From NCBI GenBank assembly GCA_963837955.1, contig CAWIPH010000002.1, forward strand, positions 10,966 through 74,965: a stretch of 64,000 nucleotides of DNA. Direction: 5' to 3'. The notes under the pieces are model-generated. The model saw only the letters and a program-made list of their open reading frames with translations. It was not told the DNA's origin and did not search any database. Positions 1 through 64,000 of this stretch are shown one piece after another (the first letter of the stretch is position 1; each line of letters begins with the position of its first letter). Source of the stretch: an uncultured Verrucomicrobiae bacterium (GTDB lineage Bacteria; Verrucomicrobiota; Verrucomicrobiia; Chthoniobacterales; JAFAMB01). The position numbers and the translations under genes are program-made.

Positions 1-87
1 GGGTTGGCCGGGCGAAATCAAACTTCGAGCTGAAGGGGACTAACCTCCGGCCCAGCCTCGTATGAAGATGTCGACACTGCGGCATGA

Positions 88-1075
88 TCAAAGGCGGAAA
101 TTACAAGGTTTTGGTCCTCTTGAGACATCATAGCAAAGAACCGGATTCGGATTACCCCCGGAGGGCGGCGGACCGGGCTTCTTTGCTAATGTCGCGATGT
201 TGGTTGGAAACTTAATAGTACTCAGCGATCCCTTACCCCAGTACTCTTCAAAAAATGGCGCTTCCTTACTCTTCGAGATTTTGTACACATAAGTAGCAAT
301 ATCAAGATTTCCCATCTCCACTGGGTTAGTCGGAGGTCCTTGCGCCTGCTCGGCAGCAGGATTCTGTAAGCGAATTCCCCCCGCTCGCATATCCCAGAAG
401 TTGCCGCCGTAGAAATCGAACTGGGTATTGTTGAAGTGAAGGACAGGCGAAAAAGGTGCGTAAGCGTAAGTCTGCGGTCTTCGAGCACTTATTCGCTCGT
501 TCGGCCCTGTAACGCCGCGCCGGCGTTGGTGATCGGAACGGATCCTGGGAGAGCCGAGGTCGTTGCATTGAAGAAACTCGAGCCTCCAGTGAAGCCCGCG
601 TAGGGAATGTGGCAAGTCGCACAAGCTAGGTTGTTGTTAACCGATAGGCTTTGGTCGTAGATGAGCGCCTTACCCAGCGCTTGCGTGAACTGAGAAGAGC
701 CAGGGGCGAGTCGCGGTCTCCAACTTGTTCAGCGCGTCCTGGAAATTCGCGTCTAATGCTTGGAAGGAGGAGGAAAGCCACGTCGACATCCTCATGCATT
801 CCACCCGGGAGGTACTGTGCCATATTAAGTACCGGGACTGGTATTGCTACACCGCCCACCTGGACACCAGCCGCAGGCGAAGGCGACGGCGAAGCACTGG
901 GATTCGGGTTCGGAGTGGGGGTGGGGAATGAGTTTGGAACCGGGGTGGGGCCCGGGGTGGCGGGCGGGGTGGGGCCCGGATTGAGCATTTGGGCGAAAGC
1001 GGTTGAACAGACGATCGACGTCCCTAGGACCGCTCCGCAAATAATGGTTAGCTTGATCGATTTGACTGGAGGCAT
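88..1075 (-). pseudogene. Secreted haem-c protein of the cytochrome-c-peroxidase (CCP/MauG-like) family, broken by at least 2 frameshifts
   Basis: ORF 626..1075 gives a signal peptide (MPPVKSIKLTIICGAVLGTSIVCSTAFA) and a Pro/Thr/Ser-rich linker. Hand translation of the third minus frame gives QFTQALGKALIYDQSLSVNNNLACATCHIPYAGFTGG, with the CxxCH haem motif encoded at 609..623 and a stop at 489..491. The frame of ORF 88..624 then carries FWDMRAGG...AEQAQGPPTNPVEMG, which resembles the FWDGRA...NPvEMg block of CCP-family enzymes. Three frames are needed to read the protein. Confidence 0.5.
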
Positions 1076-2109
1076 GTTGTTTACTCCTTTCCTCCGCGAT
1101 TAACTGAATGAGTTGATCGGATCAGACGGAGAGCTACGCGGCGGAGTAGCTATCCGCCCCCTGGCCGAAGACACACCATCCGCGCACGACGAAATCTACG
1201 AAATCACTCCTCCTGCCTGTAGATCGCGTCCCGGATCTTACATTCCGAATCGTGAGAACGTGCGGTTTCTCTGTAGGTTCGGCTTTTGTTTACGGCGATC
1301 TAAACCCACTAACTGAGGCGTCCCTCTGGCTCTTATCAGATAAGAGTCAGTGGTCTCAATTCTGAGTCCAATCGCCGCAGTAAAGAAATTTGAATCTGTT
1401 TTCCGGTTGAATCTCTCTCCGGATTCTAAATAGACGACAACTTTGAATCTCTTTTCCGGACTATTTTAGACTAGACAACAACGTTTGGAGCTTCGCTACC
1501 CTCCTGCAAAACCGCGAAGTATTCGGGCAAATTACTACTCTCCCGACAAACTATAACCCATATCAGAGGCGCTTCTCTTTGGCAACTAGAATTATGGATA
1601 TTGATACAAATCGCCTCCGCTAGGCGATGCTGCAGTTCTCACGTTTGGTTCAGCGGTATTCATGACCTCGATCGAAATCAAGCCAGACTCGCAAGCGTGG
1701 ATGGTCTGAGAGTGCAACCCAGCAGCTAGCGAAGAGCCTTAAACAGAAGGCAGCAAAGTTAACAAAAGATTCAGGCCCTCCGTTTCCTCCTTCTGTTCAA
1801 ACGATTTGCAAGGGTGGATTGGCCATTGGCCTCAAAACCAATTGAACAGAAGGTAACGGAGGAAACAGAGATGGGAAAACTGGCACAAAAAAGAGGAAGG
1901 GGATTATCGACTGCCAGGTCGATTACCACCGGATGCACTTCACGCCTTGATCGGTATCTATCCCTCGATACCGCCCGTTCCAGTTTGCGGGTCGAAATCT
2001 TCGCCGTAACGCTCGAAGCCCGGTGTGTCGGCAGCGAGTTCATGACCCGAGTTCGGGAGGCGGAATTCGCGTCTCTATGAGCACGATTGCCCCCGAAACA
2101 GCCTGGTGA

Positions 2110-3669
2110 TCAATGCGCCACCGCGCCTTCCTTCGCTCTTGCCTTCTGACAAACCCAGACTAGTGCCGCGCCGATAAGCAGAGATATTCCGACAATCAGG
2201 AAAGCGTCATCAAAGGCCATAATGTAGGCTTCGCGCCTGACAATATTCTTGATTTGGCCGTAGGCTTGATGCGTCGCAGTTACGGCATCATAGCCTTTGT
2301 TGACAAAAGTAGCGGTAAGAGCCCGTACCCGCTCCTGCACGACCGGACGATACGCATTGATGTACGCGCCGATCTCGAAATCGTGGAATTGCTCGCGTCG
2401 AGTGACGATTGTGTCGAGCATAGCCGTGCCGACGCTTCCGCCAAGGTTGCGCGCGATGTTGAAAACGGCAGAGCCGTCCCCAGCATCTTTCGGCTGCAAT
2501 ATAGATGTGGCTAACGCGGAAAGGGGCACAATGGTAAATGGCTGACCCAGCGCCCGTACGATGTTTGAAACCACAAATTGGTCGCCTGCGTAATCGTGCG
2601 ACATCGAGGTGTTCATCCAACAGCTTGCGGCAAAAATGAGGGTACCGAAACAAACCAGCGCTCGCAGGTCCAATTGTTTCATCAAACGAGGTACGAACGG
2701 AAAGATCAGGAGCTGAGGAAGACCGACCCAGATCATCGCTTGGCCCGTTTGGAAGGCATCATAGCCCTGGACGATGGTCAAGTACTGCGGCAGGAGATAA
2801 ACCGTCCCATACAACGCTGAGCCCAAGAAGAAATTTGTGGCGGAGGCGATTCCCAGGTTGCGTTGGGCCAGTAGGCGGAGGTTGACAAAAGGCTTCTTGC
2901 GCGACAGTTCAATGATAATAAAGGCCGGGATAAAGATCGCCGCCAAAAGGGCACAGCGTTGGATGAATACGCTGCCCAGCCAATCGTCGCGCTGACCTTC
3001 CTCCAACATTGCGATCAGCGATCCGAGTCCGATCGCCATGCAGCCGATGCCCAGCCAGTCGCCTTCACGCAATTGGTAAAGCTGCATGGGTGCGGATCTA
3101 ATCGCAAAGACGATGGAGCCAATCATGAGGGCGCCCGGAATCAGGTTGATGTAGAACACCCATTGCCATCCGTAATTGTCAGTTAACCATCCGCCGACTG
3201 TCGGGCCCAGAGCCGGCCCAAGGGTCGCCGTCATTCCGAAAAGAGCCAGTCCAAGCGGCCGCTTACTTTTGGGAAGGGTGGAAAGCGCAACGGTTAGCGC
3301 CATCGGAATCATGACACCGCCGGTAAAGCCCTGACAGGCGCGAAACGCAATCATTTCGCCGAGGCTACGAGCTGTGCCGCAAAGACAAGAGAAAATCAGA
3401 AACAGCGCCACGTTAACAATCAGGTACCAACGCACGCTGAAAACCCGGGATAACCAAGCCGTAAGCGGGATGGTAATGATTTCACCGATCAAGTAGCTGG
3501 TTGAGACCCAGGAACCCTCATCTTGAGTGGCCGCGATCCCGCCGGTAATATCTCTCAGGGAAGAGTTGGTAATCTGGATATCAAGCACCGCCATGAAAGC
3601 GCCGAGCATGGTGCCCAGCACTCCCACCCAGGTCCGAAAATCGACCGGTTTTTCTTCAATGTTAGGCAT
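2110..3669 (-). CDS. MFS transporter, DHA2 (EmrB/QacA-type, 14-TMS) drug efflux permease
   Basis: The 519-aa ORF has N-terminus TWVGVLGTMLGAFMAVLDIQITNSSL...STSYLIGEIITIPLTAWLS...ACQGFTGG, typical of the EmrB family. It is hydrophobic throughout and lies directly downstream of an HlyD-family gene. Confidence 0.9.
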   Translation of the reverse strand: MPNIEEKPVDFRTWVGVLGTMLGAFMAVLDIQITNSSLRDITGGIAATQDEGSWVSTSYLIGEIITIPLTAWLSRVFSVRWYLIVNVALFLIFSCLCGTARSLGEMIAFRACQGFTGGVMIPMALTVALSTLPKSKRPLGLALFGMTATLGPALGPTVGGWLTDNYGWQWVFYINLIPGALMIGSIVFAIRSAPMQLYQLREGDWLGIGCMAIGLGSLIAMLEEGQRDDWLGSVFIQRCALLAAIFIPAFIIIELSRKKPFVNLRLLAQRNLGIASATNFFLGSALYGTVYLLPQYLTIVQGYDAFQTGQAMIWVGLPQLLIFPFVPRLMKQLDLRALVCFGTLIFAASCWMNTSMSHDYAGDQFVVSNIVRALGQPFTIVPLSALATSILQPKDAGDGSAVFNIARNLGGSVGTAMLDTIVTRREQFHDFEIGAYINAYRPVVQERVRALTATFVNKGYDAVTATHQAYGQIKNIVRREAYIMAFDDAFLIVGISLLIGAALVWVCQKARAKEGAVAH

Positions 3670-3727
3670 ATCGTGTCACTCCTTTGCGCAAGTTTTTTTG
3701 CCGTTCATTCCTCTCTACGGATCATGC

Positions 3728-4900
3728 TCACTGCTTTACCCGAATCTTGGGGTCAACCGAGAGACCTGGCACAATCAGTTGCTCGTACCCTCGAATGCTG
3801 GCTCGATCGAAGAGGATTTTGACGGGAACCCGCTGCACGATTTTCGTGAAATTCCCCGTTGCGTTATCCGGAGGCAGCAGGGCAAATACCGCGCCTGTTC
3901 CGGATTGGAAGCTGTCGACCTTACCGATGAATTTATGATTGGGAAGAGCGTCCACGCTGACCTCGACCGGCTGGCCGGGCCGAATCCGACCCAATTGGGT
4001 TTCTTTGAAGTTGGCCACGACCCAATCGTCAGGTTCCGATATAGAGAGCCCGGTTTGTCCCGATTGGACACGTTGGCCAGTCTCGAAGGTCTTTTGTGCT
4101 ACCCGCCCCTCGGTGGATGCGTACACGGTCGTGTAGGAGAGCTGTAGCTCGGCATTCTGTACTTGGGCAGAGGCGACTTCGACTTGGGCCGCCGCGGCTT
4201 TTTCCTGAGCCTTCGCCGTTTGAACATTAGCTTCCGCGACGTTCACGGCTGCCACGGTAGCGTTGTAAGTGGCTTCGTTGCCCTCAGCCTGGTATTGGGA
4301 GTTGTCCAGATCCTGTTTTGAGATCACTCCCTTGCCTTGATAAAACAGTTGATAGTTTCGTTGGAAATTCCGTTGGGAATTGATGTTTTGAGCCTTGGCA
4401 GCGTCCGCCTGTGCTCGGGCTTGTTGTAGCTGAGCATCGGTCTGGATCAGTTGTGCCTGACTTTGCCCGAGTTGAGCTTTGGCCTGTTCGAGGCTCGCTT
4501 TGGCTTGCGCCAGCGCCACTTGGAAGTCTTTAGGATCTAGCTTAGCAATCGGTTGTCCCTGTTTGACCAACTGGTTGTCGTCCACCAGAACGTCGGAGAT
4601 GGTTCCAGCGACCCGAAAACTCACCGGATGTTCGTGACCTGTGACATAGGCGTCGTCGGTTTCTTCGAATTGGCTGGAATAGAGCCAGTACGAAACCCCG
4701 GCAATCACCCCTAGGATGATGACTGGTAGCGCCAGCCAGCGAACCCGCGACTTTTTGCCTTTTGCCGGGGGATTGGTGATCGGCTCTCTGGTGGTAGTTG
4801 GTTCTTCGGCTTTAACCCGGTTTGGGTATTCCAGGGTTGATCCATTGGTTGAAGCACTCATATAATTCTTCCCGCTTTCTGGTGGCTTCAATTGGTTCAT
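3728..4900 (-). CDS. HlyD/EmrA-family membrane fusion (periplasmic adaptor) protein
   Basis: The 390-aa ORF has a single N-terminal TM segment (WLALPVIILGVIAGVSYWLY). It has a long Ala/Gln-rich coiled-coil hairpin (LAQAKASLEQAKAQLGQSQAQLIQ...) and flanking beta-barrel-like segments. It is paired with the MFS permease. Confidence 0.85.
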   Translation of the reverse strand: MNQLKPPESGKNYMSASTNGSTLEYPNRVKAEEPTTTREPITNPPAKGKKSRVRWLALPVIILGVIAGVSYWLYSSQFEETDDAYVTGHEHPVSFRVAGTISDVLVDDNQLVKQGQPIAKLDPKDFQVALAQAKASLEQAKAQLGQSQAQLIQTDAQLQQARAQADAAKAQNINSQRNFQRNYQLFYQGKGVISKQDLDNSQYQAEGNEATYNATVAAVNVAEANVQTAKAQEKAAAAQVEVASAQVQNAELQLSYTTVYASTEGRVAQKTFETGQRVQSGQTGLSISEPDDWVVANFKETQLGRIRPGQPVEVSVDALPNHKFIGKVDSFQSGTGAVFALLPPDNATGNFTKIVQRVPVKILFDRASIRGYEQLIVPGLSVDPKIRVKQ

Positions 4901-5004
4901 CGCAATTGAAGCTCGACCGAAGCAAACCTCATGGTGAGGTACGCGAGGATTACTTAGTTCTTGTCGCAGCGATAAGCAGGGGCTATCACCCAGAGGTACT
5001 AGCT

Positions 5005-5913
5005 ATGGAGTTGCGTCACATCCGCTACTTTGTGGCCGCGGCCGAGGAACTGAGCCTCCGCCGGGCAGCCCACCGGCTCCATGTCTCTCAGCCTGCGTTG
5101 AGCCTGCAGATTAGTGACCTGGAAGATGAACTCGGTCACAAGCTTTTCGAAAGGAATTCACGGGGGGTCGAGCTCACTGAAGCCGGACGCGCTTTTCTTC
5201 TGGGAGGGCGGCGAGTGCTGGCGGCCACCAAACAGGCGATCGCACAAGCGCAAGAGGCTGCGAACGGAGAAAGAGGTAGGCTCGTGATCGGCGGCATCGG
5301 TCCCCTGACAAGTTCATTTTTGCCGGTTGCCCTAGCCCGATTCCGTGAGCAGCGCCCGTTGGTTGAGGTCACCGTTCTACACATGAACAACCGCGCTCAG
5401 GTCGAAGCGGTGTTGAACGGTTCGATCATGTTGGGTATTGGATTCTTCGACTCGGCGGTAGACGAAGATGAGCATGAGCAGTTATGTACTCGACTGCTGC
5501 TTCGTTCGCCGGTCGGAATTGGCTGCTCGAAACATCGCCGGTTTCCAAAACGAGCGGCACCGAAACTCCGAGACTTTCGTCACGACAAATTCATATCGTT
5601 CGATCCCGAGTATGGATATGGGCACGAGCAATGGGTCCGCGGGTTTTGCCAGCGAGTCGGCAAGTTTGAGCCTGAGATCGGAGCCTTAGCCAACTCGCCC
5701 GACAGTCTGGTCAGCATGGTAGCAGCTGGGCGCGGAGTTTTTGTAGGTCCGCAAATTGGTGTTGAAGGCCGAACTGCAGCGATTGACTTTTATCCGTTAA
5801 CTGAAGCAGAGATTCAGTTCGAACTGTTCGCGATTTGGAAAAAACAACCCGAAGTGGTGCCGACTATCTCCAAGTTCATCGAACTTCTGCAAGAGGCGAC
5901 AAAGCCTGTCTGA
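5005..5913 (+). CDS. LysR-family transcriptional regulator, divergent from the efflux pair
   Basis: The family-typical start MELRHIRYFVAAAEELSLRRAAHRLHVSQPALSLQISDLEDELG (wHTH) sits at the ATG at 5005. The track ORF starts at 4822 but that extension overlaps the HlyD gene start. Confidence 0.85.
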   Translation: MELRHIRYFVAAAEELSLRRAAHRLHVSQPALSLQISDLEDELGHKLFERNSRGVELTEAGRAFLLGGRRVLAATKQAIAQAQEAANGERGRLVIGGIGPLTSSFLPVALARFREQRPLVEVTVLHMNNRAQVEAVLNGSIMLGIGFFDSAVDEDEHEQLCTRLLLRSPVGIGCSKHRRFPKRAAPKLRDFRHDKFISFDPEYGYGHEQWVRGFCQRVGKFEPEIGALANSPDSLVSMVAAGRGVFVGPQIGVEGRTAAIDFYPLTEAEIQFELFAIWKKQPEVVPTISKFIELLQEATKPV

Positions 5914-6085
5914 GATTTTAGCGCGTCGACAGACCTCTTCTAGTTCGGAGCCGTTCTTGGCAGAACGATAGTTTGCGTTCGAAAGGGCAACCAGATGAGC
6001 GGGAAAAATGGACTACGATTCAAAATGCAGCAGTCTACGATTTACCCGCAATCGCCAATCATTTTGCGCTAGTTTGGGCGCCACT

Positions 6086-6490
6086 ATGAACTCTCAACCT
6101 GCCAAGATCTCCCCCAATTTCATCGTTCCAGATGTGGTCGCCACGGCAAAGTACTACTGCGACGTCCTCGGGTTTACCTCAGTACGCTACGACGGTGACC
6201 CTCCCGTATTTGCGCTCGTGGAGTGGGGCGATGTTTCTATCATGTTTAAGAGTTATCCCGGTGTGAACGTGGCTCTTTCCAACCAGAAGGTGCACGAAGA
6301 CGTCGGTTGGGATGCATATTTATGGGTTACGGATGCCCGGCGCGCGTGCGAGGAAATTCGAGGGCGTGGTGGACGAATCATGCGCGAAATTGAGGAGACT
6401 TACTATGGCTGTTTGGAGTTTGAAATCGAAGACCTCAACGGCCTCCTGCTTTGCTTCGGCGAGGAACTAGCGCCCGATCCCTCGCACTAA
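6086..6490 (+). CDS. VOC (glyoxalase/bleomycin-resistance) family protein
   Basis: MNSQPAKISPNFIVPDVVATAKYYCDVLGFT...LEFEIEDLNGLLLCFGE matches the paired beta-alpha-beta-beta-beta VOC pattern. The ATG at 6086 is preferred over the upstream track start at 6008. Confidence 0.7.
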   Translation: MNSQPAKISPNFIVPDVVATAKYYCDVLGFTSVRYDGDPPVFALVEWGDVSIMFKSYPGVNVALSNQKVHEDVGWDAYLWVTDARRACEEIRGRGGRIMREIEETYYGCLEFEIEDLNGLLLCFGEELAPDPSH

Positions 6491-6561
6491 TCACATCTCA
6501 CCTATCACCTGTCCGTTACCTGAGCGCTGTGCCGGAACTCCAGGCTGATAACAAAAAACTG

Positions 6562-6603
6562 CAGAGCGGAGGGATGGTTCTTGATGAATGCCCCTCCGCT
6601 CTG
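6562..6603. terminator. Hairpin between convergent genes (candidate bidirectional terminator)
   Basis: CAGAGCGGAGGG (6562-6573) pairs with CCCTCCGCTCTG (6592-6603) around an 18-nt loop. It lies between the VOC gene end (6490) and the SDR gene end (6610). There is no clear U-tract. Confidence 0.35.
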
Positions 6604-6609
6604 AACGGC

Positions 6610-7359
6610 CTACACCTGGGCTAAGCCGCCATCCACAAACAATTCCGTTCCGGTGATGTAGCTGCTGTCGTCGGATGCGAGAAACACCACGGCCTTGGCG
6701 ATCTCATCGGGTGTACCGAGCCTGCCAAGCGGAACAGTGTTGGAAATCATCTTCAAGCGTTCCTGGCCGATTTCCCCGGAAGCGAGCAGATTACTAAGTC
6801 CGGGCGTGTCGGTGGAGCCCGGGCTCACCGCGTTCACGCGAATGCGGCGGGCCTTTAAGTCCGTTGTCCATGTCCGCGCGAATGAACGCACGGCGGCTTT
6901 GGTGGCGCTATAAACACTATTCGACGAGAACCCTTTGCTGGCGACGATGGACGCATTCAGAATGACAGAGGCACCATCCGGCAGCAACGGAAGCGCCTTC
7001 TGCACCGTGAAAAGGAGGCCTTTTACATTGATGTCGAAGATCGAATCATAGAAATCCTCAGTTATCGTGCCAAAGGGGGCAAACGTCGCGACACCGGCAT
7101 TCGCGAACACAATATCGAGCTTGCCCTTCTCCTGCTTGATCTGGGCGAAGAGGCGATCAAGATCGCCAAGGTTCGACACGTCGCCTTGTACGCCGGTCAC
7201 ATTTCTCCCGATCTCCTTGACGGCCGCAGCCAACTCCGGATCGCGGCGCCCCGTTATGAAGACGTACGCGCCTTCGTTCACAAACTGCTTCGCCGTGGCG
7301 AGGCCAATGCCGCTGTTGCCACCCGTGATGAGGGCAATTTTTCCTTCAAGCTTATTCAT
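6610..7359 (-). CDS. SDR-family (short-chain dehydrogenase/reductase) oxidoreductase, copy 1
   Basis: It has the TGGNSGIG cofactor motif, NAG, and a S...YSATKAA catalytic block. It is 249 aa long. Confidence 0.9.
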
Positions 7360-7517
7360 CTATTTCTCTTTAGTTGTCGTTTAGTCGCTAGCCTCGTAGA
7401 CCTTTTCTGGCTTCGCTCATGGAATCATCGCAGGGGGTCGGCGATGAGCAGGGCGGGGCGGTCTGGGGCATAGCTGGTCGTTGTCATGGGTTGTCCCAAA
7501 TCGTTGCCACGCCAAAG

Positions 7518-8255
7518 TCAGATTTGCGCAACACCGCCATCCACAAACAATTCCGTTCCGGCGATGTAGCTGCTATCGCCGGATGCGAGAAACACCACGG
7601 CATTCGCGACCTCATCGGGTGTGCCGAATCTGCCGAGCGGAACACTGTTGGAAATGATCTTCATGCGTTCCTCGGCCCCCTCTATGGCATGCCACGGCGG
7701 CGTGTCGGTGAAGCCGGGGCTCACCGCGTTCACCCGAATGCGACGAGCCTTCAGGTCTGCTGTCCAGGTCCGCGCGAACGAACGAACAGCGGCTTTTGTG
7801 GCGCTATAGCCACTCCACTCGGAAAACCCTTTGCTGGCGACGATGGACGCATTCAGGATGATCGACCCACCATCCGGCATTAGCGGAAGTGCCTTTTGTA
7901 CCGTGAAAAGGAGGCCTTTCACGTTGCTGTTAAAGAGCGAGTCGTAATCCTCCTCAGTTATCTTCCCCAAGGGCGCGAGCTTCGCAAAACCGGCATTGGC
8001 GAACACCACATCGAGCCTGCCCTTCTCCTGTTTGATTTGTGCGAAGAGTCGATCAAGATCGCCAAGGTTCGAGACGTCGCCTTGTACGCCGGTCACATTT
8101 TTTCCGATCTCCTTAACGGCCGCAGCCAATTCCGGATCACGACGCCCCGTGATGAAGACGTATGCGCCTTCGTTCACAAACTGCTTCGCGGTGGCGAGGC
8201 CGATGCCGCTGTTGCCACCAGTAATCAGTGCAATTTTTCCTTCAAGCTTGTTCAT
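7518..8255 (-). CDS. SDR-family oxidoreductase, copy 2 (tandem paralog)
   Basis: It has the same motifs as copy 1 and is nearly identical to it over the first ~95 aa ([51 protein letters not shown]...). The start is set at the MNKLEGK methionine at 8255. Confidence 0.9.
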
Positions 8256-8282
8256 GTATTCTTCTCTTCTCATCAAAGGCTG

Positions 8283-9254
8283 TCAGATTGTGAGGACGAC
8301 CCTGCCGAAGGGGCGGCCCTCAACCAGGTAACGCAGAGCATCGGCCGCTTCGGCCAGTGGCAAGACCTTAGCCACGATCGGTTTGATCGCGCCGGATTGA
8401 AGCAGGGGGACGATAGTATTCCAGGCGTCAGCCCAGGCCGCCTGTGGCTGAGTGAACATTACGAAGCTCTTGATGCTGGCCCGTTGCCAGATCAGATTTG
8501 TGACGTCAATGGTTGCCTTGCGGCCTCCCGCATAACCCAGCGTTGTGAGGCTTCCGCCCAACGCAAGCGCTCCGAGCGCCTCGCTCAACACTTCACCACC
8601 GACGCCGTCGATCACAATGTCTGCGCCGTAACCGCCTGTGATACGACGCACGCCGTCACCGAGCTTCTCGCAAGAGAGATCAATGACCTCATTGAATCCG
8701 AGCGCCTTCGCTTGCTCGGCTTTTGCATGATTGGTCGTGCTTGAGATGGCGTGTTTTGCGCCCAAGGCACGCGCCAATTGTGTCACCGCGTTGCCGACCG
8801 ATCCTCCGATCGCCGGCGCCAGCACGGTTTTGCCGGCTTGAAAACCAGCGAGGTTGAGAGCCATCTGTGCGGTGAGATACGCGACCGGAATACCGGCGGC
8901 GCTCACGTCGTCGATACCCTCAGGTATCAGGCAAAGGCTTTCCTTCCGTACGGCAAGCCACTCACTGTAGGCTCCATCCTCAAAAACGCCATACGGCCCA
9001 GTGAACATCACCCGTGAACCAACAGGAAAGTCCGTTCCGTCTCCCTCCTCCACCACGCCCGCTCCTTCGTTGCCTAGGATCAGCGGCGCCTTGGCGAAGG
9101 GGAATTGGCCGGAGAGAATCGTATGGTCGAGGGGTGTGACGCCGGCTGCAGTCATTCGCAGCAATATTTTTCCGTCCGAGACCGTTGGTTTTGGAAGATC
9201 TACGAGCTTCAATCGTTCATAACCACTGAATTTTTCCGCTCTCATTGCGCGCAT
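8283..9254 (-). CDS. Medium-chain (zinc-type/quinone oxidoreductase-like) alcohol dehydrogenase family protein
   Basis: The 323-aa ORF has a GroES-like N-terminal domain and a Rossmann segment VLAPAIGGSVGNAVTQLARALGA. It ends ...GRPFGRVVLTI, typical of the quinone-oxidoreductase subgroup. Confidence 0.85.
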   Translation of the reverse strand: MRAMRAEKFSGYERLKLVDLPKPTVSDGKILLRMTAAGVTPLDHTILSGQFPFAKAPLILGNEGAGVVEEGDGTDFPVGSRVMFTGPYGVFEDGAYSEWLAVRKESLCLIPEGIDDVSAAGIPVAYLTAQMALNLAGFQAGKTVLAPAIGGSVGNAVTQLARALGAKHAISSTTNHAKAEQAKALGFNEVIDLSCEKLGDGVRRITGGYGADIVIDGVGGEVLSEALGALALGGSLTTLGYAGGRKATIDVTNLIWQRASIKSFVMFTQPQAAWADAWNTIVPLLQSGAIKPIVAKVLPLAEAADALRYLVEGRPFGRVVLTI

Positions 9255-9333
9255 ATTAGTTCTCCTGTTTTTTGTCGGATGTATTAAGGTTTAGCTGCGC
9301 GGGCCGCTGTCGCCGCTCATTGGCACCGGGAAG

Positions 9334-9717
9334 TCACCGCTTCGGCGAGATCTTCCCCGCAAACGTCTGGGTCACGATCTTTCCGTTCTGCACAATGAAG
9401 GTGTCGGTGGCGACTTCGAAGCGGTTGTCCGCCGTCTCGGCCTTCCACACGATGTAGGCCGTGTCGCCGTCGACCTCCTGTTGGAGCATATCGAAGGACA
9501 TCCCTGGCTTCGCGAACTCCTCGAACAACTTCACGAAGAATCTCCGAATTGCCTCGGGGCCGCGCAACAGGCCATCCGGGGTGAAGAACCTCGACTCGGC
9601 GGTGTAGTCGGCCATGGTGCCGGCGATGTCGCCGAAGGAGTTCAGGTGGTGTGCGAGTACATTCTGGGTCGTCGCGGCGACGCCGTCTTTCTGTTCCGGG
9701 TTCACGTCGGTTCTCAT
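9334..9717 (-). CDS. SnoaL-like / NTF2-fold protein
   Basis: The small ORF reads ...FTPDGLLRGPEAIRRFFVKLFEEF...VDGDTAYIVWKAETADNRFEVATDTFIVQNGKIVTQTF, an NTF2-like pattern. The start is set at the internal Met at 9717. It is the first gene of the operon divergent from the TetR gene. Confidence 0.6.
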   Translation of the reverse strand: MRTDVNPEQKDGVAATTQNVLAHHLNSFGDIAGTMADYTAESRFFTPDGLLRGPEAIRRFFVKLFEEFAKPGMSFDMLQQEVDGDTAYIVWKAETADNRFEVATDTFIVQNGKIVTQTFAGKISPKR

Positions 9718-9956
9718 GGATTTCAGCTTAGTTGTGATTTGTTCGCTGTTTCTTTGAGAGCATCCGCGCTTCCGCCAGCAATGCGGATACTGCGTTCTGG
9801 TTCGCCGTAATTTCCATTCCACCGGTAAATCAGGGGACCGTAAGAAGTGAAAATGATCGAAGCTTCGCGACCCAAAGAAACCTCTTGAAAGGCTGAAGTA
9901 TCCATCGCCGTTTGGTTGGTAAGTCTCATCATAGAGTTGCCGTTGGATCCGATTGC

Positions 9957-10000
9957 ATCTAGATTATACTTGTACTCTAGATGGATTACGATAATAATCC
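9957..10000. promoter_or_regulatory. Candidate TetR operator palindromes in the divergent promoter region
   Basis: ATCTAGAttatacttgtacTCTAGAT lies at 9957-9982 with 7-bp perfect arms. GGATTAcgataaTAATCC lies at 9983-10000. Both are in the AT-rich spacer just upstream of the TetR start at 10039. Confidence 0.3.
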
Positions 10001-10038
10001 AGATTGTCAAGCGGCTTTGAAAAAAGAGAGAAAACTCC

Positions 10039-10617
10039 ATGGGTCATTCACAGACAGAAAAAAAGCAAAACCATGAGCGCATTGTCCGGGCCGCCGCAAA
10101 ACGGTTTCGGGAAAAGGGTCTGGAAGGCGTGGGCATTGCCGATCTTATGAAAGAGGTCGGCCTCACCGTTGGTGGCTTTTACAAGCACTTCGACTCCCGT
10201 GACGATCTGGTGGTCGAGGCTCTTCGTTCTGCGCTGGGAACCTGGCGCCGTCAGTCGGACGCTGCTGCAGCCGGTGGTCCGCCACTGACCTACGCTAAGC
10301 TGGTCGACAACTATCTGAGCGAGGCGCATCGCGACCATCCTGGTGCAGGCTGTCCCATCGGCGCGTTGACTGGAGAGATCGCCCGCAGCGGTAAGCGAAC
10401 CCGCGCGCTTTTGACCGAAGAGATCCGAAGCGCATTCCGGTTGATTGCCGATTTGATCCCGGGCAAGGACGAGGCGCCGGCTAGATCGAGAGCAATTTTA
10501 ACCCTGAGCGCACTGGTCGGCGCAATTGGGCTCTCCCGCGCGATATCAGATGAGGCGCTTTCGCGCGAAATCTTGAAGACCGTTAGTGAGCTTCTGAAAA
10601 AAGAGGCCCGCGAATAG
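10039..10617 (+). CDS. TetR/AcrR-family transcriptional regulator
   Basis: The N-terminal HTH is RIVRAAAKRFREKGLEGVGIADLMKEVGLTVGGFYKHFDSRDDLV. The protein is 192 aa. Confidence 0.9.
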   Translation: MGHSQTEKKQNHERIVRAAAKRFREKGLEGVGIADLMKEVGLTVGGFYKHFDSRDDLVVEALRSALGTWRRQSDAAAAGGPPLTYAKLVDNYLSEAHRDHPGAGCPIGALTGEIARSGKRTRALLTEEIRSAFRLIADLIPGKDEAPARSRAILTLSALVGAIGLSRAISDEALSREILKTVSELLKKEARE

Positions 10618-10673
10618 GGTGACCTCCAAGGGCGTAACATATGGACACGGTTCCCGGGGTTAAAACCCCGGCG

Positions 10674-10845
10674 GGGAGGGATCGCAGCCTGTCCGACATA
10701 GCTTTTGATGCATCACGCTCAACGACCGTGCGCTTTTGCGACGTCGGATCCTCGCGATCCGCGGCGCACGAGGATCCGACGTCGCGCTCGAGCATTCTGC
10801 AGCAGGCATCCAAAGGGCTATGTCGGACAGGCTGTGCGCCCTCCC
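10674..10845. repeat. 172-bp nested palindromic intergenic element
   Basis: The outer 29-bp inverted repeat is GGGAGGGATCGCAGCCTGTCCGACATAGC (10674-10702) against GCTATGTCGGACAGGCTGTGCGCCCTCCC (10817-10845). The inner perfect 17-bp inverted repeat is GCGACGTCGGATCCTCG (10738-10754) against CGAGGATCCGACGTCGC (10769-10785). The CCTGTCCGACATAGC core recurs at about 12238. Confidence 0.7.
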
Positions 10846-10961
10846 GGCGAACGGCGTGACGCGATTTTAGTTGCCAAATCGGTGAGCGTAGTCATCGAAT
10901 TAAGCGCGAACCATGGAATCTGTGGTTTTGAATTCTGGCGGGATCCGGAAAAAGAAACAGC

Positions 10962-11369
10962 ATGAAAACTGATCAACCAGCACCCAAGAATATTGACGAA
11001 TATATCGCGGGCTTCCCACCTGATGTTCAAGGAATTCTGAAAAAGATTAGAGTGACGATTAGAAAAGCGGCGCCAGACGCAGAAGAAACGATCAAATACC
11101 AAATGCCGACCTTCGTTCTGAAGGGCAATTTGGTGTATTTCTCTGCCTGGAAAAAGCATATCGGGTTCTATCATCTGTCGACAGCATCCGAGACACTCCA
11201 GGAAGAGCTATCTGTTTACGCAGGACCAAAGGGCTCGTTAAAGTTCCCATTAGATAAGCCAATGCCGCTCGGCCTGATAAGTAAGATTGTAAAGCTCAGG
11301 GTAAAGGAAAACCAAGAAAAGGCAGAAGCCAGAGGAAAGAAGAAATTGAAATGGGGCCGACCGCAATAA
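10962..11369 (+). CDS. DUF1801 (YdhG-like) domain protein
   Basis: NIDEYIAGFPPDVQGILKKIRVTIRKAAPDAEETIKYQMPTFVLKGNLVYFSAWKKHIGFY is the characteristic DUF1801 pattern. It has a Lys-rich tail. Confidence 0.75.
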   Translation: MKTDQPAPKNIDEYIAGFPPDVQGILKKIRVTIRKAAPDAEETIKYQMPTFVLKGNLVYFSAWKKHIGFYHLSTASETLQEELSVYAGPKGSLKFPLDKPMPLGLISKIVKLRVKENQEKAEARGKKKLKWGRPQ

Positions 11370-11387
11370 GAATGGTTTGGCTTGTCC

Positions 11388-11921
11388 CTAGGCTGAGAAT
11401 TTCCATTTGCCTCTTTTCTTCCGATAACTCTTAGGGCGCGAAGGCAGAATCGCAACCTGATCGGCGTCTTTGTAGAAGATCTGCGATTTCATCGGGTTCT
11501 TCTGCCGAATAACCCGAATGACATGACCTTCCCTGATCGCCCGGGCCACGATCGCTCGACCAACTTCTCGCCAACCTTTCTCGGTAAAAAAAAATCGAAC
11601 CCGCCGATTTTCGATTTCCGGAAACTTCACGTTCATGCCGGCCAGCCCAGCCGTCCACGCACCACGAAGTGGGCCAGGAGACCCCGGAATGAACTCCTGA
11701 CGCGAGAAGCTGAATGAGCCTTTCTTGGCGTTTGCGAGGATGCGGTAAATCATGCTATGAGGATTTCTGCCGGCATCATAAGTGACGCGCGTTCGCCCCT
11801 CGACTTGCGAAAGAATCTTATCGGGATTAGAAGACACCTCTCCCAGAGTTTGATCGCCAATGTCAGCGCGCGTGAAAGCGGCAACTGTCTTTTGCGATCG
11901 GAAGAGGCTTCGTCGCGACAC
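11388..11921 (-). CDS. Hypothetical protein (no family recognised)
   Basis: This is a 177-aa ORF convergent with the DUF1801 gene. It contains an in-frame A9/T9 homopolymer (11586-11594, coding RFFFT). Its first ~15 nt overlap tandem-repeat unit 1. Coding status is uncertain. Confidence 0.35.
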   Translation of the reverse strand: MSRRSLFRSQKTVAAFTRADIGDQTLGEVSSNPDKILSQVEGRTRVTYDAGRNPHSMIYRILANAKKGSFSFSRQEFIPGSPGPLRGAWTAGLAGMNVKFPEIENRRVRFFFTEKGWREVGRAIVARAIREGHVIRVIRQKNPMKSQIFYKDADQVAILPSRPKSYRKKRGKWKFSA

Positions 11922-12405
11922 GTGCGCCGCGCGGGCGCAACCTATTGATAAACCGAGGAATCGAGGCCAAGGTGCGCTGGCCTTGCTCTACCTTGGGCAG
12001 TTCCCGGGAGCCGCAAGCGGCTCCCCTCCGATGTCGGGGATTCCGGCTCAACTTAGCAAACATACAATATTTTTGTTCTTCCTTGCGATCTCTGCGTTCT
12101 TTTACGGCCATTCTCCTCTCGGAAAAAGCTCCGTCGGGACACGTGCGTCGCCCGGGCGCAACCCATCGATAGACCGAGGAATCGAGGCCAATAGTGCGCT
12201 GATCATGCTCAGCCTTGGGTAGTTCCCGGGAGCCGCACCTGTCCGACATAGCCTCGCTCTTCTCAATATCGTGGCAACAGCACTGACGCGAAGTCGGAAG
12301 CGGCTCCCCTCCGATGTCGGGGATTATGCCTCGATGTAGCTAACATAAATTCTTTCTGTTCTCTCTTTGTGGTCTCTGTGTTCTTTTGCGGCTATTTCTT
12401 CTCTT
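11907..12405. repeat. Two tandem copies of a ~221-bp composite repeat, the second with a ~60-bp insertion
   Basis: Unit 1 starts GCTTCGTCGCGACACGTGCGCCGCGCGGGCGCAACC at 11907. Unit 2 starts GCTCCGTCGGGACACGTGCGTCGCCCGGGCGCAACC at 12128. Both contain ACCGAGGAATCGAGGCCAA, GTTCCCGGGAGCCGCA, AAGCGGCTCCCCTCCGATGTCGGGGATT and a T-rich CTTTGCG-like tail. Unit 2 carries an insert containing CCTGTCCGACATAGC. Confidence 0.7.
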
Positions 12406-12415
12406 GTCAGGTCAG

Positions 12416-12482
12416 ATCTATTAAAGAATTAATTGACGTATTTGCTGATCGCGCCTAGCTATCTATTAATTCTTTAATAGAT
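12416..12482. promoter_or_regulatory. AT-rich operator-like inverted repeats abutting the blaI-like start codon
   Basis: ATCTATTAAAGAATTAAT (12416-12433) is the exact reverse complement of ATTAATTCTTTAATAGAT (12465-12482). The proximal site is itself a palindrome (ATCTATTAA-TTCT-TTAATAGAT) and ends 1 nt before the ATG at 12483. Confidence 0.5.
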
Positions 12483-12866
12483 ATGGCCCGCAAACCATCA
12501 CCAACTTTGACAGACGCTGAGTTGCGTCCCATGGAAATACTTTGGGAGCGAGGACCCTCGACAGTCGCCGAGGTGGTCAACGCGTTACCTGAGCTACTGG
12601 GACTGAGCTATAGCACAGTACTCACTACGCTCCGGATTTTGGAACAGAAAGGGTATGTCGAACATACCAAAGAGGGACAGGCTTATGTTTATCACCCGAT
12701 CGTCGACCGCAATCAGGCTCGCAAGAAGGTCCTCAAACATATTCTAAATCGTTTCTTTGACGACTCACCGGAACTTCTGGTCATGAAGCTTTTGGAATCG
12801 GAGCATATCGATGCCGAGGACTTGCAACGGATTCAACGGCTGATCAATCAAGGAGAGAAACTGTGA
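12483..12866 (+). CDS. BlaI/MecI/CopY-family transcriptional repressor
   Basis: LTDAELRPMEILWERGPSTVAEVVNAL...SYSTVLTTLRILEQKGYVEHTKEGQAYVYHPIV is the winged-helix Penicillinase_R pattern. The protein is 127 aa. Confidence 0.9.
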   Translation: MARKPSPTLTDAELRPMEILWERGPSTVAEVVNALPELLGLSYSTVLTTLRILEQKGYVEHTKEGQAYVYHPIVDRNQARKKVLKHILNRFFDDSPELLVMKLLESEHIDAEDLQRIQRLINQGEKL

Positions 12867-12896
12867 GCACCAATCTGGATCTCGATCACCTCATGT

Positions 12897-14822
12897 TTGC
12901 GGATGATAGCCGAGCATTTGGTCAATGGTTTGATTCTGTCGGCAGCAATCTTCCTTGGGTCAATATTGTTATTCCGTTTTCTCCTCCGCGAACAGCGTTG
13001 GAGCGCTGCCACCCGCCACCGAGTCTTGCTTCTGACCTTTTTTGTTCTAGCTAGCACTCCGATCCTAACGGCGCTGAAACCAACGCGACCGAGTGACAGT
13101 CTGCCTAGAACTGGGCAGCTCTTGGCGGAACAACCTTGGCCCACAGAAATTCAAATGTTTTCTGGCGTGGCTGTACCATCGGAAGCCAATCGCTCTACGC
13201 CCCAGCATCATTGGCGACAGCCCGGCTTTTGGCTGCGCTGGATCGACTGGCCCGTAGCTCTGGCCGTGCTATGGACAATGCTCGTCTTGGTTTATTTTTA
13301 TCGTTTGGCGGCGGCTATCAATAGGCTTCGACTTCTTCATCGCAGCGCACGACCTCTGACGGTTTCGACGGACCTCACGTTCCGCCGAAAAATAACGATC
13401 GCCGAATCCTCGCGTATTTCTTCTCCGGTAGCGGTGGGTCTATGGTCGCCAAAGGTACTACTGCCATCAAATTTTCAGTCGGGTTTTTCTGTGGAGGATC
13501 GCGCGAACGTGTTGCGCCATGAAATCGCGCATCTTGAGCGGTTTGATGACTGGTCGAATCTGGCGCAGCAACTCTTCATTGCCTTATTTCCGATAAACCC
13601 CTTTCTCTGGATCCTACGCAAGCGATTGCAACTTCAGGAAGAGATCGCTTGTGACGACTGGGCATTAGCGGGCGCTGATCAGCCGAAAAACTATGCGAGT
13701 CTGCTCACTCGCTTGGCTGCCAGTTATCACGGAGGGCCGTCGCTGGTGTCCGGGGTGAGCCGAGGCGGCAAACACCTTTACCGACGGGTGTCGCGCATTT
13801 TGGATAAGAACTGTAACCGGAGTCTCAAACCATCTTGGCGAAGCACTCTGTTGGCTGGGCTTGGTTTGATTTTCTCGTTGGCTGGAGGCCTGTTTTGGTT
13901 GCCGGCGGTGGTATGGACGTCGCCCGCTCAAGCAGCAGAGGTTCAAAACACGCCCGCGAACCAAGATAGCAAACCCCAGAAGCTAAGTACCGAAGTCATT
14001 ACGTTGCTAAAGAATTCAGCGTTGAACGACCCGGATGCAGGAGTTCGCCGAGAGGCGGTGAACGCTTTGGTCAGAGCGGCTGGCGACGAGGCTACCACTG
14101 CGCTTCTGGCTCTTTTGAATGAGAGCAAGGATGATCAGGTCAAGCTGCTCATCTTACGCCGGCTCGATCGTGAACGGGTAGGCGAAGCCAGAGTCAAGGA
14201 GAAGCTGAACGAGCTGGCAGCACATGAACAGTCGTTGCCGATCAGAATAGCAGCGCTAAGCGCGTTGGCCCGCACTATCGACGAGAGTGCGGTCGAGAAG
14301 TTCATTTCGATCTATCGATCCGCCTCCGAACCGCCGATTAAAGAGGCCTGCTTGTACGGGTTAACCGGAACACCTTCCAACGTAGCGAAGGATTTTCTGA
14401 TTTCGGTTGCCAAAGATGATCCGGATCCGGTGATGCGACGGGTGGCGCTGCGCGCAGTTTCTGGTTCAACGGGAAAACGGATTATGATCCGGACCAAGGG
14501 GGCCATGATAGATGGTGGGGAGTTAGAAGATTTAGGCTATTTTTCGCTTGGCCAAGTTCCCGAGGGCTTAGACGAAATGGTTTTACAACCGAGAGCCGAT
14601 CTCCTCGATTCGCCCGAAGGCCTGGCCGATCTCGAGAAAAAGAGAGCGGACGTCTTAGCGCAACGAGCAGAACAGCTGAAACAGCGCATCCAGGCGATTC
14701 CGTTACCGAAGATTCCTGGTGAGGAGTCCGAATTGGAGCCTCCGAGCGCCCCGACTCCGCCCGAATTGCCGTCCAACAAGTCTACTGGCGGGCCTTCTCC
14801 AAAGCCTTCTCCAAATCGGTAG
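12897..14822 (+). CDS. BlaR1-like M56 membrane metalloprotease with C-terminal HEAT-like repeats and a Pro-rich tail
   Basis: The N-terminal TM segments are followed by the HExxH motif in LRHEIAHLERFDDW. The C-terminal half has HEAT/PBS-lyase-like repeats (DPDAGVRREAVNALVRAAGDEATTALLALL..., DDPDPVMRRVALRAV). No penicillin-binding sensor domain was recognised. Confidence 0.85.
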   Translation: MRMIAEHLVNGLILSAAIFLGSILLFRFLLREQRWSAATRHRVLLLTFFVLASTPILTALKPTRPSDSLPRTGQLLAEQPWPTEIQMFSGVAVPSEANRSTPQHHWRQPGFWLRWIDWPVALAVLWTMLVLVYFYRLAAAINRLRLLHRSARPLTVSTDLTFRRKITIAESSRISSPVAVGLWSPKVLLPSNFQSGFSVEDRANVLRHEIAHLERFDDWSNLAQQLFIALFPINPFLWILRKRLQLQEEIACDDWALAGADQPKNYASLLTRLAASYHGGPSLVSGVSRGGKHLYRRVSRILDKNCNRSLKPSWRSTLLAGLGLIFSLAGGLFWLPAVVWTSPAQAAEVQNTPANQDSKPQKLSTEVITLLKNSALNDPDAGVRREAVNALVRAAGDEATTALLALLNESKDDQVKLLILRRLDRERVGEARVKEKLNELAAHEQSLPIRIAALSALARTIDESAVEKFISIYRSASEPPIKEACLYGLTGTPSNVAKDFLISVAKDDPDPVMRRVALRAVSGSTGKRIMIRTKGAMIDGGELEDLGYFSLGQVPEGLDEMVLQPRADLLDSPEGLADLEKKRADVLAQRAEQLKQRIQAIPLPKIPGEESELEPPSAPTPPELPSNKSTGGPSPKPSPNR

Positions 14823-14830
14823 GGATGCCG

Positions 14831-14977
14831 ACGTAGCCTGATCCTCCTGGCTCAGAGAGCGTGTCAGTGATCAGTGATTGGTGAGAAGTGAATAGTGGAA
14901 CTTATCGGCAAAATCTTTTGCTAATCACTAATCACCAATCACTCACCCGCACCCTGAGGCTGGAGCATCAGGCTACT
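14831..14977. repeat. MITE-like palindromic repeat element (copy 1)
   Basis: Imperfect terminal inverted repeats are GACGTAGCCTGATCCTCCTGGCTCAGAG (left) and CCTGAGGCTGGAGCATCAGGCTAC (right). The inside holds GTGATTG-type heptamers facing CACTAAT/CACCAAT heptamers. The element ends 1 nt from the stop codon of the Na/Pi gene. Confidence 0.75.
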
Positions 14978-14978
14978 T

Positions 14979-16682
14979 TCAAACGGGCAGAGCCTCGGTG
15001 GAAGCTAACTTTGCCTCGTGATTCTCCTCAACTTCAGTCGAGCTCAAAAACTTCTGATCGATCTCCGAAAAATCGCCCCGTGGCTGATCTGACTTATTCG
15101 CATTTCGAACCAAAGCATAAGCGATCGACGTCAACTGGCTGTTGATCCGCCGCAGACTATCAAGCAAATCGAGAAAGTTAGAGTTCGTAGACTGGATTGG
15201 TTTCTCCAGGCGCTGCTTACGGAAGACTCGCAATTGATTGTTAATTTCCTCTTTTTCTCGGATTAATTGTACCGCGAAGTGCTGGTCCCGTGACATAACG
15301 AGCATGGCGACTTTCGCGATGCGTTTCAGCGTGCGCGAGTAAAGAGTCTCCAGCTCTCGGCGATCTTCCGGCGAAAGTTCATGCGTCGATCGAGCTTCGC
15401 GTAATGCGGCTTCAGAAAGGTCCCGCCGGATAAGCGTGCCGACGGTGCACAGATCTTGGGCGTAGTCCAAAACAATGAGCTTCCAGTCAATATCCTCTTC
15501 GCTCAGATTCTCGTCGCTCACCTGGCTGAGATAGTCTTTAAGACCTTCCTCTGTCTGCTCGACCCGCCTTTGCTGTTCTTCGATCTTGCTTACCAGATGA
15601 ACATTCTTTGCTGAAAAGATTGCCCGGACCGTGCGTAGCATCAGCTTTAATTGATCCATTAACCGCAGTTCCTCGCGAGCGGCATGGTTGAGGGCCAACG
15701 ACGGCGACTGCAGCAGAAGCGGATCAAGATAGCTGTCGGTCTCGCCGGAGTCGTCGGAATTTGGGGATTCAACCAGGAAAACGATAATTCGGTAGATCAG
15801 CGAGAGCACAGGTAAAGCTGCGAGGCCGAGCACCAGATTGAACAACGTATTCAAATTCGCAGCCTGTCGATCGATCTCGCCCGGAAGAAGGTGGATGATG
15901 AAAGTAAACAAACGGGAACTGGCCACGAGCAAGACGGCTGCTCCGCAGCCCTTAATCAGAAGGCTGCCGATCGCGAGCCGGCGGCCCTCGATGCTGCCCC
16001 AGCCCGCAATCATCATGGTGAGCGTGATTCCGAGATTTGCGCCCAGCACCCATGGCACCATCGTCGCACCTGGAAGCAATCCGGATTGGGCTAGTCCAAT
16101 GCCCAATCCGATGGAAGCCGTCGAACTTTGAAGGATAACGGTCAGCAGTGCTGTCGCCAGAAACACTAGCAGGGGATAGTGTTCAGCGACGCCGAAGACC
16201 AGCTTCAGATCTGGATTGGCAGCGGCGACGCTTCCCGCTTTTCCGATCATTTCCATCGCTAAGAAAATCAGACCGATCCCCAGCAGCATTTGGCCGACTC
16301 CGCGAAAAATCGCGCGGTTCGAAAATAGGAATCCGATTCCTCCGGCGACAAGAAAGACACCGGCGTAGTCCTGTAAGCGAAGCGCCAGTAACTGGACCGA
16401 AACCGTGATACCGACGTTTGCTCCTAAAACGATGGCTAACATGCGCTCAGCCGTTAGCGTCGTTTCATTCAACATCTGCACCGACAACATCGCTATGGCG
16501 CTCGACGATGGCGCGACGCAGCCAGCCACTGCACCGGCGAAGAACGCTTGATAACGATTCTTTGTCATCTGTTGCAGCCAATCGACTAGTCGATTGCCTA
16601 ACAGACGATCCAGGCCTTTGCGTACGTAGCGCATGCCCAGAAGTACAAGGATGACACCAGTCGCGATATTCAGGAACGGCAT
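14979..16682 (-). CDS. Na+/phosphate cotransporter family protein (NptA/YjbB-like) with PhoU-like C-terminal region
   Basis: The N-terminus MPFLNIATGVILVLLGMRYVRKGLDRLLGNRL...SSSAIAMLSV and a repeated membrane half (TVILQSSTASIGLGIGLA) match Na_Pi_cotrans repeats. The soluble helical C-terminal ~220 aa resembles a PhoU-like region. Confidence 0.85.
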   Translation of the reverse strand: MPFLNIATGVILVLLGMRYVRKGLDRLLGNRLVDWLQQMTKNRYQAFFAGAVAGCVAPSSSAIAMLSVQMLNETTLTAERMLAIVLGANVGITVSVQLLALRLQDYAGVFLVAGGIGFLFSNRAIFRGVGQMLLGIGLIFLAMEMIGKAGSVAAANPDLKLVFGVAEHYPLLVFLATALLTVILQSSTASIGLGIGLAQSGLLPGATMVPWVLGANLGITLTMMIAGWGSIEGRRLAIGSLLIKGCGAAVLLVASSRLFTFIIHLLPGEIDRQAANLNTLFNLVLGLAALPVLSLIYRIIVFLVESPNSDDSGETDSYLDPLLLQSPSLALNHAAREELRLMDQLKLMLRTVRAIFSAKNVHLVSKIEEQQRRVEQTEEGLKDYLSQVSDENLSEEDIDWKLIVLDYAQDLCTVGTLIRRDLSEAALREARSTHELSPEDRRELETLYSRTLKRIAKVAMLVMSRDQHFAVQLIREKEEINNQLRVFRKQRLEKPIQSTNSNFLDLLDSLRRINSQLTSIAYALVRNANKSDQPRGDFSEIDQKFLSSTEVEENHEAKLASTEALPV

Positions 16683-16837
16683 ATTGTTTTCAATCTCGCT
16701 AAGGGTTTCTCACACTACATATTGGCCTCTCTATCGGCGTTATGCTGCTCATACCGTGCAGCCACATACCTATTGTAGATTCAGCCGGATTAACAACCAA
16801 CGGCCACCCCGATTAAAAAAATTTAATGAAAGAAGCG

Positions 16838-17009
16838 GACGTAGCCTGATCCTCCTGGCTCAGAGGTACATCGTGTGAGAGGTGAGAAGTGATTGGTGAA
16901 TAGTGGATGCATATCGGCAAGTCCTCGGTAGAAATCCCCATCACCCTTTCACTAATCACTAATCACCAATCACGCGCTGTACCCCTGAGCCAGGAGGATC
17001 AGGCTACGT
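16838..17009. repeat. MITE-like palindromic repeat element (copy 2, near-perfect TIRs)
   Basis: GACGTAGCCTGATCCTCCTGGCTCAGAGG (16838-16866) faces CCCTGAGCCAGGAGGATCAGGCTACGT (16983-17009). The internal GTGAGAAGTGATTGGTGAATAGTGG faces CACTAATCACTAATCACCAATCAC. It has the same orientation as copy 1. Confidence 0.8.
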
Positions 17010-17033
17010 TGCCCAGCACGCCGATACGGCACA

Positions 17034-19730
17034 CTATATCCACGATCGGTATCGTCGAAGAAACCAGGCCTTGACCACCTGAGTGAGTAAACAATAAGCA
17101 ACGAGGATTCCGCTCAACCAACAAAAGTAAATCAGGGGTAACCGGACCAGACCAATCGCGGATCCGATGCTCGTGAAAGGCAACACAGCGCCGGCAAACA
17201 TGACGATGATGGTTGTAGCAAGTAGAGGAGGACAGGCCCAACTCTGCAAGAACGGAATCTTGCGAGTTCGGATCATGTGCACGATCAGGGTCTGAGAGAG
17301 CAAGCCCTCGACGAACCAACCGGATTGGAAAAAAGCTCTTTGCTCACCCGTCCCCACACCGAAAAGCCACCATAGTAGAGCAAACGTCGCGAGATCGAAA
17401 ATCGAACTGATTGGGCCAAAAACCATCATGAACCGCGCGATTCCTTGAGACTCCCAACGACGCGGTCGCGCCAGATCTTCCGGGTCAACGGGATCAAAAG
17501 GGATGGTTGTTTGAGAAAGATCGTATAAAAGATTCTGGACTAACAATTGGAGCGGTAACATTGGCAAAAAAGATAAGAAGGCGCTGGAACCGAGAATCGT
17601 CAGAACGTTTCCGAAATTCGAGCTAGCGGCCATCTTTATATACTTGACGATATTGGCCGAATTTCGCCTTCCCTCGACCACGACGTTCACCAGACCGGTG
17701 AGACTCTTTTCTAGCATGATGATGTCCGCCGATTCTTTCGCGACATCGACTGCTGTGTCCACGGAGATCCCAACATCCGCTTCCCGGAGCGCAGCCGCGT
17801 CGTTAATTCCATCGCCCAAAAAGCCGACGGTGTTTCCTGCTGCTTTCAAAGCCGAGATCACGCGCGACTTCTGCAAAGGCGTCAGCTTGGCGAAAAGCGT
17901 GGTTTGAGTAACAGCTCTTTTCAGCTCCTCCTCAGTCAGTGATTCGACTTCGCTCCCGAGCAGAACATTATTCACTTCGAGATCAACCCATTTGCAAATC
18001 CGGCGAGCGACTAATTCGCTGTCTCCCGTCAAAATTTTCACCTCCACACCTTCTCGCCGCAGTGCGGCTAGCGCTTCGGTAGCTGACTCCTTTGGTGGAT
18101 CCAAGAAAGCGATAAAACCAACTAACACGAGGTCGCGTTCGTCGTTTGCCAGATACTTATAGCTAGTCTGATCGACCGAAATGTCTTTGTAGGCGACCGC
18201 CAGTACGCGAAGACCATCCATGCTCAACTCGTCCCGCGAGAATAAAATCGATTCCCGGAGTTTGGGCGACAACGGCACAATTTTGCCATCAAGTTTTGCT
18301 GAGCTGCAGACTGCAATCACTTCTTCGACAGCGCCCTTACAAATCAGTTCGTGCTGCTGGCGGTCCTTTTCAAGAATGACGGACATCCGCCTGCGCTCGA
18401 AGTCGAAAGGGAGTTCGTCGACCTTGCGATAGCTCTCGCTGATGTGGAGCGCTTCGTGAAGTTCGCCATGCTCCAGCACAGCGGCGTCGAGCAGGTTCTT
18501 CAACCCGGTCTGAAAATAACTGTTCAGGTAAGCGTATTGCAGAACATCGTCATCTCCATTACCCAGAATATCGAGATGATGTTCCAGGATGATTCGGTCA
18601 ATCGTGAGCGTACCCGTCTTGTCGGTGCAAAGAACGTTCATCGCTCCCAGGTTTTCGATCGAGTTAAGCCGCTTAACGATTACTTTGTTTCGTACCATCG
18701 ACACGGCGCCGCGGGTAAGGTTGGCCGCAATGATGACGGGCAGCATTTCCGGGGTTAACCCGACCGCTACCGACAAAGCGAAAAGAAGGGAGGAGGCCCA
18801 GTCTCCCTTGGTCAAGCCGTTTAGCAGGAGTACGACGGGGAGGACCGCGAACATGAACCGGATGAATAACCAGCTAATGCTGTTGATGCCCTGATCAAAG
18901 CTGGTGAAAGAGCGCTGGCTTCTCGTTCGCTCGACGAACGACGCAAAAAGCGTGTCACCGCCGGTGGCTATAACGAGAGCCGTAGCTGTCCCACTGACAA
19001 CATTGGTGCCCATGAAACAGAGATTCGCCAGATCGGAAGGTTGCAGAATCTCTTTGGCGGAAGTCCGTCTTGCTCTCGTTGTCGAAGGCTGCAGTGTATC
19101 AAATTTTTCGGTGGGCAGCGCTTCACCGCTTAAAACCGATTCACTCACAAATAGATCGCGGGTTGTGAGCAGTCGGACGTCACCCGGGATCATGTCGCCG
19201 GCGCGGAGATAAATCACATCGCCCGGGACCACTTCTCGCAGCGGGATCTCTTGTTCTTGGCTTTTTCCGGAGGCAATTGTTCGACTGACCGTTACGGTTG
19301 TACTTACCAGGGCGCGCAAACGCGCCACGGTGCGAGTCGAACGGAATTCTTGTACGAATCGGAGCAACACACTGATGGTGACCATCAGGAGAATCAGCGA
19401 GCCGGCTGCGTTATCTCTCAACAAAAAGGAAACGACGCTCAAGACGCTGAGAAGAATAACAAAGGGGTTTCCGAAGTTACGGAGAAACTGCGAGAAGATC
19501 GACGCGGTTCGATCGTAGGTTACGGAATTATATCCGTATTCCGCTAAGCGGCTCTTTGCTTCCGTTTCGCTTAGACCATGCTCGGAAGTACGGAGGGATC
19601 GAAAAAGCTCTTCCGGTAGCGAATAAGCTGCGTCGAGGGTTTGGGGACGAATTCTTTTGGAAGCCGGAATGATACCCGGTTTGCTCGCAGCAATTTTCGG
19701 GAGTTTGCCCGGTGTCGAAAAGAGGCTCAC
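17034..19730 (-). CDS. mgtA: Magnesium-translocating P-type ATPase
   Basis: The 898-aa ORF has the phosphorylation motif CTDKTGTLT, the hinge GDGINDAAALREADVGISV, and TGES-like LSGEALP. Length and topology fit the MgtA/MgtB class. A 4-bp overlap joins it to the upstream kinase gene. Confidence 0.9.
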   Translation of the reverse strand: MSLFSTPGKLPKIAASKPGIIPASKRIRPQTLDAAYSLPEELFRSLRTSEHGLSETEAKSRLAEYGYNSVTYDRTASIFSQFLRNFGNPFVILLSVLSVVSFLLRDNAAGSLILLMVTISVLLRFVQEFRSTRTVARLRALVSTTVTVSRTIASGKSQEQEIPLREVVPGDVIYLRAGDMIPGDVRLLTTRDLFVSESVLSGEALPTEKFDTLQPSTTRARRTSAKEILQPSDLANLCFMGTNVVSGTATALVIATGGDTLFASFVERTRSQRSFTSFDQGINSISWLFIRFMFAVLPVVLLLNGLTKGDWASSLLFALSVAVGLTPEMLPVIIAANLTRGAVSMVRNKVIVKRLNSIENLGAMNVLCTDKTGTLTIDRIILEHHLDILGNGDDDVLQYAYLNSYFQTGLKNLLDAAVLEHGELHEALHISESYRKVDELPFDFERRRMSVILEKDRQQHELICKGAVEEVIAVCSSAKLDGKIVPLSPKLRESILFSRDELSMDGLRVLAVAYKDISVDQTSYKYLANDERDLVLVGFIAFLDPPKESATEALAALRREGVEVKILTGDSELVARRICKWVDLEVNNVLLGSEVESLTEEELKRAVTQTTLFAKLTPLQKSRVISALKAAGNTVGFLGDGINDAAALREADVGISVDTAVDVAKESADIIMLEKSLTGLVNVVVEGRRNSANIVKYIKMAASSNFGNVLTILGSSAFLSFLPMLPLQLLVQNLLYDLSQTTIPFDPVDPEDLARPRRWESQGIARFMMVFGPISSIFDLATFALLWWLFGVGTGEQRAFFQSGWFVEGLLSQTLIVHMIRTRKIPFLQSWACPPLLATTIIVMFAGAVLPFTSIGSAIGLVRLPLIYFCWLSGILVAYCLLTQVVKAWFLRRYRSWI

Positions 19731-20755
19731 GATTGATCTTTAGTCTCGCGACCAGTCTCTTCTGAAATTTGCAAACTGACCTCATACCACCCGTTCTGGC
19801 GATTGGTGCTGAGCTCGATATTCCCTTGCAGGGCAACCAATGCGGCGACGATGCGGCGTCCCAGACCGATGTTGTGTGCGTCGTCGGCATCTTCGAGCCG
19901 TATCTGATTCCTAATCGAGAGAATTGTGGCATCAGTCTCGGTTTGAACGGTCGCGTGAATCGTTCCCTTTCCATGGCGCAAACTGTTGGTCAGGAGACTA
20001 TAGAGAATCTGTTTAAAATACCTTGGATCGGCGTTTATGGGCGCTTGCTTGGAAACGACCTCGATCAGTCGTTCCTGATCTCGAGCGAGTAAACGGAAAT
20101 CTTCAGCGACGTCATTAAGCAGCTCTGCCAAGTCGAATCTTATTCGATCGGGCTTCAGATGTCCCTGTTCGGCCCGCGCAATGAGGAGGGCCTGTTCGAC
20201 ATGCATGGTTAGCCGGAGCAGCTCCGTTTGGATCTCCTCAGCTAAGTTAGGCTCGATCTTGTCGGCCGCCTCTTCGATCTTGAGCCGGATGATAGTCAAG
20301 GGGGCTCTCAGCTCGTGGGCGACTTGGGCTGAATAGCTCTGCAATTGGTGAAGAGTTAAGCTGACGCGGGATAGCAGGCCGTTGATGTGATTTTGGAGCT
20401 CCTGCAACTCGGGTTCATCCGTTTCTATGCGGACTTGAACCTGTAGGTTATGCGGTTCGATCGCGTCCAATTGATCGTTGAGCAAAACGATCGGCTTAAA
20501 CGCGGTGCGGGTGACCAGCCAACCGGCACCAGCAAAAGCTGCCGCCACCAGGACGCCGTACGAGACCAAGAGAATCGGTGATAGTACGATCGATTTTCCT
20601 GGGCCTCCAGGTTGGACCGATGCTACGTCCGGATTGCTATTGGTGATACGCTGACTGTAAATCTGAAAATAAGCGGCCGTTCCGAAAAAGACCGCGGATA
20701 CTCCGAGAAAGGTAAGCAAAAACCACAAGTAAATCCGCGACCAGAACGTCTTCAT
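19727..20755 (-). CDS. Sensor histidine kinase with a very short extracytoplasmic loop
   Basis: Two N-terminal TM segments flank a ~25-aa loop. These are followed by a HAMP-like linker, the H-box AHELRAPLT and an ATPase domain (...GLGRRIVAALV...). A 4-bp overlap joins it to the regulator gene. Confidence 0.85.
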   Translation of the reverse strand: MKTFWSRIYLWFLLTFLGVSAVFFGTAAYFQIYSQRITNSNPDVASVQPGGPGKSIVLSPILLVSYGVLVAAAFAGAGWLVTRTAFKPIVLLNDQLDAIEPHNLQVQVRIETDEPELQELQNHINGLLSRVSLTLHQLQSYSAQVAHELRAPLTIIRLKIEEAADKIEPNLAEEIQTELLRLTMHVEQALLIARAEQGHLKPDRIRFDLAELLNDVAEDFRLLARDQERLIEVVSKQAPINADPRYFKQILYSLLTNSLRHGKGTIHATVQTETDATILSIRNQIRLEDADDAHNIGLGRRIVAALVALQGNIELSTNRQNGWYEVSLQISEETGRETKDQS

Positions 20756-21429
20756 GTGTCCGCTTTGCGCAGGGCAAATCCGACTCCACGCACGGTTTGC
20801 ACAAGCGGAACCAAGCCGGGCAAATCAATCTTCGAGCGCAGGTGGTTCATATAAACGTTCACGACGTTGGTTTGAGAGTCGAAGAACTGATTCCAAACCC
20901 GCTCAACGATCACGGCTTTGCTTACCGGCTTTGGCGCGGTCATCATTAACACTTCCAGGAGCGCAAACTCCCGGTTAGTCAGCTCGATTACCTTTCCGGC
21001 ACGCTTGGCCTGACGCGAAACGAGATCTAACTCGAGGTCCTCGAATCTCAGCAGATTGGAGGCTTGTGGCCTTTGCCGTCGCAAGAGCGCTCGGAGTCGA
21101 GCAAGTAGTTCGACAACCGAGAAAGGCTTAACCATGTAGTCGTCGCCGCCGACGTCCAGGCCCCGCACTCTGTCCTCGATCTCTCCCCTGGCGGTGAGGA
21201 ATAGGACCGGGGTCTGATTCTCTTTCCGGCGAAGAGATCGCGCAATGGTGAACCCATCGCGAATCGGCATCATGACATCCAGGATGATCGCGTCGTAAGA
21301 GTTGTTTTCCGCCAGCCAGAGTGCTTCGTCGCCGTCCTCGGCATAATCCACCGCGTATCCTTCAGCAGTCAGCGCCTGCTGAATATGCTTGCCGACCCTG
21401 ATATCATCGTCAGCAAGAAGTATTCGCAT
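20752..21429 (-). CDS. OmpR/PhoB-family response regulator
   Basis: The receiver domain reads MRILLADDD...AIILDVMMP...FLTARGE. The winged-helix output reads LTNREFALLEVLM...VRGVGFALR. Confidence 0.9.
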   Translation of the reverse strand: MRILLADDDIRVGKHIQQALTAEGYAVDYAEDGDEALWLAENNSYDAIILDVMMPIRDGFTIARSLRRKENQTPVLFLTARGEIEDRVRGLDVGGDDYMVKPFSVVELLARLRALLRRQRPQASNLLRFEDLELDLVSRQAKRAGKVIELTNREFALLEVLMMTAPKPVSKAVIVERVWNQFFDSQTNVVNVYMNHLRSKIDLPGLVPLVQTVRGVGFALRKADT

Positions 21430-21478
21430 TGCTCCAATCTAAGACTAGGGATGCCGATCACAATGGACCGGATCGATC

Positions 21479-21715
21479 TTATTTCTTCGTAAGTATTTGA
21501 GTGGCGAGATCGAAGACATGGTACATGAACAACCCGACCATCAGAAGCAGATAGACTCGCAGGGAGATGAGTGACCAGCGTACGCTATTGGTCATTTCCA
21601 TTGGCGGGAGATGATCGGACTTGAGCTTCTGCTCCGGAATATCGTCAAGCGGATGCACGACCAGGAAATAATTGTGTTCCTGCGGACTGGGTAGTTGAGT
21701 CGATGATAGAGCCAT
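21479..21715 (-). CDS. Small single-pass membrane protein, unknown function
   Basis: This 78-aa ORF has a C-terminal TM helix (WSLISLRVYLLLMVGLFMYHVF). It is wedged between the NRAMP gene and the two-component genes on the same strand. No family was recognised. Confidence 0.4.
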   Translation of the reverse strand: MALSSTQLPSPQEHNYFLVVHPLDDIPEQKLKSDHLPPMEMTNSVRWSLISLRVYLLLMVGLFMYHVFDLATQILTKK

Positions 21716-21743
21716 AGAGTTCCCTTTCTTAGGTGGTTTGGTT

Positions 21744-23069
21744 TCAGCTGCTGGTCGGGAATAGTTGCGGCGCCATGACTTGGGCGGCCAGGATCAACGA
21801 AAGAGCAAACAGGACGGTGATGATGGTCCAGTTGATGATATTATTCCATCGCTTGTTGACCCATTCATCGCCGAGCAGCTTATGGTCGTTGAGCAGCAGC
21901 TGCAGGAAGATAATCGCCGAGGGGAGAATGATCCCGGCTAACACCTGAACGCCCAGGATAATCAATTGGAGAGGCGCTCCCGGGATCAGAACAATCGATG
22001 CCGCGAGTAAGGTGCAGACCGCGTAGATGCTATAGAAACCCGGAGCATCTTTGAACGACATGTTCAGGCTGTGTTTCCATCCTCGGACCTCGCTGTAGGC
22101 CCAAGCGCTGGACAAGGAGATGGCCGTAGTACCAAGGACGGCGGCGTTGCAAAACATTAGCAAAATGGCATTACGAACGAACTCGTTAGTAAACGGTAGG
22201 ATCGCTTCGGCCATTTTTGCGGGATCCTCATAAGTCAGTCCGTGTTGGTGCGAGACATTGCCAACGATAATCATCGCTCCGGCCACCGTAACAGTGAAAG
22301 TAGCGCCAATTAACGTGTCCAAGCGTGCCCACTTCAGATCCGCAAAGCGCAGTTTTTTATCCGCGATACAGCTCTGCTGAAAGAAGAGCTGCCAGGGCGC
22401 GATCGTCGTACCGACAATAGCGATAACCAAGAAGACAAGGTTCGGGGTGATGCCTCCTGGCGGGATGTTCGGGATGAGCGTGTGACGCACAACCGAGCTT
22501 GCGTGCGGGTGAGAAAAGAACGCGTTGACCAACCAAATAAGATCCAACAAGCAAAGTACGCACGTGATGCGCTCCCAACGTTTGTACCTTTGCGTTATTA
22601 CGTGAATAACCAAGAGGATGGCTGCGATCGGCACCGAAATGTAGGGACTGATTCCCATTTGCTGAGTCGCCAAGGAAATCGCGGCGAATTCGGTTACGAG
22701 GGTTAGGAAATTGACTAGCAACAGGTCGAAGAGCGAGAAGCGGCCCCACCATTTACCAAATCGCTCGTAGATCATCGCGGCGTGACCCTTACCGGTGGCA
22801 ATCCCTAACCGGACCACCATTTCCTGAATGAAGTAGCAGACCGGCAACAGCAGCAGCATCAGCCAGAGCAAATTGAGGCCGTACTGGCCGCCTGCTTGCG
22901 TATAGGTCGAGACGGCGCCGGCATCGTTGTCCGCTTCCATGACGATCAGGCCCGGGCCGAACACCATGAAAAAGGTAAGGATATTCCGCGCCCAGGTACC
23001 CTTCACTCGATACCCCCGGACCGGTGTGCGGAGTTCGTCCGCCGGTCCGCTCTCGGGCACCGGGCTCAT
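21744..23069 (-). CDS. NRAMP/SLC11-family divalent cation transporter with a non-canonical (NRMT-like, Mg2+-type) binding site
   Basis: GPGLIVMEADNDAGAVSTYTQAGGQYGLNLLW aligns with the canonical GPGF..a.iDPGNiatd.qaGa.yGy.LLW, so DPGN becomes DAGA. The TM6 segment GTTIAPWQLFF aligns with the canonical GA.vMPHnlyL, so Ala becomes Thr, Met becomes Ala, and His becomes Trp. A GGAGG motif sits 7 nt upstream of the ATG. Confidence 0.85.
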   Translation of the reverse strand: MSPVPESGPADELRTPVRGYRVKGTWARNILTFFMVFGPGLIVMEADNDAGAVSTYTQAGGQYGLNLLWLMLLLLPVCYFIQEMVVRLGIATGKGHAAMIYERFGKWWGRFSLFDLLLVNFLTLVTEFAAISLATQQMGISPYISVPIAAILLVIHVITQRYKRWERITCVLCLLDLIWLVNAFFSHPHASSVVRHTLIPNIPPGGITPNLVFLVIAIVGTTIAPWQLFFQQSCIADKKLRFADLKWARLDTLIGATFTVTVAGAMIIVGNVSHQHGLTYEDPAKMAEAILPFTNEFVRNAILLMFCNAAVLGTTAISLSSAWAYSEVRGWKHSLNMSFKDAPGFYSIYAVCTLLAASIVLIPGAPLQLIILGVQVLAGIILPSAIIFLQLLLNDHKLLGDEWVNKRWNNIINWTIITVLFALSLILAAQVMAPQLFPTSS

Positions 23070-23296
23070 TGAGCGCCTCCTTCTCTCAGTTCCACGATTG
23101 GATCGAGTCGGTAGTCCGGAACCCCGGCAGCTTGGTTGTCCTCCAGTGGCGTTCTCTCACGGCTCATAATAATTCTCCCTGTTTAATTACGTTACGGAGC
23201 CGCGGGCGAAGCGGCGATAGCGACACAGGGCAATCTGCCAGAGCACGATAAATTTCCGGGAAGCCTGGGATTAAAAATTCTTAATCTTGGGCCAAC

Positions 23297-23481
23297 GACG
23301 TAGCTTGATCCTCCTGGCTCAGGGGGGCGCAGAGTGTGATTGGTGGGGCCTATCGGCAAATCTTCGGCAAAAATCCCCCCACCTCCCTCTCACTAATCAC
23401 TAATTTAGTAAGCGGTCGGCGTACCTGGCGTATCCGATCTCCGGCATCGGCTCCCCGCTTACTAATCTAATCACTGATCAC
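23297..23481. repeat. Truncated/rearranged copy of the MITE-like element
   Basis: The left TIR GACGTAGCTTGATCCTCCTGGCTCAGGGG is present, with GTGATTGG and CACTAATCACTAAT modules. No matching right TIR is found. It contains an extra hairpin, TTAGTAAGCGG...CCGCTTACTAA. Confidence 0.65.
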
Positions 23482-23532
23482 GTTTCGGGGGAACGAAGGC
23501 GGGAGCAAGATGGACGCGCGGAGCGCATCCCG

Positions 23533-24390
23533 CTACAGCCGTTCCAAATAGACTCGGTACGGCGAATCGGGTAGGCTGGAAACCAGCTCCCTGAATTGTG
23601 CTCGATTCAAGAAGCCCATTTCCAGGGCGACCTGTTCGATGCAGCCAATCTTCAATCCCTGCCGCTTTTCGATGGTTGCAATGTAATTGCCGGCCTCCAG
23701 CAGACTCTCGTGCGTTCCGGTATCCAACCAGGCTACACCTTGTTCGAGAATTTTGACGGTCAACTCGCCTCCGAACAGATATGCACGCGCCAGATCGGTG
23801 ATCTCGAGCTCGCCCCGATCAGAAGGTTCCAAATTTTCAGCAATTTCGACGCAATGCTGATCGAACAAGTACAGACCAGCTACCGCATAGTTGCTCTTCG
23901 GATGCTTCGGTTTTTCCTGCAGTCCCGTGGCTTGCCCGAACCTATCAAATTCAACCACGCCATAGCGTTCGGGATCGCTGACCGGATAGGCGAATATTGC
24001 GCCACCCTTGTCGATTCGTAGCGCTTCGCGCAAGAAGTCCAGGTTCCCGTGAAAGATGTTATCACCCAGGATCAGCGCAATCCCTTGATCACCAATAAAA
24101 TCGCTCCCGACGATAAACGCATGTGCAATACCGGCAGGTTTCGCCTGTTCAGCATAGGCAATGTTTAGTCCAAGCTTTGATCCATCTCCGAACAGCTCTC
24201 GAAACCTCGGCAAATCTCGTGGCGTCGAGATGAGAAGGATGTCGCGGATGCCCGCTTGCATCAATGTGGCCAAAGGATAGAAGACCAACGGTTTATCGTA
24301 AACGGGAAGAAGCTGTTTGCAGACGACGTCGGTGAGAGGATGGAGCCGCGTACCGGCGCCCCCCGCTAGGACGATCCCTTTAGTAATCAT
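23533..24390 (-). CDS. rfbA: Glucose-1-phosphate thymidylyltransferase
   Basis: MITKGIVLAGGAGTRLHPLTDVVCKQLLPVYDKPLVFYPLATLMQAGIRDILLISTP is the canonical RmlA/RfbA N-terminus. The protein is 285 aa. Confidence 0.9.
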   Translation of the reverse strand: MITKGIVLAGGAGTRLHPLTDVVCKQLLPVYDKPLVFYPLATLMQAGIRDILLISTPRDLPRFRELFGDGSKLGLNIAYAEQAKPAGIAHAFIVGSDFIGDQGIALILGDNIFHGNLDFLREALRIDKGGAIFAYPVSDPERYGVVEFDRFGQATGLQEKPKHPKSNYAVAGLYLFDQHCVEIAENLEPSDRGELEITDLARAYLFGGELTVKILEQGVAWLDTGTHESLLEAGNYIATIEKRQGLKIGCIEQVALEMGFLNRAQFRELVSSLPDSPYRVYLERL

Positions 24391-24404
24391 AGTTGGACCG
24401 AAGA

Positions 24405-24782
24405 GAAACTCACGCCAAGCGGCGAAAGAATCTCACGCAAAGACCCGGAGAATCTCACGCAAAGACGCAAAGACGCAAAGTTTTGAAAGGGAGTCCGGGC
24501 CGTCGAAAGCCACAGTGATTTGTGAGAAGTGATTGGTGATGGGGTGAAAATCCTCGCAAAGGTAGCGTAGCCTGATGCTCCGCCTCAGGAGATTGGCGCG
24601 CCTTGGATTCCTGAGGCGGAGCATCAGGCTACTCTGGCTTCGTTCCGCCCATAAAACGGCATCGACCGCATTGTCCGCTCAAACTTTGCGTCTTTGCGTC
24701 TTTGCGTGAGATTCGAATAAGGACCGGCGGGAGCCGATCCCTACCGGTCTTGGCGTGAGATTCTTCTTTGCGTGAGATCTCA
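24405..24782. repeat. ~380-bp nested palindrome built from 8-mer, 7-mer and TIR-like modules
   Basis: A perfect 31-bp inverted repeat pairs GAATCTCACGCAAAGACGCAAAGACGCAAAG (24450-24480) with CTTTGCGTCTTTGCGTCTTTGCGTGAGATTC (24684-24714). The central perfect hairpin pairs GTAGCCTGATGCTCCGCCTCAGGA (24567-24590) with TCCTGAGGCGGAGCATCAGGCTAC (24609-24632). GTGATTTGTGAGAAGTGATTGGTGA lies in between, and additional CTCACGC copies lie at both outer edges. Confidence 0.85.
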
Positions 24783-25226
24783 AATCTCGAAGGCCATGAC
24801 GGGACGCTCCCGGCTCTCATCGAGCATATCCTGGATCGATTTATTGCCGAACAGCTCCCGGAGCATTTCCCGGGCTTGCCGGATTACCGGTCGAAGGGGG
24901 CAGCGGAGCGGATCCGGACATCCGCATCGATCGGCCGATCTATCCAAAGCACAAGGCAGAGGAGCGATTTCGCCATCCAACAGTTCGATGATCTGCAACA
25001 TGGTCAATTCTGAGGCGCGTTTGCGCAGGGTATAGCCCCCGCCAACGCCACGTTTGCTTGAGAGAATGCCGTGGTTACGCAGGGCTAACAGAATTTGCTC
25101 GAGAAACTTAACCGGGATGTTACCTCGCTCGGAGAGCTCTTGAATCTGGTGAATTTTGCCGGGGGGATCTTGAGCGATAATGAATAAAGCGCGTAAAGCA
25201 TACTCCGCTTTCCGAGAAATCCGCAT
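24780..25226 (-). CDS. Rrf2-family transcriptional regulator (Cys-rich, possibly Fe-S binding)
   Basis: MRISRKAEYALRALFIIA...IPVKFLEQILLALRNHGILSSKRGVGGGYTL is the Rrf2 wHTH. It has a downstream Cys cluster, PCALDRSADRCGCPDPLRCP. Confidence 0.85.
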   Translation of the reverse strand: MRISRKAEYALRALFIIAQDPPGKIHQIQELSERGNIPVKFLEQILLALRNHGILSSKRGVGGGYTLRKRASELTMLQIIELLDGEIAPLPCALDRSADRCGCPDPLRCPLRPVIRQAREMLRELFGNKSIQDMLDESRERPVMAFEI

Positions 25227-25229
25227 AAT

Positions 25230-25520
25230 CTAATCTCTTCCGTTTTGAGCAGCCAAAGGTTCGCGGCCGTCAAATAGTCGCTCGTAGGTGGCAGCAATGA
25301 CCCGCCAATCGTAATTGGCGCTGACGCTGACGCGAGCCGAATCACTCATCCGCTGCCATCGAGCAGGCGACTTCCAAAGCCGCACGATTTCTGCTGCGAT
25401 CATTTCGCAATTCATCAATCGAGAAGAGTAAACCATTTTCTTGATCTAATACCAGATCAACATTGCCTGGAATACGGCTGGCGACAACCGGTAGACCAGA
25501 CGCAAGCGCCTCAAGTAGAA
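25230..25520 (-). pseudogene. C-terminal remnant of a GT4-type glycosyltransferase (5' part missing, internal frameshift)
   Basis: ORF 25342..25629 reads ...ILLEALASGLPVVASRIPGNVDLVLDQENGLLF, the GT-B C-domain EX7E region. ORF 25230..25436, in another frame, continues with ...IVRLWKSPARWQRMSDSARVSVSANYDWRVIAATYERLF. Upstream of about 25520 the reading frame is replaced by the GGGAACGCC repeat array. Confidence 0.6.
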
Positions 25521-25600
25521 TAACGCCGGGAACGCCGGGAACGCCGGGAACGCCGTTATCGCCGGGAACGCGAAAACCGTGAGAAGTGATTGGTAAGACG
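25519..25600. repeat. 9-bp tandem array (GGGAACGCC) plus heptamer module
   Basis: GGGAACGCC occurs 3 times (25528-25554), followed by GTTATCGCC and GGGAACGCG and then GTGAGAAGTGATTGGTAAG. Confidence 0.85.
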
Positions 25601-25677
25601 TGCGAGCCAAAACACCGCGGCTCTTGCACCTTTAGCCTGAATATCCCGTGTTCGGTGTTCGATCTGCAATTTGCTAT

Positions 25678-26898
25678 TTACGATGCGTGCGCGGCGGGTC
25701 TACCGAAGGCGGCCGCCCGAAGCGCCTCCTCGTAGCCGTCAGTGATTCTTTCGAGATCGAACTTCTCCGCTGCAGACCAGCTGGCTTCGCGAATCTGCCG
25801 AAGCCGGTTGGGGTTGGTAAGCAGATCTCTGAGCTTGATGATCCAAGCCCCAGGGTTCTCAAGCGGGAGCAGCCATCCGCTAACACCGTCGGTAACGGTG
25901 TCATGAAGCGTCGGTAAATCTGAGGCGACCACGGCGAGCCCGAACTTTAACGCCTCTAAAACAGCGACAGATAAACCCTCCACCTTAGAGGGGAGAAGAA
26001 AGATGTCTGCCTCAGAGAGAAGCTGGTCGACAGCCTGCCGTGGGACCCAGCCGTGAAAGCGGACCCGACCCGTCAAGCCAGATTGAGCGAGACCCTGTTC
26101 AAGCTTTGGGCGCTCTTCTCCGTCCCCGACGATGTCAAACTCCCAAGTCAGATCCCGTAAGCCGGAGAGGACAGGTATGATGTAGTCCAGGTTCTTTTGT
26201 GGATTGAGCCTGCCCACGAAGATAAGCCTCGGCGTGCTCCCCTTCCGATCAGCGAGAGGTGGGCGCCCATTGAGGGCGATACCATTTGAGATCACGGTAG
26301 GGCTACGTCCGTAGGCCCGGTACGATAAATCGGCCACGAATTGGCTGACGGCGGTCACACCAGCAGCGCGTGACCAGATCGGCCAAATAGCCGGGCCGAG
26401 CCAGCGAAACAGATTGTTCGTTTGTTCCGGCACCGCGCCGGGGACGTCACCAAGATGCGCCGTGATCACATAAGGCAGTCGCCCCAAACTGGCTGCCGCC
26501 AAAGCCACGGCGCCGGTGGGAACCGCAAAGTGCGCATGGAGGACGTCGGGCCTAAACTGCCTCAGATGGCCCAAAGTGGGACCAAAGCTTGTTACGACAT
26601 ATCCGCCCATTTCCAAGGGCGAGCAACGGTCAGGTCGAGAACGGAAACCCCAGGTTCGAAAAACCTCCACTCCGGCGTCAATTTCCTGGCTAGTCTGTCC
26701 GGCCAGACGCACCGTTTGAGCCCGAATATGATGACCACGCCGGGCAAGGGCCTCTGCCACATCTTTTGCGACCCGGCCTCCGCCACCGCCGACAGGAGGC
26801 CACTCGTAGCACAGCACCAGAATCCGCAGCGGGCGCAGCGGATCCTGCGAGAGTGATGTATTGAGTTTTGAGTTTTGAGTTCGGGGTCTTGGGTCCAA
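25678..26898 (-). CDS. Glycosyltransferase family 4 (GT-B)
   Basis: RILVLCYEWPPVGGGGGRVAKDVAEALARRGHHI is the N-domain Gly-rich loop. PSKVEGLSVAVLEALKFGLAVVASD...VTDGVSGWL is the C-domain. The track start is a TTG that lies inside a GAGTTTT heptamer repeat (26863-26881), so the true start is probably further downstream. Confidence 0.85.
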   Translation of the reverse strand: MDPRPRTQNSKLNTSLSQDPLRPLRILVLCYEWPPVGGGGGRVAKDVAEALARRGHHIRAQTVRLAGQTSQEIDAGVEVFRTWGFRSRPDRCSPLEMGGYVVTSFGPTLGHLRQFRPDVLHAHFAVPTGAVALAAASLGRLPYVITAHLGDVPGAVPEQTNNLFRWLGPAIWPIWSRAAGVTAVSQFVADLSYRAYGRSPTVISNGIALNGRPPLADRKGSTPRLIFVGRLNPQKNLDYIIPVLSGLRDLTWEFDIVGDGEERPKLEQGLAQSGLTGRVRFHGWVPRQAVDQLLSEADIFLLPSKVEGLSVAVLEALKFGLAVVASDLPTLHDTVTDGVSGWLLPLENPGAWIIKLRDLLTNPNRLRQIREASWSAAEKFDLERITDGYEEALRAAAFGRPAAHAS

Positions 26899-27261
26899 GG
26901 TGCCTCTGCCGTCCTATTCGGCCGAAGATTGTTTTTTCGCGAGAAATTTTAGTTCCTGGCTTGATACCATCTAGGATTTGCGCGGCACAGGAAGCACATA
27001 GGCATCAAGCTAACCTGCGGTAATGCTGCCCCTGATCGGTAGGGCGAAAGCTTGAGGCGGTATCGGCCGCCTCGGCTTGAGCCGTCTCTCGGCTCCAACG
27101 CACCGGTTTTAACCACTTTCATCCTGCTCTCAGAAAATGGGACGAGAAAGATTGATTCCCGCGTGCGGCTCAAACCCGGCGCGAACCACGCAAGCAGACA
27201 TTGCAACGCCTTCCACGCGCCGAAGTTTTCGCCCTACCAATTATGCCTGACGCTCGCAGCC

Positions 27262-27808
27262 CTAAATCTTACGCAAACGAGCGGCGAGGACCGCAGTGCT
27301 ACCGCTCACGATGGCAATGAGTGCGATGATCCAGCGGATGCCGAAAATCGCCACTGCGGACTGGCCAAGAAATACAAAAAGCAAAAATACCAAAAGCAAC
27401 CATCCAATCGCTCCGATGGAGCTTACGATCAGAAACTTCGGGGTCGGATACCTTAACAAGCCGGACACAATAAGAAGCGCGGTGCGCGTTCCGAGAACCA
27501 ATCGGCTAAAAATAAGCGTGAATCCGCCGTATCGCTCAAACCAACGCGATGCTCGATGGGTTTTATGCAGCGGTAGTAGTCGCTGAGCCCAGCGCGATTC
27601 CAAAACGCGCCTTCCACCAAGGTACATTACTCAAATAGATCCCGATATCGCTCACCCACATTCCCAAAAAACATGCGGCAAATGTCAGCCAATAAGGAAA
27701 TACACCGTTGTAACCCAGCAACGCGCTGCTCACCACAGCCGAATCTTCCTGGACGAATGCCAGGAAAAACAAACCAATCAAAACAGAGTAATTGGGGTGA
27801 TCCATCAT
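27262..27808 (-). pseudogene. DedA/VTT-domain membrane protein, split by a frameshift near 27600-27635
   Basis: ORF 27563..27808 reads ...LTFAACFLGMWVSDIGIYLSN. ORF 27262..27627 reads YLGGRRVLES...FERYGGFTLIFSRLVLGTRTALLIVSGLLRYPTPKFLIVSSIGAIGW. Together they form one DedA-type protein, but they lie in different frames. Confidence 0.6.
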
Positions 27809-28079
27809 GAGCTGAGCTTTAGCCTCTTTGGGCGAGCGGATCCTTCTTCAATTCGTCCTTATAGTCGTCGATGCGTCGAATTACCCCTGATGGGGAGGGC
27901 ACGCGTCCTCGCGCGCCGTCGTTGTTTCACCCAGGGACGAAACCAGACGATGGAACGCAGATGTCAGCATCGTGGGTTAGGCAGCGGATTGCGGGGACGC
28001 AATCCCTCCCGGTGTTTACTCGTTGGATCGCCCTGGGAATCGAGGACGACGACGAGGACGAGAACGAATATTCTCGCAA

Positions 28080-29933
28080 TCACCCCGCCGGCACCATCTC
28101 TGAATGAGCTAACAGCCACGCGCACCACAGCATTCCACGGTCATCCCTTTTCCCAGCCTGGTGTTCCGATAACCGCCCCTTTATCCATTCCCAATCCAGC
28201 ATGGATGGCGATGAGCTGCTGGCAAAACGCAGATCACCAGACTGGAACCAGCGTCCGATCGGAACCCCGAATCCTTTCTTTGGCCGATCAATGATGGCAT
28301 CCGGAACAAGTCCGCGCACGGCCTTTCTCAAAAGATGCTTGGTGGTTCCGCCGCGGAGTTTAAAAGAACTCGGAATCCGTCGGACAAAATCCACAACATT
28401 GACGTCCAGGAACGGGCAACGCACCTCCAAACCATGGGCCATGCTGGAGCGGTCCACTTTGACCAGAATGTCGTCTTGTAAATAGAGTCGGATATAAAAT
28501 TGCATGGTCCGCTCGACATCGTTCTGCGCGGTAGATTCGTTCCAGGCTTCGGTGGCTTCAGAGTAAAGTTCTTCGGTGTCAATTTTTTGCCGGAACAGCC
28601 GCCCTATTTCGTCTGGGTCGAGCGGTCCCATCCACGCCGGCATCCAATGGGACCTATGGTATGACAGACCTCTCAAGGTACGTTTCACGCGAAAATCTAA
28701 ACTCATATTCACGTGAGAGACCGGCATGTGTTCGACCGCCATCCGCGCCGTCCGATGCACAAGCTGGGGAACGAGTTGCTGGTAGGGGACCGCGAAGCGG
28801 AGAGCACGGAACGGATCATAGCCGGCAAACAGTTCATCGCTGGCGTCGCCGGTCAGGACTACCTTGACGTCTTGCCGCGCGAGTTGGGCCACCAATCCAG
28901 TCGGCAGGATCGAACTGTCACCCATGACCTCATCCAGCTGTTTCGAGGTAGCCGAACACAGCTCCAGACAGCGCTCGATCGAGAATATTTCTTCTCTGTG
29001 CTTAGTACCGGCGGAAGTAGCAGCCAACCGGGCATAATCACGCTCATCGAAGCTCTTTTCAGTAAAACCGATGCTGAACGATCGGATCCCCTGGTGATGA
29101 CGCGAAGCGAGCTTAGCTACTAACGTGGAATCGATACCTCCGCTTAAGAATAGACCTACCGGCACATCCGCATTGAGGCGAACTCGCACAGCCTCATCCA
29201 ACAGGCGGATTAGCTCGGCTCCCCACTGTTCTTCCGCATCCTTTGGAACGGTGGCAAACGGAGCGAACTGAAATTCCCAATACTTGACGATTTTTGGGAT
29301 AAGATCAGAGACCGAAATGCGCAACCAATGCCCGGCCGGAAGTTTTCGTACTCGGGCGAGCATCGTTAGCGGTGCTGGTATAAAACCGTAAGCGAAGAGC
29401 TTTTGCAGAGCTACCGGATCTAACGAAGCTGGAACTCGCGGGTGTTGGCGCAGTGCGGTGAGCTCTGAAGCGAAAGCAAAACAGCGCTCATCCGAGTAAT
29501 AGAATAAGGGTTTTTTACCAAATCGGTCGCGGCTCAAAAAGAGTTCGTTCTTGGCCCGATCGAAAATGGCGAATGCCCACATGCCGTTGAGCCGGTCGAG
29601 CATGGCCGGTCCCCACTCCCGGTATCCATGCAGCAGAACTTCGGTATCCGAATGATCGGTCTGAAATCGATGTCCTGCCTTTTCCAGCTCCTGGCGGAGC
29701 TCGACATGATTGTAAATTTCGCCGTTGAAGGTGATCACCAACGCCTCATCGGCGGTTTTCATCGGCTGACTACCGCCGGCGAGATCGACAATCGAGAGAA
29801 TTCGGTGCCCGAAAAAGACCTGATCTCCAGTCCAGAATCCTTCGCCATCCGGACCGCGATGATTCACTCGAGCCGTCATCCGGACCAAGTCCTCGCGGTT
29901 TCCTTCTCCAACGAATCCGGCGATCCCGCACAT
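28080..29933 (-). CDS. Asparagine synthase (glutamine-hydrolysing) family amidotransferase
   Basis: It has the family start MCGIAGFVG (ATG at 29933), the PP-loop SGGIDST, and a length of ~617 aa. The 44-codon upstream extension in the track ORF is a translation of the repeat array. Confidence 0.9.
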   Translation of the reverse strand: MCGIAGFVGEGNREDLVRMTARVNHRGPDGEGFWTGDQVFFGHRILSIVDLAGGSQPMKTADEALVITFNGEIYNHVELRQELEKAGHRFQTDHSDTEVLLHGYREWGPAMLDRLNGMWAFAIFDRAKNELFLSRDRFGKKPLFYYSDERCFAFASELTALRQHPRVPASLDPVALQKLFAYGFIPAPLTMLARVRKLPAGHWLRISVSDLIPKIVKYWEFQFAPFATVPKDAEEQWGAELIRLLDEAVRVRLNADVPVGLFLSGGIDSTLVAKLASRHHQGIRSFSIGFTEKSFDERDYARLAATSAGTKHREEIFSIERCLELCSATSKQLDEVMGDSSILPTGLVAQLARQDVKVVLTGDASDELFAGYDPFRALRFAVPYQQLVPQLVHRTARMAVEHMPVSHVNMSLDFRVKRTLRGLSYHRSHWMPAWMGPLDPDEIGRLFRQKIDTEELYSEATEAWNESTAQNDVERTMQFYIRLYLQDDILVKVDRSSMAHGLEVRCPFLDVNVVDFVRRIPSSFKLRGGTTKHLLRKAVRGLVPDAIIDRPKKGFGVPIGRWFQSGDLRFASSSSPSMLDWEWIKGRLSEHQAGKRDDRGMLWCAWLLAHSEMVPAG

Positions 29934-29940
29934 AAACTCA

Positions 29941-30136
29941 GCCCATACCTGTGGCGGGGGGAAATAGCAAATAGCAGATAGCAGGGGGGAGAGAACGCCG
30001 GGAGCGCACGGGAACGCCGGGAACGCCGGGAACGCCAAAGCCAAACACCAAACGCCAAACGCCAAACGCCGCGATATCGGCAGCTAATCGGCCGTTTAAC
30101 CTGTATTCCTTTGCGCCTTTGCGTCTTTGCGTGAGG
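29941..30136. repeat. Intergenic spacer composed almost entirely of concatenated short tandem-repeat modules
   Basis: AAATAGC/AGATAGC occurs 3 times (29962-29984) and G(G/A)GAACGCC-type 9-mers occur 5 times (29991-30036). CCAAAC(G/A) occurs 4 times (30041-30068) and CTTTGCG(N) 8-mers occur 3 times (30108-30131). The array ends in GTGAGG directly at the stop codon of the next gene. Confidence 0.9.
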
Positions 30137-31183
30137 TTATTGTCGCTTCCAGGCTTCGAAGATCTGCAGAAACGTCTCTTCCAGTCCCTTGGTGATATCC
30201 CAATTCGGGTAATGCGAACGCATCTTCGATAAATCGGAGATATAACAGATGTGATCACCCCGCCGATTCTGATCGATGTATTCGTACGACATCTGTTTGC
30301 CTGAGATTTGCGCGATCAGATCGAACGCTTCCAGGATCGAAATCGAGTTGCGGCGACCGCCACCGAGATTATAGACCTCACCAATGCGGGGTTGTTGGAT
30401 GAATTCATTCATGAACCGAGCCACATCCAAAGAATGGATGTTGTCGCGGACCTGTTTCCCTTCATAACCGAAGATCTTGTAGGTTTTTCCTTCGACGTTG
30501 CATTTAATCAAGTAGCTGAGGAAACCGTGGAGCTCGACCCCGCAATGGTTCGGCCCCGTGAGGCAACCTCCCCGCAAACAACAGGTCGCCATCTGAAAAT
30601 AGCGGCCATATTCTTGGACCATCACATCGGCTGCTACTTTGGAGGCTCCGAAGACGGAATGCAGACAGTGATCGATCGGAAAACTCTCCCTGATTCCATC
30701 GGCGTATTCTGCGTCGGCATAATCCCAACGGGTTTTCTTTTCGACCAGGTTGAGCCGATTCGGGCCATCGCCGTAAACTTTATTGGTAGACATATGAACG
30801 AACGGCGCCTCGGGACACCATTGCCGGGCCGCCTCGAGCAAATTGAGTGTACCGACTGCGTTCACATCGAAATCGTCGAAAGGACGCGACGCAGCAAGAT
30901 CATGGCTTGGCTGAGCGGCGGTGTGGATGACAGCGTCCGGCCGGATCTTTTGAACCAGTTGGAGCACAGCGTTGCGGTCACGGATATCAACTTGATGATG
31001 ATGAAAACATTCAAAAGTCGTCCGGAGTCGCTGCGTGTTCCAGGAAGTGTCCCCCGGCGGACCAAAGAATTCGGCTCGCAGATTATTCTCGATCCCATGG
31101 ATCTCGTTCCCTTCGCGAGCGAAGAAAGCGACTACCTCGCTGCCGATTAGACCGCTGGATCCGGTTACAAGTAGTTTTTTCAC
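30137..31183 (-). CDS. NAD-dependent nucleotide-sugar epimerase/dehydratase (extended SDR)
   Basis: It has [18 protein letters not shown] (GxxGxxG), the catalytic YGASKVAAD (YxxxK), and a length of 348 aa. Overall it resembles the CDP-paratose-2-epimerase-like subgroup. Confidence 0.85.
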
Positions 31184-31233
31184 GTATGAGAGCCTTTCAA
31201 CTCGTCGACCATATCCAGAGATCTATAGACCTC

Positions 31234-32196
31234 TCAAGGCCCAATGATCGCGTCGCGATGCTGCATTAACCCGCGGGTAAAATTATGGTTATGGATTGGT
31301 TTAAGAATTTCGAGAACGCCCGCCAGTAAGTCATTGTCGATTGGCTCATTCGCAGCAGCTATGTTTTCCCGGATTTCGTTCGCGCGCGTTGTACCGACCA
31401 AAGTAGTAGCAATGTCGGGATTTGCGCAGCAGTATTGAACAGCGAGTCGGACGATATTCACGCCTTTCGTCCTGCAGTGTTCGACTGCCTTCCGGCATCT
31501 TTCCCGAATTGTTTCACTGGCGGGATGCCAGTCGGGTGCACCTCGCTCTGTGAGCAATCCCATGCCGGTCGGAGCGGCATTGATGATACCCACGCCTTTC
31601 GCTTTCAGGTAAGGGATCAGGTCCAGAAGTGAATTGTCGTTTAACTGATAATGGCAAAACGACAGAATGGTCTCTACGGTACCGGATTCGACCCGATTCA
31701 GGATGCTCGGGAAAATTTTCAGGGGTAATCCGGTAATGCCGATATGACGAACAAGCCCTTGCTTCTTCAGGTGCTGTAGCGCAGGCAAGGTTTCCTCCAC
31801 TATCTGGTCATGATCGGCGAACTCGATGTCATGACACTGAATCAGGTCGATATATTCGACCCCGAGACGTTTTAGGCTGTGCTCGACACTGCGTTCCGTG
31901 CTCGCGCGCGAATAATCATAATCCCCCCGCGCCTCGCTATAGCTGCCAATCTTGGTGGCGATATAGTAGCGCTCCCGAGCGATGCCTTGAAGGGCCCGGC
32001 CCAGATTCAATTCCGCCGAAGTTTCACCGTACGCGGGGGAGACATCGATCAAATTGATGCCACCATCGATCGCGACATGCACGGTCTCGATGCACTCGTC
32101 CAGCTTCGCCCCGCGAAACACTGCTCCAAATGCACAGGTGCCAAAGCCCAGGCGGGAAACATTGAGTTCGGTAGCTCCGAGTTTGTTATATTTCAT
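31234..32196 (-). CDS. Aldo/keto reductase family oxidoreductase
   Basis: MKYNKLGATELNVSRLGFGTCAFG...INLIDVSPAYGETSAE...GLVRHIGITG is the typical AKR pattern. The protein is 320 aa. Confidence 0.85.
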   Translation of the reverse strand: MKYNKLGATELNVSRLGFGTCAFGAVFRGAKLDECIETVHVAIDGGINLIDVSPAYGETSAELNLGRALQGIARERYYIATKIGSYSEARGDYDYSRASTERSVEHSLKRLGVEYIDLIQCHDIEFADHDQIVEETLPALQHLKKQGLVRHIGITGLPLKIFPSILNRVESGTVETILSFCHYQLNDNSLLDLIPYLKAKGVGIINAAPTGMGLLTERGAPDWHPASETIRERCRKAVEHCRTKGVNIVRLAVQYCCANPDIATTLVGTTRANEIRENIAAANEPIDNDLLAGVLEILKPIHNHNFTRGLMQHRDAIIGP

Positions 32197-32325
32197 CTCG
32201 GTTGAAAGAGCGCCGGCGAGAGATTTGCGGCTGGGGGTTTAAATTCACGTACTGAGATCCCTCCGCCTTTCCAGGCGTGGTAAACGAAATTGCATCGGGC
32301 GATGGGGATTATGACAAACGCCTAA

Positions 32326-33744
32326 TTGTGCGCTGCCGGAATTAATTTGGGTATCTCGCGTCACAGCAGAGCATCTAATAGCAAGAAAGAGCTACGAAAC
32401 GATGCCGAGATACTTGAACAAATCGCGACAAACATCCTGCGACTCATCTTCTCAACTGAATATCCGAAAAATATGGTAGGAAGCCCTTTGCTAATTGCAG
32501 AAAAAGCCCGGATTCGACTGCAGTCCACCGTCGCGTCGCTCCGCGAAGGCCGGCCGACGAATCTAAACGTGATTCGGCTGCCCGATCCGGCGGATGTCGT
32601 CATTACGCCCTGTGAAGTCAATGAGTTACATGGAACGGGAACTTTGCTGCTGAGAATATTTAAGGATTCTTCCTCGATCGTTTCATTGCGGACGAGCAAT
32701 TTTTACGATCTCCCGCAGAGTTTCGGCGCCGCAAACTTCTGCTTGCCACTGGCCCAAGCTTCGCGTGCCGAAGTGCTTTCCTGGGTCAAATGGTGGCTCA
32801 GCACGACTTCTGTGCGCCGCGCTGTCTGCCTGCCTTATCTCCCGGCAGATCCTATCGTCGGTATTACCGTCAAAGAACTGTTCAATGTCCCGTTATGTAC
32901 CTACATCATGGACGACAAGAATGTCTGTGCGCAGGGAATTCCCGATGCCCTGATGGAGGAGTTGCTCGCGAAATCGGATCTGCGCCTGGTGATCTCACCG
33001 GAAATGCGTGAGGCCTACGAAAAGAAGTACCGAATGAAGTTCTGTCTGATGCCTCCGCTCGTTTCCGATAAATTGGTTAAGAGGGAGGCGGCTCCGTACT
33101 TAAATGGAGTTAAGCCTGGGCGTTCCGTTCTGATAGGTAATATTTGGGGGCAGCGATGGCTAGATTTACTGCGGAGCACGATTCGCAACAGCGGTTATCA
33201 AGTTGATTGGTATTGCAACCAGAAAAACCCGAGGGCCCTGATTTTCGACCGCCATGAACTGGAAAAGGATGGCATTCGGCTGCTTGATCCGCTCTCGGAA
33301 TCAGAACTTCCGGCGGTTCTTGCGCAGTATGCAGTCGCCATTGTGCCGTCCGATACGCTCGACGGAAGAAGTGCACCGAGTGTGCAGGCAATAGCGGAGT
33401 TGAGCCTACCGAGCCGGATTCCCTTCGTCGTCGCAACGTCACATCTGCCAATTCTCGTAATTGGACATCCAGGAACTTCCGCCGCTCGCTTTGTGGAGCG
33501 CTTTAAGCTCGGTGAGGTTGTTCCCTATGATGCCGATGCTGTGCGAAGCGCTCTTGCACGCCTTTCGAAGCCCGAAACTCAAACACTCACCAGGAGCCGC
33601 GCGGCAGCGCTCAGTGCTAGTTTTTCAGCTCGCGGTTCTGCCGATTGGATTTGGCGTTCGTTGGAAGCGGGCGAAGCCTGCGACCTTCGGTACGAAAAGC
33701 TGATGCCCCCTTCCAAGAATGGGAATTCTCCACATCACCACTGA
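32326..33744 (+). CDS. Uncharacterised protein, paralog A of a triplicated family (possible GT-B-like fold)
   Basis: It shares blocks with 46722..48126 and 58815..60005. The blocks are EVNELHGTGTLLL, IMDDKNV, LSLPSRIPFVVATSHLPILVIGHPGTSAARFVERF and ADWIWRSLEAGEACDLRYEKLMP. The track start is a TTG, and the ATG at 32473 is the more likely start. Confidence 0.6.
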   Translation: MCAAGINLGISRHSRASNSKKELRNDAEILEQIATNILRLIFSTEYPKNMVGSPLLIAEKARIRLQSTVASLREGRPTNLNVIRLPDPADVVITPCEVNELHGTGTLLLRIFKDSSSIVSLRTSNFYDLPQSFGAANFCLPLAQASRAEVLSWVKWWLSTTSVRRAVCLPYLPADPIVGITVKELFNVPLCTYIMDDKNVCAQGIPDALMEELLAKSDLRLVISPEMREAYEKKYRMKFCLMPPLVSDKLVKREAAPYLNGVKPGRSVLIGNIWGQRWLDLLRSTIRNSGYQVDWYCNQKNPRALIFDRHELEKDGIRLLDPLSESELPAVLAQYAVAIVPSDTLDGRSAPSVQAIAELSLPSRIPFVVATSHLPILVIGHPGTSAARFVERFKLGEVVPYDADAVRSALARLSKPETQTLTRSRAAALSASFSARGSADWIWRSLEAGEACDLRYEKLMPPSKNGNSPHHH

Positions 33745-33749
33745 ATTTT

Positions 33750-34782
33750 ATGAGCGAATCCGTTGACACCCAGGCTATCTACGAGCTGGAAAGCATTCTT
33801 CAGTCATTGGTGGTGAATGATACAACGCTGCTCGACGCGCTGGCCCAAATGCTCAATGCCATGCAACAGATGCAGGCCAGGAGTGAACAGAGCCAGGACA
33901 AGCTGTGTGCAGAGCTCCAAGAACTCCGCGCGGAACTGCGCACGTTGACGCTGGAAGTAATAGAAAGAAAGGCAGATGCAGTATCCGGGCGACAACCGAT
34001 CGTCGTGACAAATGACGAGTTTGCCGCCCAGAATCCAGAGCTTGGTTTGCTTGAGTATTTGTATTCCTTCTTGACCGATACGAACGCAATCGATGTCGGC
34101 GCCAACATTGGAAAAGTATCAGAGCGGCTCTTGAAATGCGGCTACACTGTCTACGCATTCGAGCCATATAGCTCCTTCGTTTCGAGAATTGGTGGAAAGG
34201 CATAAGGCGAGTCAGAAATTTCATCCATTCAATTTGGCACTCGGGGCGGTCGACAGAACGATGGATCTCCACGTCGCCTCGGACTTGTCAGGACTTAGCA
34301 AATGGGACCCGACTCTTTTTCATAGCTTGATTGAGCGGCCGATGTTGCAAGATCTGCAGTTTACCAAGACTGTTCCCGTCGAAGTCCGCAGCCTGGAAAG
34401 CTTACGCCAAAATGGGGCGATTCCGCCTACGGCCGGCGTGCTAAAGATCGACACAGAAGGGTTCGATCTGGAGGTCATCCGCGGCATGGGAGAGGGTAAT
34501 TTTTCGGCCGTGATGGCTGAGTTTTGGGATCCGGCACATCCTTTTGGCGGCCAGGCCACAGGTGGACTGGAGGGTCTTGTCCGAGAAATGAAAGGCAGAG
34601 GGTATGCCTCGCATATAGTGATCTATCACTTAGACGAAGACTCGACGATCTCCTACTATTGTAACCGCTCCGAAACAGTCCCTAATTCATGGGGCAATGT
34701 AATTTTCTTCCGTGATCATGCCCTTTTCGCGAAAGCGCTTCGCTGGTGTGAAGAGGTGCTTGTAGCCACGTTACATAGGTGA
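33750..34782 (+). pseudogene. Coiled-coil + FkbM-type methyltransferase, split by a 1-nt frameshift at about 34188
   Basis: The N-terminal part is a coiled coil (LAQMLNAMQQMQARSEQSQDKLCAELQELRAELRTL) followed by AIDVGANIGKVSERLLKCGYTVYAFEPYSSFVSR and then a stop. The next frame continues LVERHKASQKFHPFNLALGA...VLKIDTEGFDLEVIRGMG. The intact paralog at 54578..55513 is collinear across this junction. Confidence 0.65.
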
Positions 34783-34888
34783 TCAGACAAAGGCGGATAC
34801 AATCGGTCAATAGCCACAAATAAGATGCTGCGTTCGAAATCGTAAGCCGGAGCGCCTCTGCACATTTTGGAAGCGGGATCAACGGGTC

Positions 34889-35638
34889 GTGAATCTCAAT
34901 AATTTAGTACTTTGTTGCGGAATGATCCGTTCAGCATCAACGCTGCAATATCAAGTCGTTGCTGACCTGATTGAGCGAAACGGTCTTGGCCAACGGATCG
35001 GGTTTGCGGATCGGGAAAGCCTATCCGAAATCGTGCAAAGGTTCGAAAGGGTGGAGGGTTTCGCGATAGTTAAGGCTCATGAGATCTTGCCACTAGTCGA
35101 TGCACTCATCGCGCAAGGTCGCATTCGCCTCTTTTACACCTTTCGCGACCTGCGCGCAGTTGCTCTTTCGGTAATGCGAAAGTGGGAGATTCCATTTGCA
35201 CAGGTGATTGGTCGAAACGCCTGGCTCGACACTGCAGTCCAATCTTCTAACCATTGGCTTTCCGTCCCCGGTGTCTGCGTAAGCCGCTATGAAGACATGG
35301 TGTTGAGACTCCCGACCGAAGTCACGAAATGGGCAGACGCTCTTGGCCTAAATCTTACTTCTACCCAGGCTGACGAATTAGCAGCCAAATATTCTATCGA
35401 GGCGCAGCGGGAGCGAGTTCGCCAGGCGCGTAACCCAAAGTCAACTCAAATGAGCGAATCGAACGATTTCTTTGATCCCAATAGTTTGCTGCATCACAAC
35501 CACATACTGGACGGGTCCTTAGACGGATGGAAATCAGGACTCGAGAAATGGCAGATTCGCCAAATTGAAGGTCGGTTCTCCAGCTGGTTGTTAGATCATG
35601 GTTATCAATTGAGCACTAGTGCTCCGGTACTGAGCTAG
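34889..35638 (+). CDS. Sulfotransferase-like P-loop protein (Stf0/Sulfotransfer_3-like)
   Basis: LCCGMIRSASTLQYQ resembles the 5'-PSB loop (RSGSTL). FYTFRDLRAVALSVMRK resembles the 3'-PB motif (RDPRdvavS). The later SRYEDMV is also consistent. Confidence 0.6.
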   Translation: MNLNNLVLCCGMIRSASTLQYQVVADLIERNGLGQRIGFADRESLSEIVQRFERVEGFAIVKAHEILPLVDALIAQGRIRLFYTFRDLRAVALSVMRKWEIPFAQVIGRNAWLDTAVQSSNHWLSVPGVCVSRYEDMVLRLPTEVTKWADALGLNLTSTQADELAAKYSIEAQRERVRQARNPKSTQMSESNDFFDPNSLLHHNHILDGSLDGWKSGLEKWQIRQIEGRFSSWLLDHGYQLSTSAPVLS

Positions 35639-35640
35639 CG

Positions 35641-36411
35641 ATGAGCCAACCCACACGGCCGATGCTGCTCGACGTCCAAAATTTGACGAAAACATTTGGA
35701 AACTTCAAAGCGGTTGACGATGTGTCGTTTTTCGTTCGCCCCGGGGAAGTAGTTGGTCTGCTTGGTCCCAGTGGCGCCGGCAAGACCACCACCATCCAGA
35801 TGATTCTTGGATTGATTTCGCCCAGTGCAGGCAGCGTCCGAATCTTTGGACAACTCTTTGAGAAGAACCGTCAACAGATCCTCGAAAAAGTCAGCTTCAC
35901 GGCGCCGTACGTCGCCTTCCCGATCCGGCTCACGGTGTTCGAAAACCTAATGGTTTTCGCCCGCATCTATGATGTTCGCGATCCTGAATCAAAAATCATG
36001 GAATTGCTGCGGATGTTCTCGATAGAGGACCTCAGGAACAAACCAGTTTCTCGTCTTTCCTCCGGCGAGAACACGCGAGTCGGACTTTGTAAGGCGTTGA
36101 TGAACGATCCGAAGTTACTGGTGATGGACGAGCCGACTGCTTACCTCGATCCTCAAGTAGCGCTTCAGGTAAAGAATATCCTCCTCGATTTGCAGCACCG
36201 TTACGGAACAACGATTCTCTACAGCTCCCACAACATGGCCGAGGTGGAAGAGATGTGCAGCCGGATCATTTTTCTTAGCCGTGGCCGGGTGCTTGCGAGC
36301 GGCAGCCCCATAACAGTTACCCAGAGCATCCTGAAAGAGAATCGTCGGGAACCGGCGCTTAAAGAAGTGTTTCTACACGTCGCGAGGAGACGGCTGAATG
36401 AAACTAAATAG
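35641..36411 (+). CDS. ABC transporter ATP-binding protein (ABC-2/DrrA-like)
   Basis: It has Walker A GPSGAGKTT, the signature LSSGENTRV, and Walker B LLVMDEPT. Its end overlaps the permease start. Confidence 0.9.
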   Translation: MSQPTRPMLLDVQNLTKTFGNFKAVDDVSFFVRPGEVVGLLGPSGAGKTTTIQMILGLISPSAGSVRIFGQLFEKNRQQILEKVSFTAPYVAFPIRLTVFENLMVFARIYDVRDPESKIMELLRMFSIEDLRNKPVSRLSSGENTRVGLCKALMNDPKLLVMDEPTAYLDPQVALQVKNILLDLQHRYGTTILYSSHNMAEVEEMCSRIIFLSRGRVLASGSPITVTQSILKENRREPALKEVFLHVARRRLNETK

Positions 36412-37612
36412 AATCAAGGCCATAATCTTCCGGCACTCTTGCGAAGGGAGACGCAATTTGAGCCGGGTCACCGAGATGGTGTATTGGCCGGTGCAGAACA
36501 TCGTTGTCTGGGGGTTTTTCACAATTTATCTTACCCGGGACAACCACCTGCAGCCGGGAATAGTTAGTTTTCTCTTAGGTGCGGCCATTCTGTGGGGGAT
36601 GTTCTATGCATTCCAGCGTGATCTGGCGGCGGGCTTCCTCGAAGAACTCTGGTCTCGAAACCTCATCAACTTATTCTCTACGCCGCTGAGCATCTCCGAA
36701 TATTTGACCGGCCTCATCATTGTCAATCTGGTCAGAGCCATGGTGGGAGTTCTGGCAGCGGGCCTAACTGCGTGGCTCTGCTTCGGCTATGAAATCTCCT
36801 CGAAACTGTTAGCAGTTATTCCCTTTATGTTGAGTTTGACTCTCTTCGCGCTCGCTGTCGGTGTGATAATTACCGGTCTGATTGTCAGGTATACCACCAA
36901 GATCCAGACGCTGGCCTGGAGCTTTGCTGGCTTACTGATGCCGTTCTCGTGCGTATTCTATCCTTTTAGCTCTCTTCCCAAATGTTTGCGTCCGGTCGCC
37001 TGGGCTCTTCCCACTACTCATGCTTTCGAAGGGATGAGGCAGGCAATCGCCGGAGGAGGCTTTGCGCTGCCGCATTTCGAGTGGGGGATTATGCTAAATG
37101 CGTTCTATCTGGTGTTGGCTGTCCTGGTGTTTCGCCGGATGTTTGAATCTGCACGTGCCCGAGGTCTGCTTAGTAAAGCTAGAGTAGGGAACGTTGGGAA
37201 CGCCGGGAACGCACGGGAACGCCGACAACGCCGACAACGCCGACAACGCCGACAACGCCGACAACGCCGACAACGCCGAGAACGCCGAGAACGCCGAGAA
37301 CGCACGGGAACGCCGGCTTGTCCGACGACCGTGTCCGACGAAGCTCCTCCGCTACATCGGCGACGTTCCAAGGATCAGCGAAGTCGGAAGCCTGCCGGAG
37401 TTTCAAACGACGGAGCGAAGTTGGAGAGCGCATTTTTCGGTAGTGCCAGAAATGTGTTGCCAATCGCGAGCTCCTCTGTAAAGAATCGCCTCTGCTGCGC
37501 AACCCTCCGCGCGCCGGCAATCGGTTTCTCGGGGAATCGGCTATGGACCAGTCCATCATATTGCACAGCCATGTGCCAAAGACGGCGGGCACCAGCGTTT
37601 CGGCGCATCTAG
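36398..37612 (+). CDS. ABC-2 type transporter permease; the conserved part ends at about 37180 and the ORF then reads through a 9-bp repeat array
   Basis: About 260 aa are polytopic membrane protein (...WALPTTHAFEGMRQAI...LVLAVLVFRRMFESARARGLLSKA). This is followed by GNVGNAGNARE(RRQ)x6(RRE)x3 and ~95 aa of Arg-rich, non-protein-like sequence. That tail overlaps the next gene start at 37543. Confidence 0.7.
   Translation: MKLNRIKAIIFRHSCEGRRNLSRVTEMVYWPVQNIVVWGFFTIYLTRDNHLQPGIVSFLLGAAILWGMFYAFQRDLAAGFLEELWSRNLINLFSTPLSISEYLTGLIIVNLVRAMVGVLAAGLTAWLCFGYEISSKLLAVIPFMLSLTLFALAVGVIITGLIVRYTTKIQTLAWSFAGLLMPFSCVFYPFSSLPKCLRPVAWALPTTHAFEGMRQAIAGGGFALPHFEWGIMLNAFYLVLAVLVFRRMFESARARGLLSKARVGNVGNAGNARERRQRRQRRQRRQRRQRRQRRERRERRERTGTPACPTTVSDEAPPLHRRRSKDQRSRKPAGVSNDGAKLESAFFGSARNVLPIASSSVKNRLCCATLRAPAIGFSGNRLWTSPSYCTAMCQRRRAPAFRRI
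37187..37314. repeat. 9-bp tandem repeat array
   Basis: The order is GGGAACGTT, GGGAACGCC, GGGAACGCAC, GGGAACGCC, GACAACGCC x6 (37224-37277), GAGAACGCC x2, GAGAACGCAC, GGGAACGCC. It belongs to the same unit family as 25528-25572 and 29991-30036. Confidence 0.95.
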
Positions 37613-38387
37613 CTGGGATATTCGGCAAGCTTCATTTGAGTCATTCCCATGAAGATCCCAATTTCATATTAACCCCGCCGATTCTCGAAACTCTTTTTGA
37701 GATCAACCCATTCTTGCGATCATTGTCCTCTCATCACCTTCGCATTTTTCCGAGAAAGATTCTTGGCCGGCCGGCCCATTACATCACTTTCCTGCGCCAT
37801 CCAACGAACACCCTTCTTTCTCGCCTAAGTTACGCGCAACAGAATTTTAAAAATCTGCCCGCGAAGGTAAAAGAATTTTGGCCGGACGAGACGCCTTGCC
37901 TTTCCTTGCGGACCCTCGCCCAATGGTATCTCGACAAATTGGGGGCGACCGAATGCTCTGGCCAGACTTGTTTTTTTTGCCACCCGAACATTTTGGCGAA
38001 AGATCAGTTTCGGATTTTGGTGCTGGTGTTGTTAACCCTGGTCTCGCATCGAACATGCTTAAGCATTTTCTCTTTGTGGGAATTGTTGAAGACATGTCCA
38101 TCAGTCTCGACATTCTGGACGCTCGGCTGCGAGGGCTGGGAATCAGGCTGGGTCGGGAAGGTTTTTTGGGGAGGTTTCGGCACCAGAACCGGAGCCACCG
38201 GAGAAATCTGGCTTGGCTTTGCCAGGAGGACGAGATTGGTCGACGCGTCCTGGCCTGCAACGCCAGTGACCGTCTCCTCTATTCGGAATTCCGCAAAAGA
38301 CTATGGGCTAGCCACTGCGAAATGTTGAGCGGCCAAGACTTCAAGTATCGGTTTTGCCCATACGAAATCGCAAACAACTTGTACTGA
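37543..38387 (+). pseudogene. Sulfotransferase family-2-like protein, frameshifted at a T8 homopolymer (37971-37978)
   Basis: The N-terminal part reads HSHVPKTAGTSVSAHL...YITFLRHPTNTLLSRL (PKTAGTS and (F/L)LR.P motifs) up to GQTCFF. ORF 37878..38387 continues PPEHFGERS...LKHFLFVGIVEDMSISLDILDARLRGLGI. The intact paralog at 55637..56527 is collinear (PQTRFFCSPES...LERFLFVGVTEQIEKSVKLL). A T9 tract would restore a single frame. Confidence 0.65.
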
Positions 38388-38397
38388 TCCGAGGATA

Positions 38398-38715
38398 AAA
38401 TCTCACGCAAAGTCGCAAAGGCGCAAAGAATGGGAGGCGGAATCCAGAATGTTTGGCACAGAAGTAAACGGAGATAACGGTTCGGCTGAGCCGTCGGGCG
38501 GCTCCACTCGAAGCCAATCTATCTCCCCGGTCACCTTCAATTCAAAATTCGTCTTTGCGCGAGGCTTTAACGGATTTCCGTACTGCGCGTTCCCTCGCAC
38601 TTCTCACCAATCACCTCTCACCAATCACATTGGCTTCGACCGGAGCTCAGCCGCGCCTTTGCGTCTTTGCGTGAGATTTTCTAAGTCCGTTCTCCTTTGC
38701 GCCTTTGCGTGAGGC
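38398..38715. repeat. Modular inverted-repeat element filling the intergenic spacer
   Basis: AAATCTCACGCAAAGTCGCAAAGGCGCAAAG (38398-38428) faces CCTTTGCGTCTTTGCGTGAGATTT (38655-38678) and CCTTTGCGCCTTTGCGTGAGGC (38694-38715). The heptamer module CACTTCTCACCAATCACCTCTCACCAATCAC lies at 38598-38628. Confidence 0.85.
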
Positions 38716-38716
38716 T

Positions 38717-39805
38717 CTAACGGTTCACCGGCTCTGCGCTACTCAGATGTTCTTTGAGCACACTCGTTGACACGCTGTCAGCTCGACTTACTTCCCCGAT
38801 GTTCCTGGTTTCGCGAACGTTGTAGGTGCTTTTACCCTGCGACTCATAAAACGTCCGCATGAGCATTTCGGCCAGGAGCCCGAGCAGGATACACATCATC
38901 GCGATCATGAACGTCATCACGACGATCAAAGGTAACGGCGTTGTGATGAAGTAGGTATTGTGAAACAATTTCAAGTAAAGCATCCACAAGAAGGCACAGC
39001 CGCTCACTGCCAGGCTGAATACGCCGCAACCACCAAAGAGATACATCGGTTTACTGGCAGCCCGATCGAGGAACTTTACGACTAGCAGATCTAGCAGGAC
39101 CTTTAAGACCCGCTCGAATCCATACTTGGACTCTCCCGTCCGGCGCGGGTGATGGTTAACCACCAGCTCGGTAATCTTTGCTCCGTGCCAGGAGGCGTAG
39201 ATCGGCAAAAAACGGTGCATCTCACCGTATAGGCGGATTCCATCGACTACCTGTCTTTTGTACGCTTTGAGCGAGCAGCCGAAGTCATGCAGCCGTACTC
39301 CAGACACCGCTGAAATCAGCCGGTTAGCCAGGATGCTCGGGATGTTGCGCTGGATGACATTATCCTGACGGTCTTTTCGCCAACCCGAAACAACGTCGTA
39401 GCCCTGTGCCAAAAGTTCTAACATCCGCGAAATGTCGGCCGGATCATTTTGCCCATCCCCATCCACCGGAATAATGACGTCACCCTTAGCGAAATCGAAA
39501 CCTGCCATCATTGCGGCGGTCTGGCCGAAGTTTCGTTTGAAGTGGATCACCCGGATCCGCTGATCCGAATCGGCCAATCGATCCAGGATTTCCGCGGAAT
39601 TATCCGTGCTACCGTCGTTGATGAAGATAATTTCCCAAGGCTTCCCCAGCCGCGTCAGCTCCTGTCTAACTCCCTGGCTGAGGTCGACCAGGGCCTCCTC
39701 TTCGTTGTAAACGGGGACAACAATCGAAATCAACACCGTGGCCAGCTTCGTAAGAGAACCGTAAATGTCAACCAACTGGACGCACGCCTTCCCGAATTTC
39801 TGCAA
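38717..39805 (-). CDS. GT2 polyprenol-phosphate sugar synthase-type glycosyltransferase (ArnC/GtrB/DPM1-like)
   Basis: ISIVVPVYNEEEAL...IIFINDGSTDNSAEIL...IRVIHFKRNFGQTAAMMAGFDFAKGDVIIPVDGDGQNDP is the characteristic GT2 block. It has two C-terminal TM helices. The track start is a TTG, and the GTG at 39736 (VLISIVVP) is an alternative. Confidence 0.85.
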   Translation of the reverse strand: MQKFGKACVQLVDIYGSLTKLATVLISIVVPVYNEEEALVDLSQGVRQELTRLGKPWEIIFINDGSTDNSAEILDRLADSDQRIRVIHFKRNFGQTAAMMAGFDFAKGDVIIPVDGDGQNDPADISRMLELLAQGYDVVSGWRKDRQDNVIQRNIPSILANRLISAVSGVRLHDFGCSLKAYKRQVVDGIRLYGEMHRFLPIYASWHGAKITELVVNHHPRRTGESKYGFERVLKVLLDLLVVKFLDRAASKPMYLFGGCGVFSLAVSGCAFLWMLYLKLFHNTYFITTPLPLIVVMTFMIAMMCILLGLLAEMLMRTFYESQGKSTYNVRETRNIGEVSRADSVSTSVLKEHLSSAEPVNR

Positions 39806-40128
39806 TTGTCAGCATCCTGAATCGCGGATATCTCTCCGGCACGCCTTGGAGGATTTTGAAAACAGGCCCTAGTATCCCCTGGGTTTAACAGTTCAACCAG
39901 GCACTGGCCGAAAACGACTTTATGATCGAAGAAATCAAGGATCGAGATCAAATCCTAGCCATAATCCTACGCGCAGATATTACGGCAAGGGCGTTGATTT
40001 TTTTGGGCTGAGTTTTTTGATATTAGCCTTTCGACCGGATTCGGCGATAGCGTAGCCGCGAGCGTTCCCGGCGTTTGCCTTTAGATCTTCTCAATTGTAG
40101 ATCCGGGGATACTTCCTTCGAAAAACGT

Positions 40129-40530
40129 ATGAGTATCGAGACCATCGAATACAATGGCGTTAAATTTGCCCAAGTAATCTGGGCCGATACACGCGTTGCG
40201 AAAACGACTTTTTTCTCTCCGCCGGAATCCTCGTTCCAATTCGGGTTGCTCGCCCACGAAGCCGACTTTGTCGAGCCGCCTCATGTCCATCACGCGGTCA
40301 AAAGAGAAATTAATGATCTTCAACAGATGTTCGTGGTACAGCGCGGAGTGGTAGCTGTGCAGCTTTTCTCGGATGAGAAAGAGCTACTCAAAGAGGTCAT
40401 CCTGAGACAAGGGGATGCTATCGTTTTGATTCATGGGATCCACGCGATCCGCGTCTTGGAAGATATGCAATGCATTAGCGTGAAGCAGGGACCCTTTCTC
40501 GGCACCGAGAAAGATAAGGTGTTCGTTTAG
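40129..40530 (+). CDS. Cupin-fold protein (possible sugar ketoisomerase/epimerase, WbuC-like?)
   Basis: The 133-aa ORF has the pattern FVEPPHVHHAVKREINDLQQMFVVQRGVVAVQLF...QGDAIVLIHGIHAIRV, a cupin HxH...H signature. It sits immediately upstream of a sugar aminotransferase gene. Confidence 0.5.
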   Translation: MSIETIEYNGVKFAQVIWADTRVAKTTFFSPPESSFQFGLLAHEADFVEPPHVHHAVKREINDLQQMFVVQRGVVAVQLFSDEKELLKEVILRQGDAIVLIHGIHAIRVLEDMQCISVKQGPFLGTEKDKVFV

Positions 40531-40552
40531 GAAGAATCGAGTTGGTCCTTTT

Positions 40553-41668
40553 ATGATACAAGTTTATGAGCCCTGGGTCGGGAGCGAAGAAGCCGAAGCC
40601 GTAAAGCAGGCCGTTTTGAACGGAGAGCTTTCCGGTCTTTTTGGTAAATCAATTCCCTCGTTTGAGGAGCAGTTCTCGAGCCTAGTGGGTTGCCGCCACG
40701 GAATATCGGTAACTAGCGGAACTACCGCTTTGCATCTGGCTGTGGCTGCCTGTCATTTTTCTCCCGGGGATGAGATTCTGGTTAGCGCGTCTACCAATAT
40801 TGCGACCGCTCTGGCCATCGTTCATAACAATCTGGTTCCTGTTCCGGTTGACTCGGAACCTCACTCTTGGAATCTCAACCCGGATCTAATCGAAGGTCTA
40901 ATTACCTCAAAGACCAGAGCCATCATGCCTGTGCATCTTTTTGGCCATCCCGCGCGGATGGATCAGATCCAGGCGATTGCCGCCAAACATAATTTAGTGG
41001 TCATCGAGGATTGTGCGGAATCTCATGGGGCCACGTGGCAAGGCAAAACGACCGGTTCCTGGGGGGACATGGGTTGCTTCAGCTTTCTGGCCAACAAAAT
41101 CATAACTACGGGAGAAGGCGGTATGATTGTTACCAATGACGACTCGCTGGCTGCCGAAATGCGTCTGTTGCGAAACATGGCGTTTAAACATCCGCGGTTT
41201 GAGCACGATCGAGCAGGTTTTAATTTTCGCATGACCGGATACCAGGCAGCTATGGGGTTGGTACAACTTTCCCGCTTTGACGAGGTTCTCAGGAGAAAGC
41301 GACACGTGGCCGACTGGTATGCCGAAAACCTTCGGGAAATTCCCGGTGTTACCTTACCTGCCGACTGTCAGGAGGGGCGGCACGTCTACTGGGTTTATGG
41401 AATTCTTCTCGACCCGAGCCTGGATCGTGAATCGGTGATGTCGCGACTGGAGCGAGCAGGCGTCGGGACTCGCACCTTTTTCTGTCCGATGAACCTGCAA
41501 CCTTGTTTTCAACATATTCCAGAGTGCCAATCCGTTCCGTGTCCAGTTGCGGAAGATCTCTGGCGCCGCGGGTTTTATCTTCCGTCCGGACCGAATCTGA
41601 CCGAAGCGCAGATAAAAGAAGTTGCCGGCCTTTTAGGGAAAGCAGTCCAGATTGCTGCCAACGCATGA
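40553..41668 (+). CDS. DegT/DnrJ/EryC1/StrS-family PLP-dependent nucleotide-sugar aminotransferase
   Basis: ...FEEQFSSLVGCRHGISVTSGTTALHLAV...VSASTNIATA...DCAESHGA...SFLANKIITTGEGGMIV includes the catalytic Lys region. The protein is 371 aa. Its stop overlaps the next start (ATGA at 41665-41668). Confidence 0.9.
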   Translation: MIQVYEPWVGSEEAEAVKQAVLNGELSGLFGKSIPSFEEQFSSLVGCRHGISVTSGTTALHLAVAACHFSPGDEILVSASTNIATALAIVHNNLVPVPVDSEPHSWNLNPDLIEGLITSKTRAIMPVHLFGHPARMDQIQAIAAKHNLVVIEDCAESHGATWQGKTTGSWGDMGCFSFLANKIITTGEGGMIVTNDDSLAAEMRLLRNMAFKHPRFEHDRAGFNFRMTGYQAAMGLVQLSRFDEVLRRKRHVADWYAENLREIPGVTLPADCQEGRHVYWVYGILLDPSLDRESVMSRLERAGVGTRTFFCPMNLQPCFQHIPECQSVPCPVAEDLWRRGFYLPSGPNLTEAQIKEVAGLLGKAVQIAANA

Positions 41669-42435
41669 GCTATTCCGGCAAGCATGCTGAGTACTACGAC
41701 CTGCTCTATCGGGACAAACCTTACCGGGAAGAGGCGGAATATGCACTTGGGCTGATTACCGCGAGCCGTCCCGGAGTTCGCACGATTCTTGATTTGGGAT
41801 GCGGAACCGGTCTGCGTTGCCTGGAGTTGGCTCGACGTGGGTATAAGTTGTGTGGCGTCGATCAAAGTTCAGCCATGCTGGCCGCGGCGCGCCAGCACTT
41901 GACCGCTGCTCTGGATATTTCCTCGGCGGACGTAGAATTTCTGGTCGGAGACATTACTACATTTCGAGCGGCCTCTAGTTACGATGCCGTGATCTCGCTG
42001 TTTCACGTATTCTGTTATTTGACGACAGAAGAGGAATTGAAACAGGCGATCGACTGTTCCTTTGCCAACCTCAATTCCGGCGGAATCTTCCTTTTCGATT
42101 ATTGGCACGGCCCGGGGGTGTTGCAGGATCCTCCCACCAAGCGAACCAAGGTCGCCGAGAACTCTACTTTGGAGATCATAAGGACTTCGATCCCTCACCA
42201 TTTGCCCGATCAGCATCTCGTTAAGTTGTCTCTCTCCCTAAATGTCGCTGAAAGAGATTCCGGGATATCTTATGATACCGAAGAGTCGTATACGTTGCGG
42301 TATTGGTTCCCTGATGAGTTGGAACAAGTGCTAGAGCGCTCCGGCTTCACGGATGTCCAACACTATGCTTGGATGACACAGTCAGCTCCCGGACCCGAAG
42401 CGTGGCAGGCCTGTACAATTACAAGAAAGCCATAA
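41665..42435 (+). CDS. Class-I SAM methyltransferase with TylM1/DesVI-like (sugar N,N-dimethyltransferase-like) architecture
   Basis: HAEYYDLLYRDKPYREEAEYALGLI....ILDLGCGTGLRCLELARRGYKLCGVDQSSAMLAAAR...YDAVISLFHVFCYL...GGIFLFDYWHGPG is followed by a ~100-aa C-terminal lid. This layout resembles TylM1-type enzymes. The gene is translationally coupled to the aminotransferase. Confidence 0.7.
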   Translation: MSYSGKHAEYYDLLYRDKPYREEAEYALGLITASRPGVRTILDLGCGTGLRCLELARRGYKLCGVDQSSAMLAAARQHLTAALDISSADVEFLVGDITTFRAASSYDAVISLFHVFCYLTTEEELKQAIDCSFANLNSGGIFLFDYWHGPGVLQDPPTKRTKVAENSTLEIIRTSIPHHLPDQHLVKLSLSLNVAERDSGISYDTEESYTLRYWFPDELEQVLERSGFTDVQHYAWMTQSAPGPEAWQACTITRKP

Positions 42436-42518
42436 TGCTGCTGCGTTGACTGATCGGACGTCTTTGGCTACTCAGCTGAAGATGACAATTCCTGCAACCC
42501 AACCGATCAAGGAGCCCC

Positions 42519-43196
42519 ATGCGATTTGCCATCTTCTATAAGGGTCTTTACCGTTGCGCGACCAAGAGCTTTAGGAAGAAGACCGGCGACAGACAAGATA
42601 CGGAGATTTATTTCAATCCCGCGTTTGCTGAAGTCCTTGAGACGTGGGCGGTCAAAAATGCATGGCGCGAAATCCAAGTCTTGCTGAGTGATCGCGCCGG
42701 GAAAGTATTAGATGTTGCCTGCGGCACGGGCAGGACTCACGATTTCCTCAAACGATTCAAGGATCTTGAGTACCACGGTTGCGATATTTCCTCGATGCTG
42801 ATCGAGCGCGCGATTCAAAGAGGTATTGGTAAGCAGCGACTTCGTGTCTTGGACGCTACCCAACTCGACTACGCTGACGGCGAGTTTGATTTTCTTTTTT
42901 CGATAGGATCTCTCGAACACTTCACCGTTGATGGGCTGCGTTCGACATTAGCGGAATGCCGCCGCGTCTGTCGGGGAATCAATTTCCATATGATTCCTGT
43001 TTCTTTGAGTGGCTTAAACGAGGGATGGATTACGCCATACCAGAGCTATTGGAATAACAGTCAGCGTTGGTGGGAGCGCCTGTTTGAGGAAACCTTCGGA
43101 TACAATGTCTGGACAATGTCTTCTAAGTGGCAAGATGACCAATCTAAAGGGATCTGGTTCATCTGTGGGGCTGAAGAGTGCTTCACAAACGATTGA
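42519..43196 (+). CDS. Class-I SAM-dependent methyltransferase (Methyltransf_11-like)
   Basis: VLDVACGTGRTHDFL...GCDISSMLIERA...FDFLFSIGSLEHF matches motifs I-III. Confidence 0.75.
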   Translation: MRFAIFYKGLYRCATKSFRKKTGDRQDTEIYFNPAFAEVLETWAVKNAWREIQVLLSDRAGKVLDVACGTGRTHDFLKRFKDLEYHGCDISSMLIERAIQRGIGKQRLRVLDATQLDYADGEFDFLFSIGSLEHFTVDGLRSTLAECRRVCRGINFHMIPVSLSGLNEGWITPYQSYWNNSQRWWERLFEETFGYNVWTMSSKWQDDQSKGIWFICGAEECFTND

Positions 43197-43249
43197 TCTG
43201 CGCGGTGTCCTCTGACAGCCAGGCGGACGCTGAGAAGGCTCGTGATCAG

Positions 43250-43545
43250 AGGAAAGTTGTACGCACGAAAGTAGCCGAGAATTCCGATCTCAGAGTTGAA
43301 AGGGCCCAGTTCCTCGCCTGCCTGACCAACATGCGTCTCCCGTGCATGTGATTGAGAAAAGGCCCGCGTATCTTACGATGTCGCAGAGTCTTATACTTTG
43401 TGGTACCGGTTTCCGGAAGAGGTTGGAGAAAGTGCTCAAGAGTTCCGGCTTCAACGATATCCGGCACTATGCTTGGATGACGCATTCAGCCCTCGGACCC
43501 GAGGCATGGCAGGTTCGTACGGTTGCGGTAAAGCGTCAGTCACGC
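43250..43545 (+). pseudogene. Degenerate duplicated 3' fragment of the methyltransferase gene 41665..42435
   Basis: Translations give ...RTKVAENSDLRV... and ...ESYTLWYRFPEE.../...VLKSSGFNDIRHYAWMTHSALGPEAWQVRTV. These parallel TKRTKVAENSTLEI...EESYTLRYWFPDELEQVLERSGFTDVQHYAWMTQSAPGPEAWQACTI. The fragment needs at least 2 frames and contains stops. Confidence 0.6.
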
Positions 43546-44319
43546 AGAAACTTTTCTACAGATAAATCCCTCAAATGATACGTCAGCACCGGGAAGGGCA
43601 TAGTCGTCAAGAGCCGGGAACTCACCAAGGACTTTATACCCCGACTCGGAAATCCATTTTAGAAACTTGGTCTTACTCAAGAACCACGCCGGAATACTAG
43701 CTTTATAGATCCAGCCAGGGACATGCTGAATTGTTAGTCTGTCTGAGTCCGCCATAATGAAGGCGGTTCGGTCTACAAAGATGTACAGGCTCCCGAGCCG
43801 TCGAAGAGTCTGTAACGTGTCCCAAGGTTTCGGCAAATATTGGAGAACACCCGAGAGGATAACCACGTTGGGTTGATAATTCTTAACGCAGTCCTCAATC
43901 GTCTCGAAAAAGTGCAGTTCGTTTGACGCGACGTGCCTTCGACCCGCTGCAACAAAGTGCGGCTGCTCTATCGTGGACCAATTGAGATCCGAGACAGCTT
44001 CCAGAAGACCACGGCTGTCGAAGTAGCTGGAACCCAATGATCCACCGAAATCCAAAACATCCAGCCGGTTCCCATCCTGGAGAGCGGCATTGAGTAAGGT
44101 GGTGATCAAAGGGAAGTTGTACGGAATCTGGTCGAGAAGAACTCCCTCCCGCTGCGCCGCCGCCTTCCCGCTTTTCACGGCTAGAGTAGCGGACACCACT
44201 GTCTCGAGAATCTCTTTCTGGTTATAGCCAGTAGCGTGGCGAGCAGCCTCGGCCCAGTTTTCGTAGTCGCCAGAAAAATAGATCTGATCAGTCATGTTTT
44301 TCCTGATCTGCGCGGCCAA
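43540..44319 (-). CDS. SAM-dependent methyltransferase (resembles the TIGR04325 / LIC12133-type family)
   Basis: FSGDYENWAEAARHATGYNQKEILETV...LDVLDFGGSLGSSYF...VVILSGVLQYLPKPWDTL matches my memory of that family pattern. The assignment is unverified. Confidence 0.65.
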   Translation of the reverse strand: MAAQIRKNMTDQIYFSGDYENWAEAARHATGYNQKEILETVVSATLAVKSGKAAAQREGVLLDQIPYNFPLITTLLNAALQDGNRLDVLDFGGSLGSSYFDSRGLLEAVSDLNWSTIEQPHFVAAGRRHVASNELHFFETIEDCVKNYQPNVVILSGVLQYLPKPWDTLQTLRRLGSLYIFVDRTAFIMADSDRLTIQHVPGWIYKASIPAWFLSKTKFLKWISESGYKVLGEFPALDDYALPGADVSFEGFICRKVSA

Positions 44320-44486
44320 CGCGAGTATCTACTGATTTCAGGTTCAGTCAACTCGTTGGGGCAGCTGGAACGCAGACGTGAGGAATCCGCGGCTCGAAAC
44401 GGGTTGGAAGTTTCGAACCCCCTCAGGTTAGATCGTTCGATCAGTAAAATACTTGACGGAGAATTCAAATCCTGTTTGATCCCGCC

Positions 44487-45419
44487 ATGTCCTCTAACAA
44501 CCAGATGGACGTTCTTTACTCTGTTCAATACCAACTCGATGTCCTGACAGACCAAGTCGACCGGGCGAAGATACTGGCTGCGCAACCGATATTGCGTGAG
44601 TTCCGAAATTTGAGATCCCCTATTCCGCTCGCCGAAGCGGAGTTCCGGGTATTCTCCCAATTTGGAGATGATGGTATCCTCCAGTACGTTGTAACCAGAC
44701 TTGACTTGCCCAAAGCTGAGCGTCGGTTCATCGAATTTGGAGTGGAGGATTATCGAGAATCCAACACTCGGTTTCTGTTACTTAACAATAATTGGAGCGG
44801 GCTGGTGATGGATGGTAGCGAGGATCACATTACGTCTATTCGGCGTAATCAGATCTACTGGAGGTATGATCTTACTGCTTTGGCGCACTTCGTCACCCGC
44901 GAGAACATTAACTCGATTTTCGAGGAGGCCGAGTTTTCGGGCCCGATTGGAATCCTGAGCATCGATGTTGACGGTAACGACTACTGGATCTGGGAAGCCA
45001 TCAGTACGGTAGATCCCGCCGTCGTCATTGTTGAATATAACGGGATCTTTGGGAGCCGCGAGGCAGTGACGATTCCATATCAGGCGGATTTTCTTCGGCA
45101 AAATGCTCATTACTCCTTCCTATACTGGGGAACATCGCTTCAGGCGCTCTGTCATCTCGCTGCCCAAAAAGGGTACGTCTGGATCGGTTGCAATAACGCA
45201 GGAAACAACGCCTACTTCGTGCGAAAGGAGCATGCTCGCGCATTTCATCAGCCAACTTTGCCGGAGGATTTCGTTGCTGCAAAATTCAGGGAAGGAAGAG
45301 ACAAAGAGGGCAATCTTAGCTACGTCGGGCAAGAAAAGGGGTTTGCCCTGATTAAGGATCTTCCTGTCTGGGATGTGGTCAGGAATGAGACACGTGTCGT
45401 TGGTGATCTCGTGCGATAG
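44487..45419 (+). CDS. Hypothetical protein, possibly methyltransferase-fold (FkbM-like)
   Basis: The blocks FSQFGDDGILQYV...FIEFGVEDYRESNTRFL...GILSIDVDGNDYWIWEAI...VIVEYN are seen in uncharacterised glycan-locus proteins. The family assignment is uncertain. Confidence 0.45.
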   Translation: MSSNNQMDVLYSVQYQLDVLTDQVDRAKILAAQPILREFRNLRSPIPLAEAEFRVFSQFGDDGILQYVVTRLDLPKAERRFIEFGVEDYRESNTRFLLLNNNWSGLVMDGSEDHITSIRRNQIYWRYDLTALAHFVTRENINSIFEEAEFSGPIGILSIDVDGNDYWIWEAISTVDPAVVIVEYNGIFGSREAVTIPYQADFLRQNAHYSFLYWGTSLQALCHLAAQKGYVWIGCNNAGNNAYFVRKEHARAFHQPTLPEDFVAAKFREGRDKEGNLSYVGQEKGFALIKDLPVWDVVRNETRVVGDLVR

Positions 45420-45447
45420 GATGGATTGGAACTGCGAAATTCCTTCT

Positions 45448-46623
45448 ATGAAAATCGGCATCGTCATTTTGAAGGATGATCCCCAAATTGGTGGGGGACT
45501 TACTTTTGTTCAGGAAATTCTCGATGCATTCAGTCGCCACCTTTCAACATCCCCTCACACTTTTCACTTAGTGGGCGGTGAGCCGGCGAAGCCTGCGCAT
45601 TTGGCTCATATACCTTTGCCCTGGATAACGTTGCGCTGGGTAAACATCCAGACGTTACGCGAAAATGGTGTTACGTATGACTTCGATTCTTACCCGGAGA
45701 TCGCAGAGGAAAATTTCGATCTACTTTACTATCTCCATCCCTGGTCCTGTCCGATCAAGGATATCCCCTACATCCATACTGTATGGGACCTGCAACATCG
45801 CCGTCAGCCATTCTTCCCGGAAGTAACGTTGGGCGGGGAGTTTGACCGGCGGGAGGAGATGTATCGACGGTCACTGCAACGCGCGACGTACATAATCGCT
45901 GCGAACAATGTTGGTAGGGAAGAGATCGTGGCGTTTTACCAGGTAGCGCCTGAGAGGGTGCGCGCCATCCACCATCCAACTCCAGCATTTGCGCTAGAGG
46001 CGGCGGCTCATCCAGATGAAGAGGAGGTATTCGGACGCTTGGGCATCAAAGGCGACTATCTCCTTTACCCGGCACAGATGTGGCCGCACAAGAACCACGT
46101 CTTACTCCTGCTGATGCTAAACGACCTGCGGGCTCGGTATGGATATGAATTGCAACTGGTTTTCACTGGGTCAAACCGTGGTAACCAGGAGTTCCTCAAG
46201 CGCAGGGCTCGAGAGTTGGCGGTGGAAGATCAGGTGATCTTCGCAGGTTTCGTCACGCAAGCGGAATTGGTTCCTATTTATCAACGAGCCGTTGCCATGG
46301 TATTCCCGAGTCTATTCGGTCCAGAGAATTTTCCACCATTGGAGGCTTTCGCGCTGGGTTGTCCCGTTATTGCTGGGAGGGTGCCGGGAGCGGAGGACCA
46401 AATGGGAGATGCGGCTATCCTGGTAGATCCGACTAAGCCCGAACTCTGGAGTGATGCCGTGCAGCGACTGCGCCAGGACCTCAAACTGAGGCGGTCCTTG
46501 GTCAGTAAAGGGAAAGAGCGAGCATTGAGGTTCACGTCAGATGATTTTATCAAAGAGGTTTTCAGTTTGATAGACGAGTTCGCCACCTATCGGCGGACCT
46601 GGCCTTCCTCGGATGACGCTTAG
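45448..46623 (+). CDS. Glycosyltransferase family 4/1 (GT-B)
   Basis: The N-terminus is MKIGIVILKDDPQIGGGLTF. The C-domain is VFPSLFGPENFPPLEAFALGCPVIAGRVPGAEDQMGDAAILVDP (EX7E region). The ATG at 45448 is preferred to the track start. Confidence 0.8.
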   Translation: MKIGIVILKDDPQIGGGLTFVQEILDAFSRHLSTSPHTFHLVGGEPAKPAHLAHIPLPWITLRWVNIQTLRENGVTYDFDSYPEIAEENFDLLYYLHPWSCPIKDIPYIHTVWDLQHRRQPFFPEVTLGGEFDRREEMYRRSLQRATYIIAANNVGREEIVAFYQVAPERVRAIHHPTPAFALEAAAHPDEEEVFGRLGIKGDYLLYPAQMWPHKNHVLLLLMLNDLRARYGYELQLVFTGSNRGNQEFLKRRARELAVEDQVIFAGFVTQAELVPIYQRAVAMVFPSLFGPENFPPLEAFALGCPVIAGRVPGAEDQMGDAAILVDPTKPELWSDAVQRLRQDLKLRRSLVSKGKERALRFTSDDFIKEVFSLIDEFATYRRTWPSSDDA

Positions 46624-46721
46624 CCTGCGGGCAACCGTGAGAGGCGCCGGGGTGTAAATGCTTGTGCGCAAGAAGGGCTCGGATCTAGAATAAAGAGTTT
46701 AAATCCACGCGACTAAGAGCC

Positions 46722-48126
46722 ATGGAGATACTTTCTAGAATCGCTAAGTTACCCGCCGCTCAGAAGCTTGGTGAATTGATCGACCGCTTTGTCGCGCACT
46801 TCCTGCGCCGAATCGACGATCGGTTGCGCCGAATCGATGATCGGCTGAATCGAATCGATGATCGGCTGCGGCCAATTGACGATCGACAGGATGCGGTAGA
46901 AAGGCTGGTCGTTTCGACTTTGTTGCCGCCCAAAGAGGCAGGTTATGACGTCATAGTGACTGCGAGCGAGGTGAGTGAGAAGCACGGTGCGGGTCTCTTG
47001 TTACGTCGAGCCTTCGATACTTGTCCTCAGATTCTCTCGGTTCGTAGCGCTGATGATTTCAAGGGTGAAAAATCATTCGGAGAGGAAAGCTTCCTGGTGT
47101 CTCACGGGTGGTCATCTCGTCCGAATTGGTTCGCCCATACGCTTCAACAATTGAGAGGAAGAGTGGCGCGTCGGGTGATTTGTGTACCCTATCAGCTGGA
47201 TGAGTTAAAAACCGCGATCACCCTGAAAGAAATCTATGGAGCTCCTATTTGTCTCTGGTTGATGGATGATAAGAGCGTCACGAATCATCAGATTCCATAC
47301 GAGCTGATGAGAGAGTTTCTGGGAAAGTGTTCGTTGCGGTTGACGACCCACGCCGAGCTGCGAGACGCGTATGAACGCGCATTTGGGTTCAAATTCTACC
47401 TTTTTCCGGCTGTGGTCTCCGAAAACTTGATCGTGAAAGAAATCAGAACTCCGCGAGGGGAATTTATGGCGGAAAAGAGAGGGGCGATCTTTGGGAGCAT
47501 TTCGAGCCGGAAATTGGCAGATAAGCTCATGCAGACGATCAAGGTGTCGGGACTGCAGTGTGACTGGTTCGAGAACAATCACCTGCCGAGCTTTGAATTG
47601 AGCGATAGTGAGTTGACGGAAGCAGGGGTCACTCGCCAAGGCATTATTCCGGAGGAAGAGCTTCCCGGCCTGCTCGGACGGTATCCTTACCTTATTGTGC
47701 CCACAGGGGACTTGGATCCCGATGATCCGGAAACGCCCTTGGCTCGGTTGAACTTGCCGGGTCGGATCCTTTTTGCGATGGCGACCTCAAACACACCTTT
47801 CATTGTGCTGGGGCACCCGGATACGCCCGCTGCTCGCTTCGTTAGAGCATTTTCAAGTCGGCTTGCGGTCAGACTATGAGCCCGACGGTTTTTCCGCTGC
47901 GGTCCGGAGCATTGTCGAAGAGAAGACTCAATATGAGATGCGATCGAATGCGGTTGGCGTTGCGCCACTCCTTAGCAGCAAGGGCGCCAGCGACTGGGTC
48001 TTCCGTTCCCTGGAAATGGGCAAGGCTTGCGACGATCGCTTCGAGCGACTAATGCCTTCAGTGGTTGGGGATAAATATTTTTCCCCGTCGATTGAAGGCT
48101 ATTTTTCGCCGGCGATCGGTGGATGA
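46722..48126 (+). pseudogene. Paralog B of the triplicated uncharacterised family, with a 1-nt frameshift at about 47844
   Basis: ORF 46722..47879 carries EVSEKHGAGLLLR, LMDDKSV and LNLPGRILFAMATSNTPFIVLGHPDTPAARFV, then goes out of frame. ORF 47773..48126 continues EHFQVGLRSDYEPDG...ASDWVFRSLEMGKACDDRFERLMP. It is collinear with paralogs A and C. Confidence 0.65.
46806..46889 (+). repeat. 21-bp x4 in-frame tandem repeat encoding heptads RRIDDRL/RRIDDRL/NRIDDRL/RPIDDRQ
   Basis: The four units are CGCCGAATCGACGATCGGTTG, CGCCGAATCGATGATCGGCTG, AATCGAATCGATGATCGGCTG and CGGCCAATTGACGATCGACAG. Confidence 0.95.
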
Positions 48127-48199
48127 CTAATTGTAATGGACAATTTTTCATAGCGTGGCCCTTGGATTTCCCAAAGAGGTGGGTTGAATTGTCTTCCCT

Positions 48200-49210
48200 G
48201 TGAAAAGGCACTTCGCCAATTCGTCGAATGTCATTAGAGTCGCCAGAATGAGCTTGATTCCTAAACTGGACGTTCGCCGCTCGCAGAACATTAGGCCTGA
48301 ATTCAGAGCAGCGATGGACTCCTGGCTAACCGAGGAAATCGGGAAGCGAAAATGGTATCATCGCATGGATCTCGGGAATGGAGTTACAACGCCGGGTTTT
48401 CCTTGGGAGTGGCTATGGGAAACGACTCGGGAAGCGAGAAGGACTATTGACTACAAAAACAAGACAGTCCTTGATTTGGCTTCATGGGACGGTATGTGGG
48501 CGTTCGAGGCCGAAATGCTAGGCGCAGCCTTTGTGGTCGCCACTGATTGTATGAACACCTGGCAAATGCCGTGGCACCAAGGAATGAACAATCTATTGCT
48601 CGTTCGTGAGGCCATCTTTAGCGAAGTAGTACCGCTTTTTAACGTGGCTCCGTACGTTCTGCGGGATAGACTGAACAACGTCCTTTATTCACATCCTTTG
48701 TTGAAGGATGGATTCGACGTTGTCCAACATCTTGGGTTGCTCTATCACCAAAGAGATCCATTCTTTTCCCTCGCTCAAGCGCGATCGGTTTTGAAAGAAG
48801 GAGGAACGCTTCTCCTCGAAACGGCGGTCAGTCCGGGCGATTCGATGACTATGCAGCTCAATGCCGGATCGGGCGCATTTTATGAAGATTTTACGACGTG
48901 GTGGGCGCCTACCTTGCCGTGTTTGAGGGAGATGTTGCGTTTGTCGTTTCTTGAGTTGGAAGAAGCCAGTGTGGTTCAGGCCGGTTCCTCAGAGGCGGTC
49001 TTTAGGGCGGCTCTGCGAGCCAAATCGGTGAAGCCTACGAATGCCCTGGGTGAGCGCTATAACCTCGACCCTTCCTATGGGCATGGCTTCGGTGATCATC
49101 TCATTGGAGAACTCCCGTCAAACGATGAAGCGGCTTTATTGGCATTCTACGAAGCAAAGCGTAGAAAGACTGATTTCGAGGAGAGAAACAGAGACGGTAA
49201 CCAGACTTAG
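48200..49210 (+). CDS. Class-I SAM methyltransferase (DUF1698/CmoB-like N-terminal pattern)
   Basis: WYHRMDLGNGVTTPGF...KNKTVLDLASWDGMWAFEAEMLGAAFVVATD...FDVVQHLGLLYHQRDPF...GGTLLLET fits that pattern. The track start is a GTG, and the ATG at 48248 is an alternative. Confidence 0.7.
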   Translation: MKRHFANSSNVIRVARMSLIPKLDVRRSQNIRPEFRAAMDSWLTEEIGKRKWYHRMDLGNGVTTPGFPWEWLWETTREARRTIDYKNKTVLDLASWDGMWAFEAEMLGAAFVVATDCMNTWQMPWHQGMNNLLLVREAIFSEVVPLFNVAPYVLRDRLNNVLYSHPLLKDGFDVVQHLGLLYHQRDPFFSLAQARSVLKEGGTLLLETAVSPGDSMTMQLNAGSGAFYEDFTTWWAPTLPCLREMLRLSFLELEEASVVQAGSSEAVFRAALRAKSVKPTNALGERYNLDPSYGHGFGDHLIGELPSNDEAALLAFYEAKRRKTDFEERNRDGNQT

Positions 49211-49645
49211 GTTGATCTGGTGGCAAATTGACCGATAGACCAATCGAAGTTAGCGATTGAATAGACGGCCCTCCAGACGAGATCGATGACCTCAAATGCC
49301 CACTACCCCCTTAATGGGCAAGGTCAGAAGTGCGCTGGGTTTCGTTTCTTAGCACCTCTCCACTAGTTCCTCTAGAAGAGGGAAGCCATCTCGGTGTCCG
49401 GCAAACACCCCACGAAGCCCCTCGATCGCGCCTTGAGCTTCACGACGAATAGCCAACGGTCTGCCACTCCAAAAACGGGGCTAGAAGACAGGAAGCGGAA
49501 CAACTAAATATCCTGCATTCCCGCCCCGTCCCATATTGAACATCTCATTTTTCAGGCGAAGCAATCATTCGGGCCGCGCTCAACGGATGTTTTGAAAGTA
49601 TTTGCATTTCGAGCTGCCGCGATCTTCTCTCGGTACAGTTTCCTT

Positions 49646-51160
49646 ATGTCCCGAAAAGTAACTCTTTTGCTTGTTTTGGCTTTTGCATTTCTTGCCACGC
49701 TTCAGTGGCTGCCTTTGCTGCAGGCAAAGTGGTCCATTCGGAACGACCACGCGTTTATCCAGTTAATGAGTGCTTCCGGAAGAATATCAATGAGTGATTT
49801 CTGGCAGCAGCTCAACCCTCCTGATCAGGCCCTTGGCGGATTAGTAAACCGCCCGATTTACTTCATCGTGCATGATGTTTGGATGCTGGTGATTGGGAAA
49901 AACCTCATCCCGTGGCAAAGCGCGAAAGTTCTAACGTTTGGAGCTGAAATCGGTCTCTTTTTTTTATTCTTTGTGCTTTCGACGGATCTCACAGCAGCCG
50001 TAATACTCGGCTGCTTTGTCGCTTTCCAACCGGATTGGGGAGATATTGTGGCGCTTGCTAACTCCGAACTGTTTGCACTCTTCGGTCTTGTTTTGTATGC
50101 GATCGGCAATCTTGGTTTTCTGCAAAACCGCGGTGCAAGCTCCCGGCAGCAAAGCCAGCCGAAAAATCTTACCAACTATCTCTTGGTCGCTATTGGGGGA
50201 ATCGTCGCCGTCGCTTCGAAGGAGAATTTCTGTTTCACGATCCTCTTTACTTCCGTTTGCTTCCTCGCCTTCTCAATCGTCGTATCGAGGAAGTTTGAAT
50301 TAGCCTGGGCTCAACTTGTTCCTATAGGTACGGCCATGGTTTTTTGTGGTCTGATCATCCATGGAATCCGAGAGAATGCGGGCCAGGCTCTTTACGGCCA
50401 GACCTTCGACCTTTTCGCAATTTGTACTACTGCCTGCGCGCGATTCGTAACGGGTGGTGCGTCGGGCTGGGTGCCGGCAATTCTTTTTGCTGGTTACTCT
50501 ATTTGGTTTCTAAAGGATCCTAATCGGGAGCGGTTATCAGCAGCTCTTTTTGAGCTTCTCCTCCTGGGAGTCGTGTTACTAAATTTTGGCTTTTACACCG
50601 GTGTTCCACTGACTGGACGTTACCTCTTCCCTGAGAACTTAGTTCCGGCTTTTGCTATTCTCCCGGTGCTGCAGGAAGTACGACGGCGGTGCACCCGCAT
50701 CCAGAAGATCTTATCCTATTGTCTGTTGTGGGTCTTTGTTGTTCCCACTAGCATCGCTGGTTTCAAAGCGAACATGCAATGGGCGACCAATTACCGGGAC
50801 GAGACAAAGCGCTTCGATAGAAAACTGAAAAAGGTCGTTGCTGTCGTGTCCAAAGAGCCCGGAAAACCACTTCTCTTCGACAGCTATTCGATTGGCGACG
50901 TCGAACCGCTCGCTTCCGTGGACATTTATCTGACCTCCTACGGCGTTCAGAATCCGAGGTTCGCTCGACTTAATTATTCAGAGGATCAGTTTCAGGATCC
51001 ACACCAAAAATTCTTGGTCCGCTATACGGAAAGTCAGATTGGTCCAAGCGCCACTTTCAGACCATTTCCAGAAATTGGGACGAAGGATTTTTTTAGAATT
51101 AGCTTTTCGTCTCCTAAAGATGAGGCAGATGTGATCGCCAATTTTTACGGCCAAGAATAG
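49646..51160 (+). CDS. Large polytopic membrane protein with a soluble C-terminal domain (GT-C-like glycosyltransferase or polymerase candidate)
   Basis: About 10 predicted TM helices across ~380 aa are followed by a ~120-aa hydrophilic tail. No motif was confidently recognised. The locus also encodes a polyprenol-P-sugar synthase-type GT2. The start is set at MSRKVTLLLVLAF (49646). Confidence 0.5.
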   Translation: MSRKVTLLLVLAFAFLATLQWLPLLQAKWSIRNDHAFIQLMSASGRISMSDFWQQLNPPDQALGGLVNRPIYFIVHDVWMLVIGKNLIPWQSAKVLTFGAEIGLFFLFFVLSTDLTAAVILGCFVAFQPDWGDIVALANSELFALFGLVLYAIGNLGFLQNRGASSRQQSQPKNLTNYLLVAIGGIVAVASKENFCFTILFTSVCFLAFSIVVSRKFELAWAQLVPIGTAMVFCGLIIHGIRENAGQALYGQTFDLFAICTTACARFVTGGASGWVPAILFAGYSIWFLKDPNRERLSAALFELLLLGVVLLNFGFYTGVPLTGRYLFPENLVPAFAILPVLQEVRRRCTRIQKILSYCLLWVFVVPTSIAGFKANMQWATNYRDETKRFDRKLKKVVAVVSKEPGKPLLFDSYSIGDVEPLASVDIYLTSYGVQNPRFARLNYSEDQFQDPHQKFLVRYTESQIGPSATFRPFPEIGTKDFFRISFSSPKDEADVIANFYGQE

Positions 51161-51285
51161 GACGGCGCCCACGATTCTCCTCGGGCCTTTTCCTTAGATG
51201 ACTGAACCATCTCAGATTTTGGGATTCACCGGAACGGCTTTTGCATTCTGGATTGAGGAATGCTCATATCAAGGTTTGCGATTAT

Positions 51286-52032
51286 ATGCCTAATACGATC
51301 GAGCAATTAAAGCGCATCTTAGATCAGGTAGAGGGATTTATGCCGCCCGAGGCAATGGCCATGTGGGATACCCTTCTCGATTTTCAGAAAAAGAGCGAAG
51401 TAGCGGGCGCTCTTTTGGAGATCGGCGTTTACCATGGAAAGTCGGCGGCGCTGCTTGGACTGCACTGCGCCGATGGCGAACAGCTTTTCCTGGTTGACCC
51501 TCGGGATCTAGGAGCCAAGGCAAATGTACGCAAATTGGCCGGGAAGGATTCGCGTTACATCATCGGCAACTCGTCGGTTCTTCGAGAACATCCGGAGATG
51601 AAAGGGCTGGTCGGTAAATTTCGATGGCTCCACATCGATGGCGATCACACTGGGCAAGGGGTCTTTCTGGATCTCGAAATTTGCAACCGGCTGCTCAGTG
51701 ATGACGGAGTAATCTGCGTCGACGACTTCCTAAGTGCGGGTTTTCCGCAGGTAAGTGCGGTTACTTTCGAGTTTCTTCGGGATCATCCTTACGAGCTCAA
51801 ACTCTTCTTGTGCGGGTACGGAAAAGGGTATCTCTGTCGCCCGAAGAAGCAGCGCGATTACATGGAATTCTTGAAAGCTAATATTGTGAAGGAGTTGCAG
51901 GCCCGGGGGATGAAGAACTTCACGATCTACAAAACCGACTATTCTGACGTTTTCAATTGTATCGGCGTTTCACACCGTTACTTCGACCAGGATTTGTTCG
52001 GACCGTTCGGGAACCCCGACCTGAATCTGTGA
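51286..52032 (+). CDS. Class-I SAM methyltransferase (Methyltransf_24 / CmcI-like)
   Basis: LLEIGVYHGKSAALLGLHC...LHIDGDHTGQGVFLDLEICNRLLSDDGVICVDDF fits that family. The start is set at the MPNTIEQL ATG at 51286. Confidence 0.7.
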   Translation: MPNTIEQLKRILDQVEGFMPPEAMAMWDTLLDFQKKSEVAGALLEIGVYHGKSAALLGLHCADGEQLFLVDPRDLGAKANVRKLAGKDSRYIIGNSSVLREHPEMKGLVGKFRWLHIDGDHTGQGVFLDLEICNRLLSDDGVICVDDFLSAGFPQVSAVTFEFLRDHPYELKLFLCGYGKGYLCRPKKQRDYMEFLKANIVKELQARGMKNFTIYKTDYSDVFNCIGVSHRYFDQDLFGPFGNPDLNL

Positions 52033-52297
52033 TGGTACGCGGCCTTTCGAATCGACTCGTTTTTTTATTGTTCCGGAGCTCTGGCCGGTTCACCGGGGAG
52101 AAAGGAAGAAGCCAGAGACGAAAATTGGGGTTGCGCCGCGCCCTTTCCATATGATCTTCGGCAGCTACTCAAATGAGTTTGAAGTTAAAACCGCCTCAAA
52201 GCAGCAGGTTGATTGCTCCGCTCAACCGTTTCTCGCGTTGCTGGGCTATGATTGCCGCCGGGAATAGGATGTAAATTCCTGTCTTTCTGGCTCCTTA

Positions 52298-53095
52298 ATG
52301 AAAAGTCTTCTCGAGCTACCAAAGCGACAGTATCTGATCCGGCAATACCTAGCTCGTCAAATCGGCCAGCGTTACAAGGGTACAGCTTTAGGGGTTCTGT
52401 GGTCTCTAGCTTCGCCGATCTTCATGCTGCTGGTCTATACGTTTGTGTTCGCTACGGTCATGCATGCTCATTTTGGAATTTCAAAGTCCGAGACAACGCT
52501 GGACTATGGCTTGGCGCTTTTCTGTGGGTTGAACCTTTTCAATTTCTGCGGCGATGTCATCATGCGCTCTCCCTCACTAATTCTTAGTCAGCCCAACCTG
52601 GTTAAGAAAGTTGTGTTCCCGTTGGAGATTCTTCCACTCATCAGCACGCTGGATGCCTTGGTCCATTGTGTCATTGCCTTCATTCCCCTGTTCCTAGCTC
52701 TGGCGATCTTGCACGGTACTGTGCCTTGGTCTTTTGTTTTTTTGGCCGCCTTTCTGATTCCTGCGGCGCTGATTGCGCTCGGATTAAGTCTGTTACTTTC
52801 CGCCATCGGAGTCTTTATCCGCGACGTGCAAAACATGATGACTCCAGCAGTAACTGTCCTCATGTTCGGAAGCGCTGTCTTTTATCCCCTCGCGACCGTG
52901 CCCGACTGGATCCGGCCATGGTTTCAGTTAAATCCCTTAGCCCTGATCATTGAAAACTCCCGAAGAACTCTCATTTGGGGATTGCCCTTGGGGATACCGC
53001 AGCTTGCTTTCGCCAGCTTGTTGGGATTGGTTCTTGTTATAGTGGGATTTTTGTTTTTTGAGAAGTCCAAGCCGGCTTTTGCCGATGTGATGTAA
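52298..53095 (+). CDS. wzm: Polysaccharide ABC-2 exporter permease (Wzm/TagG type)
   Basis: YLIRQYLARQIGQRYKGTALGVLWSLASPIFMLLVYTFVF is the canonical Wzm N-terminal block. The protein has 6 TM segments and is 265 aa. Confidence 0.85.
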   Translation: MKSLLELPKRQYLIRQYLARQIGQRYKGTALGVLWSLASPIFMLLVYTFVFATVMHAHFGISKSETTLDYGLALFCGLNLFNFCGDVIMRSPSLILSQPNLVKKVVFPLEILPLISTLDALVHCVIAFIPLFLALAILHGTVPWSFVFLAAFLIPAALIALGLSLLLSAIGVFIRDVQNMMTPAVTVLMFGSAVFYPLATVPDWIRPWFQLNPLALIIENSRRTLIWGLPLGIPQLAFASLLGLVLVIVGFLFFEKSKPAFADVM

Positions 53096-53101
53096 GCCGC
53101 T

Positions 53102-54538
53102 GTGAGTAGCCTTTCTGACCTTTCTATTTGCGAGACGCCGCCGGTTGCTGCGCAGGAGACGTTGCTCAGTCTCGATCAAATCTCTAAGTCCTATCGGTTG
53201 TGGAACCGTCCTTATGACCGGCTCTTCTATGGGATCTGGAACCAGGTTCCTGGGTATGCTCCGGATCTGATCAGACGTCTGGCAAATCGTCAAAAGGCTG
53301 GACTCGGAAAGGAAGTTTTCGCCCTCGCTGAAGTGACTCTGTCGATTCGGAAAGGTGAAAGCGTTGGGATTATCGGCCGCAACGGCAGCGGAAAGAGTAC
53401 CCTCTTGCAGCTTATTGCCGGGGTCCTTCAGCCTACTTCGGGACGAATTCGGGTGGATGCGAAGCGCGTAACAGCTTTGCTTGAATTGGGCAGTGGGTTT
53501 GATCCGAATTTCACGGGGCGGCAAAACGTTCTGCTGCACGGTTCACTGCTTGGTCTCACCGAGGAAGAGAATCACGCGCGGCTTAGTGAGGTCCTTGATT
53601 TCTCTGAGATCGGCGATTATTTCGATCGCCCGGTCAAGACCTATAGCAGTGGCATGATAGTTCGACTAGCGTTTGCGTCTTCCATCACCGTCCGAGCCGA
53701 TTTATTGATCGTGGACGAGGCGCTAGCGGTCGGCGACATCTTCTTTCAGCAGAAGTGCTTTCACAAGATTCGGGAGTTGGTCAAGGCCGGAGTGACCATC
53801 CTGCTCGTCTCGCATGACTTGCGCTCGATCAGCGAGTTTTGTGATGAGACGCTTTTGCTGGACCACGGTCGGGTCATCTTCTTCGGAGACTCTAACGTGG
53901 CGATTGACCGCTACTACGGCATGACAAAATCGTTCATTTTGGCCGCGCCGGGCGGAGCACGGAAACAGGCTCCGGCCTCGAGCCTATCATCTGTCGAGGA
54001 ACCTCCCCCGGTGCTGATGGAGTCGATTCCCCGGCCAAAGGTGGTTCCATATGAAGACGCCGTTGCGACGTTCCTTCATTTCGCTCTCCTGAATCATGAA
54101 GGAAAGCCTACGAACCTGTTTCGACAAGGCGAATGGCTGACGTTGCTCTTTGACGTCGAAGTGTTGGCTGACGTCGAAAACTTAAGCGCAGGGGTTGTCT
54201 TTCGGGATGACCGGAGAACGTTTTTGCACAGCAAGTACGAATTTCAGACTGATCTAAGGAGTCTGCGCATTGGCAAAAAGGGAGATCATTTTAGAGTCAG
54301 TTATGAGGTTCGTCTCGATGTCGCGCCGGGCCACTATACCCTATCGCTTGACCTGATATCTGTGCCCGCCGAGGCAATAGCTGGCGGAAAATTGGCCTTT
54401 CTCGATTACGAACGCCATTTCCGTCGCGTTTGTCATGCTGGAGATCTTGTTGCGATCACCGTGGGCTTTAATCCTAGCCGTGAAGGCGCGGAATTCTCTC
54501 ACCTCGGGCTCTTCGACCTGCCCACCCGTTTCGACTGA
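53102..54538 (+). CDS. wzt: Polysaccharide ABC exporter ATPase (Wzt/TagH type) with a ~220-aa C-terminal extension
   Basis: It has Walker A GRNGSGKSTL, the signature YSSGMIVRLAFA, and Walker B LLIVDEALAVGD. Residues ~255-478 form an extra beta-rich domain (...FLHFALLNHEGKPTNLFRQGEWLTLLFDVEVLADV...HYTLSLDLISV...), positioned like the Wzt C-terminal glycan-binding domain. Confidence 0.85.
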   Translation: MSSLSDLSICETPPVAAQETLLSLDQISKSYRLWNRPYDRLFYGIWNQVPGYAPDLIRRLANRQKAGLGKEVFALAEVTLSIRKGESVGIIGRNGSGKSTLLQLIAGVLQPTSGRIRVDAKRVTALLELGSGFDPNFTGRQNVLLHGSLLGLTEEENHARLSEVLDFSEIGDYFDRPVKTYSSGMIVRLAFASSITVRADLLIVDEALAVGDIFFQQKCFHKIRELVKAGVTILLVSHDLRSISEFCDETLLLDHGRVIFFGDSNVAIDRYYGMTKSFILAAPGGARKQAPASSLSSVEEPPPVLMESIPRPKVVPYEDAVATFLHFALLNHEGKPTNLFRQGEWLTLLFDVEVLADVENLSAGVVFRDDRRTFLHSKYEFQTDLRSLRIGKKGDHFRVSYEVRLDVAPGHYTLSLDLISVPAEAIAGGKLAFLDYERHFRRVCHAGDLVAITVGFNPSREGAEFSHLGLFDLPTRFD

Positions 54539-54577
54539 TTGGAACTCCCGATACCGGCGAGATAGAAACGTCGATTT

Positions 54578-55513
54578 CTACCTCGATAATGAGGCCGCCC
54601 GGAAGCGCGGCAGTTCTCCCTGGCACCAGTGAAATGCTTTCAAGAACAATTGATAGTCGTGAAAGAAAAGGATTTTTCCCCAACCCACTTTTGACGCACT
54701 CGTCAGATTTGTTGCCATCCGAACGAACTCTTCCCCTTCGACCCGAAAGATGATGATATGCCAGTAATACTCTCGGTCGCGCATTTCGCCAATGACGTCG
54801 GATGAGTTAAAAGGCCGTTGGATCTTGCTATTGCGGTCTTCTCCCTGGAATTCGGCTTGAACGACGGCTGGACGAACTGAACCGAGTCCCCGCACGACCT
54901 CAAGCTCGAGTCCTTTGGCGTCAATCTTCAGAAAATCGATGCTCCCCGGGACCGTTCCGGACGCGGCCAGGGCTGCGAGGGTCGTTGCCGTCGAGGAGTT
55001 CGATTCGGGGGATCCAAGCGCTAAATTGAAGATTCTAACACGTGGTCGACCAGCCATTCGAGCGTTCAATCTTTCGAAGGTTTCGGGTACTGCTTCAAAG
55101 CAAAACACCTCATAGCCGATATCCAGAACTGCCTCTGCAAAGTCACCCGAGTTGGCGCCGACGTCGAAAAGCACACGGTTCGGAAGGAAGTTGTAAAGGA
55201 ATCCAGCCAAATCAGATTCTGGCTCACTTTGCGAGAACATATCGGTCCACAACCATGGTTCGGCCCGACCAGCAGACCAAGCCATAACCGATTTGAGGCG
55301 GTTCACATGTTCAGAAAGTCGCCGAATTTGGTCCTTGGTTCTAATGCCCGTCTGTTCAGTTCTACCAAGGCCCGATTCCAGCCGCCCCAAATGGTTTTCC
55401 AGCCGTCCCAAATGGCTGATTGTAACTTCCAGTTTGTGGCGGACGTCATCTATCCCCAAACCGCTTTGGGCTCTTCGGGAAATTGAGTCTCTAATTTTGT
55501 TTACGATCGACAT
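54578..55513 (-). CDS. Coiled-coil + FkbM-type methyltransferase (intact paralog)
   Basis: A GGAGG motif lies 9 nt upstream of the ATG at 55513. The N-terminal heptad region is HLGRLENHLGRLESGLGRTEQ...IRRLSEHVNRLKS. The FkbM blocks are LFDVGANSGDFAEAVLDIGYEVFCFEAVPETFERL...FLKIDAKGLELEVVRGLG. Confidence 0.7.
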   Translation of the reverse strand: MSIVNKIRDSISRRAQSGLGIDDVRHKLEVTISHLGRLENHLGRLESGLGRTEQTGIRTKDQIRRLSEHVNRLKSVMAWSAGRAEPWLWTDMFSQSEPESDLAGFLYNFLPNRVLFDVGANSGDFAEAVLDIGYEVFCFEAVPETFERLNARMAGRPRVRIFNLALGSPESNSSTATTLAALAASGTVPGSIDFLKIDAKGLELEVVRGLGSVRPAVVQAEFQGEDRNSKIQRPFNSSDVIGEMRDREYYWHIIIFRVEGEEFVRMATNLTSASKVGWGKILFFHDYQLFLKAFHWCQGELPRFRAASLSR

Positions 55514-55636
55514 GAAAGGTTCACCTCCTAAACCCGTAACAGCCTCATTAGAAGCTGATCCGGCCCAGTATGTCAAAATCCTGCCTCCTCGGCGGCTGAA
55601 GCTCTGGCCTGTTTCATGCTAGGGAGGTAGGGAACC

Positions 55637-56527
55637 ATGGATGTGGCACATTTCCCCCTCTTCCTTCACTGTCATATCCCAAAGACGGCCGGTGTAAGTG
55701 TAGGCCAGCTTCTTGATTCCACTTTTCATCCTTATCACTTCAATCATTACCATTCTGATCCCCTCTATGTTTTGACTCCTCCAAGGCTCGAGACACTTCT
55801 CAAGATCACACCAACGCTAAGGTCAATCTCTTCGCATAGCCTGCGCACCTTTCCGCGTCAGGTCTGCGGTCGGAAAACCTGTTATATCACTTTTCTTCGT
55901 GATCCTACGGCTGCGTTTGTCTCGCTGCTGAAATATTGCCGTGCTGAATACCGAGCAGGACACCTTTCGGCGGAAGCGCGATGGATGTGGCCGGATGACA
56001 CTCCAACCCGAAGTCTGCGCGATCTTGCTGAATGGTTTCTCGACCAGATCGGAGCTGAGAATTCCTATTCGCCGCAAACGCGTTTTTTCTGTTCTCCGGA
56101 ATCAATGCGAAAAGCTGGTTTCACGGTGGAACATCAGTATGGCGAAGATTGCTTCGAAGTGGCCTCTATGATCTTAGAAAGATTTTTGTTTGTCGGGGTT
56201 ACCGAGCAGATAGAGAAAAGCGTCAAGCTGCTGATCGGCAAGCTAAAGAAACTCGGCATCCAGGTACAGGAACCCGCGTTACCCCACTCGAATCGATCCA
56301 GTTCGAGCGAGGATCTTTCCTGGCTGACGATGAGGGACAAGGTCGGAAAACGTGTGCTAACCTGCAACGAGGTTGACCAGCAGCTTTACGATCGATTCCG
56401 GCTCGCTCTGGAACGCGAATATGCTCGGTTTCAGGAATCGGCTGAAATTTTGGATATTTCCGAGGCTGAACAAACTGCCGGGCCGATCTGTGAATGGGCT
56501 GCGTCTAGGTTTCTGGAGAAGGTTTAA
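55637..56527 (+). CDS. Sulfotransferase family-2-like protein (intact paralog of 37543..38387)
   Basis: HCHIPKTAGVSVGQLL resembles the 5'-PSB loop. YITFLRDPTAAFVSLL resembles the 3'-PB motif. An RBS GGGAGG precedes the ATG. Confidence 0.65.
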   Translation: MDVAHFPLFLHCHIPKTAGVSVGQLLDSTFHPYHFNHYHSDPLYVLTPPRLETLLKITPTLRSISSHSLRTFPRQVCGRKTCYITFLRDPTAAFVSLLKYCRAEYRAGHLSAEARWMWPDDTPTRSLRDLAEWFLDQIGAENSYSPQTRFFCSPESMRKAGFTVEHQYGEDCFEVASMILERFLFVGVTEQIEKSVKLLIGKLKKLGIQVQEPALPHSNRSSSSEDLSWLTMRDKVGKRVLTCNEVDQQLYDRFRLALEREYARFQESAEILDISEAEQTAGPICEWAASRFLEKV

Positions 56528-56581
56528 AGCACACAGAGAGCGAATTTTTGATCCGGCAGATGCACAATTCGGGACAAACCT

Positions 56582-57982
56582 TTACCAGAGACCGGCGGTG
56601 AGCAGGGCCTCTCGGGCAAACACCGCGTCCTGTTGAATGAGTCGACCGGTTGGAGAGTGTCGCCAACAACCGGCATTGTCGAAATACTCAAACCCGAGGT
56701 CGCGAAGCTTTGCCATCATTTCGAAAAATGTCTTTGCCGTCGGCGCATATCGGCCCATCGAGAGTTCAAGGCAAATAACATCGACTTGCTGCAAGAATCG
56801 AGTGGCGCCATCCAGGACGAGATGCTCCCCGAACTGTACATCGATTTTCAGCAGCCCTTTCCCCGAAATCGATTGTTGAGAACTGATTTCGTCCAGCGTG
56901 CGGACCGGAACCAGAACACGCTCCCACTGACGGTCGGGGGAGTGCTCGGCACCATCCAGAAAGCTACTTGAATAAAGATCTGGAGAGACATTCAATTCTG
57001 TCTCTGAGTTTTTGTCACCCGCGGCACTTGCGATAGCGACATATTCCGGGTGCAGCGTGTATATAGAGTTATCCAGTTGCCGGTATTTCTCGAGCAACGG
57101 CTCGATCAAATAGAACCGGCTATTTGGGAAAACTCGGCTAGCGATGAGAGACCAGTAGCCGGTTGAGGCTCCGACATCGACGATAAATTCTGGCCGATAT
57201 CCCGCCGCTCTTAGCCGATAGAGAAAATGGAAACATGGGTGCATGCTCCAGTGGATGCTTCTTGGTGCCGATGGATCTACGTAGGGGGCCGTACGATCTG
57301 CAGTTTCTCGACTCGCACGCTTCTCGGGCTCATCGCTAGCCGGAAAACCGTCCTCCAAGGAATCCAGGATGAGGCGCAGGATTTCGTTACTTTGCCGCGA
57401 GCCCTTTTCGCCGGGGGTTTTCTCGGCGAGTGAGAATTCCGGCAAGAGCCAGACAGGTTTACCCACGCTGGTTTGCACATAGGAGCGAGTCGACGCCGAC
57501 ACAGCGAAGGTGATTCTGGCCTTCCCGAGAGCCTCTGCCAAAAGGCCGCCGGCCCGGTTATCCTTTTGAAAGCAGTTGTCCTGGGCCAAGACGAGAGCCA
57601 TCGGCGATCCCGTAATATCGGCGGTCGCAGTTGCCGCGAAAAGACCTTCGGCATCCTTGGCTACAGCCACTACCCGATCGATTCGATATCTATTCAGAAT
57701 CTCAGCAATCCGGAAATAGGCCAAGGACCGCCCTTTGGTATTTCCCTCAATTAATGGAATGTCCGGAATGGGTAACTCTGTTTCGGCCTCTTTGGCGTCG
57801 ACGAAGAGGGCGACCAAGTTGTTTCCGGTAAATAATCGCGAGCTATCGAGGTGAGCGAATGACTGACTATGCGGATCGGATGGGACCACCAGAAAACAAG
57901 CCGCGGACGATCGAGGTTCGTCGGCCCTTATTTTGGATTTCCCTGCGGTGCCGAAAAATTTATGAAAATCGAGCGATGCCAT
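56582..57982 (-). CDS. Two-domain protein: unknown ~230-aa N-terminal domain fused to a FkbM-type methyltransferase
   Basis: The C-terminal half reads FIVDVGASTGYWSLIASRVFPNSRFYLIEPLLEKYRQL...LLKIDVQFGEHLVLDGATRFL...VICLEL, which is FkbM-like. The N-terminal half reads ...VALFVDAKEAETELP...RVVAVAKDAEGLFAATATADITGSPMALVLAQD... and has no recognised family. Confidence 0.7.
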   Translation of the reverse strand: MASLDFHKFFGTAGKSKIRADEPRSSAACFLVVPSDPHSQSFAHLDSSRLFTGNNLVALFVDAKEAETELPIPDIPLIEGNTKGRSLAYFRIAEILNRYRIDRVVAVAKDAEGLFAATATADITGSPMALVLAQDNCFQKDNRAGGLLAEALGKARITFAVSASTRSYVQTSVGKPVWLLPEFSLAEKTPGEKGSRQSNEILRLILDSLEDGFPASDEPEKRASRETADRTAPYVDPSAPRSIHWSMHPCFHFLYRLRAAGYRPEFIVDVGASTGYWSLIASRVFPNSRFYLIEPLLEKYRQLDNSIYTLHPEYVAIASAAGDKNSETELNVSPDLYSSSFLDGAEHSPDRQWERVLVPVRTLDEISSQQSISGKGLLKIDVQFGEHLVLDGATRFLQQVDVICLELSMGRYAPTAKTFFEMMAKLRDLGFEYFDNAGCWRHSPTGRLIQQDAVFAREALLTAGLW

Positions 57983-58022
57983 CGAATAAAATTCTATCTA
58001 ATGCCTGTTTGAGAGCCGGACC

Positions 58023-58781
58023 TCAATGACGCCCCACAATAAAATACCGTGGATCTTGGAACAACGGGAGATCGCTCCGCGCGAAAAGAAGGTCGAATTG
58101 CCAGAAGGCGCTGTCTACTTCGCGATAGAGGATGTCAAAAACGTCCAGGGGACGAAAGCCTAAGTCGAGCATATAGCGGCAAAGGTCCCAGAATGGAACG
58201 GCTGGTCCGCCGAAGGTGAAATTGTAAGCCTCAATTACGATTATGTTCGTTTGTTTCAAGGTCTTGCTAGCGCCACTTAGGATGGGAATCTCGACTCCGT
58301 GGGTGTCCAGTTTGATCATGAACGGCCCGGGGAGCGATTGACTTTCTACCAGGCTGTCGATTGTGTTGACCGGACAAGGCTGGTAGTTCTGATTCAACGG
58401 ACTTTCAGCCAGATGGCCGACCAGTGGATCCGAGGCATCGAAATAAAGTTGGCCCGCCTTGGCTCCTACGGCGGTAACGGCAAAATGCCAGTTAGGGTTC
58501 TTCCGGCAGACCTCGGTGAGTTTCGGGAGATGAATTTGGTTTGCGTCTACCAGCAGATGCTCTCTACCGGGAAAATATCTGGCAAAAGCTTTAGACCAGA
58601 TGCCGTCAGAGGCGCCGATGTCGATCAACGATGCGATTTCGATCTGGTGACCCTGCAAACGACGGAGCGCGTCATCCCGAGTAGGTTCAGCACCTCCCAG
58701 CCGGTGAGCGCGCACCTGGATGCCAAATAATCGGCCGCAGATCGAGTTGATGATCGAAAACGCAAAGGCTACCAGGTTCAT
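58023..58781 (-). CDS. FkbM-family methyltransferase
   Basis: LIDIGASDGIWSKAFARYFPGREHLLVDANQIHLPKL...MIKLDTHGVEIPILSGASKTL...IIVIEAY matches the FkbM pattern. Confidence 0.75.
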   Translation of the reverse strand: MNLVAFAFSIINSICGRLFGIQVRAHRLGGAEPTRDDALRRLQGHQIEIASLIDIGASDGIWSKAFARYFPGREHLLVDANQIHLPKLTEVCRKNPNWHFAVTAVGAKAGQLYFDASDPLVGHLAESPLNQNYQPCPVNTIDSLVESQSLPGPFMIKLDTHGVEIPILSGASKTLKQTNIIVIEAYNFTFGGPAVPFWDLCRYMLDLGFRPLDVFDILYREVDSAFWQFDLLFARSDLPLFQDPRYFIVGRH

Positions 58782-58814
58782 CTTCCGGGGCGATCGATGC
58801 CCTAACAGCCTCCG

Positions 58815-60005
58815 TCAACTGAAAATGCGTTCGAATCGCTCATCGATCGGGTGACCGCATTCCAATGAACGCCAGATGAAGTCGGCCAACCCGTGCGAAG
58901 AAAACGCTGCGCTGAGTTGGTTGGCATGAATGCGGATCTCATTGAAACGGGACGGGCTGGTAACCTGGTGAACCGCCCTTTGGAGTGCGCCCGAATCGTA
59001 GGGACATGATGTCCCAAGATCAAGTTTGCGAACGAATTTGGCGGCCGCCGTTTCTTCGTGGCCAAGCACGATAATAGGAATATTGGCGGTGGCCATCAGG
59101 TAAATGATCCGGGACGGCAAGCTGGACTTGGCCAGCCAGTTGTGGCTGCTGCCTTTTTCTAACGTCCCGCTCGGAACGATCGCAAAATCGGCGTTGCGCA
59201 GCTCTTCCACCAGCTCCGGGTCGGGCAGCATCGAGCGAAGGTAGATACCTTCGGACTCCAGTTCCGGAGGATCGAGGACAATAAATGGTTTCCCCGCGTT
59301 GCCGAACCAGTCGACCGATAGACCGGAAGCCCGGACAGTTGCTCGAAAACTGTTTAGCATGTCCAGGCTCCAGACGTTTCCAATCAAAGCTCCTCTAGGT
59401 GATTGGCGCTTATATCGAGCCAACCCGCTCGGGGCGAACAATGCAGGATTGGCCACCGGGGGTATAATCCAAAATTTAGTCTTAAACTTCTCACCGTAAG
59501 CGCGACAGAGAGGCTCCGAAATCGCGAAGCGAATATTGGCTTGGGCGACCAAGGCTGACATCAAGTCATCAGATATTTCCTGTACGTGAATGTTTTGATC
59601 ATCCATTACGTAGAGGGCGATCGGCGCGTCAAAAATCTGGGCTGCCGCTAAAGTGGAGAGGACATCGTCGGGGTAGAAGGGCACCGAAAGAATTCTTCTT
59701 ATCCCGGCCCCGCTCAGCTGGGCTCGGATTTCCTTCCGAGCGCTTTCCAAAGAGCCGCCCGGATGCTCTACGTGAAGAGAGTGATCACCGATCTCATTCC
59801 GCTCGAAAAACTTCCGAGAATGGCAAATCAGGAGTTGTTCTTCTTCTTGAAAGATGTTCTTTAGCAGCGCTCCGGTACCGTGACGAAGAGAGACTTCCGC
59901 GTGAGTTACTAACAGAGATGCCCGATCGAAATCGGCCAGATCGCGTTGAGCGGCGGCTTTTGCTGGGGCGCCTTTCCAGAATTTTCTAATAACCTTCAAC
60001 ATCAA
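58815..60005 (-). CDS. Uncharacterised protein, paralog C of the triplicated family (intact)
   Basis: It carries EVSLRHGTGALLK, VMDDQNI, SSLPSRIIYLMATANIPIIVLGHEETAAAKFVRKL and ADFIWRSLECGHPIDERFERIFS. It is 396 aa and is the first gene of a minus-strand operon with two FkbM genes. Confidence 0.65.
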   Translation of the reverse strand: MMLKVIRKFWKGAPAKAAAQRDLADFDRASLLVTHAEVSLRHGTGALLKNIFQEEEQLLICHSRKFFERNEIGDHSLHVEHPGGSLESARKEIRAQLSGAGIRRILSVPFYPDDVLSTLAAAQIFDAPIALYVMDDQNIHVQEISDDLMSALVAQANIRFAISEPLCRAYGEKFKTKFWIIPPVANPALFAPSGLARYKRQSPRGALIGNVWSLDMLNSFRATVRASGLSVDWFGNAGKPFIVLDPPELESEGIYLRSMLPDPELVEELRNADFAIVPSGTLEKGSSHNWLAKSSLPSRIIYLMATANIPIIVLGHEETAAAKFVRKLDLGTSCPYDSGALQRAVHQVTSPSRFNEIRIHANQLSAAFSSHGLADFIWRSLECGHPIDERFERIFS

Positions 60006-60095
60006 CTCGCCTGGTAGTATTTGCGATTTACTGGCTGTTCAGCCTTACTTAGAGCAGACTTCCGACAAATCCTTCAGCAAAATCCACAGACTTCT

Positions 60096-61322
60096 ATGGG
60101 ATTGGACGTTCCAGTTCTGTTTCTCATTTTTAACCGTCCCGAATTGACGCACCAAGTCTTTCAAACGATTCGCGCCTCTCGGCCTGCCCGACTCTATATC
60201 GCCGCCGACGGGCCCCGAGCGGAGAAAGCCGGAGAGTGGAAGCTTTGCGCTGAAACCCGGGAGGTTGCAAAGAAAATAGATTGGTCCTGTGAGCTCAAAA
60301 CTCTGTTTCGAGACGACAATCTCGGGTGCGGACAAGCCGTCAGCGAAGCGATCGGTTGGTTTTTCGATCATGAGGAAAAAGGGATCATTTTGGAAGATGA
60401 CTGTCTGCCGGACGCGAGCTTTTATCCATTTTGTGGCGAAATGTTGGATCGATTTCAGGATGAGGATCGGGTTGGGTCGATTTCCGGGAACAACTTTTTG
60501 CCTCCTTCCTTGCATGCTTCTCAGCCTTATCTCTTCTCCAAGTACGTTCAAATCTGGGGTTGGGCGACCTGGAGGAGGTTTTGGAAGTTCTATGACTTTG
60601 ATCTGAAGGGCGAAGAAGAAGAATGGGAAAAGATCATTCGCCGGGTAAATCCCGTTGATAAGCACGCCCGTTATTGGCTCGAAATTTTTCGTGCGCTGCG
60701 ATCAGGGCTCATTGATACCTGGGATTACCAGGTGATGTTTTCCGCTTGGAAGGCCGACTTGGTTCACATTTATCCGAGTCGAAATCTCATGTCGAATCTT
60801 GGTTATGGCGACCATGCGACTCACACCAACTTCGAGAGCCCAGTCGCTCAGCTCGCGACCGGATCGATCGAGAATTTTCAGGTCACCCTTCCGGTGGTGA
60901 TTGATCCGATGCTCGATGACGCGACCTTCTATTTTCGGTTTCTTGAATCGCTGACCAACGTCTGGTGGTTGGAGCAGGCCTTGGACCTCACTGAGAAATT
61001 GGCTTGGAGCCGTTGGCAAATTAACCAAGCTCAAAAGGAAGTCACCCAGCTCAAGGAGGTCTGTGACGACCAGGCTCGACAGGTCGCGAAAATTGCGGCG
61101 ACCAGGTCCAGAGCAATCTACCGAACCAACCTGGTATTGTTGTTGTCGCACTGGGTCTATACAATGCGCGAAGCGTTAACGTTGGCTCGTACCCGATTCA
61201 ACCGAATGATTGGAAGACGGCGTCTGAGTGACCGAGGAACTTCTGGAACGGACACAGAGGAAAAGAAACAGCTCGTTTCGCCGGAAATCGAGCGAGCCGG
61301 CCGCGTTCATCCCGACCGATGA
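60096..61322 (+). CDS. GT-A-type nucleotide-diphospho-sugar transferase-like protein with a coiled-coil C-terminus
   Basis: VPVLFLIFNRPELTHQVFQTIRASRPARLYIAADGPR...GCGQAVSEAIGWFFDHEEKGIILEDDCLPDASFYPF includes a DxD-like EDD. The C-terminus is WQINQAQKEVTQLKEVCDDQARQVAKI. The start is set at the ATG at 60096. Confidence 0.6.
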   Translation: MGLDVPVLFLIFNRPELTHQVFQTIRASRPARLYIAADGPRAEKAGEWKLCAETREVAKKIDWSCELKTLFRDDNLGCGQAVSEAIGWFFDHEEKGIILEDDCLPDASFYPFCGEMLDRFQDEDRVGSISGNNFLPPSLHASQPYLFSKYVQIWGWATWRRFWKFYDFDLKGEEEEWEKIIRRVNPVDKHARYWLEIFRALRSGLIDTWDYQVMFSAWKADLVHIYPSRNLMSNLGYGDHATHTNFESPVAQLATGSIENFQVTLPVVIDPMLDDATFYFRFLESLTNVWWLEQALDLTEKLAWSRWQINQAQKEVTQLKEVCDDQARQVAKIAATRSRAIYRTNLVLLLSHWVYTMREALTLARTRFNRMIGRRRLSDRGTSGTDTEEKKQLVSPEIERAGRVHPDR

Positions 61323-61358
61323 CCTCTTTGGGAAGTTGCGAAGCTACGATCTAGTCTG

Positions 61359-62201
61359 ATGAAGACCAAGCATAAGATCGCAACGGCCAAGATCGCTTAC
61401 CGGGTCTTGCGCGGGTGTCGACGGGTGGTTGGTGCTGGTGACGAAGTAACGGTAACCCGCGGAAGGGTACGTTACCGTTTGGATCTCTCCCAGGGCATCG
61501 ATTTCGCCATCTTTCTTGGTCAATACGAACCTCAAACGATTGCTGCATGCCGGCGCCACATCCTACCGGGCCAAAATGTTTTGGATATCGGTGCTAACAT
61601 CGGAGCGCACACGTTGAATTTTGCTCGTCTGGTTGGTCGAGCTGGACACGTATATGCTTTTGAGCCGACAGATTTCGCTTTTTCCAAGCTGATTCGTAAT
61701 CTGAACCTCAATCCAGACTTAGTGTCGCGCGTCAGTGCCTTTCAATGTTTCCTGGGAGCCAAAGATGGAGTACCGACCAGCTCGCCGGTCTATTCAAGTT
61801 GGCCGTTGGTTGGAGGAACGGAACTCCACCAAAAACATTTAGGGCAACCGATGTCGATCAGCAAGAGTCGCCAGCGGACAATGGATAACATTCTGGCGGA
61901 GCATGGCCGGCCTAAGATTCACTTTGTGAAGCTCGATGTGGATGGATTCGAATGTGAGGTTCTCGCGGGCGCGCAAGAGATGATATCCCGCAATCCTCCA
62001 GTGTTTGTCATGGAGCTCGCTCCCTACGTTTTAGAAGAGCGGGGCGCATCGCTCGGAGAGCTGGTGGAATACTTTGTAAAGTTCGGATATAAATTTTTCC
62101 GTGAGCACGACGATGCCCCATTACCGCGAGAGGTTAAGCAACTCGCGGCACTCGTTGGCGATGGAGAGGGAATGAACGTAATTGCTCGGCCGGAATCGTG
62201 A
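61359..62201 (+). CDS. FkbM-family methyltransferase
   Basis: VLDIGANIGAHTLNFARLVGRAGHVYAFEPTDFAFSKLIRNL...HFVKLDVDGFECEVLAGAQEMI...VFVMELAPY matches the FkbM pattern. Confidence 0.8.
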   Translation: MKTKHKIATAKIAYRVLRGCRRVVGAGDEVTVTRGRVRYRLDLSQGIDFAIFLGQYEPQTIAACRRHILPGQNVLDIGANIGAHTLNFARLVGRAGHVYAFEPTDFAFSKLIRNLNLNPDLVSRVSAFQCFLGAKDGVPTSSPVYSSWPLVGGTELHQKHLGQPMSISKSRQRTMDNILAEHGRPKIHFVKLDVDGFECEVLAGAQEMISRNPPVFVMELAPYVLEERGASLGELVEYFVKFGYKFFREHDDAPLPREVKQLAALVGDGEGMNVIARPES

Positions 62202-62303
62202 GCAATAACCGCCGGGTCTATGGGAACGGCTCAAACCGGGAATTAAAAGAGCGTACTGACTGCTGAGGTTGCCGAATTGGGCACCGTATTGTCGCTGAAG
62301 CTG

Positions 62304-62993
62304 CTAAATTCCAAACGGGTTGTAAGGTAGCGGCGGCGGTGCGGGTGTACGAACCCCGTAAAGCGACTGCGCTCCGGTGACATCGTCATTGGTGAGGTCA
62401 TCGGTATTGCTGACCGATGAGTTCATGATCGCGTTGACTGCTTGACCGGCGATATCGGGGTGATCGAGACCAAGCAGGTGACCGGTCTCGTGTAGCATCA
62501 CTCGCCGGATATCCATGGCTCGGAAATAAAGAGCTCCGCGATACGAGTTCCAACGGACCGTTTGGTTAAAGACGATATCTGCCTCGGTAAATACCTGAGC
62601 CGGGGTCGAGCCGGTATTAATATAATAATAAATGGTTATTCCCAGCGTATCGGCGTCCAGTTTGCTGCCGGCTGCGCTCGAGCCGAAGAAGATTTTGTTG
62701 AACCCGTTTCCGAAAGTGCCGCCGGCAGGATTGTTTCCTTGGTAAGGATAAAGCGACACCCAAAGAATGTATTGGTTCCAGTCCTCAATCGCGTGGTAAT
62801 AGACCTGCTGGTAGGTGTAGGAACCGTCAGTCAACGGAAATCCGCGCGGATTCGTTAGCCGATAAGTCGTCGCGTTCAGGTTCATAATGATCCCAAGGTA
62901 ACCGGCCGGCCAAACCGGACCCTCCAGAACATACGCTTCTGCGGAACCCGCGATAACACCGAGGAACGCTGCAAACAGTAAAAATCTTTTCAT
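62304..62993 (-). CDS. Secreted metzincin-type zinc metalloprotease (M10/matrixin-like catalytic domain)
   Basis: It has the signal peptide MKRFLLFAAFLGVIAGSAEA and the extended zinc motif HETGHLLGLDH (HExxHxxGxxH). A candidate Met-turn (NAIMNS) follows. Confidence 0.8.
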   Translation of the reverse strand: MKRFLLFAAFLGVIAGSAEAYVLEGPVWPAGYLGIIMNLNATTYRLTNPRGFPLTDGSYTYQQVYYHAIEDWNQYILWVSLYPYQGNNPAGGTFGNGFNKIFFGSSAAGSKLDADTLGITIYYYINTGSTPAQVFTEADIVFNQTVRWNSYRGALYFRAMDIRRVMLHETGHLLGLDHPDIAGQAVNAIMNSSVSNTDDLTNDDVTGAQSLYGVRTPAPPPLPYNPFGI

Positions 62994-63002
62994 GAACGAG
63001 AT

Positions 63003-63623
63003 TCAATGGTTGAGGCTGTCCTTCACTCTTTGCAGGAAGTGATCCGTCGCTTCCGCAGACCGAAGGGTTTCAGCGGTTATTTGCTGATTAGACGTATTGT
63101 GGGAGCTCATCGGTTCGCTCTCTTTGACCGGTTCTCCCCACCAGCGGAAGACCCGATCGCTGTTGGTTGATTCGTCATGAACCACTCGCATGGCTCCCTG
63201 GTGGACGCCGATAAACGGCGAAACGTAAAAATCGGTGGGAGAATGCGCGAAGATAATCAGCCGCTGACCTATCTGCGGCTGAGGCGCACCCTGCACTTGC
63301 AGGTGTTCCCCTCCGACGGTACCGCCCAGGAAGTCCAGGGTGAATGGGGAGGAAACGTTGCCTTTGATCGCTAGTCCGTTAAGCGTCAGCGTGACGCGTG
63401 TGTGAATGGAACGGCCTTCCGCGCTGTAGGCGATATAGGATTGAGCGTTGGTAACCGTCACGTCGGCAATCACGTCCGCTTTCTGTGCGAGGTCAGGCAG
63501 ATCCAATGAGTTCACCGTTGTTGCCTGGGCAAATCCCATTGAGAGAACGAGTAACGTCGACAACAAACCGGCTGAAGCTAGGGAGCCAGCGAGAGGCCTA
63601 AACCTCCTGATAGAATCGATCAT
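63003..63623 (-). CDS. Secreted hypothetical protein
   Basis: It has the signal peptide ...LLSTLLVLSMGFAQA when started at the ATG at 63623 (the track start at 63689 is also possible). The remainder is beta-rich and no family was recognised. It lies directly upstream of the protease gene on the same strand. Confidence 0.45.
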   Translation of the reverse strand: MIDSIRRFRPLAGSLASAGLLSTLLVLSMGFAQATTVNSLDLPDLAQKADVIADVTVTNAQSYIAYSAEGRSIHTRVTLTLNGLAIKGNVSSPFTLDFLGGTVGGEHLQVQGAPQPQIGQRLIIFAHSPTDFYVSPFIGVHQGAMRVVHDESTNSDRVFRWWGEPVKESEPMSSHNTSNQQITAETLRSAEATDHFLQRVKDSLNH

Positions 63624-63839
63624 AGATGGCAAGCGTTTTCTAATCTGGGTTTGGAGATATTGGATGGGATCTCCTTGGAATTCAATCATTTCGAAAGATC
63701 GGCCGTGGTCTTCGACTAATTACCTTTTGACGATTTTCATTGATTGGGGTTACAACCAGCCATTAAATGAGCAAGTCGAGCGTTTCGGTGTCGGACCTCG
63801 TGCCAGTGGTTTAAATCATCGTGCAAATTGTTGACTGAA

Positions 63840-64000
63840 ATGAACACCCTCCAAAACCTGTCGGTAAAGATCTTCGCTGATGGCGCTGACCTGGATGGCA
63901 TGACCAGCCTCTACAAAAATCCGCTGATCCGGGGATTGACGACAAACCCAACCCTTATGAGAAAAGCTGGCATTCAGGACTACGAACTGTTTGCCAGGAA
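63840..64000 (+). CDS. Transaldolase-family protein, 5' partial (runs off the window)
   Basis: Hand translation from the ATG at 63840 gives MNTLQNLSVKIFADGADLDGMTSLYKNPLIRGLTTNPTLMRKAGIQDYELFAR. The TTNPtL block is typical of the transaldolase/Fsa family. Confidence 0.6.
   Translation, partial: MNTLQNLSVKIFADGADLDGMTSLYKNPLIRGLTTNPTLMRKAGIQDYELFAR

Follow-up and report, generated by a model that had tools for sequence, protein, structure and literature searches.

A one-base frameshift ahead of an intact stop codon as the probable origin of a poly-arginine tail on an ABC-2 permease reading frame

Introduction

Why does an open reading frame (ORF) that begins as an ABC-2 type transporter permease run on through a 9-bp tandem array and into the next gene? 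In the window, that is, the whole 64,000-nt stretch of DNA analysed here, ORF 36398..37612 (+) encodes 404 aa, and the ABC-2 permease makes up the first ~260 residues. Past the permease, the translation reads ...FESARARGLLSKARVGNVGNAGNARE(RRQ)6(RRE)..., also given as ...RGLLSKARVGNVGNAGNARE(RRQ)6(RRE)..., and the ORF stops 70 nt into the following gene (start 37543). A sequence-only reading of this DNA had described an ORF passing through the 9-bp array at 37187-37314 into the next gene, and such an ORF was indeed found. The same reading had offered two explanations: that insertion or expansion of the repeat had removed the native stop codon, or that a cryptic frameshift lies just upstream. 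A comparison with orthologues, together with a survey of the neighbouring genes and of related arrays in other genomes, is used here to weigh these and further explanations.

The permease gene and its native end

The permease was recognised by the Pfam profile ABC2_membrane (PF01061), which matched residues 20-216 at 5.6e-16 and 59.1 bits, against a gathering cut-off of 26.9. The gene of its partner, an ABC transporter ATPase (35641..36411, +; Pfam ABC_tran 6.8e-30, profile positions 2-137 of 137), overlaps the permease start with its 3' end. A search of 5.8 billion proteins returned 353 permease homologues, and lengths were taken from the 120 best. Exactly 262 aa was the length of 100 of these 120, and the best homologues were 77-79% identical to the window protein. 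All ten homologue sequences that were read end in ...FESARSRGLLVKLE or a near variant (RGLLVK[LM][ET]), and where homologues are longer, the extra length was observed, among the sequences read, at the N-terminus only. Orthologues naturally carrying a comparable C-terminal extension had been considered in the sequence-only reading; none of the 120 best homologues has one, and these homologues cover 64% of the 404-aa query, never more than 65%.

Where, in that case, does the window gene end? Translation one base further along, in frame +1, was found to give ...LVKLE* with a TAG at 37185..37187 (+). In the eight orthologous loci that were read (L001-L008), the 3' end of the gene aligns codon by codon as ...CGN GGN CTN YTG GTA AAA YTG GAR TAG, in frame and without a permease frameshift in all eight. 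The window reads CGA GGT CTG CTTA GTA AAG CTA GAG TAG. At 37169..37171 (+) it has the four bases CTTA in the place of a single Leu codon (CTG/TTG) of the orthologues, a 1-nt insertion by which the native TAG is missed. The last five native codons and the TAG at 37170-37187 are complete and unchanged, displaced by just one base from the frame of the upstream ORF, and the TAG at 37185..37187 is identified by this alignment as the ancestral stop. Stops had also been noted earlier in the two frames that the ORF does not use, and they are present: TAG 37185 in frame +1, and TAG 37171, TAA 37174 and TAG 37180 in frame +2.

Deletion of any single base of 37169-37171 yields a 262-aa protein with the family C-terminus and stop. 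The length of 262 aa and the ending ...RGLLVKLE plus stop, which define the orthologue group of this ABC-2 permease, are found in the window gene only with one base removed. A single extra base in the fifth-from-last permease codon (37169-37171) very probably shifts the frame past the intact stop, and no evidence contradicting the frameshift reading itself was met. Judged by its orthologues, the window gene is that of an ordinary 262-aa ABC-2 permease (36398..37187, +, with TAG 37185-37187 once one base of 37169-37171 is removed), altered by a one-base frameshift. The cryptic upstream frameshift that had been offered as the second explanation is borne out by this codon comparison, with the insertion falling 16 nt upstream of the array.

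The array and the tail beyond the native stop

The array at 37187..37314 (+) consists of 14 units of the form (GGG/GAC/GAG)AACGCC and two extra C, 128 nt in all; Tandem Repeats Finder delimited it as 37187..37316, with a period of 9, 14.2 copies and a score of 123-153. In order, the units are GGGAACGTT, GGGAACGCC, GGGAACGCA plus C, GGGAACGCC, GACAACGCC six times, GAGAACGCC twice, GAGAACGCA plus C, and GGGAACGCC. The unit list given previously is correct for the six GACAACGCC units; it counted three GAGAACGCC units, of which two are perfect, and missed the two 10-nt units. Because of the two extra C, the array switches register twice. The array does leave the reading uninterrupted, as had been stated, although the 9-bp unit length is not the cause: whichever of the six frames is read, the units contain no stop codon. 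Five of the six frames have ORFs crossing the array.

The first base of the array is the last base of the native TAG, which places the array beyond the gene, and the stretch 37187..37314 is thus non-coding intergenic DNA. At L001-L003, the closest three of the orthologous loci, the ATG of the next gene follows ~15 nt or less past the permease stop, without an array, and none of the eight orthologous loci read has such an array at the 3' side of the permease. The 21-mer spanning the gene-array junction had no match in metagenome contigs. A conspecific copy of the permease-array locus was not found, the best homologue being 79% identical, and exact look-ups of the window ATPase, the DegT aminotransferase, the 404-aa ORF and the proteins P0128 and P0139 in the contig index gave no matches. 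No terminator-like site was found in 37000-37700, and the sole promoter-like site comes 140 nt after the array.

The part of the frameshifted ORF past the native stop (37188..37612, +), together with the shifted codons from ~37170, amounts to ~147 aa. It has no homologue matches and is not conserved coding sequence. The 98 residues after the array were compared with 1.84 billion cluster representatives, among which no true homologue was found. Three weak matches were returned: two are unrelated repeat proteins, and the third, P0139, matches 28 residues of the tail at 79% identity and is unrelated in the rest. P0139 is an ORF of another genome that is read through the same repeat module, the long form of a ~52-nt module described below. 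As a separate observation, P0139 and a VPGVPG... reading at 25520-25570 are further examples of read-through of this repeat DNA.

The long ORF can be explained on these grounds. Once shifted, the frame enters a spacer array that has no stop in any of six frames and therefore remains open; it then passes through a stretch that happens to lack stops in the shifted frame, so that ~147 codons stay open until 37612. The stop-free run after the array, ~99 codons, is somewhat above chance (a rough estimate of ~2% chance at the window G+C), and the composition of repeat-derived DNA is the sole explanation offered for this extra openness. The poly-arginine tail is accordingly a side effect of the frameshift; it did not evolve as an extension of the protein.

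A dispersed composite repeat family

The array is not an isolated occurrence. With at most one mismatch allowed, the window has 17 occurrences of the motif AACGCCNNNAACGCC, where 0.43 are expected and 100 shuffles gave a maximum of 2, an abundance beyond chance. The 9-mer family occupies four sites within the 64 kb: besides the array at 37187-37314, there is a second array at 25522..25571 (+), a third at 29993..30036 (+), and a two-unit vestige in inverted orientation at 40061..40075 (-). Two of these had been pointed out earlier, and both placements hold. The second array abuts what is left of the C-terminal part of a GT4 gene (25230-25520, -), a remnant that begins at the array edge, in agreement with a family copy at ~25520 in place of the 5' part of that gene. 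The third lies upstream of an asnB-like gene and has the heptamer arrays AAATAGC and AACGCCA on its flanks. Just downstream of the permease array, at 37313..37440 (+), lies a degenerate long form of the ~52-nt module, recognised by alignment with loci L042, L068 and L127. The module has the sequence GGCTTGYCCGACGAAGC...CCGGAGTTTCRAACGACGGGCGAAGTCGGGGA, also given as GGCTTGCCCGACGAAGCTTCCGGAGTTTCGAACGACGGGCGAAGTCGGGGA. In the three loci it is always embedded in 9-mer arrays, and L068 and L127 have two inverted copies each.

A scan of metagenomes with a degenerate four-unit pattern matched more than 120 contigs. Most of these matches, with GCC/GCG/GGC units and high G+C, were set aside as looking unrelated and probably being coding repeats. 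Arrays of (GGG/GAC/GAG/GGT/GAT)AACGCC were found in ~24 soil contigs with a G+C of 0.53-0.58, like that of the window. These contigs also have companion repeats in common with the window, namely GGTGATT heptamers, "gtgagaggtgattggtgag", and AACGCCA and AATAGCC heptamers. The window and 24 related contigs together have 37 arrays, and the permease array alone has an ORF running through it with at least 80 codons on either side, an exception explained by the permease frameshift. Seven arrays start no more than 10 nt from the stop codon of an ORF that has at least 150 codons (one each in L037, L100, L155, L077 and the window, and two in L118), and all seven have the same orientation as the upstream ORF. 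In four contigs (L066, L096, L068 and L127), a nearly identical flank of ~125 nt is shared at one orthologous site; past this flank, the four differ completely in unit types, copy number and presence of the module.

Taken together, the array is a member of an intergenic repeat family, dispersed, hypervariable and composite, that is made up of 9-mer arrays, the ~52-nt module and heptamer arrays. The family is typical of a soil-bacterial lineage that resembles Verrucomicrobiota, judging from the nearest homologues, which are named Chthoniobacterales and Verrucomicrobiota; its arrays often begin at the stop of the upstream gene. Replication slippage or unequal recombination presumably makes the arrays grow and shrink, with no protein-coding role, and neutral DNA driven by slippage is the default assumption for the family. 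It is unlikely that the 9-mer arrays, the ~52-nt module and the heptamers constitute an undescribed functional element of the lineage rather than neutral junk. If they did, the co-orientation of all seven arrays at stops, and the persistence of an array at one site despite complete turnover of its content, would suit a role at transcript 3' ends, for instance in stabilisation or termination, or as a protein-binding platform. Spread by a dedicated enzyme would fit as well. No Rfam family was found anywhere in the window. As RNA, the ~52-nt module folds at -29.7 kcal/mol (z = -1.47) and the window copy gives z = +0.72, in both cases no better than shuffled sequence. A search of the literature for tandem-repeat families already described in Verrucomicrobia gave no relevant result.

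Frameshifts in neighbouring genes

Is the permease the only gene of its operon to be affected? Two others were found to be broken by single-base indels. Upstream, an FkbM-type methyltransferase gene of the same operon (33645..34782, +) is split into ORFs 33645..34205 and 34189..34782 by a 1-nt insertion at ~34182-34190. Before repair, the Pfam domain Methyltransf_21 is matched in the downstream ORF only, at positions 48-138 with 34.4 bits; after repair, the match is continuous over positions 1-138, with 50.2 bits. The next gene after the permease, which is sulfotransferase-like (37543..38387, +), is split by a 1-nt deletion at ~38006-38010 into the overlapping ORFs 37543..38328 and 37878..38387. 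Homologues of ~300 aa span both halves, a result unaffected by a wrong repair over ~15 residues of the query, and the protein repaired at ~38006-38010 is 70% identical straight through the junction. A T8 run at 37971-37978 was considered as the site of the sulfotransferase-like frameshift and rejected, as the homologue alignment puts the T8 in frame and the lesion near 38006-38010.

Among ~30 other window genes, Pfam domain coverage was full-length and no frameshift was seen. Continuity of frame was judged by Pfam domains, since detection of frame switches by codon usage proved too weak even for the known cases; the dicodon track was used qualitatively only. The presence of two further 1-nt frameshifts in the operon points to a general cause of indels.

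Alternative readings of the extended frame

The first explanation of the sequence-only reading, that the native stop was lost when the 9-bp repeat was inserted or expanded, leaving the permease with a poly-Arg tail, draws on the coincidence of array start and gene end and on the family copy abutting the truncated GT4 gene, which places arrays at gene-disruption junctions. However, LVKLE and its TAG stand unaltered at 37170-37187, with the array opening on the last base of that TAG, and five such residues and a stop falling by chance in frame +1 at exactly residue 262 would be very unlikely; the claim is refuted. Alternatively, the 404-aa ORF might be a true functional product of a lineage that evolved a basic C-terminal extension. 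The frame is open for 404 codons, and the dicodon score stays positive some way past the stop, although its 50-codon windows still include permease and array sequence there. Against such a product stand the lack of any homologue with the extension, the persistence of the ancestral stop, the 70-nt overlap with the start of the next gene, and the nature of the tail as a translation of repeat DNA whose other copies are all intergenic (36 of 37 arrays), so that a functional tail is extremely doubtful. The remaining possibility is programmed +1 ribosomal frameshifting, in which a slip from CUU to UUA at CUU AGU A would produce the 262-aa protein, with the long-tailed isoform made by normal decoding. 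In prfB, an SD-like element and a 3-nt spacer precede CUU UGA C, and in Ty1 the slip to UUA occurs at CUU AGG C. The window does have GAGGU-CUG-CUU-AGU, with the SD-like GAGGU, a 3-nt spacer and CUU in an arrangement resembling that of prfB, but the A-site codon AGU is not a stop and, at 7.8 per 1000, is commoner than the seven rarest sense codons; two other in-frame instances of CUU-AGU occur in genes of the window; and GAGGU is largely set by the conserved Arg-Gly codons. Moreover, none of the eight orthologous loci is shifted, the homologue proteins read end normally, and the other two frameshifts of the operon have no such motif, which points to a general cause. Programmed frameshifting is therefore highly improbable.

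An extra base in the permease gene is thus the preferred reading, and within it the question becomes whether the base is present in the organism. The chance that the indels are real, as recent inactivating or tail-adding mutations in a decaying operon, is put at about even, and the chance that they are consensus errors of the assembly at rather below even. None of the three indels lies in a long homopolymer, and the A9 run at 11586-11594 and the T8 runs at 37971-37978 and 49958-49965 all lie within continuous reading frames, in support of real mutation. The same direction is indicated by the location of all three indels within 3.9 kb of one operon (a rough estimate of ~0.01 under a uniform rate) and by the GT4 remnant at 25230-25520, an instance of true gene decay in the same region. 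Error is suggested by the occurrence of indels only, with no in-frame stops, and by the state of the permease, which departs from none of the 52 near-invariant columns and from 4 of the 79 that are conserved at 95%, within the range of the homologues. In addition, P0128, which is identical to a fragment of the downstream gene, lies on a contig of 5,040,315 bp in NCBI and ENA and carries no source-given name, as would be expected of the unannotated chromosome of a metagenome-assembled genome (MAG) from long reads. Consensus indels of long reads are a known cause of split genes (PMC9262707).

Comparison with known systems

The permease locus resembles other frameshifted genes or pseudogenes with a read-through ORF, in that a single-base indel near the 3' end leaves the frame and stop recoverable from orthologues and similar lesions are present in the neighbouring genes; NCBI PGAP labels such genes 'frameshifted'. 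Unlike the genes split by long-read consensus errors (PMC9262707), those of the window lack long homopolymers at the indels and are clustered in one operon. The error model fits in part, and decay of the operon is equally plausible.

As for the repeat family, three kinds of known repeats invite comparison. The short tandemly repeated repetitive sequences (STRR) of cyanobacteria are heptamer arrays found in Nostoc, Anabaena and Calothrix. Like STRR, a term used in PMC2670836, the 9-mer family consists of lineage-specific, very short tandem units in intergenic DNA, with several unit families side by side; its units are shorter than 10 nt, lie in non-coding DNA, and have many dispersed copies both here and in the ~24 contigs. 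Unlike STRR, the unit measures 9 nt and is accompanied by units of 7 and 8 nt, the host is Verrucomicrobiota-like and not cyanobacterial, and the arrays are combined with a unique module of ~52 nt, often in inverted pairs. The family resembles STRR and is no member in the strict sense, which is reserved for heptamers of heterocystous cyanobacteria. The REP/BIME elements of enterobacteria and pseudomonads (PMC3733652) are likewise composite mosaics at gene ends with recurring short modules, often in inverted pairs. No palindromic unit headed by GTAG or CGTC was seen in the present arrays, however, and the hairpin of the module does not exceed shuffled sequence. The family is loosely REP/BIME-like and, with its 9-nt unit, its different host and no headed palindrome seen, probably not a member. 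Finally, simple-sequence contingency loci are known from phase-variable genes of Neisseria, Haemophilus and Campylobacter. The present array shares with them a hypervariable tandem repeat adjoining genes for surface polysaccharide synthesis, but it does not belong among them: units of 9 nt leave the frame unchanged whatever their number, the array stands outside the native ORF, and the frameshift does not lie in the repeat.

Implications

What does this locus mean for annotation and for the organism? The 404-aa 'permease with a poly-Arg tail' is not to be taken for a new protein architecture. Stop-free arrays situated at stop codons act as a trap, in that an upstream indel, whether real or artefactual, turns them into a long and plausible ORF extension. 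The repeat family is a modest curiosity, any function of its arrays is a tentative proposal, and the fusion itself is ordinary. Overall, the cluster of three 1-nt indels in this operon points either to local problems of the consensus or to decay of a module for sulfation and export, and it matters for inferring the glycan chemistry of the organism.

Frameshifted genes and coding quality around the permease

The frameshifted ABC-2 permease gene lies among other genes that are split by single-nucleotide changes. An FkbM-type methyltransferase gene on the plus strand (33645-34782) is interrupted by a 1-nt insertion (AGA-A-TTG, at ~34182-34190), and after repair its match to the Pfam profile Methyltransf_21 was found to be continuous. 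A sulfotransferase-like gene, also on the plus strand (37543-38387), is split by a 1-nt deletion at ~38006-38010; the deletion adjoins a GATC site, and the neighbouring run of eight T is not the lesion. This gene encodes an HxPKTAGTS motif and has no Pfam match, and its homologues are hypothetical proteins of ~300 residues from soil metagenomes. Dicodon coding scores far below those of the permease and most other genes were observed for the sulfotransferase-like gene, and for the sulfotransferase and ABC ATPase at 34889-36411; these weak scores could reflect either foreign origin or poorer sequence quality.

What remains of a GT4 glycosyltransferase on the minus strand at 25230-25520 is its C-terminal part (...EALASGLPVVASRIPG...YDWRVIAATYERL...). 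The start of this remnant coincides exactly with the border of a 9-mer array (25522-25571), whose translation, VPGVPGVPGV, is fused to it, and the frame changes inside the remnant at ~25400-25440.

Tandem arrays and their neighbouring sequences

The orientation of the 9-mer arrays at stop codons is uniform: all seven arrays that begin within 10 nt of the stop codon of an ORF of at least 150 codons, in the window and the related soil metagenome contigs, are co-oriented with the gene. In contig L118, two arrays (1652-1759, plus strand; 2313-2375, minus strand) lie inverted between convergent genes, each starting no more than 7 nt from the stop codon of its respective gene.

Upstream of the asnB-like gene (29960-30135), four distinct short tandem repeats are adjacent to one another, namely AAATAGC heptamers, GGGAACGCC 9-mers, AACGCCA heptamers and CTTTGCGY octamers, and this order of repeat types was found again in L037, L078 and L112. 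Inverted pairs of octamer arrays, ACGCAAAG and CTTTGCGT, are located at 24440-24790, where a long, near-perfect hairpin (gtagcctgatgctccgcctcagga...tcctgaggcggagcatcaggctac, 24566-24644) stands between them, and at 38395-38715, where they flank TCACCAATCAC repeats. Two 21-nt tandem repeats, of 4.0 copies (46803-46885, inside the long plus-strand ORF 46722..47879) and 1.9 copies (55376-55415, inside the long minus-strand ORF 54578..55576), are probably coding repeats, because the unit is a multiple of three.

A MITE-like unit at 10686-10835 has inverted ends CCTGTCCGACATAGC, which are separated by ~110 nt. The end motif occurs a third time (12238-12253), in a non-coding stretch (11920-12400) that also holds two long direct repeats, and the same 'ctgtccgacatagtc' motif adjoins 9-mer arrays in L037, L100 and L111.

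Conserved sequences also occur beside arrays in related contigs. A ~60-nt sequence, cctgtccgccatagtcaggatgacgaaggaggaagggtcttgggaacttagcccaggc, is found 3' of arrays in several soil contigs, including L057 (two copies) and L066, and could be a further module of the composite repeats or a small RNA. An almost invariant stretch of ~125 nt (TCGTCTSAATATAGTCTGACATAAGAGTTTAG...CGCTCAAGAGCGCCCGCCATGGAGTACTAC...GAATATATTCCCG) is common to four contigs (L066, L096, L068 and L127), upstream of a minus-strand gene, and may be a regulatory leader; the arrays adjoining it are wholly different among the four.

A second exporter in the glycan region

The plus strand at 52298-54538 carries a second, intact ABC-2 permease and an ATPase with a Wzt_C domain, which by their sequences are a predicted polysaccharide exporter of the Wzm/Wzt type. 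The 332-residue minus-strand ORF at 54578-55576 matches the FkbM methyltransferase profile over positions 99-151 of 173 only, and could be divergent or one more damaged gene. Given an intact exporter of the Wzm/Wzt type, the frameshifted transporter would not be the sole exporter of the glycan region.

Follow-up and report, generated by a model that had tools for sequence, protein, structure and literature searches.

The window analysed here, 64,000 nucleotides of DNA from an uncultured Verrucomicrobiae bacterium (GCA_963837955.1 CAWIPH010000002.1:10966-74965), encodes beside a polysaccharide exporter a protein, FkbM-A, in which a heptad stalk carries a methyltransferase-fold domain with decayed motifs. 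The arrangement recalls the coiled-coil terminator/ruler paradigm (PMC11231755, PMC5082667). Our preferred reading, held tentatively and at slightly less than an even chance, is that FkbM-A is part of a half-machine on the WbdD/WbbB plan, in which it would act as a spacer or scaffold stalk while the cap comes from a neighbouring intact enzyme. The original prediction described FkbM-A as a WbdD-like terminator/ruler analogue, and much speaks for that picture, namely the ABC-dependent locus, the Wzt with a carbohydrate-binding domain (CBD), the heptad stalk, the coupling and fusions to a GT-B glycosyltransferase and the heptad-quantised stalk length; the loss of the FkbM lid and of the D-x-E-G glutamate does not fit it. 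The features are listed in Table 1.

Table 1. Features of the window, in positions counted from its first nucleotide, with the evidence for each
Feature	Position	Strand	Evidence
unk472, GT-B paralogue encoded just upstream of FkbM-B in module 2	32326-33744	+	36% identical to unk396, E 5e-72
FkbM-B, stalked FkbM, +1 frameshift near 34177-34199	33750-34782	+	paralogue of FkbM-A
Module 2	34889-37612	+	Pfam: sulfotransferase 34889-35638; ABC_tran 35641-36411; ABC2_membrane 36398-37612
unk385, a third paralogue of the GT-B type; its N-terminus bears heptads of its own, RIDDRLx x4	46722-48054	+	33% identical to unk396, E 8e-52
Wzm, ABC-2 permease of exporter 1	52298-53095	+	PF01061 ABC2_membrane, 81.5 bits
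Wzt, exporter 1 ATPase, 478 aa: NBD, linker, C-terminal CBD	53102-54538	+	PF00005 and PF14524
Wzt_C carbohydrate-binding domain, Wzt residues 318-478	54053-54535	+	PF14524; CBD crystal structures 6o14/8dky
FkbM-A, stalked lid-less FkbM-derived protein, 311 aa, convergent to Wzt	54578-55513	-	FkbM profiles, AF2, 99% identical allele, pN/pS
Class I SAM-methyltransferase-fold domain, FkbM-A residues 98-300	54614-55222	-	AF2 pLDDT >90; Foldseek matches are class I methyltransferases including WbdD
Deletion scar, FkbM-A residues ~167-178, in place of ~48 aa of FkbM lid	54980-55015	-	alignment with P0018, P0046, P0050
Heptad stalk, FkbM-A residues 21-81; 63 aa = 9 heptads between family anchors	55271-55453	-	heptad test, AF2, anchor spacing
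21-bp tandem repeat, 1.9 copies, encodes HLGRLEN/HLGRLES	55376-55415	-	TRF, 94% matches
Cationic N-terminal head helix, FkbM-A residues 3-18, ends in near-invariant L-G-I-D	55460-55507	-	AF2 helix 3-18
Sulfotransferase, 296 aa, divergent from FkbM-A; cap/modification candidate	55637-56527	+	PF03567 Sulfotransfer_2, 24.2 bits against a cutoff of 22
FkbM466, remnant of GT-B N-terminal half and full FkbM domain	56582-57982	-	PF05050 full profile, 52.5 bits; TIGR01444, 83.8 bits
FkbM252, small intact FkbM methyltransferase	58023-58781	-	PF05050, 41.2 bits; TIGR01444, 70.1 bits
unk396, novel GT-B glycosyltransferase, putative polymerase	58815-60005	-	AF2 pLDDT 90, pTM 0.89; Foldseek
unk433, conserved divergent neighbour	60021-61322	+	N-terminus GT-A-like, C-terminus with coiled-coil-like segment, by sequence reading

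Exporter 1 is encoded by wzm and wzt, with wzm directly upstream and ending 6 nt before the wzt start. The ABC part of Wzt (PF00005, 81.3 bits) is a nucleotide-binding domain of the Wzt/TagH type, with Wzm as its neighbouring ABC-2 permease, and the closest solved structure is the full-length Wzt of Aquifex aeolicus (7k2t/8dku, E 5e-62, in two stretches). The C-terminal extension of Wzt that had been predicted is a real Wzt_C domain: PF14524 matches residues 318-418 with 49.5 bits against a curated cutoff of 30.4, and the last 193 aa searched alone match the crystallised CBD (6o14/8dky, E 1.3e-5). Its folded part is shorter than the ~220 aa first supposed, some ~160 aa following a ~40-aa linker.

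The FkbM-A reading frame is intact and starts at an ATG preceded by GGAGGTGA, a strong Shine-Dalgarno sequence, whereas promoter and terminator scans around the gene gave results at chance level. Within the stalk, core hydrophobic residues occupy 72% of the a/d positions and 12% of the others, a contrast reached by none of 5000 shuffles, with a Fourier peak at 3.50, and AlphaFold2 models residues 21-81 as a single 61-residue helix. The N-terminal heptad region expected in this protein is thereby confirmed, as it is in FkbM-B (p=0.0014), and the stalk, with a predicted length of ~9 nm, would form an oligomeric coiled coil. Across the family the head preceding it has a net charge of +3 and a median hydrophobic moment of 0.64, with K, Q and LGID near-invariant; for the head of FkbM-A itself the amphipathicity test did not reach significance (p=0.15), so a membrane-anchoring role for it is something we infer.

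FkbM-A passes the FkbM thresholds of Pfam (PF05050, 37.1 bits, cutoff 22.7) and TIGR01444 (55.2, cutoff 37.7, in two stretches), although the Pfam match covers only positions 99-151 of the 173 in the profile. The label of FkbM methyltransferase given to it earlier is right as to family, but the domain is incomplete. Compared with the intact P0018, P0046 and P0050, ~40 aa are missing from the lid, the stretch that runs from NLALG to the LKID strand, and pLDDT is low at residues 171-175 within the scar. In both known alleles the family IDTEG motif reads KIDAKG, a Glu to Lys change. SAM motif I (DVGANSGDF), the acidic CFEAVPE after strand 2 and FNLALG are retained, and all seven strands of the class I core are present in the AlphaFold2 model, so FkbM-A may still bind SAM and even methylate. 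Its capping chemistry has probably been lost. The top Foldseek matches of the domain are all class I SAM methyltransferases, with WbdD (4azs) at rank 5; both proteins have class I SAM-methyltransferase folds, and the idea that FkbM-A belongs to a different fold family from WbdD has to be abandoned.

The gene is maintained. An independent metagenome contains an allele that is 99% identical and shares the lid deletion, and we rejected an assembly artefact as the origin of the deletion for that reason. The two alleles differ by five synonymous and two non-synonymous changes (pN/pS ~0.13), which we take as signs of purifying selection. All 23 of the 23 family-invariant residues are kept in FkbM-A, and these positions lie outside the SAM motifs.

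The state of the stalked FkbM was compared with the type of Wzt encoded nearby. A CBD-bearing Wzt goes with a lid-less or degenerate stalked FkbM in five out of five sampled lineages (the window, L004/L026, L006, L042 and L043), whereas a CBD-less Wzt lies beside an intact one in the L003 lineage and L047, a comparison of five against two lineages, possibly non-independent and all from similar soil metagenomes (Fisher p ~0.05). L006, L042 and L043 have the CBD-bearing Wzt near degenerate family members. L004/L026 share synteny with the window and a 61% identical CBD, and here the stalked FkbM, the closest syntenic orthologue of FkbM-A, reads VDAGVRNPEY / FCLLFT / IDLMNVGAGYSE and has no SAM motifs at all. 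This pattern, in which the intact members are those beside a CBD-less Wzt, speaks against the proposal that FkbM-A makes the cap read by Wzt. Since FkbM-A lacks the lid and reads IDAKG, and since its relatives are degenerate wherever Wzt carries a CBD, it is probably a spacer or scaffold, and with its capping chemistry probably lost the cap is likely to come from a neighbouring enzyme.

Several neighbours could supply it. The gene divergent from FkbM-A does encode a sulfotransferase, as had been proposed, with a Sulfotransfer_2 match above the cutoff. FkbM466 is the strongest candidate for the actual terminal methyltransferase; its residues 84-183 share homology with the GT-B family (hhalign 96.9%), its type is fused to GT-B in P0181/P0185, and it has a weak match to RfbT (PF05575). 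In L009, L022, L028 and L044 the gene just upstream of a lid-less stalked FkbM is an orthologue of FkbM252. The product of unk433 gave a faint GT25 match only, with no PDB sequence match and no usable Pfam or NCBIfam match, and has orthologues of 59-65% identity in L004, L009, L018, L022, L043 and L044. The locus is unusually rich in methyltransferases.

A different reading, which we consider unlikely but still worth weighing, takes FkbM-A for a working O-methyltransferase that sits on a coiled-coil ruler and acts on the chain terminus, its methyl cap being read by the Wzt CBD. It would account for the retained motif I, FEA and NLALG on a whole class I core, for scores above the FkbM family thresholds, for the signs of purifying selection and for the position next to a CBD-bearing Wzt, and stalked FkbMs are normally intact in this family, one of them in a fusion with a GT-B and a coiled coil (P0199). 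It is opposed by the missing ~40 aa of lid and the change from IDTEG to IDAKG, by the syntenic orthologue without SAM motifs next to a 61% identical CBD, and by the non-canonical stalked FkbMs of all five CBD-Wzt lineages where intact ones keep company with a CBD-less Wzt. Moreover, three intact FkbMs and one sulfotransferase are encoded within 7 kb.

The putative polymerase, unk396, has no Pfam, NCBIfam or PDB sequence match and was recognised as a GT-B glycosyltransferase from its model, which in Foldseek matches ManT (7qsg, the top match), MshA and PimA; it may represent a new glycosyltransferase family. In 16 of 22 distinct loci the stalked FkbM has a GT-B gene upstream, and in some organisms the modules are joined. 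P0071 and P0193 are in-frame fusions of GT-B, head, stalk and degenerate FkbM, P0199 joins GT-B and a coiled coil to an intact FkbM, P0203 joins a coiled-coil FkbM to the FkbM466 type, and L007 encodes a 973-aa fusion of Methyltransf_11, coiled coil and GT-B. In P0181, P0185 and P0072 the GT-B is fused straight to an FkbM or Methyltransf_24 domain with no stalk between them. The fusions P0071, P0193 and P0199 set the GT-B beside the head and, with the gene order, offer genetic support for a polymerase that would be fused or recruited at the proximal end of the stalk.

The stalked FkbM proteins to which FkbM-A belongs form a large family without a name, with 130 clusters at E<=1e-30, and the usual build is a long coiled coil with an intact FkbM domain: among 71 clusters sampled, 53 keep their motifs intact and show a median of 123 heptad-patterned residues, and the stalks of intact members reach >300. 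Named relatives are from Verrucomicrobiota or Chthoniobacterales; a scan of GTDB genomes gave three loci only, and the P0214 contig is too short to show an exporter. A full-text literature search found no paper joining FkbM to coiled coils or chain length. Across 54 homologues the anchors are 35 to 147 aa apart, in an exact heptad series, and stalk length differs in 126 of 143 pairs that are >=80% identical downstream of the stalk, with heptad steps present even between proteins 95-96% identical. The DNA beneath this variation is a 21-bp tandem array, of which homologues carry up to 10.5 copies.

It is improbable, in our estimation, that there is no ruler at all and that the coiled coil serves only to oligomerise an enzyme, or the remnant of one, that O-methylates sugars within the chain beside the GT-B, as with ManT in methylmannose polysaccharide synthesis, with the length variation arising from neutral 21-bp slippage. 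Heptad multiples do follow automatically from 21-bp tandem repeats, ManT, which heads the structural matches of the GT-B partner, is an enzyme of the methylmannose polysaccharide pathway, the locus has many methyltransferases, and stalkless GT-B fusions to FkbM or Methyltransf_24 exist (P0181, P0185, P0072). Yet the a/d hydrophobic pattern is kept across different, independently expanded repeat units, the >300 heptad-patterned residues of intact members go far beyond the needs of oligomerisation, head and stalk survive even where the catalytic site is destroyed, and a layout with the glycosyltransferase at one end and the methyltransferase at the other recurs in fusions.

A second, frameshifted coiled-coil FkbM beside the other ABC exporter had also been foreseen, and FkbM-B is indeed a frameshifted paralogue adjoining ABC_tran and ABC2_membrane genes. 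Its motifs (DVGANIG, FNLALG and KIDTEGFDLEV) are intact, and the ABC ATPase of its module (256 aa) has no CBD. With unk385, which is frameshifted near 47846-47851, three paralogous glycan genes in the window carry frameshifts, the third lying within 37935-38016, and these may be long-read assembly errors, since split genes abound in related ENA contigs. It is very unlikely that FkbM-A is a decaying, functionless duplicate, broken by in-frame deletion as FkbM-B was by frameshift: the lid deletion, the E-to-K change and the three frameshifted genes would suit such decay, but the frameshifts are possibly assembly errors, and FkbM-A has an intact reading frame with a strong Shine-Dalgarno sequence, a 99% identical allele elsewhere with five synonymous and two non-synonymous changes, all 23 family-invariant residues and a confidently modelled domain (pLDDT >90).

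In the spacer or scaffold reading that we prefer, Wzm/Wzt would export a lipid-linked polymer in an ABC-transporter-dependent glycan assembly. FkbM-A would be the stalk component, its cationic head lying at the polymerase or membrane end, where unk396 and its paralogues would dock, or be covalently fused in some organisms. The ~9 nm heptad coiled coil would hold the FkbM-derived domain away from the polymerisation site. Across the wider family an intact distal methyltransferase on a long stalk would fit a terminator on a ruler; in the genome of the window FkbM-A is most likely a spacer or scaffold that may have kept the ability to bind SAM or the chain end. Installing the cap would fall to FkbM466, FkbM252 or the sulfotransferase, and the Wzt CBD would presumably inspect this terminal cap as its ligand.

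More speculatively, and with little confidence, a dead or crippled FkbM on a stalk of 21-bp repeats could be a non-enzymatic chain-end sensor, or a dock that holds another, active FkbM in position. Repeat slippage could then retune glycan length in soil Verrucomicrobiota, in the manner of a contingency locus, and a CBD-bearing Wzt could have taken over quality control after the ruler's own enzyme decayed.

The ruler model has so far rested on a few enterobacterial prototypes. The locus described here indicates that soil bacteria possess stalked FkbMs forming a large, unnamed family, paired with an unannotated GT-B family. Stalks of 5 to >40 heptads, shifting between near-identical strains, provide a natural experiment for the ruler hypothesis, and repeated loss of the active site with head, stalk and C-terminal surfaces kept raises a question that does not arise with the prototypes, namely whether a ruler can work without its own terminator.

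Among known systems, the Wzm-Wzt of A. aeolicus (7k2t, 8dku, 6o14) gives the nearest solved relative of the Wzt of the window over both NBD and CBD, although the CBD match is of low identity and spans only ~90 residues. In structure unk396 comes closest to the GT4-like GT-B enzymes ManT (7qsg), MshA and PimA, with TM ~0.6 but an identity of ~14%, and unk396 has conserved motifs of its own (HGTG, MDDQN and LPSR). PF05575 is the family of Vibrio cholerae O1 WbeT/RfbT, the terminal perosamine 2-O-methyltransferase. RfbT, which is related to FkbM, caps an O-antigen whose export depends on an ABC transporter, and it is not known to have a coiled coil; the weak similarity to it belongs to FkbM466 and not to FkbM-A.

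WbdD of Escherichia coli O9a and Klebsiella pneumoniae O3 and O5, like FkbM-A, sets a class I methyltransferase fold on a heptad stalk, and the layout of the window is also alike in having a separate polymerase, recruited at the other end in WbdD, and a Wzt with a CBD. The two proteins are mirror images, however, as the head and stalk of FkbM-A are N-terminal and its methyltransferase domain C-terminal. FkbM-A has no kinase domain, its methyltransferase is of the FkbM subtype and lacks the lid, its stalk is less than half as long (~9 nm against ~20 nm), and the polymerase partner is a novel GT-B, not WbdA. Profile searches with FkbM-A gave no match to a WbdD-type family, and apart from the class I fold no sequence homology between the two is detectable. 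In WbbB of K. pneumoniae O12 and ORF6-O7 of K. pneumoniae O7, terminator, coiled coil and polymerase form a single polypeptide, whereas in the window the modules are separate genes. The catalytic modules of WbbB and ORF6-O7, a GT99 Kdo transferase or a CgnL-like methyltransferase and kinase, with GT2 polymerases, are unrelated to those of the FkbM-A family, but in P0071, P0193, P0199 and the 973-aa L007 protein a glycosyltransferase and a methyltransferase sit at opposite ends of a coiled coil, which is the arrangement set out in PMC11231755.

The gene calls and coordinates predicted for Wzt, FkbM-A (the stalked FkbM-derived protein beside it), a second copy, FkbM-B, and a sulfotransferase were borne out. 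Wzt ends in a Wzt_C domain as proposed (residues 318-418, 49.5 bits against a cutoff of 30.4); the extension had been put at ~220 aa, but the folded module is ~160 aa and follows a proline-/serine-rich linker. The nearest solved relative, full-length Aquifex aeolicus Wzt (7k2t/8dku), aligned in two stretches, and the last 193 residues alone match the crystallised carbohydrate-binding domain (CBD) 6o14/8dky (E 1.3e-5). The multi-pass membrane protein encoded shortly before a Methyltransf_24 gene and Wzm could be a periplasmic-face glycan-modifying enzyme.

Features of the glycan locus, in window positions
Feature	Position	Strand	Length	Assignment
unk472	32326-33744	+		GT-B paralogue
FkbM-B	33750-34782	+		paralogue of FkbM-A
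ST2-like	37543-38328			sulfotransferase
unk310	44487-45419			faint FkbM match only, E 0.015
unk385	46722-48054	+		GT-B paralogue
Membrane protein	49592-51160		522 aa	sub-threshold DUF6056 match
Wzm	52298-53095			PF01061; gap to Wzt 6 nt
Wzt	53102-54538		478 aa	ABC ATPase and Wzt_C domains
FkbM-A	54578-55513	-	311 aa	stalked FkbM-derived protein
Sulfotransferase	55637-56527			Sulfotransfer_2
FkbM466	56582-57982	-		FkbM gene
FkbM252	58023-58781	-		FkbM gene
unk396	58815-60005	-	396 aa	GT-B protein
unk433	60021-61322	+		divergent from unk396

The FkbM-A gene is convergent to Wzt, its ATG start is preceded by GGAGGTGA, and the product lies above both curated FkbM thresholds. In an AlphaFold2 model built from a 51-sequence alignment (pLDDT 81), a helix at residues 3-18 (the head) is followed by a single unbroken helix at 21-81 (the stalk, nine heptads), a low-confidence linker and a confidently modelled seven-stranded α/β domain at 98-300. 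The heptad region expected at the N-terminus was upheld both by this 61-residue helix and by a/d statistics: core hydrophobics occupy 72% of a/d positions vs 12% of other positions, a contrast reached by none of 5000 shuffles (neither of two globular control segments was significant), and hydrophobicity recurs with a dominant period of 3.50 residues. No large ORF of the window other than FkbM-A and FkbM-B contains long heptad runs free of proline. Structural matches of the C-terminal domain are class I SAM methyltransferases, with the WbdD methyltransferase domain (4azs) at rank 5; the original prediction of a different fold family was therefore incorrect, the fold being shared and the subfamily different.

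FkbM-B proves to be a genuine paralogue, interrupted by a +1 frameshift near 34177-34199; its neighbours are an ABC-2 permease and a CBD-less ABC ATPase. The ST2-like sulfotransferase (37935-38016) and unk385 (47846-47851) are also frameshifted, and each of the three glycan genes has an intact paralogue in the Wzt-CBD module. The frameshifts may mark redundant copies in decay or else be indel errors from long reads, given that split genes are numerous in several related ENA contigs (L042, L043).

Some 60 close homologues of FkbM-A come mostly from soil metagenomes, the named ones being Verrucomicrobiota or Chthoniobacterales. Common to them are a cationic head with terminal L-G-I-D, the linker RLKSFLTW..NRVEPW...NFLP and a strongly conserved C-terminus, EYYWN..FR...WGxxFFF..LFLKA.HWC..LPRF. 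The two anchors are separated by 35 to 147 residues, and the lengths step by exact heptads: 35, 42, 49 ... 147 in one sub-clade and 45, 52, 59 ... 101 in the other. Different repeat units (VIGSKLD, KSASIEA, TRTAxID, a 14-mer, some 11-mers) have expanded independently. Among 143 pairs with at least 80% identity in the part following the stalk, 126 have stalks of unequal length, and even at 95-96% identity the difference is one to three heptads. The underlying DNA is a 21-bp tandem array, with 10.5 copies (91% matches) in locus L001 and 1.9 copies in the FkbM-A gene (55376-55415). A dense toxin-antitoxin island (PIN, PhdYeFM, RHH) adjoins the glycan locus beside the stalked FkbM in L001 (434-7243) and L002 (581-5430), accompanied in L001 by an IS110 transposase.

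The positions that never vary in the family are not those of the SAM-binding motifs. In most close homologues DVGAADSEF replaces DVGANxG and IDTGDTD replaces IDTEG, and in many the lid between strands 3 and 4 is deleted. FkbM-A is intermediate: it retains DVGANSGDF, CFEAVPE and FNLALG, reads KIDAKG, and has 9 residues at the lid site vs ~48 in intact members, leaving it an incomplete FkbM-family member that lacks the lid and D-x-E-G. The deletion is real, since a 99% identical protein on a JGI contig from a separate sample shares these features. With FkbM-A lid-less and FkbM-B frameshifted, the window genome therefore has no canonical stalked FkbM. The small FkbM252-type methyltransferase at L044 9025-9966 bears a head and a short stalk itself, and the next gene downstream encodes a stalked FkbM without a lid; this suggests an active/inactive paralogue pair joined via coiled coils.

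When 1.84 billion representatives were searched with a profile, 679 matched at E<=1e-3, of which 315 reached E<=1e-10 and 130 E<=1e-30. The C-terminal signature is present in 64 of the 71 sequences examined, and the motifs are intact in 53. The N-terminal extensions of these 53 are 85-565 aa long (median 162 aa), with a median of 123 heptad-patterned residues (maximum 335); public records label them just "FkbM family methyltransferase". A long coiled coil with an intact FkbM domain is thus the norm, and FkbM-A a short-stalk, lid-less offshoot. Six representatives (P0212, P0213, P0222, P0231, P0241, P0247) have SWKxTxPxR near the C-terminus, following, in the five sequences read (all but P0241), a second, C-terminal coiled coil past the FkbM domain; the motif may bind a membrane or a partner.

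The most consistent neighbour of stalked FkbMs is the GT-B protein unk396, not Wzt. It has no sequence match in Pfam, NCBIfam or PDB, and its model (pLDDT 90, pTM 0.89) adopts a GT-B glycosyltransferase fold best matched by ManT (methylmannose polysaccharide pathway), MshA, PimA and BshA at ~14% identity. The window holds three paralogues (unk396, unk385, and unk472 directly upstream of FkbM-B), and at 16 of 22 distinct loci the stalked FkbM is closely preceded by a GT-B gene of this family in the same orientation. Fusions join GT-B, head, stalk and degenerate FkbM (P0071, P0193), GT-B, coiled coil and intact FkbM (P0199), stalked FkbM and an FkbM466-type module (P0203), and GT-B and an FkbM466-type domain (P0181, P0185); FkbM466 itself retains a vestige of the N-terminal half of GT-B. 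In a 973-aa protein at L007 2245-5166, Methyltransf_11 (residues 80-173) is linked to an unk385-type GT-B domain by a long coiled coil.

That protein is a canonical terminator-ruler-polymerase polypeptide, and its locus also holds a degenerate stalked FkbM. In unk385 (46722-47879) an N-terminal helix of its own precedes four tandem RIDDRLx heptads, so GT-B enzymes as well as FkbM proteins bear heptad stalks, which hints at hetero-oligomeric coiled coils. The ~196 GT-B homologues, all 'hypothetical', share HGTG, MDDQN and LPSR and may form a new GT family; fusion to FkbM, to Methyltransf_24 or to a further GT-B copy is frequent among them. Also conserved is unk433, whose orthologues at six loci share 59-65% identity with it; the N-terminus has a GT-A-like look (LIFNRPE...DGPR), a coiled-coil-like segment at ~330-385 precedes a hydrophobic helix, and it matches no family or PDB entry. 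Of the accessory genes, unk310 is the best conserved between related loci (73-78% identity in L001, L006, L007, L029 and L042).

In the established paradigm, chain-length control in ABC-transporter-dependent synthesis is recognised by a coiled-coil protein that keeps its distal module apart from the polymerase, and the Wzt CBD reads the terminal cap (PMC11231755, PMC5082667). Directly observed here are the domains, the heptad stalk, its quantised and fast-changing length, GT-B coupling and fusion, ABC-2 exporter adjacency and catalytic-motif decay. We tentatively favour, at just short of an even chance, a reading in which the GT-B proteins would be the polymerase, the head would mark the polymerase/membrane end (as it is kept next to GT-B even in fusions), the stalk would set the distance, the distal domain of FkbM-A in the window genome would serve as scaffold or sensor, and neighbouring FkbM466, FkbM252 or the sulfotransferase would put on the cap.

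The original prediction had FkbM-A as an active capper making the cap read by the Wzt CBD. The CBD is real, but in all five lineages with a CBD-bearing Wzt near a stalked FkbM (the window, L004/L026, L006, L042, L043) the FkbM domain either lacks the lid or is degenerate; in L004/L026, with synteny identical to the window (CBD 61%, NBD 71% identical), it is without any SAM motifs. Intact stalked FkbMs instead adjoin CBD-less Wzt of 250-265 aa, in the L003 lineage and L047 (an 8.8-Mb genome). At five vs two lineages (Fisher p ~0.05), all loci coming from similar soil metagenomes, the association is suggestive only; it runs against FkbM-A making the cap, and we consider an active capper unlikely, at about one chance in four. 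A complex methylating within the chain rather than acting as a ruler seems less probable still. That FkbM-A is a dead gene is very improbable; its window and JGI alleles differ by 5 synonymous and 2 non-synonymous changes (pN/pS ~0.13, from small numbers).

No paper tying FkbM to coiled coils or chain length was found in the searchable literature; an earlier listing in the Mann, Kimber and Whitfield 2019 census is possible. In layout the FkbM-A locus would be functionally of the same type as WbdD/WbbB. It differs from WbdD in having no kinase, a reversed order, an FkbM-subtype methyltransferase and a different partner GT, and its modelled helix would reach ~9 nm, compared with ~20 nm for WbdD.

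Follow-up and report, generated by a model that had tools for sequence, protein, structure and literature searches.

Two enzymes of a Wzm/Wzt glycan locus carry tandem duplications of a heptad in their stalks, and in the family of one of them (gene A) the stalk grows and shrinks by whole units between an N-terminal helix ending in QxxLGID and an (R)xEPW motif ahead of the methyltransferase-like domain. Our reading, which we hold tentatively and with slightly less than even confidence, is that the turnover of these units retunes a spacer resembling that of WbdD.

The window, by which we mean the whole 64,000-nucleotide stretch of DNA that was analysed, contains an ABC-transporter-dependent locus, which bears out the glycan-locus setting claimed in an earlier note on this DNA. 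On the plus strand, wzm encodes an ABC-2 permease (52298..53095; PF01061, E 8e-23) and wzt (53102..54538) encodes an ATPase (PF00005) with a C-terminal Wzt_C carbohydrate-binding domain (PF14524, 49.5 bits against a cutoff of 30.4). Coiled-coil rulers are known from loci of this type with Wzt_C (PMC11231755, PMC5082667). Gene A, on the minus strand at 54578..55513, is convergent with wzt and divergent from a sulfotransferase gene (55637..56527, plus strand; PF03567); a sulfotransferase gene also lies 3' of the A-family gene in two other contigs. The locus further includes a perosamine-synthetase-like DegT gene and a neighbouring FkbM gene (56582-57982) with a weak match to RfbT, and an Rfam search of the window found no RNA genes. 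The neighbourhood is conserved: in relatives, the A-family gene lies directly 3' of an FkbM gene or of a GT-B gene of the family that comprises gene B (see below) and 58815-60005, members of the latter being found immediately upstream of it in other genomes, and it is often convergent with wzt-wzm. The Wzt proteins of the window and of loci L002, L031 and L036 have the Wzt_C domain; the neighbouring Wzt of the L001/L016 clade is without the carbohydrate-binding domain.

Gene A probably starts at the ATG at 55513, which is preceded by GGAGG; the resulting 311-residue product, identical to a public-database protein (P0001), is built, from its N-terminus, of a conserved helix, a stalk of heptads and a methyltransferase-like domain of FkbM type. 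Its nearest relative outside its own lineage is 48% identical. The first helix spans residues 3-18 (55460..55507) in the AlphaFold2 model, has a net charge of +3 and ends in the QxxLGID motif, whose residues Q16, L19, G20, I21 and D22 are almost invariant across the family (alignment A1). Its amphipathicity, assessed by hydrophobic moment, gave P = 0.007 for the family consensus and P = 0.14 for gene A. This helix is a candidate docking or membrane-binding element. A targeting motif common to genes A and B (MxI..+I...G.ID) was considered and rejected, the profile-profile probability being 5% over 8 columns.

The stalk follows at residues 21-81 (55271..55453), predicted by AlphaFold2 as a single alpha-helix of 61 residues in one heptad register. 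Hydrophobic residues occupy 13 of its 18 a/d positions, a value reached by none of 5000 shuffles. That the repeats lie inside coiled-coil segments, as had been proposed, is favoured by the single predicted helices and their uninterrupted heptad register and tempered by the gene A model, which is a monomer with pLDDT values of 56-75 in this block.

The methyltransferase-like domain covers residues about 98-300 (54614..55222), as delimited by alignment A1, Pfam, NCBIfam and Foldseek. It passes the curated cutoffs for FkbM-family methyltransferases, with TIGR01444 matching residues 114-171 (55.2 bits against 37.7) and PF05050 giving a partial match confined to residues 176-225 (37.4 bits against 22.7). 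The AlphaFold2 model adopts a class I SAM-methyltransferase fold, Foldseek matches it to methyltransferases in the PDB, and the sequence keeps DVGANSGDF as SAM motif I and the FE that follows strand 2. Alignment A1 also shows that the core is about 45 residues shorter than in P0018, a full-length relative, and that the conserved acidic motif DxEGxE is altered to DAKGLE. PF05050 is matched by no more than 2 of 38 family members, and the distal domain may not be a terminating enzyme. BLASTP finds weak similarity between gene A and the other FkbM genes of the window, and gene A itself has no match to RfbT. Searches of PDB sequences with the gene A and gene B family profiles returned nothing significant, the best match of the gene A profile (E 0.067) being to coiled-coil constructs.

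The repeat in gene A consists of two tandem 21-bp units on the minus strand (55376..55417), AGCCATTTGGGACGGCTGGAA and AACCATTTGGGGCGGCTGGAA, which encode SHLGRLE and NHLGRLE. They match at 19 of 21 bases, so the near-identical pair reported earlier at 55376-55396 and 55397-55417 is confirmed; Tandem Repeats Finder places the array at 55376-55415 (period 21, 1.9 copies, 94% matches). The degenerate third unit claimed at 55355-55375 survives in protein, where SGLGRTE keeps 5 of 7 residues, and fails in DNA, where it shares 7 of 21 bases with either neighbouring unit, which is the background within gene A. We therefore rejected it as a DNA unit and regard it as an old duplicate, a relic detectable only in protein.

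Gene B carries four tandem 21-bp units at 46806..46889, encoding RRIDDRL, RRIDDRL, NRIDDRL and RPIDDRQ with L and I in the a/d positions. These units are present with the period that had been described, on the plus strand rather than the minus strand, within the ORF 46722-47879. Neighbouring units have 19, 18 and 13 of 21 bases in common, and Tandem Repeats Finder reports 46803-46885 (period 21, 4.0 copies, 80% matches). Among the 33 Tandem Repeats Finder rows for the window, these two are the only arrays of period 21. A weak period-21 signal was also seen in the unrelated coiled coil of an HlyD-type protein in the window. Adjacent 21-mers with at least 19 of 21 matches occur at two loci in the window and at none in each of 200 shuffles, on which ground a chance origin of both arrays was rejected. 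The window is without an array of many near-identical units, gene A having 2 (19/21 identical) and gene B 4 (80%). Both arrays are in-frame duplications of a single 21-bp heptad, low in copy number and partly decayed, and high slippage rates are not expected of arrays so short and diverged. Since their 2 and 4 copies are 80-90% identical, they may be leftovers of a process that operates across the family rather than hypermutable sites, a view to which we give not quite an even chance.

Gene B (46722..48126, plus strand) encodes a GT-B glycosyltransferase with an N-terminal helical stalk and is interrupted by a +1 frameshift, as judged from its translations and from the syntenic ortholog P0071 (69% identical, 484 residues). 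The extra base (cgtt-A-gagcat, 47844..47845) is a one-base insertion relative to L008, after which 94 codons remain open and conserved. No Pfam or NCBIfam family was matched by sequence. The AlphaFold2 model of P0071 (pLDDT 89.7) shows a GT-B fold preceded by a helix at residues 11-84, and Foldseek matches it to MshA (E 2.7e-11) and also to PimA, HepE and WaaG, of which MshA, PimA and HepE are GT4 enzymes. The gene B stalk keeps one heptad register, with 11 of 16 a/d positions hydrophobic (P = 0.003). Gene B had been called a paralog of gene A. BLASTP contradicts this and relates it instead to the stalkless paralog at 58815..60005 on the minus strand (33% identity, 302 residues, E 1e-50). In the gene B ortholog the same place is taken by a different 21-bp array (RFEEVQx, 3.2 copies), a third relative has three copies of ILERQRE, and the stalks of gene B and its ortholog differ in length by 17 residues.

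The gene A family is widespread, comprising 536 clusters at 50% identity, here mostly from soil Verrucomicrobiota. We found no description of this stalked FkbM-like family in the literature searched, and in a search combining FkbM with coiled coil, Wzt or chain length the term FkbM occurred in no paper returned. Among 49 homologs the stalk ranges from 32 to 144 residues, mostly in 7-residue steps; divided by 7, its length leaves a remainder of 4 in 23 homologs and of 0 in 18. A minimum spanning tree of 47 proteins has 37 length-changing edges, of which 19 are multiples of 7, where chance would give 1 in 7 (binomial P = 1e-7). The other 18 are not, which, together with the 17-residue difference in gene B, indicates that the heptad phase between the fixed ends is not strictly conserved.

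Copy number differs even between close relatives. When proteins were clustered at 90% identity or above, the unit SASIE[AT][KM] was present in 2, 3, 7 or 13 copies, LDVMSSK in 5 versus 2, a 14-residue unit in 2 versus 1, LESTTTR and LDSLSNR each in 1 versus 2, and an 11-residue unit in 1 versus 0. At the DNA level, pairs that are 85-88% identical differ at the A-family arrays by exact 42-bp indels, and one A-family gene (in L007) repeats a 21-bp unit 14.0 times at 93% identity. In 387 kb of related loci, of which A-family genes occupy 9.5%, it is in these genes that arrays of period 21, 33 or 42 are concentrated. The DNA units are 21 nt long, or 30, 33 or 42 nt in relatives, and as multiples of 3 they always keep the frame; the corresponding protein units mostly have 7 residues and some have 10, 11 or 14. 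Certain arrays are built of Gly-, Pro- or Thr-rich units (KLDVIGP, IDTRTAT) that are poor helix formers.

For the window lineage itself, three sources were compared: the genome, Logan run ERR11571140 and JGI 3300063339. The repeat-region DNA is identical in all three, and no strain-level variation in copy number was seen among them. The proposal that copy number varies, and that relatives differ in length by multiples of 21 bp, thus holds for the protein family, with its 2, 3, 7 and 13 heptads, and not for the lineage from which it was drawn, where the number is constant.

These data have led us to propose a model whereby replication slippage or unequal recombination between units would add or remove units with the reading frame intact, and a gain or loss of 7 residues would also preserve the a/d register. 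The stalk would act as an oligomeric coiled-coil spacer that fixes the distance of the C-terminal domain from the docking partner of the N-terminal helix, candidates for which are the membrane, the adjacent GT-B glycosyltransferase or a polymerase. By analogy, a role like that of the WbdD ruler, with the domain order reversed, is plausible. Each unit gained or lost would in that case change the spacing and, through it, probably glycan chain length or capping.

The chief alternative is tolerated drift, in which the N-terminal helix merely oligomerises or tethers the enzyme, stalk length is irrelevant, and slippage leaves harmless duplications and deletions, as in many coiled coils. The half of the length changes that are not heptad multiples would fit this explanation, as would unit sequences that differ wholly between clades and even between orthologs, the decay of the window arrays (80% identity in gene B, DNA background for the third gene A unit), their constancy in the three sources and the period-21 signal of the HlyD-type coiled coil. 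Drift sits less easily with the very wide range of stalk lengths (32-144 residues), the strong over-representation of multiples of 7 (P = 1e-7) and a turnover so fast that proteins sharing 90% identity or more range from 2 to 13 copies. Moreover, some arrays show 93-98% identity between units while both flanking motifs are near-invariant, suggesting ongoing expansion or homogenisation focused on the stalk segment. On balance we consider drift unlikely, though a serious contender.

A second alternative is suggested by NeuO, the polysialic acid O-acetyltransferase of the E. coli K1 prophage CUS-3, whose N-terminal poly-psi domain is made of identical heptads that number from 1 to 31 among isolates and tune function by copy number (PMC3046976). 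Its heptad, RLKTQDS, is without an a/d seam, and the triple coiled coil once proposed for it was ruled out by the crystal structure (PMC3046976), showing that a heptad period does not by itself imply a coiled coil. By this precedent, the heptads would extend an acceptor-binding surface or scale enzyme efficiency in a dose-dependent manner rather than act as a spacer. The position is the same, N-terminal and right before the catalytic domain, and the number of heptads likewise varies (PMC3046976); the window units are rich in Arg and His (HLGRLEN, RRIDDRL); and the sulfotransferase genes adjoining gene A here and its relatives in two other contigs suggest that the glycan is perhaps anionic. However, the units of other clades (LDVIGSK, SASIEAK, LESTTTR) have no net positive charge, the seams described here are hydrophobic at a and d where RLKTQDS offers one hydrophobic residue, the catalytic core appears non-functional in most of the family, and 21-nt units never shift the frame, which excludes on/off phase variation. 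A dose effect of this kind is therefore very improbable.

It is hardly to be expected that the stalks, or at least the long Gly/Pro/Thr arrays, form a beta-solenoid, a beta-roll or a disordered segment, in which case the heptad period would stem from another kind of repeat architecture. In favour of this reading, some arrays have Pro or Gly in each unit (KLDVIGP), two members weakly match PF21300 (best E 6e-4), the grass antifreeze beta roll with 7-residue repeats, and the crystal left the NeuO heptads disordered (PMC3046976). Against it, the helices that AlphaFold2 predicts for gene A and the gene B ortholog are continuous, a/d occupancy is significant, more members match coiled-coil families (NPV_P10 4, UPF0184 4, matrilin coiled coil 1), the only weak PDB matches of the profile are coiled-coil constructs, and the window units do not follow the x-x-N-x-V-x-G pattern.

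The retuned spacer can be extended into a broader proposal, which we regard as speculative and rather doubtful as a whole. The stalked FkbM-like family, many of whose members would be catalytically dead, would provide a ruler or adaptor of adjustable length in ABC-transporter-dependent glycan assembly; the stalk would be an in-frame VNTR in which 21-bp slippage maintains standing population variation in chain length or capping, graded rather than on/off, and the window arrays would represent the quiescent end of this process.

Coiled-coil rulers in an O-antigen setting are so far a few enterobacterial proteins, whose length effects have been shown only through engineered insertions and deletions. 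The A family edits its stalk naturally, with near-identical proteins bearing 2, 3, 7 or 13 heptads. Should stalk length control chain length, the family would show bacteria tuning the length of a surface polysaccharide in small steps, supply an allelic series for the ruler model outside Enterobacteria, and place frame-preserving, repeat-driven surface variation beside on/off phase variation. Should it be irrelevant, the family still offers a clear case of repeats that turn over rapidly within a single helix, flanked on both sides by invariant motifs. Given the degenerate methyltransferase cores, it may also be asked whether a ruler needs a capping activity of its own in order to work.

In-frame tandem repeats alter the length of elongated helical proteins between strains in the streptococcal M proteins and in the Yersinia needle ruler YscP, which are surface or secretion-apparatus proteins; we know of no length-polymorphic protein of this type that is a cytoplasmic glycan-assembly enzyme beside an ABC exporter. 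In V. cholerae, the FkbM-related methyltransferase RfbT (WbeT) is encoded in an ABC-transporter-dependent locus and caps the O1 antigen at its terminal perosamine; gene A likewise encodes an FkbM-type methyltransferase-like domain in a locus of this class. RfbT is not known to carry a repeat stalk at its N-terminus or to play a role in chain length. With NeuO the A family shares heptads encoded by tandem DNA and placed at the N-terminus of a polysaccharide-modifying enzyme. The folds differ, a left-handed beta-helix acyltransferase there and a methyltransferase here, as does the repeat unit, which in NeuO is 7 nt, so that slippage also switches the gene on and off, and in the gene A family 21 nt or a longer multiple of 3.

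The proteins compared were WbdD (E. coli O9a / K. pneumoniae O3) and further coiled-coil terminators of ABC-transporter-dependent O-antigen assembly, namely WbbB (O12), ORF7 (O4) and ORF6 (O7), and in the literature searched no natural copy-number variation of tandem heptads was found for known rulers. In the ABC-transporter-dependent pathway, chain-length control is marked by the presence of a coiled-coil protein (PMC11231755), and, as summarised in PMC5082667 citing Hagelueken 2015, engineered insertions into and truncations of the WbdD coiled coil shift the modal chain length up or down. Gene A has no sequence relation to WbdD: Pfam and NCBIfam give FkbM only, the PDB profile search reached E 0.067 at best, and the protein is of FkbM type (PF05050, TIGR01444) rather than a methyltransferase-kinase. 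It also differs in domain order, with the stalk N-terminal and the enzyme C-terminal, in a stalk of 61 residues (~9 nm as a helix) against ~20 nm in WbdD, and in an enzyme core that is degenerate in most members of the family. Like WbdD, however, gene A pairs a methyltransferase-type domain with an extended predicted coiled coil, sits beside wzm and a wzt whose product has a carbohydrate-binding domain, and in relatives is adjoined by a partner glycosyltransferase gene.

Period 21 appears in just two of the 33 rows that Tandem Repeats Finder gave for the window, at 55376-55415 (1.9 copies, 94% matches) and 46803-46885 (4.0 copies, 80% matches). The first array lies in gene A, which runs on the minus strand from an ATG at 55513, preceded by GGAGG, to 54578 and encodes a 311-residue product identical to a public database protein. 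Its units, read on the minus strand from 55417 to 55376, are AGCCATTTGGGACGGCTGGAA and then AACCATTTGGGGCGGCTGGAA, identical at 19 of 21 bases and encoding SHLGRLE and NHLGRLE. The second array lies in gene B, where units at 46806-46889 encode RRIDDRL, RRIDDRL, NRIDDRL and RPIDDRQ and neighbours have 19, 18 and 13 of 21 bases in common. Adjacent 21-mers matching at 19 or more positions were found at these two sites only and in none of 200 window shuffles; therefore, the A and B repeats are real duplications. The earlier note had placed the B array on the minus strand, whereas it is on the plus strand. A third, degenerate A unit claimed at 55355-55375 (SGLGRTE) has 5/7 residues in common with its neighbours but only 7/21 bases, the background level inside gene A, so that it is an old heptad copy recognisable at the protein level only.

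A HlyD-type membrane fusion protein gene (3728-4900, minus) has a weak period-21 DNA signal (14-15/21) at 4150-4218 and 4462-4521, in its Ala/Gln-rich coiled-coil hairpin; it serves as an internal control for the slight 21-base periodicity that heptad proteins leave in their DNA. Short tandem-repeat clusters (14860-16980, 23390, 24457-24707, 25522-25571, 29960-30132, 37187-37316 and 38406-38709) lie mostly at gene ends and contain the 7-mers TCACTAA and AACGCCA, the 8-mer CTTTGCGT in both orientations, and the 9-mers AACGCCGGG and GGGAACGCC, with up to 14 copies. The array at 37187-37316 is translated as RRQRRQ… in the tail of an ABC-2 permease ORF (36398-37612).

An AlphaFold2 model of A (38 homologs as input, mean pLDDT 74.8) consists of a helix at residues 3-18, a continuous helix at 21-81 with both repeat units mid-way along it, a disordered linker at 82-97, and a Rossmann-type domain resembling PDB structures of class I SAM-dependent methyltransferases. 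In a single register, 13 of the 18 large hydrophobic residues of 21-81 occupy a/d positions, a value reached by none of 5000 shuffles, and this enrichment persists with one repeat unit removed. The models thus predict long helices with a heptad seam in the stalks, which bears out part of the claim that the arrays lie inside coiled-coil segments, while oligomerisation as a coiled coil is something we infer. Gene A passes the curated cutoffs of both FkbM methyltransferase models piecewise (PF05050 at residues 176-225, TIGR01444 at 114-171); about 45 residues of its core are missing, and it reads DAKGLE where DxEGxE is expected. By sequence it belongs to the FkbM family, though its core is incomplete, and the distal domain may be an adaptor without catalytic activity. 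The PF05050 match is retained in just 2 of 38 A-family members; most have lost the SAM-binding motif (GAADSEF for GANxGDF) and up to about 100 core residues, and the best-kept part of their alignment is a C-terminal block, YYWN..FR...F.RM.TNL...WG...FF.D.QLFLKA.HWC...LPRF.

What is observed across the family is in-frame unit duplication, unit-wise gain and loss in close relatives, and invariant ends around a hypervariable middle. The N-terminal helix closes with QxxLGID and the enzyme domain is preceded by (R)xEPW; between these nearly invariant anchors, 49 homologs have 32 to 144 residues (60 in A), a length that leaves a remainder modulo 7 of 4 in 23, including A, and of 0 in 18. Many stalks are near-perfect heptad arrays (KLDVIG[S/P] x14, LDVIGSK x9, LDVAGSK x7-8, LDVMSSK x5), the gene of the 14-copy protein repeating its 21-bp unit 14.0 times at 93% identity, and some are built of 10-, 11- or 14-residue units; certain units are rich in Thr or include Pro or Gly. 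In 387 kb of related loci, arrays of period 21, 33 or 42 are concentrated in the A-family genes, to which 9.5% of that sequence belongs. In a minimum spanning tree built from 47 proteins, 19 of 37 length-changing edges are multiples of 7, against 1 in 7 expected (P = 1e-7), and the non-heptad steps centre on proteins with 10-residue and other units. Exact 42-bp indels within arrays separate two independent gene pairs (DNA 85-88% identical), and in 6 of 10 examined clusters at ≥90% identity the length variants could be placed in arrays: SASIE[AT][KM] (2, 3, 7 and 13 copies), LDVMSSK (5 vs 2), a 14-residue unit (2 vs 1), LESTTTR and LDSLSNR (each 1 vs 2) and an 11-residue unit (1 vs 0). Length differences in multiples of 21 bp, as the earlier note anticipated, are therefore seen among relatives; units are duplicated in frame and gained or lost whole, but half of the length changes break the heptad phase. 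Two Verrucomicrobiota contigs (L003, 4513-5469; L039, 3001-3903) have a second, more divergent stalked paralog adjoining the A-family gene, and this pair differs by WMKDLSQ x3 vs x1, an exact 42-bp indel.

Within the window's own lineage, copy number did not vary in the only two near relatives of A, both of which have two units. In one, the Logan assembly of ERR11571140, the protein is identical; in the other, a JGI metagenome contig, it is 99% identical, and the gene's opening 214 bases, repeats included, are the same in DNA. The next nearest relative is 48% identical. High slippage rates are not expected from sequences of this kind, since A has just two units and B four that are 80% identical.

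Gene B (open frame 46722-47879, plus), which had been taken for a paralog of A, is instead paralogous to 58815-60005 (33% identity over 302 residues) and has no family match in Pfam or NCBIfam. A model of its syntenic ortholog P0071 (69% identical; pLDDT 89.7) has an N-terminal helix at 11-84 and, after it, a GT-B glycosyltransferase fold nearest to MshA, PimA and HepE, and B is assigned by sequence to the same class. Its repeats place L and I at a/d. The annotated product (385 residues) ends early, without about 100 conserved C-terminal residues that are intact in another frame (ORF 47773-48126, plus), and B has one surplus base near 47844 (within 47840-47850) relative to ortholog DNA in the related locus L008; B would thus be either a recent pseudogene or the product of a sequencing error at about 47844. 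The ortholog carries a different 21-bp array at the same position (RFEEVQx, 3.2 copies) and a third relative has ILERQRE x3; such unlike units indicate that the expansions arose independently. The stalks of B and its ortholog differ by 17 residues, no heptad multiple.

By sequence, the surrounding genes form a locus for glycan assembly that depends on an ABC transporter. Gene A is convergent with wzm (52298-53095) and wzt (53102-54538, with a Wzt_C carbohydrate-binding domain), 40 bases separating their ends. Around them are a GT4 glycosyltransferase, at least three further FkbM genes, several other methyltransferases and a DegT-type aminotransferase; one source names near-identical members of the latter's cluster perosamine synthetase. 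A sulfotransferase gene (55637-56527, plus) is divergent from A across a 123-bp gap, and in two unrelated metagenome contigs (L007, 5629-6384, and that of protein P0013) one also lies directly downstream of the A-family gene; the glycan may carry sulfate, and this enzyme may be served by the stalked protein. The 433-residue product of 60021-61322 (plus), with no family match and recurrent in most related loci, has a coiled-coil-like C-terminal part and then a hydrophobic helix (…QINQAQKEVTQLKEVCDDQARQVAKIAA…NLVLLLSHWVYT…), making it a possible membrane-anchored partner of the stalked enzymes. The FkbM methyltransferase at 56582-57982 (minus) has an N-terminal half in which a weak resemblance to the first B-family glycosyltransferase domain is seen. 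Upstream of the main locus (35641-37612; 38717-39805) are another ABC-2 type permease (36398-37612) and a GT2 glycosyltransferase; two ABC-dependent glycan systems may be present in the window.

The A-family gene comes immediately after a B/58815-family GT-B gene or an FkbM gene in most related loci, in many cases with the ends overlapping, and it is often convergent with wzt-wzm, so that the partnership of the stalked protein with a GT-B enzyme and the ABC exporter is conserved. Wzt_C is present in the adjoining Wzt in the window, L002, L031 and L036 and absent in the L001/L016 clade. DegT, methyltransferases, GT4 and the 44487, 60021 and 43540 families recur as accessory genes, and some of the GT-B relatives end in a fused FkbM domain (full fusions of about 650 residues, for example P0076 and P0081). 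All titled genome matches are Verrucomicrobiota metagenome-assembled genomes. An exhaustive profile search (E up to 0.001) gave 536 clusters at 50% identity. The more distant ones are FkbM methyltransferases that are complete and have 65-350 residues of helical region at the N-terminus; tandem repeats of 7, 11, 14 or 21 residues occur in many of them too. Our literature search found no paper joining FkbM with coiled coils or chain-length control, and we know of no report of natural tandem-heptad copy-number variation in a glycan-assembly ruler. The case in this window is a modest one, and it is the stalk's behaviour across the family that is of interest.

These data have led us to propose, tentatively and at somewhat under even chances, that the stalked protein works like WbdD, as a spacer between a docked N-terminal helix and the C-terminal domain. 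The stalk would form a coiled-coil oligomer, with the N-terminal helix docking to the membrane or to a partner, and would fix the distance between the C-terminal domain and the polymerisation site. Caution is required because so few members match the FkbM model, because A's core is incomplete, because some stalk units include Pro, Gly or abundant Thr, and because A's own N-terminal helix, taken alone, is not significantly amphipathic. The phase-breaking length changes call for the same caution and would fit a stalk whose length drifts because it is tolerated, an unlikely but serious alternative to be set against the excess of heptad steps and the invariant ends. An effect of repeat dose, as in NeuO, where activity climbs with heptad copy number (PMC3046976), is improbable for a stalk with an a/d seam. 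A repeat fold other than a coiled coil, the least probable reading, would suit the Pro-, Gly- and Thr-rich units and the NeuO crystal structure, which excluded a proposed triple coiled coil (PMC3046976) and adds to the caution, but not the predicted heptad-seamed helices.

The spacer reading draws on WbdD, in which insertions and truncations of the coiled coil raised or lowered modal chain length (PMC5082667), and a coiled-coil protein is regarded as the marker of this assembly strategy (PMC11231755). Membership of A in the WbdD family is ruled out by the absence of homology and the reversed domain order. The closest precedent is NeuO, a polysaccharide-modifying enzyme with VNTR-encoded N-terminal heptads (PMC3046976), from which A differs in having a 21-nt, always in-frame unit together with an a/d seam.
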